48,499 nt of DNA, from the NCBI RefSeq assembly GCF_001186125.1, contig NW_014040253.1, positions 18,614 to 67,112 of the forward strand, given 5' to 3'. Made by a program: the position numbers and the translations under genes. This DNA is from Sphaeroforma arctica JP610. Its lineage: Eukaryota. This document shows, piece by piece, positions 1 to 48,499 of this stretch. The notes beneath the pieces were generated by a model, which had not been told where the DNA came from, ran no database searches, and worked only from the letters and a program-made list of their open reading frames with translations. Every line of letters starts with the position of its first letter. Positions within the stretch are counted from its first letter, which is position 1.

Positions 1-221
1 ATACATGCCATTATCTTAAGCATAGATATACATGCCAAAACCTTAAGCATGCGTATACATGCCATAATCTTAAGCATAGATATACATGCCATAACCTTAG
101 CATGGATATACATGCCATAATCTTAAGCATGCGTATACATGCCATAATCTTAAGCATAGATATACATGACATATCCTTAAGCATGCGTATACATGCCATA
201 ACCTTTAGCATGGATATACAT
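1..221. repeat. 27-bp tandem minisatellite, ~8 copies, intronic or upstream
   Basis: Unit ATACATGCCATAATCTTAAGCAT(AGAT/GCGT) recurs every 27 nt; the 11..211 ORF is an artefact of it. Confidence 0.95.
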
Positions 222-570
222 TCCAGTGGTATGGGTCAGACACGGCACAACCTGCCATGAGACTATGTAGGCACACCACCAACACCTCAGAATATCATCT
301 TCTGGATTATATGAAAACTAGTATTGCAGATTGACACAGCAGTCACTCAGAACATCCTCTCTTGGACTACATGCCTGCACTTAGTGTGTGCTATGGCAGC
401 CCATGACCCGTCAACCTTTTGTCACGAGTGTAGGTCAGTTAAATTTGTGCACCGTACACATTAAACATAAACCTCAACACATTAACATGGTTTATAATTC
501 AGACATGCAGCAGATCAACTAACCCGTAAGCGCAATTGCTTATTGCTCGCTCTCAACACTCGAAACACAG

Positions 571-843
571 GACGCGCCAGAGGAGGACGAGAGCTCCAGC
601 GAAAGCTCAAGCAGCTCAAGTGACTCTGATTTAGAGAAGGAGGTGTGCACAGACGACGTCACCAGCAGCACAGACAGCCCCGACAGCCAACTCAGCGACC
701 TGGACACAGGTGCGAGGGTGCAGTATGGATGTGTGTGCGTGTAGGTAGATAGTACCTTTATATATATATATGTGGGTGGGTGGGTGTGTGGGTGGGTGTG
801 TGTGTGTGTGTGTATTATATGTATATGAATATGTATGTATATG

Positions 844-874
<31 letters not shown>

Positions 875-3800
875 ATTATATGTATATGAATATGTATNNN
901 NNNNNNNNNNNNNNNNNNNNNNNNNNNNNNNNNNNNNNNNNNNNNNNNNNNNNNNNNNNNNNNNNNNNNNNNNNNNNNNNNNNNNNNNNNNNNNNNNNNN
1001 NNNNNNNNNNNNNNNNNNNNNNNNNNNNNNNNNNNNNNNNNNNNNNNNNNNNNNNNNNNNNNNNNNNNNNNNNNNNNNNNNNNNNNNNNNNNNNNNNNNN
1101 NNNNNNNNNNNNNNNNNNNNNNNNNNNNNNNNNNNNNNNNNNNNNNNNNNNNNNNNNNNNNNNNNNNNNNNNNNNNNNNNNNNNNNNNNNNNNNNNNNNN
1201 NNNNNNNNNNNNNNNNNNNNNNNNNNNNNNNNNNNNNNATGCTATCTGTGCTCGTAGACATGTTCATTCTCTTAGGCATTCCTTCTCATTACTAACAGTT
1301 GCTTTAACCCCAACGACTGCTGTGCATTTCAGATTCAGATTATGATTCCATGACAGAAGAAAACTCGTTCATGGCCACAGAGATACCGCAGACCCCGTCC
1401 ATTGGCACCAGAGTCCCAGGTAGTGTACATGCACGCGCACGTAGAGTGCACCTGTCTGTCTGTTTTTGGGGCTTGGAGTTTTTTAGGACCATTGTGTCCA
1501 GTCCTCAGTTGCTGGTGCAGAACCAACTATACGTCTATGCCTGTCTTCACATCCATCTGCAATGCGTCTGACACACTCCCCATCACCATGGTAACCCCTT
1601 CCCCCCAACCATAAAACCCTACCCCCCTGCTCTGTCCCGTCTGTACAGGTGGTGCGTATGTTGACCCATACACACTTGGCTATGCGGGAGATGCGCCGGC
1701 CAATGACCTCAGCCGCACGTCGACTGTGGGCAGTGGCAGTGGCACGCCTCAGCCCATAGCGCCAGTCATTCGGTCCATTTCACAGGGCCACGACTTCCCA
1801 CCGGTGCGAGCGGTGCCGTTGAGTTTGAAGTTCGGGTATGTGAAAACCCTAAACCCTAAATCGCAGGGCTGTGGTTCAATTTGTTGTGTGCATACGTAAG
1901 GCAATGAATGTAAGCGGTACCTATTCTTAATGTAACGTAGAGCGTGTTGACTATTCTTAATGTAACGTAGAGTGTGTTGACTATTCTTAATGTAACGTAG
2001 TGTGTGTGTGTGTATCCGCAGTACAATGAATAGATACTATACTTGTTCACAATATAACATGTGTTATTTGTCCTCAATGTAGCGTTTATTGGGTGTATGT
2101 ATATGTTATGTATATGCGTAGACCACTCTACCCCAATGGGCACGACATCTGTCTTCAGAGTGCCCGCCACTTGCTCTGTTCCTGTTTCTGTGTAAGTATT
2201 CGAGATGTTCGATTTCCTACACACGCACGCGCGTATAAAAATAACAATTAGATTGGGTTGCGTTGGGTTGCAATTTGCCACAAAAGTGATGCAGCTGTGC
2301 GGGTTATGTATTGTAGTGCAGGCCCACGGATACGTTTGGGAGAAGCGTGTGAGAGTCGCGATGGATTGCGTATATCAGACTGCATGCGCAGCTGTGTGTG
2401 AGGTTACGAATGAGCGTATCCCAAATATGGAAATGTAGGTATAGTGTGATGTATTCTCTGGACTTCAACGGACAATTGGGCAGGCAGGTGTGTAGACCCA
2501 TACATTTCTGATATCACTTCAGTCTCTTCCACCACCGCATATTCATGCCTTAGTGAGCTTAGTCAGTACGTGTTGCTCTAATAATCTTACCTACATTAGA
2601 TTGCTCTAGTAATCTTACTTACATTAGAGTGCTTTACCTGCACTACATTTGTTCTCGCTCTCCAAGTGCTGATTTACCGCTACCTTCCAACCACCAATCA
2701 GAATGGAGATCTTCCAGCGCAACGATTCGCAGAGCCAATCAATACGCACCATTCAGATCAAGATTCGGATGGCCGAGGGCACCCCAGAGTTCGATGTACG
2801 CGAGAACTACGTGGGTCGACTACTGAGTAAAGAGCCGAGCGTCAAGAAGCCGTTCCCAAAGGTGTGCGGCTGAGTGGTGGGTGTTGGTGGGGCCTAGGAG
2901 TATGCACTTCACTTCTCTTCACCCCACTTCTCTTCCCCAATTAACTATGACAAACACATCACACTACCACCTCCTCACACGCCTTATAAGCCCTGACTAA
3001 CTATGACACTAAACACACTTTATAAGCCCTAACTAACGATGACACTGACCTTGTTTGTAGAGCATGAATGGGCTGTACTGGAAAGACTTTGTAGTGCCTG
3101 GACCACCCGGAGATATCGATCTGCTTTCGCCGTCTGAGCTGCTGTGTTTCTATCCGTTGGAGGACTTCCGTAGTGCGTTAGGGACGGTATGTTGATCTTT
3201 GCTCTTGTAGGGTTTATGGGTTTATGGGTTCGGTCTAGGGTTTAGTATATATGGTTTAGGTTCATGGGTTCTAGGGTTAGATTTATGGTTTAGAGTTCAG
3301 GGGAGGGGTGAAAGGCTGTATATTTTGTTTGCTGTCTTGTTCTTCCTGGCTATGTTGGGCGTATTTGTTTTAGGTCTTTAGGGAGAACAAAATACATACA
3401 CATACAAATACACAAATTCATACACGTACACATACATAAACAAATTCACATTCACATGCACATTACATATACATATACATATTCATATACATACACACAC
3501 GCATACGTATCCACATCCACATATACATATACATATACATATTCATATACATACACACACGCATACGTATCCACATCCACATATACATATGTAAACGCAT
3601 ACGCACACGAAAATGAGCAAGAATGTTCGCAATTGAGAGAGCAGAATAAAGTTATATCTCAGTAGGATTTCAGTGTTAGCAAAACACGGAACTCGACGGT
3701 GGTGTCGCTACCATAGATCCACCTCAGAGGGTGCATTTATCACCCATTCTCATACATTGGGTGCATTTCTGACCTACTCACTGATATTCCGGGTGCAGAG

Positions 3801-3969
3801 CTTAGCGTTGGGCACTCAAATTGCGGCAGCGCCTGTGTACAACCGCCAGCTGCGATCGGTGCTCCTGTTTGGTGAGCCATACGAATGTCCCAGTCCCATC
3901 TCAAATATTTTGTATACACACGGCATCGATGTCATATACTACACACACGTGCCAGGCAAGAACCTGTAA
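571..3969 (+). CDS. 3' part of a spliced gene of unknown function (acidic Ser-rich linker followed by a globular-looking C-terminal region)
   Basis: AG/GT-bounded exons with consistent phases: 571-709, 1333-1419, 1649-1835, 2122-2191, 2322-2434, 2702-2861, 3061-3186, 3799-3969 (TAA). They join to [12 protein letters not shown]...[18 protein letters not shown]...[14 protein letters not shown]...[22 protein letters not shown] at ~4037-4046. The start lies outside the window, and exons could be hidden in the 898-1238 gap. Confidence 0.8.
730..897. repeat. (TA)n/(TG)n compound microsatellite running into a gap
   Basis: Directly visible. Confidence 0.95.
898..1238. other. Assembly gap (other gaps: 21562-21669, 26730-27699, 44523-44541)
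   Basis: N runs; ORFs spanning them are artefacts. Confidence 1.
1921..2012. repeat. 30-bp tandem repeat, 3 copies, intronic
   Basis: CTATTCTTAATGTAACGTAG at 1921, 1951 and 1981. Confidence 0.95.
3392..3610. repeat. ACATAC/ACATAT-like microsatellite with a 60-bp internal duplication, intronic
   Basis: The 60-nt blocks starting at 3481 and 3541 are near-identical. Confidence 0.9.
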
Positions 3970-4636
3970 GGCCCAACATCCATTGCTACAGGCTGTATGT
4001 GCATGTGTATAGGTATGCATGTCGCGCATACTAAGCAATAAATAAAGTCAGTACAATAAAAATGATACTGTGCAATGAAGAAGTGCACTCCACCGAATGC
4101 GCTCTACAATCGAGTTCACTGAGCACTACGTGGGCGTAATTGTGCTTATATTCTCACTGCTTTCGTATCCGGCTGAGTCCGTAGTTCTTGCGCCCACCCG
4201 TTGTAGAACTAAAACATTCGAATTGCCGTTAACGTTAACGCAATATGAATAATTTCGTTTTATACACGATCGATATATTCTGGCAGGGTTTAGGGTTCTA
4301 AGGTTGTCTGTCGGAGAGCCGAGTTTTTGCCGCATGAGGATCATTCCCATCGATGACCCAATAGCCGCCGTTGAATTCGTCTGCTAGTCTTCTTGCTACT
4401 GATGGGTGATCCAAAAGCACGGAGTTACCAGGCATTGCACTTTCATTATAGTAGTAGTCTTATAGCATTGTACTTAAATTAGTATTTCATTTTGATTCTC
4501 ATATACAATATCACATTGCCCTTTCACTAGTTTGCGTGTATCGTGATTAAGCTGCGAGTCCGGTATGCAAAACAAAATTCGGCCGATAACCCTTAATGCA
4601 TAGTGTATCCAGGTATAGTCATCTGATCAATGATCT

Positions 4637-4950
4637 TGTAAACCTGCCTGGTACCGATTAGCCTAGAATTCAGTCATGTGCTCCGAGCCTGCAGCCTATT
4701 GGTTGTTCACTGATTGGACGACGGTTAAAATGGCGCCAAGGAATGATGTCGGCACTTTGACGCGCCACACGTTAGGATGCGAAGATTGACTGTTAAAGCT
4801 TCACACGATAGGACGTAGCGCTCTGTTTACAGCTGCCGCTCTACGTCTCAAACCATGAACCTTTACAATAATACAACTCAAAAGGTCGTTCGTGCGACCT
4901 TGATCGCTTCTGAGGATATTGTTTTGCCGTCGAACAACACTTCTATCTCA
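4637..4950 (+). repeat. 5' LTR of element 1
   Basis: Begins TGTAAA, ends TATCTCA, followed by ACTGGTGATTCCCG. Shares CGCCAAGGAA, TGACGCxCCACACGxTAGGATGC and GTTTACAGCT with 10719-10926. Confidence 0.7.
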
Positions 4951-4952
4951 AC

Positions 4953-4970
4953 TGGTGATTCCCGCAAGGA
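4953..4970 (+). promoter_or_regulatory. Putative primer-binding site
   Basis: TGGTGATTCCCGCAAGGA begins 2 nt after the LTR-terminal CA; TGG is complementary to tRNA CCA. The priming tRNA was not identified. Confidence 0.5.
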
Positions 4971-7900
4971 CTCTTGGGTCCTTCGTCTTCACGACAAACG
5001 CACAATCTCTTCCTGGTACCGCCAAACCACAGCGCACATTGAATCCAAAGAACTCCACACTTTAGCAAAGTGGTACTTCACTGCTGGGCACACCCCTCTA
5101 ATCAACCGCTAGATGAACTTTGTGGGATCATTCCCACTGGCACCTGGTCGAGCAGCACCTGGCCCCTCCCACCACACCACAGAAGAGGCCTTCGATTGTG
5201 TTGGCTAAGTTAAAGGGCCGTACCTAGCCTCTTCTTCATTCTTCAAGCAGGGCGTCAAAACTCGCATACTTACTAAAGCTGAGTCATGGCCTCCGTCGCC
5301 ATAACAACAACACCGTATCACCGAGCGGACTTCCTGGAGGAGTTCTCGGTATTTGTGCTAGGGTGGCCACTACCCTCTGCTTTTAGTGTCCTGACTAGAG
5401 ACCACTGTGCTCACCTCGGTGTGTACCCTGTCCGTCGGAAAATTGAGCTCGGGGCAAAGGCTTTGTTCAAAGCGGTTTCAAACACCACGAAGCGGCGTGC
5501 CAATCAGTCTACAACCGCTCCTTCGCCACCCTTGTAGCGCCTGCAACTTCACAAGCCTCCGGCTACTCCAACTGTAATCCTGACATATCTTGATGATACT
5601 TCTTCTCAACAGTGTCCTCTGAAGCCTGTTGGCCTCTTCCGTTTTAACCACCCGTGAACTGGTCAACGGGATGCTCACAACTCTCGAGGAGAGTTGATTG
5701 ATTAAGATAATAATTTTATCTGGGGTGTTGCTATTGAGGATTGGGTGACCATTGGGTACCCAGAACCCCATCTGACTACTTTCGTGATTCCTATGCAAAA
5801 GGCTCGAGATGCGCTTCAACAAAGCTCCCTCCAACTACCCTCGGCTACATCTCTGATGGCATGATCTTGGCTTACTTTAATAGCGAAGGATGACTTTAAT
5901 ACCGGAGGACGCCAACAGAGATTGCCGTTCCATTTATGCTTTCTTGCTTTCCCTGGCCAACGATGCCTTTTATATGAACCTTCTTTAACCGAGGCTCCTT
6001 CGCGATCCGGACCTGACTGATGTCTGTTTAGACAATGTTGAACGCACTCTTTGCATCGCCATGTTGGCCTTCCGATGCGGTTGCCGATTTCGAAGAGTCG
6101 CATCCACGAAAGTGTTGGAATTACTATCCACCCATTACCAATACCCAACGAAACCACTCTCCAAGTCAAAACATAGACTACAGCCGAATACTCACCCGAC
6201 AACCCAGGACCAATCTGAGTTAACTTTGGTCCAACCTCGTGTCTCAGCCTCTGTTAAAGAGAACACGAAACGTCGAATCCGTTCCCAAGCCTGTGACAGC
6301 AGCCATCGATCACACTCTCGTACTCCGGGCTTTCAGTCAGCGTACTCCTGCCCTGGATTCCGGGTATGTCTCTTATTTAAAAAGGATGAGGGCTGAAGCT
6401 AACATGAGCCAGGCCACTTTATAAGTGACCGCCCCCACAACAGTTTCACTAGTACTCTAGGCGTAGTGGATGAGGATCGAGCCTGAAATAAGGCGGGCCA
6501 GATCGTCAAAACACGCTTTCTTGCCTCTATTGTGATACTGTTCTTTGTTACACCGACAACATAATTAAAAAAGGATTCGTGGTAGCTGAAGATCTCAAAT
6601 GTATGCGATAGACCCTGTCTTGATGAACACCGTTGGGGTTGGTTTATTCAATCCCCAACGGAACAGAGTACTACTACAATCTTACTAGAGATATATACAG
6701 ACAAAGGTCAGAAAACCTGGTTCGTAACAACAGAATTCCAGTTCCTGGTGACCATTGGGATCCCCTGTTCATGTGGCATACTCCCAGTTTTACTGCTAGG
6801 AGCGATTATTTAATTGTGGCAAAATATGATAGTTCTACAAACTTTCTCACCTTTATGTTAAATGTCCAATCACTACTGTATTGACAGGTTGAAACAGACA
6901 TCCATACCTGCACGGATGCTACCCCCAAGCTTAAAACATATAAGCAGCGGGTCTCTTGATAAGTTGAGTGGGAGGAACAGATCTGCCTTCGCGACGAAAA
7001 GCGAGGCATATTGAATAGAGAAAGGGAACTACCACATCCCTTGGGTGTCTTCTGTTTTTCTTAGCCAGGACGAACTTCAATCTATCCTATATATATCAAA
7101 GATAATAGATATCGTCAGAACTATAAGATAGGCAATGAAAACATTATCGACCCTTATGACCCATGCCTTGAAATAAGATTGCCTGGGCCATATACGCCGT
7201 GAGTTCTGAAATGCACTGAACGTAGCCGCGGCTATCTAAATTGGATCTCGGGGACGTGTCTGGAGGCCTACAGCTGGAGCGTTTGGTGTTAAGTTACCTA
7301 TATGTGGTTACAAGCTCTAAAACGCTTTGTGGATGACGGGGCTATGGCACTCTGGGAATTTATTTTTTTAGACTGGCAGTCGCGAGATACACCATACATG
7401 TCCTTGGCCCTTGCCCCATAAGAAAAACCCCCGTTTCCATTGTCCCGTGGCATGCCATGCTGCCCACACCGGATAACGAGGCCAAAATGGGGGTTGTCAT
7501 GCTTGTCATTCTAGACCCTTCTTATTTTGTTGACACATCCTCCATCGAACTTGAAACAGGTCTATCTGTCCGCGTCCCTAAGGACGGGGAACCACCGACA
7601 GTATTTCTGAAAGGATGGTTCAATCCCTATGTACTAACCGTACTGTGAAGGCGAAAGATAGAATTACTTACTTCATCTATATCCCAGAGGTGTTCACCAA
7701 CGCCCTTTGTCGCTGTGACCTTAACACTTTCTGATTACAAAAAGTTGCGCCGTGTCAAAGTTAAACTCGATACGAAACAAGAGGCTGCTATGTTTGAAGG
7801 AGACGCATCGACTATCAAACCCCGTTTCCATAGATGACGGCTGACGACCTATAGTAGACCACTGTGTTCACAGATATTGCATTATAAATAATATTCTGCA

Positions 7901-9936
7901 CAAACTGAATTTGGCCCAGCGATGATACCATATCTTTGACCCGGGAACCATGGTAACACTAACTGCCAACTACGATGTACTCAACTGACCAATACACTAT
8001 ACAGTCTTATTTTTGCCCGAACATGGCCGAACACTATGCGAGGCGACCGCCTGCTAAGCGTAGTAGAAAAGATCAAACGTTTTCACATTGATCTCCGACA
8101 CATACCTGGATTGTGAACTATTTTACCCTATTATACCCGAATTAGTGTCTTTCTTGGAATCCGCTCCTCACAAGTCCGAACCCGCTACTTGTGGGTACTT
8201 TATCATATCACCACATTTAAATGCTCATCCTTTGTGCGCAACTCAGCATGGTTCTGTGTTTTCGTAAAGCAATAGGGGGGATTCCTGTGTGAGATAAGCC
8301 TTTTAACGCTAATAAGCGCTGCCACCAACTGACTCCCAAAGTACTGTGAAGCCAAAGATGACGGGACTTAAGGCAAAACAGCGAAGCAAATAAATCTCGC
8401 CTCTCACTTTTCCTCGTCATGCACCTTGAGACAGATATACTGACTTCTTCAACTGAGAGACTACAGAAGTAGACGTATTTTTATATACGTTAATAACCTT
8501 TTACATCGTCAGCCCTAGAGTAATTTGGGACTTGTTCTCAAATTAATGTACGTATAGGTGGGTCAGCCCGAGAGAACGTAAGAGTAATTTGAGACCTCTT
8601 CTCAGATTATTCTAATTATAGGACACGGACCACCGGCTAGCCGAGAGCCGAGGTCCGAGACTGAGTGTAGTAACAGAGAACATGATATATTTATTTCTAG
8701 AAAATATATCCGAGTGCTAAAGTGTTCTGCATAAGGTTTCTCATACTGAAAATATGAGTTTTTACCCTGGCCAACCCAAGTGGTTGAACACTAGTACAAA
8801 AACTATCAGTATATAACTGAGGGTGAGATCATAAATAAATTTATTCGAATGCACCATACTTTAGATACATTTGCAATTTATCTAAAGTCTACTACATTGC
8901 ACTCTAACATCAACTGATTCAATCTGTGCAAGATGATTCAAAGTAATTTTGTCCTGCCATACTGAACTCCTTGTATCTGGTTACAAACTTTTTTTCATGA
9001 TTTAATCGCTGTGCCTCCAGCTATCTAACATACTGCGGACAGTTTCTTGTAGAATGGTATTGCGATCACAATCCTTGGCATACCACCCTGGCTCTATACC
9101 GTTGCTGGACTGATTTCCAGTGATATTAGCGTATTACTCCCATCCAAATCCTTCTCTTTTATTATCACCAGTTAGCGACGTCACATCGACACCAGATGCT
9201 TGTTGTAACCCTATCCTAAACGAGTCTAATCGCATTATGTCACTTGCTCGCCGGGAAACCTCAGCTGGCTCTTAAGTCTTTGTCGACAAACTGTGAGATC
9301 TCCAACCCCACACCATACGTGGTGGTGGTTCAAACTAAGGACTACACCGCAGGTTCCGAGGGCTCAAGCAGGTGTGACACCTCATAACAAGTATAAATGA
9401 TCAGAAGACGTCATTTACGAGCTCGGCTAGTACTACCACGCCGTAAGTTCATCCTGTGACGGCAGTGTAGTGATTCACACTTCTGAATAAAATACATCTA
9501 TACTGCGATCAGCTAGTGATGGACTAGACGTCGAACAATAGCAACTGACTCGTCGGAAAGTTAATAAATACATACCTAGTTTGGGTTGAACGTATAAACT
9601 CACTTAAAAAAAGCTTGGAATGTTGAAGGCTGGAAACTCGTTCGGGATATGAACTTTAGCGATAATACCGTGACAATATCTCAACTGACACATTTATCAT
9701 GGATCGAACATTTCTATCACCCATCCTTCAAATAAATTCAGAACATAACCAACCGATCTTTACCCCAGTAATGTTAATAGCTCAACCAACAAATCTTGAG
9801 GAACGTAGACGTAAGAAGTACGAATCTCAAGCTGCACAAGCGAATAAGCGAATAAGCACCGTCAGGCCGCAGCAATAATTGCAGTTGGGCGTATGACTAT
9901 ATCACAAAAGGAAGCCTTCTTCTTGGATTTTACTCG

Positions 9937-10270
9937 ATGGTGGAGCTCTGTTGTGGCATTGGCACATACAATTCAAAATTGTGCAAACAAAACATATCAT
10001 ATTCATTAATCGAAATTCAGGTGCTAATGTGAGCTGATTGGTACTCCGGCTTTGGAGATCAAAGGCAAATCTCTAGGTAGTAGTAGATATCATTCAAACA
10101 CTCGTGAGTAAAAGATAGAAGGTGCTTGTCGTGTCGAGGGGCTGTTGTTTCCTGTCCATTGACCACGGTGGATAGATCCAAGCTATCTTACAGCCTTGGC
10201 TTCATTGACTTACTCTTTAGTTAACAATTTTAAACTCTGTCAAGGGTACTCCGGCTCGGGAGATCAAAAG
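9937..10270 (+). pseudogene. C5-cytosine DNA methyltransferase remnant within element 1
   Basis: MVELCCGIGTYNSKLCKQNISYSLIEI (motifs I-II, 9937-10017); YSGFGDQR..SR/VVDIIQTLVSKR*KVLVV (motif IV tail to V/VI, 10042-10135); LTTVDRSKLSYSLGFIDLLFS then LCQGYSGSGDQK (motifs III-IV, 10159-10270). Stops and frameshifts present; motifs VIII-X not recognisable. Confidence 0.55.
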
Positions 10271-10706
10271 CACACGAAGAAATTTGGTTTCTATTAACTG
10301 GCTGTTCCAGACGAGCTTGCTTACAACAGCAACGAAACTCGATAGATGGCGTCTTGTCGCTGCCTCAAGGAGTGGCCAGCCGCCATCCAATTTCGCATGA
10401 ATCTAGCACAGCCTTCCGCAAGTATTTTGTGATAGCCCATGCAAATAATAATAATAATAGTATACATGCAACAAGTGTCAATGCAAGCGCGATGTAAAAT
10501 ACCTGAAGGCTTATCTGGACGAACTAAGTTTTCCGTATCAAGGTTTGAACTGCGGGTATTTTTTCTCAAATGATGACGTTTACCGATCATCTCAGCTGCT
10601 CGAATTGAAGACAAAATATGAGACGACTAGACCATCCTCTTGTATTCAAATGAACAAATTATGTTCTTTGGCTACCGTGCTTGAACCGTTGCTGTTTAAC
10701 ATGGCT

Positions 10707-10716
10707 AGGGGGGGGG
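10707..10716 (+). promoter_or_regulatory. Polypurine tract of element 1
   Basis: AGGGGGGGGG ends 2 nt before the TGTAAG start of the 3' LTR. Confidence 0.65.
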
Positions 10717-10718
10717 CT

Positions 10719-10926
10719 TGTAAGCATCGAATCCGAAGCCTGATGGTAGCTCATCTGTTTGGGCGACGATTAGGAATTATCGCCAAGGAAAGCTGACAGC
10801 ATATGACGCTCCACACGATAGGATGCAAAAAAATAGACTAGTAGGGTGTAGCACTCCGTTTACAGCTTTCGCGCTACAACCGACTAACTTGCAATGAACA
10901 TAGACTCCAATCTTGAAGACATCTCA
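10719..10926 (+). repeat. 3' LTR of element 1 (shorter, internally deleted)
   Basis: TGTAAG...CATCTCA; roughly 70% similar by eye to the 5' LTR over the alignable core. Confidence 0.7.
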
Positions 10927-11430
10927 AACTGTGAGCTTTTACGGTCTTTGCGTATTGTCTATTTTATATATGATAAAGATCGCTTCATGCTTGAGCGTAT
11001 GGTAATCGAAATAATACCACAGTTAGACCAGCAGAATCGGTATAGCAGTATTATGATATGGAGCAAGTACTATAAGTAGTTGTATATCTAATGATATAGA
11101 GATCGTTTGATTCTCGCCCGTTGTTCGCTTTTAGCGGGAGAGTCAAGATGGCGTACAATATGATCGTAGAGACTGTTATGTGAATGGGTAATTAATCATG
11201 GCGAAAAAAAATATATCAAAGCTACTACGAAATTCACATTGTACACAGGTTTGTCAACTTTATTCGGTGAAGGTACATTAACCAACTATATTTCGTCCCG
11301 GGGTGCGTGAAAGTCATTGCAACCACTCATACCATTTTCCTGATGTGCTCACGTCTGTATATCAGATGTGTTTTAACTCGAACGAGACGTAGCTAGCACT
11401 GAAGACATAACTGTTCATATCCAGGTTGAG

Positions 11431-12376
11431 TCAATCCCAATGAATAATAACTCTATCGTCGTCTCTGTCGGTATTCAGGTTGTGAGAGATGTGCAAATGG
11501 TTTTGAAACCTCCCCAACTGGTGGAAGTCTCTGTTGCAGCGCTCGTAGACACACGGGTATGGCTTCGGCTCCATAAATGCGTAGTCCACATTGAAGTCGT
11601 AGTTGGTCGCCTTTTCACCTGTCAAATAAAAACTAACTGCGATGCTGCCATGCTGCCTTGTCACCCGTAACTTGTGATAAGTCTTCAGATGAATTTGTAA
11701 CCTGCCTAGCAGGTAGTACCTCTTATCGCACCGTCTGTGTATACAGTGGTATTGTTTTGGCGCCTGCAGCGGTGATTCCACATCGATTCCTACGTCTTCC
11801 ATATGACTATCCGCACTCGGATTGATGACATGATGGTCACTGTAGCGTGATGGACTCAGATGTCCACCATCCTATCTCTGCGATGTTTCGTACCCCAAGG
11901 ATCGCTTGAATGACTGCGCTCTGTTGCGATTCTACTCACAACATTTGATCGAGGCACAATAATGCGCTGAGGTGACGAATTTGCATTGGTAGATATGCGA
12001 TTGTCGACAGATTGGAAGTAGTGATTGTCATCCTTGCGCAAGCATGTCTGTGCGGATGAAGACCCTCTTATCATTGCTTCAGCTGGGTCACATCCTGTGG
12101 AAGCCCCAGGATCGTGTCTTCAACCGATCTGATCACATACCCAATATTGTACCGTTCACAACTTCTATCCTGGGAGTCGGTGTGTAATTGAACGTGTATC
12201 GGGTGTGCTTGTGGCTGTAGTTCTAAACAGTCTTGTTCCTTGGCCGGCAAATTACAACAATGAGGTGTCGTGGAATGCGCTAAAATCGCTTCGTGGGCTA
12301 GCCTCGTTGAGTAGTCTGAAGATGCTGCAAATTCCTGCTCTTGGCGACGTGCCAGTTGAGGGTCCGTAAACGTCAT
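11431..12376 (-). pseudogene. C2H2 zinc-finger gene with two fingers; frameshifted or spliced
   Basis: ORF 11431-11802 has YHCIHRRCDKRYYLLGRLQIHLKTYH and YPCVYERCNRDFHQLGRFQNHLHISH. Upstream ORFs 11856-12074 and 12071-12376 nearly abut in different frames, with no convincing splice path found. Confidence 0.6.
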
Positions 12377-15300
12377 CTCATCCGTAAATATCTAGAGATA
12401 CAAGGTACCTCATGAGATGAGATTCTAGGAAGGCGGAGTTCGGCGGTCTCAAAACCAGAAAAAGCGCACTCTCAAATTATACGCCAGCGCAATACTTCCT
12501 TCTGTACGAGGCCTAGACATATATCTGGGAGAACATTTTGTTTTCTTTAAGGTCGGAGCTGTGTTGCTAGTATCTAGAAGCATAGACTTTACAGCCTGCA
12601 ACCCCTGATTACCTAGACCTACCTGTGCTGTTCATTGCATTTCATATGATGTTGGAACAAGAATTGAGGAAATGGAAATTTGAATGCATATTGAAAAATC
12701 GAGGTGAATTTAACCCCCGGATGTAAAAGTTGGTCTCCTCTAGGCTGACTATACGATACAAAGACGTTTACGTTAATAAGACAATACGTTAATACGTTAA
12801 AATATAAAATCTTAATTAAGTTTAGCTTCAGCCCTTGGTAATGAGCAAAAGATTAGGGGATTTTAGACTGAGACTATTGTCTTTATGCTCCGCTCTAATC
12901 CCTCACTACTTCGGTCTAGATTTATTTATGTTTTAGTTAATAAGACTAGATATCATTTCATTGGACTCATAGTTTACATCCAGTATAACGCAATTGCTTC
13001 ACGAGTTCTATATCTGCGTCATGGGGGAACCCCACCAAAACTTGCACAATACTTGCACGCGTAACAGTCCGCCGAGACATGTGCGCGAGTGTTTGGTACA
13101 AAACCCGAATAGTTGTTAGTGTAAGATTCGGTCTCTTAAGGCGGTATTAACGTCTTAGAGTAGTTAAACGTAATAAAGTCTTCTAAAGCTCAAATGAAAT
13201 TAAAGTAAAATAAACGTAATTAGTCTTTCAGTAAAGTTAGGTCTGCCTCGTGAAAACAGCAATACTCTGAGGGATTGCGAGGCTGAGACATTACTATATA
13301 TAATCCTCTCAGTACTGTTTTCGCCGAAGGGATTTTATTTAGTGTTTCGTTGTCGCTCTAATAGAAACCATGGTATATTGCGTTGGGACGAATCCAAGAG
13401 ACTCATAAAATCCTATCTTTTAAAAAGAAAAGAAAAATATACTCCTGATGTCCATGGTTATTGCATTAACCAATAACTTGCCACTTATCAAGAATTACCG
13501 ACTTAGCCTTCATCAGACTGGTACATCTGGTTGGCTGAACGGAGGAGAAACTAAGCAACACTAATAGTCCTTAGAAACCTATGTTCGGTTGAGCCATCTC
13601 GCTACCGAAGTATTCAGATATAAATAGATTAGGAAAGTAAATATAGTTCTATTAAAATAGAACTAGACCAAATCTTATGTTTGGTATTTTACTGGGGCCT
13701 TTTAATGGCCTTGTCCAAATATCTGATATGTAAAATGGAAAAGGTATTAATTAATAAAACCGTTAAAACCATTTAGGAAACTTAAGTTCCTCGTACTATT
13801 AAGAGTACCTTTATAACATAGAGTCTAATGTGGAGGCCCGGCTATTACATTAGGGACCCTCCTGTCATCATCGTCGCCTACATTATGCTCTGTTCTTACT
13901 ACAAAGGCCAACTACTGCAGGCCTTGCAAAAGGCAGTACTCATAAATCCCAATACGTCTAACATACACTAGATTATCTTCACGAACACGCTACCTAATAA
14001 GGTGTTGTCAATAATAACTGTGATGATATAGGTGTTTACAAAACTAAGAGACGCTATCTTTAATCCTTCAGATCTCAAACGGGAGGATGACTACTTCTGT
14101 AAAGGGATGGTGGCGAAGGTGTACGCTTCGCTAGTTCGTACGTATGCACTAAATCCGTCTCAAAGCAGCTAATATTAGAACTTCAAAATTGCAAGTGTTT
14201 ATTAATACTGGGATGACAACGCAACCGGTTCGTTTATATGCAACGTTTGCTGCATGATTAAATTGAACCATGAATACTATATCTTTGTCAAATCACTTCG
14301 CTGTTAGTCTTGCCGTATGTAGCCGTTTAACGCGTTCTTGCATCTCTACACCCTCTTAGCAATATACCAATCTGTATAGTGAGAGAGCCCAATCTATATG
14401 GCAACTATATACACACCCAAAATCCAAAAGTACTTCAGAACAGAACTAGATGCTCTCCATCCCCGCGCTTAGAGTGTCATCCCCCATCCTTGAGCTCACT
14501 GCATTGCGCAGCGTTCTATATACTTGACTATTGTGATCAGCACTCCAACATAAAGTGAAAAGCTCCACCACAGTGTGATATATATCACCAGTCCGGCAAC
14601 ATTTTCTCTACAAAAGCACACACGCGAATACGGAGTGGCAGGATGTATCTGAGAATGTCAATGGGGTTTGCTGCCCGTTTTTTTTGTTTCTTTTTTTCTT
14701 TTTGTTGTAAAAAAAACCAAACCCTTCCCACCCCACGAAAGACGGAATGTAAGAAACGACAAATAAATAGACAGTCGATACTCGATAGTCTCTCTCTATT
14801 TACTCTAAATACTAGAGAGAGAGAGTAGGCTCTACTACACCGAACCCTAAACCCTACTGCTGTTGCTATATGTTACCGTAATCATAACAGCGGAACATTC
14901 GATAGTGGCATAGCTAATAAATCCTATCGGCAAGAAGTCGACAAGCACTATAACATATAAATAGGCATCTCTCGGACTGGCCACAGAGAATCCGATAGGC
15001 GCCGTCGCTTGAAGTAAGTTGTGCGCACCTGTGTGAACATTCAGGTATAGGCTTGTCCAATCGGTAAAGGCTGTGAGCCTACTGGTGTCGTGCCACGTTT
15101 GAGTGTGGACGTCTGCATTTCTTATATATATTTGACCAGAAAAGGTAGATGATTGACATTGACAGACGACTAACATTCGAAAGGGTAGACGATTAACATT
15201 TGAAAGAGGATGTGCGCGTGATTATGAGCGGGGTAGTGATTGTTTCCGTGTATTCGTAAGCAGCGTGTACCATACAATGCCTTATACGTGCTTGCTCATA

Positions 15301-16211
15301 TCGCTGCGATTTAGGTGGCTCTTCCAAACTGAGCTCGTTACAGATGTTAGCTGAGTATTTTTTTTTAGCATTGCTTTCCTTGAGAGATGTATACCGCTCT
15401 GTCACTGATATATACACCTGTTGCTTGCTGGAAGTCTCACCGATGTGTGAGGTATTCATCAAACTGTACACTTGTGCAATTGGCCCAAGATCATGCTACT
15501 TTCTAAATAACAGCTGACAGGCTTAATACGCACCTATCATTTACGGTACTTTCTTGCGTTCTTGCGCATGGCTTATTTGTATATTTGTGTCTCGTTCCTA
15601 CTGCTTAGTCAGTGCGCGCTTTAGGTGTGCCGTATGACACAAGCCTTACTATTCAGAAGCGTCAATATACAGAAGCGCTAGTGTATAAATACATTATCGT
15701 ACAGCATCGTTATATATATATATATACGCTTCTGTATGTTAACGTTCTTGTATGATGAATTATACAGAAGCTTTGTTATACACTAGCGTTTCTACCTAGC
15801 AGTGACATCGTACAGAAGCGTTAGGCACGTGTTGAAAAATTCAAAATTGAACGATGCTATACGGCTTACCCATATGACTGATCAATAAATGACTTGTGTT
15901 TGATCATCGGTTGTCATCTGAGTTCAATTAAAAACAACTTTCGTTCGCGCTGACCTCTGTGATCCGGCACAGCTGTCCCTTTCGCTTCGTTAGCTGAGGC
16001 AAGCACTGGTACGGAGCCAGTTGCTGAGAGAGGAAGATGTAGTTCGTCCACATTGTTAATTGATAAATTTGATGAACACGACGGCCAAATAAATGGTGTA
16101 CTAATTAGTAATCCGCTGCCTGCTCCAGTAGTCGCACTCTAGGCTACCAATCGATTCGGCAGTGTTGCCCTCAACCAATCGAAGGCCGGGACGCCACCCA
16201 CGTGCACCAGA

Positions 16212-19200
16212 ATGAGTCAGAGTCTTGCTGTGTGCTATGTGTGTCAGCAGCCAGCGGCGAGTGCCTGTCCGTGTCTGCAGCGCAGTTACTGTTCGACTAA
16301 ATGCCAGGTATGATGTCTTCCGGAGTGTGCATTGCTGGACAGGAAAGGACTCATTGTGTATATCTGGTTACAGTTTAAGGCAGGACTGTTCGCTGTGGTT
16401 CGCTGCATATGATAAAGAGATACGAATGCACTAAGCTTGATAGCTCGTGTACCTGAGTTATGATAGCTGAGTATAGTGCTAATAGAGTTTTGCATGGCGA
16501 CACACTTGTTAAACCGCACAAGCTTGGAATGAGTTAACGTCTACGTTTCATTATACCGTTCTGGCCCTGGGGTTGTTTCCGCCCCCCCCCCCTCTCCGTT
16601 TGCTTGCGCTTCAAATAGTCTGCATACTCAACAACCTCCCATGTGTAATTGGCTTATTTTAATTGGCTTATTTTAACTGGTGTATTTCATTGTAATTGGC
16701 TTATGAGCGCAGCGTGATGATTGGTACGCTGGACACGACCTGGATTGCTCGCAAGAAGATGAAGACGAGGATGAGTATGACTCTGTGGAGGCGTTAGGGC
16801 CAGCTGGTATGCAATGACTTACTTTGAGTGGAGTTCTGTGCTGTTGTGTTTGTCTCGCGTTGGTATCGACAGGCGTTGCTTTTGGGCCCATTACGTGCTT
16901 CAGCTGTGACGCGTAAACGGGCGCGTAAGGGAGTGTATATTGGTTATCGATGGTTGAAAGTGTTTGCCCCGTGCTCGCACATGTTTTTAGAAACCCCAAA
17001 CTTTAAACCCCCATTCTCTTGTTGCACCGCCTATCTCTCTGAGTTTTACTGTACGTAATTGAAACAGAATGTCCACTGGTCCGTTGTCGTCAAGTGACTA
17101 TGATGAAGACATTGTTTATTATGGGGGAACTTAGCTGTTCATTTCACTCACAGTCATAGTGCCCATTCTTATCATATTCCCTTCTAGCCACAGACGAAGG
17201 TAACGACAGTGCGCCGCAAACACACGCCACCCCCACCCAGGATGCATCTGCCTCCGATGTTCCAGTGGACAGTGCACCTGCCCAGTCCGACAGTACCAGT
17301 CCAATAATCCGAGGCAGAGGTGCAGCGATCGAGCCCATGACGGAGAATGACCTAGCATATTCGCCTGCTGTAGATGTCGAGATGGGTGCAAGTACTGCTC
17401 GCAAACGAGTGCGATCGAGTCCTTCCAATGCGTCTGCGGATGAGGATTGTGTGGTGCATGGGGATGGGTCACCGCTCCAGCGAGATAGTAGGGGCCTCCA
17501 GTTCAATTACTACATGCCAAACGAGGTGAAGAGGGCAAGGGAGTCGTCCGCCTCTCTCAGTGAGTGTAGCACGTCGTGTGGACCTGATACAGTATCTGCG
17601 CCTAAGGCAGTAGTACCAGAGGTTGTGCAAGGGCAGGACAAATGGGCAGGTGATGGTAGTGCGCATGTGAAAGGTAGCGAACAGCCTATGGGTACGCCTC
17701 GAAGGAATAGCAAGGACTTAAAGTTTAATTACTTTATGCCAAACGAGGTGAAGAGGGCGAGGAAGTCGTCCGCCTCTCTCAGTGAATATAACACATCATA
17801 TGGGCCGGATACAGTACCTGCGCCTCAGCCGATAGTACCGGAGAATGCACAAGGACAGAACAAATCAAACGGCAGTGGTCTTACGAATGTGATAGGTCGC
17901 CAGCAGCCTACACCTATAGCTAGCACTCTGTGGCTGGACACCGTTCTTTCGTATGTGCTGGCTTATACCCACCGTTATACCCACCGGGGTCCACCGCCTG
18001 GTACGTATAGCCGTGTTGCAGCACCACACACCAAGGATGGGAACTCATGCACTTCGAATGATCTCATTCACAACGATAGCAATAGGCAGATAGTCACGGA
18101 TGGCAGCTATGTTGACACGCATGTTTATGACACCTTCCGTAGCGCTATGCCGTATCCGAGCGCCAGTGGAGTGACAGATACAAATGCGACGGATAGCTCT
18201 AACACTCACCTCACAACACAGACCGTAACACATGTGGTGGAAGAGACGGCGCTTGTGAAGGAAGCCACTCTGTCGAGCACCTGTTCCGATCTAGCCACAC
18301 AACTGCTGAATGAGACGAATGTGTTCCATCCTGTGGACACACAGGACGGTCCCTTCACAGCCCACAAGCCCAAGCACCTGTCCCTCTCGAACGGACAGGG
18401 CCACAGAAATTGTACCGGCAGTGAGCTGACCCATACGAATCTGGATGGGACCGTTTGTGTCCAGAACACACACGACGGACCGGAGTGCCTATCGTCGAGA
18501 GCGCTTCAGGCGGCCCTCGACCCACACCAGGTGTGCTTTGGGGAAGGCAAGCACTGTGTGGTGGAAGATGCTGGCGATGCTGTGGGGATGAGTCCTGGAC
18601 TCCCCATTGATGCCGCCCGAGATACAACCACGCCCGTTACACCAACAGCGCAGTCTGCTATAACCCCAAAGGCCATTGGGCAAGCAAGCAGCACGGCCGA
18701 GACGGACAATCGAATTCATGTACAGGGAAATATAGACGCTAACGGCCCAGTACATGACTTGCACACGCACTCCAATGTACCTCCGGGACCGCTGCACACA
18801 CCCGTGTCTACTCGACTGAGCGGAGTGTACCCGAATGCGAATGGGTCTGTAGGGCTCCACACAACGGCCGGTACCGCACCAGCCCAGACCAATGCGAACC
18901 CGTGGATAGGCAGTCTAGGAACACCCACCCACGTGCTTAACAGGCAAGTGCATGCACACGCATTTGGTGGTGCTAGGGGAAACACATCGTCATTGCACCA
19001 GGGCCGAGACGCGCGGCAGTTTCAGTTTACTGCAGCCGCGGGGGCTGGGGCTGGCAGTGCTTTCACGGGTGGAGCTGAGCGCCCGCGTGGACTCCGCCAA
19101 GGGACGATATACAACGGTGTGGGTGCCAATACGAGCCAACCAATGTATACCCCCAATGGGGACCATCACACGAACGCATTCGCGCACAATAGCTATAGCT

Positions 19201-21329
19201 CGACTACCGCGACAATGCAGCCAGTGACAAACACATCACGGATTGGTCAGGCATTCCCGTCCGTAGCGAATCGGGACAACCCGCATATACGCGGCTTCCG
19301 AGATAGCACTGGTCGTATACATGTGTATGATGGCAATCAGTGTATAGGTGTAACCGGATCAGCCGGGGCATCTGGTGCGCAAACATTTTTATATAACAAT
19401 ACCGCGAGTAGCCATAATCCTGCTATGAGGGTAAGTGCGGAATACATGCGACAGTCGGACTACTCAACTGTATTCGTACGCCTCAGCCAAGGGATGCAGG
19501 CTACCAACGTAGAGATGGAGGCTATCAACCAGGCTATCAACGCAGCAACAGCAAACAGAGCTGTGAATAAGACTCAAGGGTCTGGAGAGACAGACGGATT
19601 CAGTAAGATAACAGGCCAATGGCAAGCACCATCCACAGGAGTGAGTGACATGCACAGGCGAGGTACTACACAGCCCAGTGGGGTTAGTAGGATTAATAGT
19701 ACACAATCCAATGGAGTGAATGTGACTGATAGTACACAATCCAATGGAATGAATGTGGGTGATAGTACACAATCCAATGGAGTGAATGTGACTGATAGTG
19801 CACAATCCATTGGGGTGAATGTTATTGATAGCACACAATCCAATGGAGTGAATGTTATTGATAGCACACAATCCAATGGAGTAATTAGGATTAGAGGGCA
19901 TCAGCCGGAACGGCCCAACCAACAGAATAGCCGACGCATGGATGTGGAATCCATTTTGAAGGTGTTGGACTTGAATAAAAGACGTCTAAACGTGGACGCA
20001 CAAGATCACAACCTACAAAGCACGCTGACGGTAGATAACGGATCCATCCCACCGCACCGTGTGTGTATAGATCTGACCGTCTCAATAGATGAACCCAATG
20101 CAACCGATGAGACCATTTCCCCAGCCCAAGAGTCAAGCGAACCCCTTGGCGTCAACAGTGGTGTTGAGCCGCAAAGTGTGGGAGCACACACCGCTGAGGA
20201 GCCTTTAAGCATGAAAGTACACACCGCTGAAGAGCCTTTAAGCATGAAAGTACACACCGCTGAAGAGCCTTTAAGCATGAAAGTACACGCCGCTGAAGAG
20301 CCTTTAAGAATGAAAGTACACACCGCTAAGTATGAGCGCGATGCAGAGCCTTCGTCTCCCGCGAGACCGCGCACGCCACACAGTGACGACGCCAAGGCAG
20401 AGCAGAAAAGCAGTGCAACGGTGGCTGTTAGTGGCAGTGAGTTAGCTACTACTATAGGCAGTGGGGTGTTACCCACTGCTAAGGCCAGCGGCGCCTTAGC
20501 TGTTGAGCCGGAAGGCACGGCCTGTGTATACCATGGCTGTGAAGTGACGATGGTTGGCAGCCAGGCACGTAGGCAGCACGAGCAGACCGCACACGGCTAC
20601 AAGCCGTCTGTTGGTCTACCATACGCGTGTGGGCTGTACAACTGCACCAAACGATCAACCACGCTTAGAGCCAGAAACAGCCATGCAAGACACTGCGAAC
20701 GACGCCACAAGTACTGTTGTAGTTGGGTCGGGTGTGGGTCTCGGTTTGCCTCAGACTACGCGCTGAACGTGCATTACAGATCGCACACGGGCGAGAAGCC
20801 CTTTGAGTGCAAATACGCCGGGTGTGGGGAGACCTTTATGGACGTGACTGCGTGTGGCACACACCAGGCCGACCACTGCCAGTTCAATCCGACACTCAAA
20901 GGAACGGATCACCGACTACCACTAAAGAAGTCGCAATCAGTCACTGGTTCGAAGAAGTCAAACCCCACCAGCCTCAGGAGATGCTCATCCGCTTGGAAAG
21001 AGTGGCAACCACCAGCCACCTACGAATCAACGCATGCAGCTGCTACACGCACAGACACGGCGGGCAGCGGGTCAGGCAGCGAGAACTCGAGTGACGCGCC
21101 CATTGGGAGGCCCCACTCGAGAACTCTGGGTAGTAGACAGCCAAGCACACTCTCAAAGGTAAGTAAGAAGATGTACCTGTGTACTTATAGTGGCTGTGAT
21201 GAACAGTTTGCGCAGGAAGAGCGACAGCAGCGACACACACTCACCCATATATGTGCGTGGAATGGCTGCTACAAAACGTTTTTGGACCCGAAAGATTGTA
21301 TTGCGCACTTCTGGCTGCACAACTGTTGA
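16212..21329 (+). CDS. MYND-finger plus C2H2 zinc-finger protein, ~1443 aa (likely transcriptional regulator)
   Basis: Exons 16212-16307, 16713-16806 and 17188-21329 have consistent phases (4332 nt in total). The spliced N-terminus CYVCQQPAASACPCLQRSYCSTKCQ|RDDWYAGHDLDC is a MYND pattern. The C-terminus has six C2H2/C2HC fingers with a TGEKP linker. The ATG is preceded by CAG-A, so a further upstream exon is possible. Confidence 0.88.
17500..17875 (+). repeat. In-frame 222-nt (74-aa) internal duplication
   Basis: FNYYMPNEVKRARESSASLSE vs FNYFMPNEVKRARKSSASLSE at 17502 and 17724. Confidence 0.9.
19697..19882 (+). repeat. Coding 33-bp minisatellite (STQSNGVNVxD), ~6 copies
   Basis: Visible in both DNA and translation. 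Confidence 0.95.
20184..20328 (+). repeat. Coding 33-bp minisatellite (HTAEEPLSMKV), ~4.5 copies
   Basis: Visible in both DNA and translation. Confidence 0.95.
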
Positions 21330-21398
21330 AAGCGCGCGAGGCACTTGGTGGTGCAACATGGTACAAGACGCCTCTCAATAAATTTAATAGACAATCAC

Positions 21399-21560
21399 AT
21401 GCTAACACTAAATACTTGCGAATCGAGTAAGTGTAATATAAAATAAGCCTGGTCTAATAAATAAATACCTACATAAACATATGATGCCAACACTAAATAC
21501 TTGCGAATCGAGTAAGTGTATTATAAAATAAACATGGTCCAATAAATGCCTTCATAGTCT
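21399..21560 (+). repeat. ~85-bp tandem duplication in the 3' region, containing AATAAA
   Basis: AACACTAAATACTTGCGAATCGAGTAAGTGTA at ~21404 and ~21489. Confidence 0.85.
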
Positions 21561-21895
21561 ANNNNNNNNNNNNNNNNNNNNNNNNNNNNNNNNNNNNNNN
21601 NNNNNNNNNNNNNNNNNNNNNNNNNNNNNNNNNNNNNNNNNNNNNNNNNNNNNNNNNNNNNNNNNNNNNCTGCGAGTACATCTTGGCTCATTATTACACT
21701 TACACTACAATTTGTTATTACTGCCTAATACAGTTCGTTAGATTAGTGATGTAGCTTGTGGCACTTTATGTGCCACACGCCACTTCTGTGTACTCAAACA
21801 TTATGACCGTGTAAATTCACATGGCATTATGACCATGCGACTTCACATGTGTGAATCCTCACAAATAATGATGACACAGATATTTTGATAACTGT

Positions 21896-22154
21896 TGTCA
21901 GGTCTGGTCGGCCCAAATCCTGGCCAAGATTTGGGTCGGCCAAAACCTAGCCCTAAAACCCTAGGGCTCAGTTCACAGTCAATCATAACCCCTCGCTACG
22001 ATTGCGTGTCGGCATAGCTTGCCTGAGGCGCCGTCGTAGCCTTACTGTGTCTGAGCACAGTCGCCTAGCGACCCTGCCCCGTGTACGTCTAAAAGAAGAA
22101 AAAAAAGAAAATCAACCTATGCGCACATCGTGTGCGCATCCAGAGAGGCTTACT
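21896..22154 (-). repeat. Putative 3' LTR of element 2, preceded by a PPT at 22155-22166
   Basis: The minus strand reads GTGGGGGTGGAA (PPT), then AGTAAG (likely a mutated TGTAAG), ending ...CCTGACA. The partner LTR is not visible. Confidence 0.55.
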
Positions 22155-22398
22155 TTCCACCCCCACTTGGGAGGTGGAGTTCGTCCACCCTACCTCACCC
22201 TTGAGGATTTCACTACGGCAACTAATGACGAGCTGGCACTTCTACTCTGTTCTCGGACAACTGCAACTCGCCCCAAGCCCGGAGGCGTCCTCGCCTGTAC
22301 GTTCCAGACTAAGCAAAGGCAAAGCACTTCTCTACTTGGCGTTTGAAGTGTGCTCTCTACTTCTCATCCGAGAACATGCTCTCCAACAGCTTGTTGTA

Positions 22399-22830
22399 TC
22401 ACTTGTGAAGCACATGCTGACCCTTAGACCCTGGTACCAACAGTGTGTAGCACTCCAGGTCCGCCTCGTCACACCACATCTGCCACCTGCCCCAGACCGA
22501 GCTCATGCCAGTAGACCACGTACGCGCCTTCTTGGTTCGACGAAGGCAGTGTCCTATCGTCTGCTTGTACCCATCCTTCTTGTCATAAAGCGGCGAGTGG
22601 TATAGGAGCCAATCCTCATACGGACTATTCGGGCGATAACGCATGTGTGTCCTCGCATCTGCTTCCTTCGGGAGTTTCCCAATGTGCGGTTTCAACTCCG
22701 CCCTAAGAAACCTGCGGTGAATACCATCCGCCATCTCCACCACATGAGTGAGTGGAGCTTGCACTGACACCACCTGCGCTGGGCCACCCCACCTGGCTGA
22801 CAGGTCGTGTGACTTGCCGCGCAACCGATA
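22399..22830 (-). pseudogene. Integrase C-terminal GPY/F module and chromodomain
   Basis: DLSARWGGPAQVV (GPY/F-like); IGHCLRR / AYVVYWHE (shifted frame) / MWCDEADLECYTLL, which matches the chromodomain pattern YxVxW...TWEPEENLxCxxL. Confidence 0.7.
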
Positions 22831-23049
22831 CTATACTTGCGAACCAACCGGCAACAACGGCACATCTTCACGCCTGATGTTGGCACGAGTCTGCTGTCCC
22901 AACTGAGCACGACGGTCCCGCATGGCTGCTACAGCATCGCGGACCATCGCCTCAGTGCCCTGCTCCGATTCCAGCAGCGACAACACCCGATCTTGTAGCT
23001 CCAGTCGCTTCTGAACGTTGAAGTCTCTGCCCGTCAGATAAAAAAGGGC

Positions 23050-23540
23050 GAGAAACCCGTGGCCGAATTACGCGTAGCATTGTAGATCCTCACCATTTCA
23101 TAGACCAGGTGCAACTATGCATGCGGAGAAACATCTGCTGCTTCTATCTCCCTGCGCAACCAGTCCTTCATCGTTCTGATAAGGGTCTCTGGTCGCCCGT
23201 TGCTCTGATGCCGATCCACCGTGATCCAGTGCGGTTCTATGTTGCGACGTTGGCAGAAGGTCGTAACATCCCCGTTCTGAAACTTCTTGTCCGCGTCAAT
23301 CACCAGTCGCACCGGTGAACCCTACGCTAATACTTGCTCCTCCATGAAGCGAACAACAGCCGGACCATCCACATTAGGACCAGTCATCCGACACATCCTG
23401 ACACGCGTCGCATCTTTGTCGCACATGAGTGCACTCCATGGTGCCACTCCAACCCCACAATGTGCGTACAAGCTGGTCCAATCGCTTGGCACTTGCGTGC
23501 GCAAATAGCTCGTGGGTGTAACGTACAATCCGCTCCACAA
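23050..23540 (-). pseudogene. Retroviral-type integrase (HHCC finger plus partial DDE core)
   Basis: THELFAH...CDACQ; PVRLVIDADKKF; HQSNGRPETLIRTMKDWL. The first catalytic Asp region appears deleted. Confidence 0.85.
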
Positions 23541-23889
23541 TTGTACCCCCCACTTCCACCCCGAAGACCGAGCGCTCATCTTCCTCATTCTCATCCACGG
23601 GGTCTGCTTCCCTCCTAGCACGTTCCTCAGCACTAAGAGATTCCTGAACCTCTGGTTCATCCAGATCCATGTCGCCCTGAACAGGCAGCATGTCGACAAT
23701 CTCGGCCGAGTCTCTCTGTCTCCTAGTGAGCTTCGGAGACTCCGCACTCTGGCTTCGAGTGTACATAGCTCCTATAGACCCCTCAGCCTGAGACTCGTCA
23801 CACTCGTCCTGCTAGGTTTCCGCCTTGCGTACAGACTGCTCCAGCACTCCGCTGGGATCCTGCCAGGACTGCGTGGAAAACGCGTCTAC

Positions 23890-24300
23890 CGCAGAGATGG
23901 GTGTGGTCTCTACCCCTGCTTCCTCTGCAGGGAGCACACACCTAGCTCTCTCACTACTCGGATGGGTAACAGCACTCACTGTGTCTTCCTGCACCATACA
24001 GGACACAGCCTCATCCTCACGTTTACTGCCGCCGCCAGAGACTTTCGCTGGGAACCCGCACCTAACCCTCTTACCACTCGGATGAGTCACAACACCCACT
24101 GTGTCTTCCTGCATCATACAGGACACAACCTCAACCTCACACATACTGCCGCCGCTAAAGATAGGTGTAGCCTCTACCCCAGCTTTCGCTGGGAGCCCAC
24201 AACTAACCCTCTTACCACTCGGATGGGTAACAGCACCCACTGTACCTGCCTGCACCATACAGGACACAACCTCAACCTCACGTTTTACTGCCGCCGCAGC
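23890..24300 (-). repeat. Three in-frame tandem copies of a ~40-50-aa unit in the MTase-integrase linker
   Basis: EVEVVSCMVQxxTVxAVTHPSGKRVxCGxPA repeated three times. Confidence 0.9.
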
Positions 24301-24384
24301 TAACCTCTCGAAGACAGGACGCTCCGCTTCCAGCTTCACCCAAAGGTCCTTACGCAACTTGTGCGGTCTGTACGGACTCATGTG

Positions 24385-24790
24385 ACACACCAATGTCACA
24401 AAGTTAGGCGCAGGCATAACCTCACGGCCATGCTGTAAGAAAACTCCTTCCTTTGGGTAGATCACTACCGGATTTGCCGAAAGCATGGGTACCATCTCCC
24501 TAAACCACCTCGCCTCCGGAGCGTACGGACAAACCAACGTAGCTGTTGCCTTGTCCCTCCTGATCCTGGCTACCACTCCGCCAAATTCTGACCACTTAGG
24601 GTTGAAGTACCACCTTGTACCCTTCCATGTGCACAATGCAAACACCCCCCCCCCCCCCCACCCCCNCCCCCCCCTGGCCAGCGTAGGCTGGTAAAACAGC
24701 TTCATATGAAAGTTGGTCGGATTCTAATCCTTCTATATCTTGGTAAACCAACTCTTACTCAAGGCATAGGACTCCATCTTTGGTTCCACC
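24385..24790 (-). pseudogene. DIRS/Dam-like DNA N6-adenine methyltransferase domain inside the Gypsy pol
   Basis: ESYALSKSWFTKI*KD*NPTNFHMKLF...FALCTWKGTRWYFNPKWSEFGGVVARIRRDKATATLVCPYAPEARWFREMVPMLSANPVVI matches the retroelement MT pattern W..L...F..I...DLFA...AF...W....YxNPPF...V..KI..D.A...LV.P.W....WF. It is in the same frame as RNase H, interrupted by two TAG codons. Confidence 0.75.
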
Positions 24791-24849
24791 ACCACCGGCT
24801 CACTCCAATGGACTCGTTCCTCGACCGGAGCACTCCGCAACTGCATGAT

Positions 24850-25260
24850 CGGGTCAATGTGGTAGCCCAAATGCGACTGCATATCAGCCACAGGATTCAA
24901 CACACCCGGTATGTGCTTGAGTACTACGTCAAAGTCTCTCAGTACTTGGGCATAGCGGGCCATCCTCCGATCTCTCACCGACGAATCGTACGACAGCGGC
25001 TCCTTCGTCAGCATCGTGACTAGCGGTTCATGGTTCGTGTAGCTCGTGAGTGGATGTTGCGACCTCTTGACTATGTTCCATGACTTGTGTAAGCAGTACA
25101 TAATGGCAAGAGCCTCCTTATCCGTGATGTGGTAGCCTAACTGGGCAGGGCTGAACTTTGACGACCAGAATTCTACCGGGCAGAGCTTCTTTTCTCGTTG
25201 AGCAAACAGCCCACCCCTACAGGGTCGCACGCATCGCAGTACATCTCCAGCTTATCATCG
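24850..25260 (-). pseudogene. Ty3/Gypsy RNase H
   Basis: MYCDACDPVGVG; PVEFWSSKFSPAQLGYHITDKEALAI; YTNHEPL (TDH changed to TNH); LKHIPGVLNPVAD. Confidence 0.92.
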
Positions 25261-25299
25261 AACAGATGTTCAACCAAAACCCCCCTCTTGGCCACCTCA

Positions 25300-26223
25300 G
25301 CTCGGGTGCGTTTATATGCGTCCTGCTGGATCGGACCCCAAACAAAAGGGACATCCTTCTTGCTAAGATCTGAGATAGGTGCCATGATCCTGGAATAATC
25401 CGGAATGTACTGACTCCAGAATCCTATAGTGTGATACCAAGACCTTATCTGTGGGTGGGGGCATGCGTAAGATAGACTCCATCCGATCGTCGCTGATGGC
25501 CGAGCCACTCTCATCCACCAACCGCCCCAGCGCCAGAACTGCTCTGTCGGAAAAACCAAAACAGCACTTCCTCAGATTCAGCTTGACATTATGCTTCTTG
25601 CACGCGGCTATCAAGGCCTTGATGCTCGTCCAATGTCTCTTAGTATCATTGTCGGCCACACCCATATTATCAATATAGGCCTTAAGACTGTCGACACTTT
25701 GGAAAGCATGTTTCATTCGTTGCTGCATAACCCAAGACGCCGGCTTGATACCAAAATGCATACCCACAAATGTGCGCTTACTCCAAGGCGTCCAGAACGT
25801 CAAGAGATGCTGAGACCCCTCCGCAACCTTGAGCTGACAGAATCCTTGCCCACGATCAACCATGGTCTGATACTTCTTACCTCGTACCGCTGACAAGAAC
25901 TCTTGCTCCGTAGGCACAGGATATTCCTCACACTCCAACGTATCATTGAGCTTCTTAAAGTTTATACAACACCACCAGTCGTTGACTGACAATGGTACAA
26001 ACTCAGGTTTCTTAAAAACCATGTGCGGCATAGCACAATAGCCTTTTGCCTCAGCTTCCGATATCTCTCGGGTTATACCACCATGGTCCCAGTCACCAAC
26101 CTTCCCACCGAGCACCGTAGTGAAGGTAGGATCCTTGTTAGGGTGTACATTGTAGCACGGCTGCGACCCATCTTTCACTTTAAATTCAACTCCATGAAGG
26201 AAACGGATGTCGCCAAAGACCAC
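25300..26223 (-). pseudogene. Ty3/Gypsy reverse transcriptase, catalytically mutated
   Basis: WWCCINFKKLND, YPVPT, DRGQGFCQL, TFWTP, MHFGIK, YIDN (YxDD with D to N), LNLRKCCF, IGFWSQYIPDYS. Confidence 0.95.
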
Positions 26224-27862
26224 GAAAGTGGGGGCAGCCGCATTGTAAGCTACAGACCTTCAGCAGCACGCACGCCTTGTGCAGCTTATGTAACTGGGAT
26301 TGGTCGAACTCCAAATGCGCCTGTGGGTCCACTTCTTTGGCCGGGGATACCGTCGTCGCTCCAATGGGCATGTCAACCTCTGCTAACAAGTCATGCAGCC
26401 GTGGCAACACATACTCGTCTACATTGTCTAGCTCCGCCGTATTGGCCAAGTAATCCAGCCTCTTCTTGATATCCATAAAGTGCGCCTGCACTGAAGCAAT
26501 GTAGTTCTTGCGTTGCTGCTCCCTAAACTCATTCCTGTGGATCGCCCTCAAATCGAGATGGCTGCGCAGCGAATTGAGCTCAGGCTCTGCGGAATTCGCA
26601 CATCAAGTCTCCGCGTCTTGCATCGAAATTGTGTGCGCCGTGCTGTCGCCCGCTTACCCGGCGGGCTCAGCACTACCGGCTGATTATCATCTGCTGCCTG
26701 AGACTCCAGAAAGTCTATGACCTGAGTCTNNNNNNNNNNNNNNNNNNNNNNNNNNNNNNNNNNNNNNNNNNNNNNNNNNNNNNNNNNNNNNNNNNNNNNN
26801 NNNNNNNNNNNNNNNNNNNNNNNNNNNNNNNNNNNNNNNNNNNNNNNNNNNNNNNNNNNNNNNNNNNNNNNNNNNNNNNNNNNNNNNNNNNNNNNNNNNN
26901 NNNNNNNNNNNNNNNNNNNNNNNNNNNNNNNNNNNNNNNNNNNNNNNNNNNNNNNNNNNNNNNNNNNNNNNNNNNNNNNNNNNNNNNNNNNNNNNNNNNN
27001 NNNNNNNNNNNNNNNNNNNNNNNNNNNNNNNNNNNNNNNNNNNNNNNNNNNNNNNNNNNNNNNNNNNNNNNNNNNNNNNNNNNNNNNNNNNNNNNNNNNN
27101 NNNNNNNNNNNNNNNNNNNNNNNNNNNNNNNNNNNNNNNNNNNNNNNNNNNNNNNNNNNNNNNNNNNNNNNNNNNNNNNNNNNNNNNNNNNNNNNNNNNN
27201 NNNNNNNNNNNNNNNNNNNNNNNNNNNNNNNNNNNNNNNNNNNNNNNNNNNNNNNNNNNNNNNNNNNNNNNNNNNNNNNNNNNNNNNNNNNNNNNNNNNN
27301 NNNNNNNNNNNNNNNNNNNNNNNNNNNNNNNNNNNNNNNNNNNNNNNNNNNNNNNNNNNNNNNNNNNNNNNNNNNNNNNNNNNNNNNNNNNNNNNNNNNN
27401 NNNNNNNNNNNNNNNNNNNNNNNNNNNNNNNNNNNNNNNNNNNNNNNNNNNNNNNNNNNNNNNNNNNNNNNNNNNNNNNNNNNNNNNNNNNNNNNNNNNN
27501 NNNNNNNNNNNNNNNNNNNNNNNNNNNNNNNNNNNNNNNNNNNNNNNNNNNNNNNNNNNNNNNNNNNNNNNNNNNNNNNNNNNNNNNNNNNNNNNNNNNN
27601 NNNNNNNNNNNNNNNNNNNNNNNNNNNNNNNNNNNNNNNNNNNNNNNNNNNNNNNNNNNNNNNNNNNNNNNNNNNNNNNNNNNNNNNNNNNNNNNNNNNC
27701 CATTTGGAATATTCAAATGAATGCTATACAAATGGGTTTGAATTGATCCTTTCAATGTTATCTTTCGATTTGCCTGCCATGTGCGTATCTTGAGTGCGGC
27801 AGATATTAGGTTACCTCTACCATCACATACAATACAGTAACGACTCAATACATACATAACAG

Positions 27863-30052
27863 CTGAACGAAGATTTCCAAAACATCACCTTCACGGTGAT
27901 AGATGATGACTTGCTTATGGACGATAAGGTTGGATCAGTCAACTTTAACATAGAATCGCACAAACTGTTGCAAGGGCAGACGCATGAGGGCTGGTTCCCG
28001 TTGGATGGGGATGCACGCAATGGTAAGGAAAGTGCGTGTATGAATAGTATAGTAGTATGTGTGCGTTTACATGCCTCGTCGGATTATATAAACCTTTCGC
28101 AATCCCTCTCCTATGATCTAGAAATGCTTGGCAAAGAAATGTTTTGATTTTTGTGCCCTCTTCAAATACACGCACAGGTCCAATCGAATCCGCATATGCA
28201 GACATGTCACTATTCACGTATACTTTCTTTCATGCGGGTGTGTTTTGTTTGAGCGTATATGGACACAACCTAGACCCAAAACTCACACATAGATCCGCCA
28301 AAACGCGCACTTTTGCACAGACTATATAGTGCATATTCACGGTTCATTCACTTTTGTGGTTTAAAATAGTACAAGATATATCCCATCACACCAGTAGAAA
28401 CATAACACCTCACTGCACCTGAAGATCGACCTGACACTGGCCCCAACAATTTCCACCTAGTCCCGTACACACCCGTGCACACACACTTCGCGTGTATACG
28501 TTAGTATATACTACGGTCACATATTACAAGTTGATAGGGTGGCGTGTCTATAATGTAGATTATTCTTCAGTGCGAACCTTTATGTACTATACTTATATCC
28601 TGCACGTAGGCGAAATTTACCTGACACTGGCCTTCCGCGTGGCTGGCAGCGAGATCGATGTACCGAACTGTTACTTCGATGTACGCGAGAACTCCAAATG
28701 CACACTGTATCAAGATGCGCACCATGATGACGGCGACCTACCTACGCTGGTGAAGGCCAACGGAGAGGAATACGAGCACGGAAAGTGCTGGAGTGATCTG
28801 TACACAACCGTACAAGAGGCTGAACATTTCATTTATATTACGGTGGGTCATGCGTGCTGTTGAGGGTTGGTTCCGTAAATGTGCTGTTGTAGTGATAGTA
28901 CCACATCACTCATATTGCTGTGTCCCAGAGTGCTGTTAGTGCTTGTATACGCGAGGGTGCTGCTTAGGTAGTACCACGTCGTCTACGCCATGTTAGGTGT
29001 TGGTTTGTTCATGTGTAGCTGCGGTAGCATCATTGATTTTGTGCTGGTGCAATCTTGCTGTGCTTGTGGCTGTTGGTATTACATGGCTTAAGTATTTTTT
29101 TTTAATTTAGTGGGACAATGGGAGAGTCCTTTTAATCTATATAATAGGACAATGAGAGAGTCCTTTTAATCTATATAGTAGAACAATGGGAGAGTCCTTT
29201 TAATCTATATAGTAGGACAATTGGAGAGTCCTTTTAATCTGCATAGTAAGACAATGAGTGAGTTATTTGATTCTATCACCCGCACACACCTACTCATCCC
29301 ACGCGCCTAAATAAGTAAGCCTGATGCAAACACACTGAACTATACGCATACACTCACGGTTGCGTACAACCATAGGAACGGCCAGAATGGATTTACAGGT
29401 AGTACTGTCTCTGCTAGGCTTAGGCGAACTATCTCGTCAGCAACCGCTCACAACCGCGTCACCAAAAACTTTCATCTATAGCTATCCCGTATACGCGCTT
29501 CTAATTAAAAGCACGCGTTTACAATGGCGTACATAAATACAGGGATGGGCGGTGTGGATCAACACGGTACTGTGTCGTGGAGAGGGTGATGATTCCACCA
29601 GCTTGGGCCAACTTTTACGACAGAAGGCGGCTCAAGGCGTAAAGATTTGTCTGTTGGTTTGGAATGAGAAGACCACTTTGCAGAAAGGAGAGTTTGTGCT
29701 GAACGGGATGATGGGCACACACGATGAGGACGTATGTGCTCCCACTCCAAACGTGTCTCTGTACATGTTGTGTATTGTATCTACCTGTATTTCGTTGTCA
29801 GTCCTTGTTTGTACTCAGTTCACGATTAAATATAGTATCATATATTTGCCTACGTGTTATGTATAGCATGTACCTGTATTTCAGTGCTTGACCAGGTCCG
29901 TATATAGCACCACCACAAAGGCATGTGCTTGAATTTATCTGCAACCCAGAACACAATCATGATAGTCTAACTGACGATCGTTTAGGTGCTGAAAACTGCT
30001 GCGCACTATATGTTACATATATATCTGCTTGCAATGCTTGCATATGTATATA

Positions 30053-30104
<52 letters not shown>

Positions 30105-32331
30105 GAGTTTATCTGTAAATGGTAATATCCGTGTATAGTGCGTATTTTTTTTATAGCTTTTGAACTACAATGGCGTTTTCTTGTTTGTATGAATGATGGA
30201 TGAGCATGACGCAGAAATGCAGAAAAATCAATCGACTCACATTTCTGCAGAAATGCAGAAATACCGATCGACTCACATTTCTGCAGAAATGTTTTGTGTT
30301 TCTTCTGATGTGAATCAAAACAGGGGAATTTAGAATTAGCTATCCATACGACGTACAAAGTAAGCCCCCACCCACCAGCACTGTAAATTCGCGTGTTGTT
30401 TGCGAGGTAGTCCGAGGGTGTGTGTGCACGCAACCAACAGCTTGGCTATATCAACGCATTTGAAGGTATCACATAGAATCCCATTCAGGCTTGATTTCGT
30501 GGATCTGTTCGAATATCGTACACCAATACCGACCTGGCAACACAGCAGACATGGGTGGTTCGGATGAGGTGAAGCAGATCGAGGTCTTCGAGAACATCAA
30601 GTGTGAGCTACTAACACACTGCGTGCCCTAGGGAACAACTGCGCGCTTTGTTTTTACGTACCATTGAAAACTTGTTGATGGTGTATCCCATTTACATTCA
30701 TTCGTCAATGTGTTGTTACATACATCTCCTCATATCACACAATGCTACTAGATTAAACTATACCACAGACGCGACTGTTTTTGTAAAAGACTTTGGGGCC
30801 TACGAGTATACCAAGTGCAAGCCAGCCACCTGCTACGCATCTCGGAAAGCGCACGCATACCTTGTTGTATTTTGCGCGCCACAAAAATTCAATCAATACG
30901 ATACAAATATTCACGGATGTGTGTGAAATAAAGGTGTGCAGGTTCTGACGTCTGACACACAATCATATGACATCCCTCCCACACCGCAGACGCGCGTGTT
31001 TTTTGAGGAGGAGTTCGAGGGCTACAAGAATGTCAAGTGCAAGCTAGCCACACGCTACGCATCTCAGGGTGCGCTGACACAGTTTGTGTTCACTCATCAC
31101 CAGAAGTCGGTGATATGTGACAGTCCCTGTGCCGAATATCCCGACAGAAAGCGCACTGTGGCGTTTATGGGTGGTATAGATCTGTGCGATGGTAGGTACG
31201 ACACACCCAAGCATCCCATTTATAGAACACTGCAGAGCATACACAAAGACGACTACCACCAGGTCTGGCCGGGCATTACACAGGAACATGGGCCAAGGCA
31301 ACGTAAGTGTGCAGTGTGTGTTAAATTGGGGTGGAGGTGAGTAGTACGGGTCTGAGGGCTTTGCTTGTCATTTGCCGCCCCCCAATCAGTCTAAGAACAG
31401 ATTCATGTGCATTGTATCACAAAAATGTGCACAATCAATCCGACGACCTAGTACCTAAACTCGAGAAGATACCCCATAGTTTAATTCTAGATATATATGG
31501 GGAGTATGCATTCTCATAGCCTGGTTGTGAGCAGTATGCATATGCTCGTGTATGTGATTGTAGCTGTAATAGCTATACTTCTTTTTACACCTATGCTCAA
31601 ATCGCTCAAAAGAATGCATACAGCTGCACATTTAAATGATTTTTGTGGGTTCTTTCATCGCACAGCGTGGCACGATATACACAGCAAAGTAGAGGGCCCT
31701 GCAGCCCTGATGGTCAAGACAAACTTTGTAGATCGATGGTATGGACATCTATCTCGACACTAGGATTCGTGTCTTCGGGGTTTTATATCTAGGCTAATAT
31801 GTGGCCTCAAAGTGTTACGGCTGAATCTATCTTATGCCCCTGCTGTACTGCTTGTATCGAGCATGGTGTAGTTGCTATATCTAGTTGGTATATTCCCGTA
31901 GCGTTTGAAACGTATGTTCATCTTTGCACGTGTACAAGCAAGGAGTCATATGTGTTCAATGTGTAAATATCTGACCTGAAACATGTGCAAGGAGGGGTCT
32001 GTATTGATATACTTACATCGGCCAACAATACTACAGCCTTTGTGCAATTGAATGTCACCACCTACAAGTTCGATACTGACAGTTTTTATGCACGATTTTT
32101 TATTCAGGCACGAACAAGGCAGTAAATACCTGGCATTTCTCAAGGTGGGTATCTAGTCTTGTGTGTATATATGTATTTGTAGACGTATCCATACACAGAC
32201 AGACGTCTGTATGAACTCTTAGAATTGAAAGTTGCGGTGGTTGTATTTATGGTTATGAAGCACACGATCTATCTACAAAAACTCAACGTCTGTACACAAT
32301 CCATTTGTGTGAGATACTGATATATATATAT

Positions 32332-32393
<62 letters not shown>

Positions 32394-35300
32394 ATGTATG
32401 TATGTATGTATTTATATGTATATATGTATATATGTGTATATATATAGGTTTTACACACTTCGATCTGGACTTATCAATTCTCTTTGTTTGCGTGTGATTA
32501 GGTATGGAGAGACGACGATGGGCCCATGTTATCAGAAGAAGAGGAGGGCACACTTTACGCAGAGGATCCGGAGAGATGGTCAGCTCAACTTTTCAGGAGC
32601 ATTGATGGCAGCAGTGCTCGTTTCCCCAACCTGAGTTTTGCCGAGCAGTTACAGGAACAGTTACAAGAGATTGGCAAGCACCATGTAGAGAATAGCATCC
32701 ATACAGGTGAGGTTTTAGTACATTTGTGTGTGTGTTTTGTATTTGCAATGGTGTGTGTGTGTGAGTACGTGTATGTTCGTAGTAGTCATACACGTGTGCT
32801 TGTTTGTATACATGCATACATGAGCTTGAACGGTATCAATAGTAGAAGACAATATCATGGCCTGAGCTGCATTGAAATTAATAAGGTGCTATGGCCCGGA
32901 GATTATCGGATGTCACTTAGATTCTAAATTAGCATATCTGTACCTGTATACGTGTCGGAAATTGGGCTATATCTGTGTGTACAGGGAGGAAATTGTTCTT
33001 CTAAAAGCCATGTGATCTGCTGTTCTCATCTCGACAGCAAGCACATCCCTATATTCTATCAATTTGTTCTGTGTATTCTTTTGCATCAAATAGGAAGGTG
33101 GCTTCATAATAATGTACCGTAGCATATCAAATCTCAATCGACTGCGCACTATAGATTGATGTATCTACATAGTCGACTTGTACCATAGATTCGTATACCC
33201 ACGGTGTACCTGTTTATGGTTATGGATCGAAGTGTTTCCGTGCTGGAATTGTCGTTTAGTTGCTTTCCAGTTCTCAATCACTTACGTACCGTAATATCAT
33301 ACAGCCATGGTACACCACATAAGGCGTGCTGAGCGGTTCATATACATTGAGAATCAGTACTTCATTGGCTCCGCTCCACACTGGAATGAGCAACAGAATT
33401 CAGGTGCGATAAATCAGGTCCCGGCCGAACTTGCGATTAAAATCTGCCAAAAAATCGCGGCCGGCGAACGCTTTGCAGTGTATATCCTCATTCCCCTGTT
33501 TTGTGAAGGGTGGCCAGAGGAAGCGGCACCCAATGAAATCATGTTTTATCAGGTAAGAAACGTTTCTGTTCTGTATAGTATATGAACCTGTACACATTGA
33601 TATCCATCTACACATTGATATCAATCTACACATTGATGTCCAATGCTGTATACCGCTATTAAATAAAGTGATCCGTCAGAAAGTTACGAAGATAGATCCG
33701 TGGACCAGGAAGTCTGGCTTTGGCATATAAGTGTATTGTTTGCGGTGCAAAGGTGTAGACGCTGTGAGGGCACAATATTCGACTCGCCAATTCATTACCG
33801 CTCTTTTTTTTGGCTTGTTTGTGATTCCAGTAGAATAGGGATTTATGTACTGAGAAGTGTGTACTGGTCAAATTGAGGTCAAATACCATTGTTCATTATA
33901 ACAATGCGATATGTTTTGGGCATTAGTTGTCTACAGAGTCTGAGTGTCGTTTATGTTTTCTGTGATCAGATTGACCGTCAAAGGCTAAGTTGCTATCACG
34001 AGCAGGTATCAAGTCCAAGCTATGTATAGTCATTTGTGTTATTTTCTATGTCAGCACGACTACAACACATGCGTAAACCACTCGTCACTACAGTGATACT
34101 TCTCTATACATAAACCTACCTATGAATTTACTCTCACGAACATACACAGTAGTAAATACTACATACACATACTTTAGTATACACAGGTCAGCTTAACTAA
34201 CACTGCCCACATCACAATATCTACGGCACTCTAGTTTTTGACGTTCGAGTTCATGTACAAATGGATTGGTGAGGCTATTCAACGCGCAGGCAGTGACGCA
34301 CACCCCAAGGACTACTTAAACGTCTTCTGCCTGGGCTGTAGAGAAACAGGTATGTGCAGATAGTGTGCTATGGTTTTACGTTTGCACTTAGTCGCAACCA
34401 CAAACGTCTCAGAGTAGTACGCAGAGATGAGGTGCGAAGGGCTGGTCCCATGCAAAAGCGTGTGGGTCAGTGGGTAGAACAGCGAATGTATATGCTTACC
34501 CATTCTACGGTTTACGGTAGTCCCTATATACCCATGCACATCTGTGCAATGGAACAGCGAATGTATATGCTTATCCTTTTTTACGGTATACGGTAGTCGA
34601 TATATACCCATGCATATCTGTGCGGTAGAACAGCGAATGTATATGCTTCTCCTTTTTACGGTATACGGTAGTCGATATATACCGATGTATATCTGTGCGG
34701 TAGAGCAGCGAATGTATATTCTTATCCTTTTTCGGTATACGGTAGTCGATATATACCCATGCATATCTGTGCATAAATTGATCAGACGGATCGCATGCTA
34801 TGCCCTGCTCCCCAATATCGCCCGCTGTGACCTACCTGGTTGTGCATATACCCATTTTGTTTTTGTTGTGTCCTTTACTATATAATCTTTATTTCTATGT
34901 GCAGCTTATCTATCTGGAATTTTAATTGTGTGCACGTAATGTATATAACAGTTATACTTTCCTGCACATTGTTCTTGTATACATAACTTAGTTATGCTAT
35001 CTACGCTTGCGTATGATATGTGTCGTAGTTGCGCAAACATCCATTCACAGCTTATATACGTGTATATATATTTCGACATTTACAATCATTGCATAATCTG
35101 TTGTCTGCTAGCGCGGCTGTGCTCGTTGTGGTGTTTCGATGGCCTCACGTTGTGTGATATCCCGAAATCACAAGGTTGTTGTTTGTCCGTGCATGTCTAC
35201 TAATAATAATCTCAAGCCAGGAGGCCCTTACTAATACGTGCACATCAGATTTGTACTTTTTTTGACTATCGTCTCACTTTGCTGCGTATGAATGCATGAA

Positions 35301-38183
35301 TATGTATGTACATGTTTGTACTTGCGTTTAAATGTGTCTACCTGCACTTGTGTATGTACGTATACGTGTATTTATACATCCACTTCCCTTTGTTCCTGTT
35401 CTGTGCCTATGCGTCCATACAGAAGAAGGCTCTGATCACACGGCAGATCTAAGGAGCTGTCCGCCCGCGAGCCTCCAGGCAAAAATCAACGCATCTCGAC
35501 GGTACATGGCGTATGTACACTCTAAGATGATGATTGTTGATGATGAATACGTCATGGTTGGATCGGCAAACATCAATGAGGTGTGTTCGCTGACGTGTGG
35601 TGTTCGGCCACTTCTATCGGCTGTGAAACTCAATCCGCCTACATATGTATGTGTGTATAGACGTGTACATCTGTGTCAGGAACGAACCGATTTTTTATTG
35701 GTCCCGGTAGATATACAGCGAAAGGTTGTATTTGCACAAGTAACAAGACGATACTTATCACCATTCTTACGACGCAATTTTGTGACATATAACTGAAAAT
35801 AGTTAGTATACTGTGTCGTGGATACTATACTTCCTGTATATGATATAGTTTCGTGGCCCAGGACAACATGATACTTTGCCCTGCTATGTACTATATTGCC
35901 TCTCCCCATTCTGATATGGTGCAGGAACTAGAGCATTACAATAATAAGCGATTCACATAATTCAGTATATCTCAAGTTATTCGACATCATGCCGCCTGGC
36001 CATGCAGACCCAATTCATTGTCTACCATTATTTATCTTCGAATTAATAGCACCCATGGGGTGTCCTCACGACTGAAAGTGATATGTATTGTAACTGGTTG
36101 ATACTACTTTGTGGTGTTGTTTAGAGCTTCAACTCCCTCGAAGATCTTGCTCACATTTCACCACTCTTCTTTTGTATCTGTGTCTACTGTACCATCGCAG
36201 CGCTCCCTGGCTGGTGATCGAGATACCGAGCTGTGCATGGGTAAGCATATGTGTTCTATATATTATGTGTATTCTTGAAGCTGGGTACTGTATCTTCAGA
36301 AGATCAACGTGTTCTGTGGCGTTGTCATGCTGTCTGCTCCGGATTTGGGCTTTGTATTAGGTAGTGTTCAAGCTGTGAATTACACGCACGGGATGTAAAG
36401 TCCGATAGCTTGGGCCCACGTTGTGCCTTGTTTGTGCAAATTTCAATCTGCACTACCGGAGTGTGAATGCCAACCAATATTGAGTTTTCACTATGTGACG
36501 GTACTGTCATACTATCGTATGCCAATATCACGAACTATTTGGTGGAAAGTGTAGATACATGTCCGGGTGCAGACTCCTAGTTCAAGCACTTTTGTGTTGT
36601 AGGAACGCTGCGACGTCAAAATGTACCTTACACGTATTCAATTTCAATACAAATCCATCCGGATAAAACTCAACAATTCAGGGTTTAAATAGTTGTTGGG
36701 GAAGATAACTTGCCAATTGTGATAGCCACCCCTAACCCCAAGTCCTCAACTTCTTCCGTTGGTAGGTATGTATCAACCTAACTACCGGAGGGAAGAGAAC
36801 AATGAGTTACCCAAAGGCGACGTGGCGTGCTTCCGCAAAGCACTCTGGTGCGAACACGCGAGCTCCGTCGCAGACGAGAGCGATGTGTTAGACCAGCCAG
36901 ACTCCATGGAGTGTGTGAAGATGATGCGGGTGAGTTCGTTGGCATTTACGGGTGTGATTGTACTGTGTCGCACTGACAGTGGTTGTTTATTGGTGTATAT
37001 GTGTAGTTTGGTGTGGAACCGTGGAAGTTTCTGTTCGTACTGTGATAGCAAATGTAGGCGTGTATATTTAGTATCTAGTTTACACATATTCTGGTTGCGT
37101 GGAAATTTTACTCTTTTTTCAATATGATGAACCCACATATGTATTAATAGCGATGAGAACGAACACTATATCTGAATCGAGCATCGTCAGCTTGTGATTG
37201 CTAGTGATGGCTTCGTGAGCAGTATATTCCATGTGCGGTAACCCGTAGTAATGGTCAAAATATAGCTCGGTCTTTGTTCTGTACATTGGGTACATTGGGT
37301 CTACGGTACAATAGATTTTTATGGAGATTGCGTGAGTGACATGTATCTGTCATTGAGTTGCGTCTACAGCTATTCTTAACTTCGAATCTTCTAGTTTTAG
37401 GAGTTTTAGGCCTCGCTTATGCCATATTTTTGCTTCGGAGTTGGAAATGGTATACAAAAAAGGTTTATTCAGTCTATCCATTCCAGAGGAAGTGAATGAG
37501 ATCGTGATGATAGATAAGAAGTTCTCCAACAATTCCAGTATGATAAATTGACGACATCGCAAAGCATTCGAATTTGCACTTTTGTTACTTTGGCATTGCT
37601 CGCCTCGATCGTATCTTGCGAAAGCTTAGAATAGCAAACCAGATTTTATTCTTGGCATATTCTTCCAGAAAATACTAGCGTGTATTCGTCTGTATGAATC
37701 GAATTCGCAATTCTAAGAACGCTCTACAAGTAAATACACGCATAAACTTATTCAAGAGCATATTTATCGGGCCTTTGGACGCATTATATCCATTCTCATG
37801 CGTACGTTCACATACATGTATGTATGTCACACCAATGAGTGTACTATATCCATCCGTCTGTGCTTGTGAATGACTTTGTTTGCCTAGAACAACCCTGTAT
37901 TGAGCTTAAAAGCGCGATGTAAACCCATTTTAGCTTTTGCGACTATTCCTAAGTATGTGCACCTACCTACCAACCTCGCTCACAGAAACGCGCCGATGAG
38001 AATTGGGCCAAATACAGCGGCGACGAGGTTGTAGACATGGAGGAACATCTGATGACGTATCCATTCAACGTAGCGAGAAATGGGAAAATAGCCATCATTC
38101 CTGGCCAGGAAGACTTCCCTGATACGAATGCCCGGGTGCATGGCAAATGCTCTGGTACTATGCCTGATATTTTGACCACTTAA
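27863..38183 (+). CDS. PLD: Phospholipase D, plant-type C2-PLD (alpha/beta/gamma/delta-like); N-terminus missing or in the gap
   Basis: 13 phase-consistent exons: 27863-28022, 28610-28842, 29543-29731, 30990-31302, 31666-31738, 32108-32144, 32502-32706, 33305-33552, 34235-34349, 35423-35580, 36201-36240, 36766-36929, 37986-38183 (710 aa). Motifs: C2 end (FTVIDDD..EGWFPL), LYQDAH, FIYITGW, HKD1 ([10 protein letters not shown]), [47 protein letters not shown]2 ([20 protein letters not shown]), PLD_C ending PDILTT*. Confidence 0.96.
29112..29275. repeat. 34-bp tandem repeat, ~4-5 copies, in a PLD intron
   Basis: GGACAATGGGAGAGTCCTTTTAATCTATATAGTA units. Confidence 0.9.
30390..30890 (+). pseudogene. 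Decayed tandem duplicates of the 5' part of the PLD HKD1 exon
   Basis: 30549-30680 reads [30 protein letters not shown]; 30769-30890 reads [33 protein letters not shown]; the true exon reads [35 protein letters not shown] shorter third trace lies at ~30390-30420. Confidence 0.8.
32320..32446. repeat. (TA)n/(TG)n/(TATG)n microsatellite (another at 30042-30102)
   Basis: Directly visible. Confidence 0.95.
34472..34772. repeat. ~75-bp tandem repeat, 4 copies, in a PLD intron
   Basis: GAACAGCGAATGTATATGCTT...ACGGTAGTCGATATATACCCATGCATATCTGTGC units. Confidence 0.92.
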
Positions 38184-38431
38184 TAGATAATTATCGTAAA
38201 GGTTGTTTGATTTTTTATGGCTAATTTCCGAGAGTATGCTGTTCGATTTTTGATGGCTGGTTTCTGGGAGAATTTTGTTGATTTATTTATAGTGCTGGTT
38301 TCTGGGAGTATATTGCATGTATGCTCATTGTTATGTCATGCAAGTCTAGACGGGTGACCAGCATTCAGTACCACGAGGCAAGTAAGAGGCCTTGATGTTT
38401 TTCTATTGTGGTTGGGTCCTTGCCCATTGAT

Positions 38432-38624
38432 GAGGCGAGTTGGCTCACTGCAATCTGAGGGACGAGCTGACGTGCAAATGTATGCTGCTGACTGGTGGCA
38501 TTCCACTAAGTATCTAACAATGCATGGGATCGAGGTGAGTGGGCTCATTGCAATATGAGGGAAGGTCTGACGTGTGAATGTATACCGCTGACTGTTGAGA
38601 TTCCATTACGTATCTAACAATGCA
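38432..38624. repeat. ~100-bp imperfect tandem duplication downstream of PLD
   Basis: GAGGCGAGTTGGCTCACTGCAAT...TATCTAACAATGCA occurs twice (38432 and 38532). Confidence 0.85.
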
Positions 38625-39186
38625 AAAGCAAGAGTGTGATGTATAACTATAAAAAAAACAGTTATTTCGTCTGTGTAGTCAGAAATTGGCTGCGTGATCA
38701 AGCGTAGCTAGAACGTCGAGTATCGCTTTACGGTGCGTTGGTTTTAGCGGGAGCTATCGAATAAAAATTCACTCTATTAAGTGCAACCATTACATATGAA
38801 ATATAATAGCATACTCCGGGACTCAAATGGCTTAGCAATATGATATCAACCTGTGCATATAATCTACACAAGTAAATTCCCAGAGGGTGGAGTGTGTATT
38901 GAGCCGATTTGCTTGTTGACATATTTGGCTAAAGACTATCCAATGAAAATAAAATGCGTCCCAGTGTCACTTATATTGTTTCAAATCGCTATCGATTTAA
39001 TAAACATCAGGTTTAAGGTTACGTGATGTAGTATATCTAAGGATGTTATTTTAACAATGTATTGCATGTACTCCTATGTAAATGAGGAGGAAGCAGTTTG
39101 AACCCAACTGCGAATACCTGCGACTGCTGTAATCAATAACTATATATTTGCATTACTATACGCTCGGAGGTGAGCACAGCTCGATA

Positions 39187-39286
39187 GCAAACTTTGTCTT
39201 TGTTTTAAATTGTTGTTACGTTGGACATAACAGTCTGCAAACTTTGTCTTTGTTTTAAATTGTTGTTACGTTGGACATATCAGTCT
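39187..39286. repeat. 50-bp tandem duplication
   Basis: GCAAACTTTGTCTTTGTTTTAAATTGTTGTTACGTTGGACATA occurs twice. Confidence 0.95.
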
Positions 39287-40134
39287 ACTATCACAACTTA
39301 TTGAGTTTACGATCTATTGGTAGTCAGTAACCAATGCTTCAATACTTGTCGGTGAAGCCAGTTGCCGCCAAAACGTTCACACACAGACCAATGAAATACC
39401 TTGACCTTTTACATCTAATATTTATTGGTCCACGAGCTGTTCAAAATGTTCAAATCGTCGAACCCACACGGTGTTATAATATCGAAATGTCTAATCTTTT
39501 CCGAATTATAGTTCAACAAGAATATCTCCTAATACCATAAATTACATATTCCACTACAAGGTTGAAAAGGTATTTTAGCAGAAATTATTACAGACAGAAT
39601 GTAAGGTGGTTGTCTGAATGTGATAAGTGCAAAACATCAACAACGTACACAAGTTGCTGCACCTAAAATTTCTCCTACGCAAATGATTCCAGGCAATATC
39701 AGAGTTATACTGTTTCCAGTTAGAATTGATCTTTTGAAAATCAAACCATTGATATACGATGAGATGACCGATAGCGGAAGCTGTCAATCTATTAAAGTAA
39801 TGCAAGTCGGAAGTATGTATCGCAAAGCAATACATATTTATAATACTTTGCCAATACAAGCCTAAGAAGAAATGGACTGAGGATACTATATATCAGATTG
39901 GTAAAACAGTTGTCAACAGCAGGTACAAATAAGGACTGTTGTAAAGAATTCATTTAGTTTGGATCCTTATTGTGTAAACAGACAAAGAATAGGCAAAAGG
40001 AAATTCAACACCTGAAATAGCCAAAACGTGTGATCAATAATAATAGTGTCAATGATCAGTTCAAATCTACAACGCAAGCTCTCTAAAGGCGTGTTTGACA
40101 TTAAGGGATTGTAATTCATCGGTTCAAATCTATC

Positions 40135-40450
40135 AAAAGTGTGTATGAAATTCAAGTGCCATACCACGAGACGTTCAAAAGTGAGGTGATGATAAGCTGT
40201 TCGAATCCGAGTTGATCATTAGACAACAAAGAAAAAATAAGCAACACGGTGGTTGCGACAATACCTCTATGGAGGAGTAAATACTTCCAGTTTCATGGAG
40301 CTTGAGTATAAAGAAACAATAACTCCCAATCTGAGAAATAATAATATGATTGGCAGCTCCTCTTTTTGTTCTATTTATAAAGATAATGGCCTAGTATATC
40401 CTGAGATACTGAAAATAGAAGGTACATACACGAGATTTATTAACATTTAA
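40135..40450 (+). pseudogene. Possible Polinton-like-virus minor capsid (penton) C-terminal relic
   Basis: EVMISCSNPS*SLDNKEKISNTVVATIPL / GGVNTSSFMELEYKETITPNLRNNNMIGSSSFCSIYKDNG resembles the recalled penton jelly-roll C-terminal pattern. By-eye only. Confidence 0.35.
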
Positions 40451-43400
40451 ATCCACCCAAAAGACTCGTACATATTTACTTGTTGCAAATATATTGTTTA
40501 TCAGCATTCTGTTGTAGGAGCTTGGAATCACCGAGTCTCTCAACTGACTATATTTTTAAGTTCTCTAACCATGAAAACTAAAACTGCCTCGGTACATGGC
40601 GTTTGGTTATATATATATATATATACATCTCCAAATGCTTGCCACAGTATAAATCGGCGCGAAAGAATATGCTCCGAATCAGACCCGTCTTTTTCGTTCT
40701 GTTAACTGAAACGATTGGACATTCATTTATCCCGCTAGTCTGCGCAAAAACTGAAAATAGAAATTTACGTCGAACATTGGTCTGGTAATTCACCTATAGC
40801 AATGATATCGTTTGGTCGAATTTAATGTGAATTGCAAAACACTATAACTTGAGATTTGGTCTATGACCTGTTCCGCCGGATATACCCTCAGCTGATTATG
40901 GTTGTCACGAAGATAGTCAATTGTGGCCTTTGCTGCCTTAAAATGTATTATGATATAATCGGTTGACTGTTAGAAATGACGTCGACAACTCGCGTATCGG
41001 TCTGCACTGAAAAGAACTGATTAGAATAGGGCTTCAAGATCAACTAATTCTTCCTATGCCTGGCAAACATCAAGTGCACTCCTTGTCACTAAAATCGAAA
41101 CACGAGTTCGTCCGTTGAGACGAAGTCTTCATTTAAAAAGTTATTTGCGAGGGTCCATCACAAATAAAAGACGAAAGCCTGAAGTGCCTCTATCCGATGC
41201 CAACGACGACAAGACCAATAGTTCGACTATACTTCTGAAAAGGAAGCCGAAGAAATATTCGGGACCAAAATAGTAGTGAGAACAAAAGCTTTTGTTGTGA
41301 CTATAAAGGTGAACTGAAACAAAACTCGTACAGTGAGATCTTTCAAGCACAGTAGTAATTTCCCATCAGTTTCTATCGCTGTGTAGTAGCGTAGGTGCGA
41401 GACCTGCTTTTCAATTCAACTGGTCATGCAGCTGTTGTATAATCCCGGCAACCAAGTCAGTGAGTTGCCGGACGATGATATTAACACACTGGCAATACTG
41501 ATTGTTTGTCATAGACTGAGGGTCGAAACGCTCTTAATCCTTGCACCGCTGACTGTACATTTTGATTACCAGCAACTCAGTGCCAACATGTTATTAACTC
41601 GCTTTTGCACGTGACCTGAGCTATATTGGTAAGTGCTTCCATGATTCGATACATAAAAACTTGTCTCGTGATGTTTGGCGAGACTTGCGATTTAAGCATC
41701 CCCCCTCATCCCCCCCCCCCCCCCCACTCGATTTATAGACAGGCGGGTTGGTTCTTATAGTGATGCTGCTCGACCACCTTTACGTCCCTTCAAGGACGGC
41801 CACATATATTGCATCAAATTCGCTTCTAATTGTCAAATTTATTCCTACAGTTTCTACAAATTATATTCGTACCACATTGCCGACAAACATAGGAACTTGT
41901 CGATCGCCATGGACAAAATTATTGATTTTCTATAGGGAGTAACCCTGTAGCAGTAAGTACAATGTACGGTATGCGGTATGGCCTCGAGTAATAAAACATA
42001 TTCAACGCAACGCAAGTATAACAAGCAATCTAGAATTATTATTAGCTTGGACACATTGAAGTCGAGCACGGGAAAGGAAACGTTTCGAAAATTCCAACAT
42101 ATTTCGTAATGAAGAAGGATTCTATATATTTACGCTGTATGTGTATCTTCAACTTGCACACTTTTATAAGAACTGCTATTATCGCTCTGGATAGCCTTAC
42201 AAAAAGATGCAAAACTTAAAACATTATTGTACATACATCAGTGAAGGTCACTTTTTGCACAACTCATTTGCGGTGGGCTAGAAGCAATCGTATGACCTGT
42301 ATTTTAGAAACATATTATTTTTACTATATTCTTAGAGGTAATCACACGGTTTCACATATCGCGCATCTACAAGCTTGACCTCAATCAGGCTAGACGTTCT
42401 GAAACCCTTAAGGATGGTAATTTAAACAGATCAGATATAAGAGTATAACGTGTTATAACACAATTTCTAAATAGTTACATTGCTGATATATCTGTAATAC
42501 GAGCCTAGACTACCGCAGTGCCCTCTGAAGCATAACTTTGAATGTTGGTGTATGTAATGTGATAGTAAACCTAAAACATCGGATGATCCATTAAAATTTT
42601 GCCTATTGCTCCGACTTCTAGATAGGATATATTCATGTTTAGCGTACTCGCAACATACCACATTCATGTTCATGCATATGCACAGCTTATGAGCAGGAAA
42701 GTGGTTAGGAAACTCGGGTAAATGTGAATCTGTTGTAACTTTAACATGAGATGGCGACTCCAGTGTTTTAAAGTGCTCCATTGAAGTCGGCATGGTTGTT
42801 GACAACAATCGATTTAGTGGTTAAAGTTAACCAGATGTTCCTAATCACACATGCTGCCTATTATTTAGATCATGTACACCCAATAGACAATAGCCCACCA
42901 AAGATTGACTATAAAGCGACAACCAACTGTATGAAATTTGATCCATACTTTCGCGAATCCAAAGCAAGGTTAGATTACTCTAAATGGAGCACAAAATGCT
43001 AGCCTGTTCTTAGAGAGTGACAGAAATATACAATATTCCATATCAATTATCTTAGGAAAATAGTTCATTCTGTACAATTCAGCGAGGTCAATATCTGATA
43101 TCGCATAGTATAAAACCCTAAACCCTTAATGTATGCATACTGACTTTTTCGTGCAAAATTTGCTTAAATTTGAATTAAAGAGCCTTCGGCTATACGCACC
43201 TGATACGAACTAATGTGTTGAGGGGGGATGTTGTCTTTATTAATTGGTACTAATGTATGCTACTTTATTCAAGCCTATCTCACTGCCATGTGCGCAAATC
43301 ACGTGGTGCTCTTTGGCAGGAACATACGAGAATAGTGTTTAGGAAATACATTTTTGAATCCTGTTGTCATGGTGGACACTTGTGACAATACCTCCAAATC

Positions 43401-44541
43401 ATGCCTCCAAATCATGCACGAGCTATGGATTTTCTGATACTGCTCTAGCATAGGCACAAAGCAAAACTCTTCAGCTAAAACTTTCGTGTTGGGCTACACC
43501 GAGTACTTTAAGGCTGTATGTAACATTATCTGTGAGGTATCATTTCATTCACCGTTCTATAGAACTGAACTGTTCGTCAGCTCTAGCAGGACTTGTCATA
43601 CCATCTGAAATAATAACTGTAGCGTTTGTTTTTTACTATTTGGTAATCGTTAAGTTCCAATGTGCGTTCCTATGATTTCACGGGATCAATACAGAGATCC
43701 TTTCATACACATTTGGGGTCCCTTAAGTCGTAAGCTTTTTGCCCTAAGATACTTGTGTAAGTCCTTCATCCATATTCTATGGGCATCAGAATCACAGAAA
43801 CGAACAGCCTGAGAGGGTAATATCGACAAATGGTAGAATACCTCGAATAAAAGAGAGCCTTGATCCATCCCCCTGGTTCGCAGCTTTGTAATACAATATT
43901 TTCCTGCAAGGTCCAGTCTCCGATATAAAATAACTTCGACTCTGCTAAAATACCTATCGCTATATTGGTATATATGTTGATGATATCCTTTCGCTTCTTT
44001 TCCACATGATCGCTGTTTCCGCTGCTTATTGTAGAAGACGGCACTCTCTTTCTTAACATACTACGTATTTTAGCTAGTCATTAACACGTTAGACTTGCCA
44101 AGCGTCTTACTTCGGTTGGCTAGGGGTGCATTGCGGTTTGCCGCCAGTTTTTCTCTCATTGGTGCACCCAAAGCATGAATTTTGGCCTAATGTGTTCGGT
44201 GTTCTAATTTCCGTGGCAGTGCACTGCTAATTGTAGGTTGAGAAATTGGAGATCAGTCAATGTGACAATCATTCTCAAATATATAAAGCACACCCTAATG
44301 CGTAGTCATTGTCGTTGTTATTACTAGCTGTTGTTTTCATTTGACTGGATATGCATTCCTTATCTTACTGATAGAAGAAGAGCCTGTCCCCAAGTAAGCA
44401 CAAATTCTCGTCAAGCAAGCACAGATTCTATCGCCGTGAATTTAATATAGTCTTTACATTGGCCTAAATAGTCTTTGTGGAAATACGGCCTCCGGTCAGT
44501 CTAAAATATCAAGTTCAATTGANNNNNNNNNNNNNNNNNNN

Positions 44542-46190
44542 NTGGGGAACATCTGTTGATGTGTCAGGGTGGACGTCAAAAAATTAATGTCGTGAATATT
44601 CCCAGCCGATTTCGCGGATGGCGCCAGCTGAATCCGTGAAACCCATACGCCCGGAAGGACACTATAGCCTGGAGTAATGCTGACACGAGATGGTCCATGG
44701 GTTTTACAAAGTCGATACCCGGTGTGCCGACCCCAAGTATTTCTAAGGCTGTGGACAGATGTCAGAGAGTTCCGCCGCCATAGGCATGTGAGGGATAAGT
44801 AGGCGTCTGTAGAGAGTGTTTGCATTTGGGGAGCCTACTAGCGTTGGCGTGATGAGATGTCTTTTAATACTGGGAGAAGCGGTATCTTGTGCAGTATACT
44901 CGACGATCTCTTTCGGGGCTTAAGAATCTCTTCTTCTAGACCAGATTGTCGACCCTAATCATCGATCGCGTTCAGGATGGGTTGAAACTGAACAGACTGC
45001 GGAGCATGGATGAGAAGCGGATGAGTTTCCGCCGAAATGGCCAAGGGAAACGCATAGGGCGTTTAGTTTAGATAGTGACGGTGATAGTAGGTCATCGGAG
45101 AAGTGTGTGCTCTCCGTTCCTGAGCACAGGGAAGAAAAGAGTGAAAGTGAGGATGCGGAATCATCAGGCAGGTTTAACCGCAACTGACAGGTTTGCAGAT
45201 AAACACCTCAGATAAGGGTCAATTGCAGCTTTTCCCAAGGTAACACGTCAGACACTTAAATCGTCAATGAAGTAACCTCCAACCGGTTCTGTTGGTGTGC
45301 GCCCCAAGAGTGGGCCGCCCTTATCTGATGAAAAGACGTGAGCGAGTTGTCAGCGTATCACAGCGCCAAGGTATCGAGACCTAAGTTCTCAGTAAACTCA
45401 CCTCACACCAGCTCGGCAGGTACGGTCTCTAAGAAGTGCCCGACCACATGACCTGCGCGCGGTTCTCAATAGAGCACGTATCGTAGTCAGCCAGTCCCTC
45501 ACCAACAACAATTCAGTAACCCCAGATGAGAGCAAGGCCGACCGACTGCATGATGACAACGAATATTTGGGATAACTTCTTTGGCGTGTGGAACCGCGAT
45601 GTCAAGTGGTAGCATATACGGGGTTCCCAAGGCCGCCTGTACAATTATTTGGTCCTACCCATGGACACAGTATTCAGCCATTTCTTTTGAATTGTCTAAT
45701 GGACGTCTCCTGGAAACTATTCGGGACAGGAGGATTCAAATACAACCTTACGGGAACGATCTGATGCTCTTGAGCTTTCGACCACTGAACATTATGCATC
45801 ACCATCTCATATTTGCAAGGATGCTTCTACTGGGATTTCGACTAGCATAGGAAGGAGTTACTGAAGTTTCCAGTTCGGAATGCGGACCACCTCGGAGTAC
45901 ACGTCGATCTAAACAATACCCCCATCACACGATTCTACTAGAGAAGTTCCAATCTCCACTTCAGAATTTCAACAGAGGCTTCGGAGCAAAAGACGATGGG
46001 GAGGCTTGAAGCAGTGGGCAATACTTGCCGTACCCACAATGAGGGTGGGAGAAGGAGGGGGTGGGGTAAGAAACTCTGACGGTCTACACACAAACCTGGA
46101 CACATTCATAGCCCTGGTCTCCCTGTATAAGGCAACTTGGCCGATTGCAGTCCTAGAACTGCGTGCTTGATTATCCGGCACCTTTTACAC
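44542..46190 (-). mobile_element. Element 3: highly decayed Ty3/Gypsy-like pol fragment
   Basis: Minus strand YFIDDLSV (45251-45274), LRLNL (~45170-45185) and integrase-like GIDFVKPM (44696-44719) occur in RT-to-INT order. Higher GC than the flanks; boundaries approximate. Confidence 0.5.
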
Positions 46191-47186
46191 TTTTAAAACT
46201 ATCGATATCTGAGCCTCCGACAACGATACTGTTGTGGACAAACTCTGCGACAGCTTTAACAGCACTGCAACGCCGTAAAACATTCTCTCTATGGTGGATA
46301 TGTACGGACGATGTCTACGACAACGTTGTATCCAGAGCATAACGTACCCATTTGTGGAAAAATCTGAAATACAAATTTTTCGCCGCCGGTATTTTGCAGC
46401 AATCTGGCACGCAAACCCTATATGCCCCGGTGGCCACAAATTCAACACCATCCGCAGACAAGTGCAACGTTTTATTAATGTACACGTCAACTATAAACAC
46501 GAATATTTTGAATTGCGCGAGAAGTATCCTTATCACAACCGAACTTACCACCAAGTGTGCAGTATTCGTTAGCAATAAACACACAGTGTATTCCGTAGTC
46601 ACATTGTTGTATTGTATCGTAAAGTCTATGTAAACATTAGACTAAAACTATAATACTCGACTAACTGAAATGCAATCAGGGTGTTCTCGTCCCCGTTTGA
46701 ATAGATTTAAGGAATCTGAAGTTCGCACGCCAAAAACTAATACTTGGTACATCTAACTTAGATTACAAAGATATAAATATATACAAGTCGATAATATAGT
46801 TGATAGTATGTGTGTAAATGCCTCATATGTAGCATTGTATCCATACAAGTCTACAGTAGTGTTTCTTATCGACGATGGGAGTTGACGGTCTGATGGGGTT
46901 GAACCGCCCTCGTATGGCGAAGGGTCTATTGTCTCATCTAGTTGGTGTTTTAGGTATAGACGCGAGTTACATTGCACATAGTTTTATGCGCACGCATGTG
47001 ACAGAAATCGGTCTCGGTTTAGACTATCAACAATTATGACTTGATATGTATACAGGCTACCTTTCAACGATTGCAGTCATATGGTTTAGGAACTTTGAGA
47101 CTGATGTTGGTGTTAGATGGGCATAAGATGTAGAGTAATTTTGAAAATGACAAGCACACGCGCTGAAAGTAGGGAGAAGGACATGA

Positions 47187-47273
47187 CACCAGTACGAGAA
47201 CATCTAAAGGTACGCTGACCTGATGAATAGGTTTGTTTTGTGGTTTTATCGAATATCCAATTTTTATAAAGTA
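47187..47273 (-). pseudogene. Possible T5orf172/MUG113 (GIY-YIG-like) fragment
   Basis: YFIKIGYSIKPQNKPIHQVSVPLDVLVL resembles the family pattern KIGYS.NP..R...LQT..P.. Confidence 0.35.
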
Positions 47274-48036
47274 AGAGCGACATTGAGTTGTAGATTGTAA
47301 AAAAGTACGTATATTCATTTAGAACAACAGAAAGACGCCGGGATTAGATGTGAACAGAGCTTGTAAGGATGCAATGGCATTATTTAATATGGAAATAGTC
47401 GATATGTTAATATTACTATTCATGGACAAAGACACGGATTGCATGGTATCACCAATGGAAGCCAAGAAGAAACTGCTCGCATTGCAAATACAAGAACATA
47501 TTAAATATTTACATAATACTAGGATATATACTTGCCAACAAATAGAGGAGTGGCATCACAAATGTGTTGTATAGGTGTAGTTGTAAGAAGTCTAAACTCG
47601 ACGAATCAGAGACAAAATTCGTACCATTGTTCCAGATGCAGTACTTTCGTACAATTGTAAAATACGGCGTTGATAATACAGTCCTTATTGCTACATTACT
47701 TCTACAAAGTGACTACAGGATCCGTACGGTCATGCCTGTAAACACCTTTTGTCCTTAGCTTTTGCGGCATCATGCAAATATAAATAGATGGGGCCACTGC
47801 TAACTATAGAATCGGCGATGATGATGGTGGTTTCTTTCCTGTGTGTGGGTGGATGAAAATGTGGCGAAATAAAAAAGCGCGGGAGAAAGCACTCAGGACA
47901 CACACGACCTTTCGATACAAAAAAAAAATCCAAGAAAAACGAGGAAGTACACTGTACATATATCACAATTTGTGTATTTCTATTGTGAATATTCATAAAT
48001 AAATAGCAACTAACGTGTCCAACCGATTGTGTACAG

Positions 48037-48157
48037 GTCACCATTACTGCGTACCGGTGATGGATTACATCTGAATGAGAAGTTCGGTTACAGCACGATG
48101 GGAGACGCACGAAAAGTCAGATTTGAGCTCATAGATAGCGATGAGGCCGCGGATCAG
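48037..48157 (+). CDS. Possible internal exon of an unidentified gene
   Basis: CTAAC branch-like site at ~48010, TACAG acceptor, open frame SPLLRTGDGLHLNEKFGYSTMGDARKVRFELIDSDEAADQ, CAG|GT donor. Confidence 0.4.
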
Positions 48158-48499
48158 GTTTGTGATTCGAGCACACCTTTTATTTTGACAAACTTGGGTG
48201 TGTACCTGTGCATGTAGGGAGTACACTAACAATTGCTACCATAGATGGCATGCATTGGAGTGTGTTATTTAGATGCATGGTAGATATGTCTATACACGAG
48301 TGACCTTTATTGTTTGCAGAACTCACGGATGTATTCAATTGCGGAAGAAAATTATAGTATGAATACCGCGGGAGGGGACATACACATTCCTTGCTAGCGA
48401 TCCATTGACAAATTAAAATTGATTCAAAGTATGTCAACAATCCGTGGCACGCACAAAAGTCTATAATTTATATGTCCATCAAATAGTATAAATACATAT

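Follow-up and report, generated by a model that had tools for sequence, protein, structure and literature searches.

A putative C5-cytosine methyltransferase relic in a decayed LTR retrotransposon of Sphaeroforma arctica

Retrotransposon-borne C5-cytosine methyltransferases (C5-MTases), to which the original prediction for this locus appealed as established background, have indeed been published for Klebsormidium and, as EpiLTRs, for Cymbomonas and Euglena. According to the accessible part of the describing preprint, the EpiLTR of Cymbomonas tetramitiformis is a chromovirus whose pol carries a DNMT at its 3' end and which also has a DAM domain and a chromodomain, and elements of Euglena combine a chromodomain, a DAM and a DNMT (bioRxiv 10.64898/2026.05.21.726589). 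In KnitGypsy-Dnmt3 of Klebsormidium nitens, a Dnmt3-clade domain lies in the Pol ORF and is under purifying selection, and the element has DIRS-like repeats (PMC5890265, in the portion available). The same source reports that SymbioDIRS-Dnmt3 carried out de novo CG methylation in yeast; the yeast result for KnitGypsy-Dnmt3 was negative and is called inconclusive by the authors (de Mendoza 2018, PMC5890265).

Among the ichthyosporeans, chromodomain-less DAM-LTRs are reported from S. arctica, Abeoforma and Pirum in the accessible part of the preprint (bioRxiv 10.64898/2026.05.21.726589). S. arctica itself is reported to lack genomic 5mC and serves as the 5mC-free control beside the methylated Amoebidium, and ichthyosporeans other than Amoebidium are credited with DNMT2 and DNMT6 only, in the available sections of that study (PMC11244446). 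Published counts of DNA_methylase genes in S. arctica differ, as far as the available portions go: two genes of unstated class in one supplement (PMC5890265) versus none in every class in another source (PMC12344493). The accessible literature describes no ichthyosporean retrotransposon with a C5-MTase, and the preprint supplements may list further DNMT-bearing elements.

The locus described here lies in the window, which is the whole 48,499-nt stretch of S. arctica DNA that was analysed. Like the Cymbomonas EpiLTR as it is presented in the accessible part of the preprint, it is an LTR element, probably of Ty3/Gypsy type, with C5-MTase-like DNA between pol and the PPT. In contrast to the EpiLTR, neither a DAM nor a chromodomain was detected in it, the copy is dead, and it sits in a holozoan that reportedly has no 5mC. 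With KnitGypsy-Dnmt3 it would share a C5-DNMT on a Gypsy retrotransposon, whereas it has a plain LTR pair and no open frame left. With the ichthyosporean DAM-LTRs it shares its host, and a DAM-type Gypsy element lying 12 kb off has an RNase H to which its own can be aligned; however, the DAM-LTRs carry an adenine methyltransferase, and no DAM-like match was found in the old element. The plant chromomethylases (CMT), DNMT1-family enzymes with BAH and chromo domains (compare PMC12344493), have only an idea in common with this element, that of coupling a chromatin reader to a C5-MTase. Since no chromodomain and no intact relative were detected, the chromomethylase-like coupling suggested in the original prediction is unsupported.

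The best explanation for the locus, with a probability of about 0.55, is that it is a dead, ancient LTR element in which the DNA from pol to the PPT is what remains of a C5-MTase, probably an accessory gene of the ancestral family (Table 1). The design, a DNMT-bearing Gypsy element, is already published; novelty would lie solely in a host that is a holozoan without 5mC.

Table 1. Features of the old LTR element, in positions of the window.
Feature	Position	Strand	Basis and remarks
5' LTR	4677..~4950	+	Begins TG, ends CA; end approximate; aligned to 3' LTR
PBS-like stretch, TGG-type, starting TGGTGATTCC	4953..4970	+	Two bases past 5' LTR; identified by sequence only
RNase H of pol, decayed	7872..8070	+	Frameshift-aware alignment; clearest matches stop at HIPG near 8070
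High-copy repeat, 456 nt, later insertion splitting the element	8454..8909		Contig depth
Integrase-like AYHPGS peptide	9021..9095 (AYHPGS 9078-9095)	+	3' of RNase H; not significant alone
C5-MTase motif I-II-like piece MVELCCGIG...YSLIEI	9937..10017	+	Model matches; SAM-binding type
Duplicated piece: 28-nt motif IV tail copy, then VVDIIQTL..KVLVV	10040..10139	+	DNA self-comparison
C5-MTase motif III-IV-like piece IDPSYL..SLTYSL..CQGYSGSGDQK	10172..10282	+	Model matches
Ambiguous MTase-like stretch	10390..10655	+	Three overlapping, mutually exclusive readings
PPT AGGGGGGGGG	10707-10716	+	Identified by sequence; precedes 3' LTR
3' LTR	10719..~11033	+	Begins TG; end approximate

The LTR pair is confirmed. 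A blastn comparison gave 113 identical positions out of 164 (E 7e-16), and the local alignment score of 128 was far above the highest value among shuffles (44; 0/100). Across 259 aligned positions the LTRs are 74% identical (K2P 0.32), and the insertion is therefore very old. No target-site duplication was recognised at the LTR ends. An Rfam search of 4000-12000 returned no matches, and the window contains no tRNA genes. The interior of the element is badly decayed and broken by stops and frameshifts: none of 33 tiles matched a retroelement family in Pfam, and no RT was found with four Gypsy-type pols or in the Pfam and PDB searches. The clearest remnant of pol is the RNase H. When 7872-8254 was aligned with the corresponding domain of the window's second Gypsy element, the score was 30.1, against a shuffle maximum of 24.6 (0/60). 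Within 8910-9930, the AYHPGS region was the top match for three of four Gypsy-type pols, each time below the shuffle maximum.

The copy number of the element was judged from contig depth. The inserted repeat reaches a peak summed depth of 80,000-120,000, as against 130-430 in its flanks (runs X15 and X11), or several hundred times the flank depth, with sharp and loose ends at 8454 and 8909. Outside this repeat, depth is flat at the single-copy level (80% likeness; three runs covering the whole element). No second copy at an identity of at least 80% was present in the four runs compared, and no intact relative came to light. Additionally, run X20, from another organism, contains similar DNA at 8861-9483, 9518-9617 and 9702-10009 that is about 92-97% alike; this coverage is thin (depth 4-24) and reaches the end of the motif I-II piece. 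From this sequence likeness, the insertion of the element may predate the split from the X20 organism. A CpG footprint of self-methylation by the element was not seen, the observed/expected ratios of 0.79 and 0.90 in the element lying near those of the window (0.86) and of the second element (0.77), with no element-specific CpG loss.

The original prediction placed the methyltransferase downstream of a chromodomain, in an INT-chromodomain-DNMT organisation. This arrangement was not recovered. There was no Pfam match to Chromo and no chromodomain among the PDB matches for pieces of the element, and in pairwise comparisons with three YLVKWKGY-bearing pieces, one of them doubtful, the score of 8.2 was equalled or exceeded in 85 of 100 shuffles; the integrase-like peptide, as noted above, stays below its shuffle maxima. 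Decay may hide a chromodomain, the RT being likewise undetectable. A DAM-like domain was also sought in the old element with that of the neighbouring element as query, and the score of 14.1 did not reach the shuffle maximum of 20.1.

The neighbouring element is a second, younger Gypsy element at 21900-26260 on the minus strand, about 12 kb from the old one. It retains an RT (PF00078, E 7e-10), an RNase H (E 5e-14) and an integrase zinc finger (E 0.019). Between its RNase H and integrase lies a YFNPKW stretch without a methylase match in Pfam or PHROGs, whose NPKW we take to be a DAM-like motif. The second element fits the published ichthyosporean DAM-LTR lineage, and it has no C5-MTase-like 3' end. 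Three further features of the window were recorded. A 146-codon frame at 11431-11871 on the minus strand, just beyond the 3' LTR, has two C2H2-like Cys/His patterns and no Pfam match. A 1389-codon open frame at 17160-21329 on the plus strand contains repeats, and its C terminus bears C2H2 zinc fingers (PF13465, E 1.5e-4). At 27917-38180, also on the plus strand, is a multi-exon phospholipase D gene whose best match is S. arctica SARC_05021 (E 1.8e-67). Of its 12 tblastn pieces, seven reach 97-100% identity and two are weak, while the three at 87-91% probably extend into introns; on this gene the host is S. arctica or nearly identical to it. The gene's nearest named relatives after the ichthyosporean-type matches are plant PLDs.

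All of the peptides quoted in the original prediction exist. They are spread across the three plus-strand frames of 9937-10270, between the RNase H and the PPT and inside the LTR pair. MVELCCGIG (9937-9963) and IEI (10009-10017) lie in the frame of 9901. The motif I block scored 15.6 bits with the independent model described below, with a Cys in place of the usual Phe, and the motif II block was weak (5.0 bits). Together, the motif I-II piece scored 13.3 and was matched by none of 200 local shuffles, with a phage model that had been selected on the same piece.

For motif IV, the two predicted peptides are both present but in separate frames: GFIDLLF occupies 10198-10218 in the frame of 9901, and CQGYSGSGDQK follows in the frame of 9902 (10238-10270). 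In the frame of the catalytic-type Cys at 10238, the DNA of GFIDLLF reads SLTYSL with no frameshift, and it is this frame that aligns to the phage-family model. The Pro expected before the Cys is also missing, LCQGYSGSG having a Leu in its place. The motif IV block scored 13.7 bits with the independent model, and the motif III-IV piece scored 13.2 with the phage model (0/200 local shuffles).

The third predicted part, a motif V-VI-like VVDIIQTL..KVLVV, did not hold. VVDIIQTL (10080-10103) and KVLVV (10119-10133), both in the frame of 9900, lie upstream of motif IV and behind a 28-nt duplicate in which 10040-10067 and 10245-10272 are identical at 25 of 28 positions (0/300 shuffles). A second small DNA match joins 10114-10139 to 10341-10370 (9/300 shuffles). 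Because of its position upstream of motif IV, the motif V-VI candidate can be assigned only to the duplicate, and at the protein level its score was not significant (28/200 shuffles). The duplicated piece also explains why the spacing between motifs II and IV is 75-100 nt too long.

Downstream of motif IV the evidence becomes ambiguous. Around 10500-10570, three readings compete: a motif IV-VI reading (SFPYQ..RSSQLLE..RP...N), a motif VIII reading (FSVSRFELRVF) and RLIWTN. The stretch 10390-10655 scored 20.1 with the Firmicutes-phage model (0/200 shuffles), and with the independent model 49 of 200 shuffles did as well. The motif VIII-like block at 10529 reached 8.7 bits, overlapping the two other readings, and the motif VIII model on its own gave 19/100 shuffles. 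The ENV of motif VI is absent from every plus-strand frame of 9700-10720, where the best blocks scored 3.8-5.0 bits. For motifs IX-X, scores as good came from 61 of 100 shuffles on the upstream side of motif I and from 69 of 100 on its downstream side, and a permuted enzyme with motifs IX-X upstream is accordingly unsupported by these scores. Over both sides of motif I, the motif VIII and IX-X models ranged from 19 to 80 of 100 shuffles, none of them significant. A second, tandem methyltransferase half at 10351-10655 was also considered and is backed only by the post-hoc phage model; at the DNA level this stretch does not resemble the first motif IV half (238/300 shuffles).

Searches of sequence libraries returned no C5-MTase. 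PF00145 matched none of the six frames and none of ten pieces at E values up to 5-10, and no piece had a C5-MTase match in Pfam, PDB, NCBIfam, PHROGs, phages or plasmids; the single-frame searches were run with X at stop codons. A search of 1.84 billion representatives gave two matches, both repeat-driven and to unrelated repeat proteins. With the open stretch 10461-10700 as query against a 5.8-billion set, none of 14 candidates was a homologue, and the ORF 10461-10793, which is not in the motif I frame, had no usable match in the Atlas. The RT of the neighbouring element, used as a query for homologues, yielded 0 of 514. A three-frame column profile reached 0.8 bits and was insensitive, and plain frameshift Viterbi alignment with three models gave only matches of 6-15 residues. 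A pattern scan with the motif IV peptide did retrieve five viral loci (L141-L145), all bacterial-type C5-MTases with PPCQGYSG; as they were fetched by a pattern derived from the relic they are not independent of it, and four of the five were used further. Three of these loci have Y-x-MVDLF before motif I, echoing the YSMVELC of the relic. Two metagenome matches to the pattern were set aside, neither being in the CQGYSG.G reading and one (L146) being judged a chance match, as was one genome locus from the scan. A further pattern scan of viral sequences gave no loci.

The case for a methyltransferase is carried by models of C5-MTases built from bacterial and phage enzymes, in which the motif blocks are scored in order and frameshifts are allowed. 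Specifically, an independent model was made from 49 Chloroflexota C5-MTases out of 55 loci, gathered without reference to the relic. Its ordered score of 32.3 was reached by none of 300 shuffles (maximum 24.8) and by none of 167 tiles of the window (maximum 25.6), corresponding per tile to a Gumbel p of about 4e-4 (1.5e-3 when motif VIII is left out). When order was disregarded, the sum of the top three blocks (29.8) was matched by 1 of 100 shuffles and surpassed by 4 of 100 tiles. A general model of 16 sequences gave 26.7 (1/300 shuffles, 0/83 tiles) and was not significant in free alignment (23/120). A phage model of 63 sequences of the IDLLIGGSPCQ type, which also stood in for the Dnmt3 clade, was not significant either (20.4; 38/300).

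The Firmicutes-phage model gave an ordered score of 31.1 (0/300 shuffles, 0/167 tiles). It consists of 13 sequences around a Bacillus phage enzyme and was chosen post hoc, that enzyme being the best motif I-II fit among 83 single proteins, with a score of 18.6; the null for this score covers the top six proteins only (maximum 15.1 in 25 shuffles). The model produces three separate matches, of 13.3, 13.2 and 20.1. The two that were not used in its selection sum to 33.4, as compared with maxima of 27.3 in 150 shuffles and 25.7 in 129 tiles.

Based on these scores, the stretch that holds the motifs probably derives from a C5-MTase. The principal alternative is that chance alone brought the motifs together in decayed DNA, either non-coding or from the tail of pol, and that no methyltransferase ever existed here. 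What exceeds chance is only the order and spacing of the motifs; no single frame or piece reaches a library threshold, and every unbiased search was blank for C5-MTases, as a chance origin would have it. Short motifs arise easily, as the three incompatible readings of 10500-10570 illustrate, and in the top-two test the control sequences still score 21.1 when reversed and 19.4 when reverse-complemented. Furthermore, the region was first chosen by eye, and with about 95 independent tile-strands the look-elsewhere probability comes to about 4% per window. Against this, the true motif order scored above all 300 permuted orders (maximum 31.3), and three separately built models, the general, the Firmicutes-phage and the independent one, agree on the two sites, 9937 for motif I and 10235 for motif IV. 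The location is also one at which LTR elements carry accessory domains. A chance origin is rather unlikely, and the relic put forward in the original prediction is moderately supported by the ordered-motif test (0/300 shuffles, 0/167 tiles).

A different possibility is that the stretch does derive from a C5-MTase but entered this one element only once, as a passenger copied from part of a viral gene or of the message for a host RNA methyltransferase (DNMT2 or DNMT6), and was never selected. This would account for the presence of an N-terminal half only, motifs IX-X not having been found, and it agrees with a stretch that is single-copy at an identity of at least 80% and internally duplicated. 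Possible host sources are on record, in the accessible parts of the two studies: the DNMT2 and DNMT6 to which ichthyosporeans except Amoebidium are reportedly limited (PMC11244446), and the two DNA_methylase genes listed for S. arctica (PMC5890265 supplement). However, pol is equally single-copy, so copy number cannot separate cargo from passenger, and we consider a passenger rather improbable. A third reading, in which the motif I-II piece alone is genuine and stems from a non-C5 SAM-dependent methyltransferase, is scarcely credible, for although the sole NCBIfam match of this piece is the SAM-methyltransferase TrmB (E 0.1), the CQGYSG block follows at C5-MTase spacing with a nearly equal score (13.7 versus 15.6 bits).

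We therefore return to the decayed accessory gene as the preferred reading. What raises the prior for a C5-MTase is that the stretch lies within an LTR element, after pol and before the PPT. The ancestral family would have carried the enzyme as an accessory gene. It would have bound SAM through motifs I-II and methylated cytosines by means of the motif IV Cys. By analogy with proposals for other retrotransposon DNMTs, its target may have been the cDNA of the element itself or the insertion site. Presumably the benefit was lost and the family went extinct in a lineage lacking 5mC. The present copy is dead and makes no enzyme today, because motifs I and IV are in different frames with stop codons between them and motifs VI and IX-X are unrecognisable. 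It is more tentative that a Gypsy family captured a C5-DNA methyltransferase independently within the opisthokonts, so that retrotransposons of the Sphaeroforma lineage once wrote 5mC, and we hold this to be slightly less than an even chance.

If a C5-MTase relic is indeed present, a close relative of animals would join algae, dinoflagellates and Euglena as a host of retrotransposon-borne C5-MTases, and it would follow that DNMT censuses based on hmmsearch miss decayed copies of this kind. The relic would date to a period in which cytosine methylation was still of importance to the Sphaeroforma lineage. It would lie in a genome that has no 5mC today and in which the other Gypsy family bears an adenine methyltransferase in place of a C5 enzyme.

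What the first reader, a model, noticed from the sequence alone, without database searches (positions are those of the whole stretch)
24385..24790. Gypsy/chromovirus pol carrying a Dam-like N6-adenine methyltransferase between RNase H and DDE integrase
Seen: an MT-like domain in the same frame as RNase H, followed by a repeat linker, an HHCC-DDE integrase, GPY/F, a chromodomain, PPT and LTR. Established: this Dam-like MT domain directly after RNase H is characteristic of DIRS-type tyrosine-recombinase retrotransposons, whereas canonical Ty3/Gypsy pol is PR-RT-RH-INT. Inference: an LTR lineage with RT-RH-MT-INT-CHD architecture that could mark its own cDNA or target site with 6mA while reading chromatin through the chromodomain. 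This copy is dead (YIDN, stop codons).
Basis: partly seen in the sequence, partly recalled or inferred. Interest (0 to 1): 0.88.

Follow-up and report, generated by a model that had tools for sequence, protein, structure and literature searches.

The report
Dead Gypsy retrotransposon with Dam-like methylase
This is a broken copy of a repeated Gypsy-type jumping gene, likely from the protist Sphaeroforma, that really carries a phage-like adenine-methylase domain between RNase H and integrase, but this kind of element was described in a 2026 preprint and the claimed chromatin-reading chromodomain was not confirmed.

Summary
The Dam-like domain is real. It lies at 24373-24777 (minus strand) in the RNase H frame. 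15 of 30 HMMER hits carry Pfam Dam, and its predicted fold best matches N6-adenine methyltransferases, at modest Z (7.0). It is a family trait: seven Sphaeroforma arctica proteins carry parts of it, some bridging to RNase H or to the linker. RT scores 54-62 bits against four Gypsy RTs and below zero against DIRS RTs. An HHCC/DDE integrase follows, with weak Pfam scores. This architecture, in S. arctica by name, is the 'Ichthyosporean DAM-LTR lineage' of bioRxiv 10.64898/2026.05.21.726589, which is said to lack chromodomains. The chromodomain was not confirmed: the frame under selection (14 of 23 variants synonymous) has no chromo match, and a YVVYW look-alike lies in an unconserved frame. This copy is dead: about 9 codons of the likely SAM-binding motif are missing, with stops and frameshifts. 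The family's motif reads NPKW or NAPF, never NPP (0 of 4). The scan found such elements before in other genomes. Verdict: known, low interest.

The parts
25534..25905 (-). Reverse transcriptase core (in ORF 25363-26259); catalytic box reads YIDN at 25666-25677
   Evidence: Pfam RVT_1 7.1e-10; best PDB sequence hits 8r0s 'Enzymatic polyprotein' 8.9e-13 and Ty3 RT 4ol8/7q5b 1.4e-11/8.5e-11
25173..25571 (-). RT connection and RNase H N-terminal part, in another frame (frameshifts near 25440 and 25250)
   Evidence: RT_RNaseH_2 E=5e-4; other copies carry 11 extra letters at 25442 (table 4)
24931..25212 (-). RNase H (Ty3/Gypsy type)
   Evidence: Pfam RT_RNaseH 5.2e-14
24373..24777 (-). Dam-like N6-adenine methyltransferase domain, same frame as RNase H; motif IV reads NPKW at 24592-24603; about 9 codons of the likely SAM-binding motif missing, two TAG codons, G-run insertion
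   Evidence: AlphaFold2 pLDDT 73, pTM 0.68; VIA best hit PCIF1 Z 7.0, rmsd 4.4, 118 aligned
23550..24370 (-). Linker with three 115-nt tandem repeats (23927-24302) and a stop at 23812-23814; repeat number differs between paralogs
   Evidence: (family D8); by eye P0003 and P0005 hold one unit, P0006 two
23395..23541 (-). Integrase HHCC zinc-binding domain
   Evidence: Integrase_H2C2 E=0.0028, under the curated cut-off
23040..23471 (-). Integrase DDE core, frameshifted against HHCC near 23434, with stops
   Evidence: rve E=0.021, rve_3 E=0.032, under cut-offs; other copies carry extra letters at 23433-23437
22666..22860 (-). SH3-like integrase C-terminal domain (the GPY/F-like region)
   Evidence: model residues 1-65 align with SH3/Tudor-type barrels including RSV integrase CTD (Z 5.5, rmsd 2.5, 48 aligned) and PFV integrase (Z 5.3)
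22225..22620 (-).
   Evidence: shared with S. arctica paralogs P0034, P0036, P0037; 14 of 23 variants synonymous in this frame; no Pfam, PDB or Atlas match
21896..22168 (-). Weak PPT-like tract (22168-22160) and possible 3' LTR (22159-21896, TG...CA); not verified
   Evidence: sequence; contig depth falls and loose ends appear near 21886; no 5' LTR available

Best explanation
This is a decayed copy of a multicopy Ty3/Gypsy-type retrotransposon, likely of Sphaeroforma, whose pol carries a Dam-like domain between RNase H and integrase, and it likely belongs to the ichthyosporean DAM-LTR lineage of the May 2026 preprint. Shown here: domain order, shared frame, presence in sister copies, breakage of this copy. 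Inferred, following the preprint: an ancestor took the domain from a DIRS element. In active family members the domain would be made as part of Pol, travel in the particle, and put N6-methyladenine on the reverse-transcription intermediate or cDNA; after integration the host AMT1 enzyme would maintain the mark and keep the new copy in a transcribed state. I put about 0.4 on this writer step for this family, because its motif IV is NPKW or NAPF and no such enzyme has yet shown activity. This copy cannot do it. I find no support for targeting through a chromodomain.
For: Domain: (the top VIA rows are dominated by adenine N6-methyltransferases: PCIF1, KsgA, ErmC', CamA, M.EcoKI, M.TaqI). Family trait: 7 of the 30 hits are S. 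arctica JP610 proteins; P0002 runs from the RNase H end into the MT motif, and P0003-P0006 run from MT into the linker; in run X1 one 891-nt contig of a diverged copy covers RNase H to 24737 and, by matching depth, appears to join on to 24651 and 24491, and one 279-nt contig in X2 covers 24331-24598. The four Sphaeroforma MT sequences form one branch (SH-aLRT 96). Gypsy identity: RT 54-62 bits against P0022, P0027, P0038, P0039, 19 against P0018, -1.4 against DIRS-like P0024 and no hit to DIRS-like P0009; Ty3 among the top PDB hits; HHCC, DDE and SH3-like CTD downstream. Literature: the preprint names this lineage in S. arctica, says it lacks chromodomains, and reports more 6mA and more expression on DAM-LTRs than on other LTRs.
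Against: No direct Pfam Dam, PHROGs or PDB sequence hit for the window's own segment; Foldseek best E=0.035 and VIA Z under 8. The 8-sequence RT tree does not formally reject grouping with DIRS (p-AU 0.056). Integrase Pfam scores are under the cut-offs. No single contig spans MT to integrase. 0 of 4 Sphaeroforma sequences that cover motif IV have Pro-Pro, against 18 of 20 other homologs (alignment). The preprint found no 6mA gain when DAM domains were expressed in dam-minus E. coli. I could not see its supplements, so that this exact family is among its S. arctica DAM-LTRs is inferred.
Confidence: 0.85

Rival explanations
1. Same element, but in this family the Dam-like domain no longer methylates. 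It is kept as a nucleic-acid or SAM-binding or structural part of Pol, and the 6mA on these elements comes from host AMT1 simply because they are transcribed.
For: NPKW in 3 and NAPF in 1 of 4 Sphaeroforma sequences; the DLFA-type motif reads EGFA in P0002; negative E. coli assay in the preprint.
Against: NPKW keeps the Asn, the first Pro and the aromatic residue, the three contacts used by N6-adenine methyltransferases (recalled from M.TaqI, not tested); the core folds with high confidence (pLDDT 82-94 over residues 81-170).
Confidence: 0.4
2. The element is a true RT-RH-MT-INT-chromodomain chromovirus, and the C-terminal extension is a very divergent chromodomain that guides integration.
For: The position after the integrase CTD fits; a WxxExDL-like stretch in the coding frame (by eye); an off-frame YVVYW stretch scores 2.6 bits against a profile of two distinct chromodomains, reached by 1 of 300 shuffles; such elements exist intact elsewhere (P0022 with Pfam Chromo E=0.014, and P0027).
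Against: The coding frame scores -1.1 bits (209 of 300 shuffles as high). No Pfam Chromo hit in any of three frames or in four paralogs. Other copies are colinear without 1-nt gaps over 22384-22636; variants are 14 of 23 synonymous in the coding frame (expected share 0.25, p=3e-4) and 2 of 23 in the YVVYW frame, where most contig depth reads Cys for the Trp. The preprint says this lineage lacks chromodomains.
Confidence: 0.1
3. The MT is a one-off DIRS fragment nested in a Gypsy copy, or an assembly chimera.
For: The copy is short-read quality, with an N inside the domain and N gaps on both sides.
Against: The domain is in frame with RNase H; paralogs and contigs bridge both junctions; contigs cover the MT bins about as deeply as RT and integrase bins (not a copy number); no tyrosine recombinase family was reported for the element's ORFs scanned.
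Confidence: 0.03

Closest known systems
Ichthyosporean DAM-LTR lineage (Fernandez-Moreno et al., bioRxiv 10.64898/2026.05.21.726589; main text read in 5 of 5 parts, figures and supplements not seen)
   Same: Ty3/Gypsy-like organisation, Dam-like domain, no recognisable chromodomain, closest relatives in Sphaeroforma arctica
   Different: Motif IV is NPKW or NAPF where the preprint reports Asn-Pro-Pro in almost all DAMs sampled; a conserved C-terminal extension of about 130 aa that the main text does not mention; this copy is dead
Chromodomain-bearing DAM-LTRs (Chlorophyta DAM-chromovirus-like clade of the same preprint; P0022 and P0027 here have that kind of architecture, host not named)
   Same: RT-RH-Dam-INT order as in P0022 and P0027
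   Different: They have NPPW and a chromodomain; the window's RT and MT do not group with P0022/P0027
DIRS1-like tyrosine-recombinase retrotransposons (PMC3266345, passages read)
   Same: RT-RH-MT domain series in pol; homologous MT
   Different: DIRS use a tyrosine recombinase and inverted terminal repeats; this element has an HHCC/DDE integrase and a Gypsy-like RT
Phage and bacterial Dam-family N6-adenine methyltransferases (Pfam PF05869)
   Same: Homologous core, shown through intermediate hits; Rossmann-type methyltransferase fold
   Different: Only about 135 aa, no direct Pfam hit for this copy, activity not shown

Membership tests
Ty3/Gypsy LTR retrotransposon | Gypsy-type RT | tested here: met
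   54-62 bits against four Gypsy RTs, <=-1.4 against two DIRS-like RTs; Ty3 among top PDB hits; the tree is small and the clade test borderline
Ty3/Gypsy LTR retrotransposon | Order RT-RH-INT with HHCC and DDE integrase | tested here: met
   Order seen; H2C2, rve and rve_3 hits are weak but in the expected order, with an SH3-like CTD
Ty3/Gypsy LTR retrotransposon | Paired LTRs, PBS, PPT, gag and protease | tested here: inconclusive
   5' end lies in an N gap; only a TG...CA segment and a weak G-rich tract at the 3' end
DAM-LTR | Dam-like domain homologous to DIRS MT inside an LTR-type pol | tested here: met
DAM-LTR | Asn-Pro-Pro catalytic triplet | tested here: not met
   NPKW (3) and NAPF (1) in 4 of 4 Sphaeroforma sequences covering the motif; the preprint calls the triplet near-universal, not defining
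DAM-LTR, ichthyosporean lineage | Ichthyosporean host | tested here: met
   The closest paralogs (up to 89% identical) are S. arctica JP610 proteins; host inferred from these, not from a host gene
DAM-LTR, ichthyosporean lineage | Falls in the preprint's DAM clade (bootstrap 97) | not testable with these tools
   The preprint's sequences and supplements were not available
DAM-LTR | 6mA enrichment or methyltransferase activity | not testable with these tools
   No modified-base data or assay here
Chromovirus | Chromodomain at the integrase C-terminus | tested here: inconclusive
   No match in Pfam, the Atlas or a small local profile; the off-frame look-alike is not conserved; the model of this part has pLDDT under 50, so a very divergent chromodomain is not excluded
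DIRS1-like | Tyrosine recombinase and inverted terminal repeats | tested here: not met
   A DDE integrase follows the MT; no recombinase family on the ORFs scanned, no element-bounding inverted repeat among the 25 longest shown

The most novel reading that the evidence does not exclude
The Sphaeroforma DAM-LTR family pairs a non-canonical Dam domain (NPKW) with a conserved, so far unclassified 130-aa C-terminal module that acts as a chromatin or target-site reader (a very divergent chromodomain or a new fold), which would correct the published view that this lineage has no reader domain.
Probability: 0.12. Interest if true: 0.45.

Novelty: already known. Interest (0 to 1): 0.17.

Why it matters
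Retrotransposons that may write the 'active' 6mA mark on their own new copies are an interesting idea, but the architecture, the lineage, the host species and that model are already in a May 2026 preprint. This locus adds a broken example. Two small points may be of use to that field: the S. arctica copies seen here lack the Asn-Pro-Pro triplet, which bears on whether the 6mA enrichment reported for them comes from the element's own enzyme, and pol ends in a conserved extension of unknown family.

Tried and rejected
No whole genome is held, so no copy count, full-length copy or dN/dS was possible. The word-based homolog search with the MT against longer proteins found 0 of 149 candidates; the RT search found only 2 of 965, both ordinary Gypsy polyproteins without Dam. 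Metagenome scans with the RT and with paralog P0004 found no relative (43 and 79 pattern matches, none confirmed). PHROGs and PDB sequence searches with the MT were blank. Three of the 30 hits (P0013, P0016, P0017) are repeat-protein artefacts and were dropped from all alignments. The Atlas gave no usable hit for the C-terminal extension (best 0.85, a lead only). The fold of the C-terminal region was unreliable beyond residue 60 (mean pLDDT 43), and its PWWP/Tudor hits come from residues 1-65, the integrase CTD. My first idea of a doubly frameshifted chromodomain (note 1) was rejected. The 11 MT-region variants are mostly private to this copy (3 of 11 synonymous in every frame) and say nothing on selection in the family; that table was cut (1452 rows not shown). 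No RNA holder was listed among sequencing runs. The regex motif table mis-picked three rows (P0018, P0021, P0022); motif counts were taken from the alignment. The MT tree is too poorly resolved to name a donor. Paper searches; only the one preprint uses 'DAM-LTR'. PMC9940879 and PMC11673190 (passages) added nothing; PMC5890265 was seen only as a listing.

Full report
Anatomy. The finding lies in a retroelement on the minus strand that runs from an N gap (26730) to about 21896. In order: RT (RVT_1 7.1e-10, catalytic box YIDN), RNase H (5.2e-14), the segment in question, a linker with three 115-nt repeats, an HHCC domain (E=0.0028), a DDE core in another frame (rve 0.021, rve_3 0.032), an SH3-like integrase C-terminal domain, and about 130 further codons. 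RNase H, the segment, the linker and HHCC share one frame with four stops. Gag and protease are not visible. PPT and LTR are only suggested: a G-rich tract at 22168-22160 and a TG...CA segment ending near 21896, where contig depth falls.

Is the MT real? The window's own segment has no hit in Pfam, PHROGs or PDB sequences. Read through with X at its two stops (P0001), it finds 30 proteins among 1.84 billion representatives. Seven are S. arctica proteins, three are artefacts, and 15 of the other 20 carry Pfam Dam at E<=0.05, six above the curated cut-off. A profile of those 20 scores P0001 at 85 bits against at most 6.3 for shuffles (partly circular). The AlphaFold2 model (24 sequences, pLDDT 73, core 82-94) has no Foldseek hit under E=0.001, but the lists are dominated by adenine methyltransferases: KsgA and PCIF1 in Foldseek; PCIF1 Z 7.0, KsgA, ErmC', CamA, M.EcoKI, M.TaqI and T4 Dam (Z 4.6) in VIA. 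These Z values are modest; the case rests on sequence and fold agreeing.

Is it a family trait? Yes. P0002 (83% identical) runs from the end of RNase H through motif IV; P0003-P0006 run from the MT into the linker; P0014 runs on to a stretch that looks by eye like the HHCC start. Contigs of four runs cover all parts of the element with many diverged copies (466, 660, 462 and 71 contigs laid), and single contigs bridge RNase H to the MT start and MT to linker; none spans MT to integrase. The four Sphaeroforma MT sequences form one branch.

Gypsy or DIRS? The RT scores 54-62 bits against four Gypsy RTs, 19 against a fifth LTR-type RT, -1.4 against one DIRS-like RT and nothing against another. 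In an 8-row tree it sits away from the DIRS pair, though forcing it with them is not formally rejected (p-AU 0.056). Ty3 RT is among the top PDB hits. With the DDE integrase this makes it Gypsy-type; DIRS elements have RT-RH-MT with a tyrosine recombinase (PMC3266345, passages).

State of the enzyme. Against P0002 this copy has 5 codons where the paralog has 14 across the acidic motif that likely binds SAM (motif assignment recalled), which is where both TAG codons lie, and 8 extra codons from a G-run with an N. It is dead. In the family, motif IV reads NPKW (window, P0002, P0003) or NAPF (P0004); 18 of 20 other homologs have Pro-Pro and 12 of 20 have NPP. Whether NPKW is active is open.

Chromodomain. 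The coding frame after the integrase CTD is shared with paralogs P0034, P0036 and P0037 and is under selection: 14 of the 23 best-supported variants among other copies are synonymous (expected share 0.25, p=3e-4; variants are not independent events). It has no Pfam Chromo hit, no PDB or Atlas match, and -1.1 bits against a small chromodomain profile. A second frame holds a chromo-like YVVYW (2.6 bits, 1 of 300 shuffles), but only 2 of 23 variants are synonymous there, most contig depth changes its Trp, and other copies show no 1-nt gaps that would bring it into frame. The model of this part is unreliable. So the chromodomain is unconfirmed and unlikely; the extension is an unclassified conserved module.

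What is known. bioRxiv 10.64898/2026.05.21.726589 (main text read whole; figures and supplements not seen) describes DAM-LTRs in five lineages. One is ichthyosporean, found in Pirum, Abeoforma and S. arctica, with no chromodomain. It reports more 6mA and expression on DAM-LTRs in S. arctica, no activity in E. coli, and proposes that DAM marks RNA-DNA intermediates, with AMT1 maintaining the mark after integration. The supplements may list this family and its motif. Earlier notes of this scan report such elements in other genomes; I had found the preprint before reading them.

Verdict. Observation partly confirmed; interpretation partly supported; already known. Identity as a dead Gypsy DAM-LTR copy 0.85; 6mA-writer role in the active family about 0.4; chromodomain about 0.1. 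Interest 0.17.

Noticed in passing
P0018 (2382 aa, JGI/IMG, no name): An LTR-type polyprotein with the order protease, exo/endo/phosphatase (APE-like, 3e-11), Dam (6e-7), RT, RNase H, integrase: an endonuclease-like domain and a Dam domain both upstream of RT.
   Followed up: no
   Followed up: partly
window 27760-37100 (+): Multi-exon phospholipase D gene with a C2 domain (C2 5e-4, PLDc 1.7e-8 and 0.0058) next to the element.
   Followed up: partly
window 17160-21329 (+): Single 1389-codon open frame with internal 33-nt and 222-nt repeats and C2H2 zinc fingers near its end.
   Followed up: no
window 4800-6600 (+): GC-richer, skewed stretch that looks by eye like a decayed integrase fragment; no Pfam hit in three frames.
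   Followed up: partly
runs X16-X20: Runs labelled as two other organisms hold 20-33% of the element's words; X16 was laid and gave 71 contigs over 29 of 30 bins, so the family is likely shared with a close relative.
   Followed up: partly
P0026 (Cymbomonas tetramitiformis): DIRS-like protein with RNase H, Dam and a weak Tudor-like hit directly after the Dam domain.
   Followed up: no
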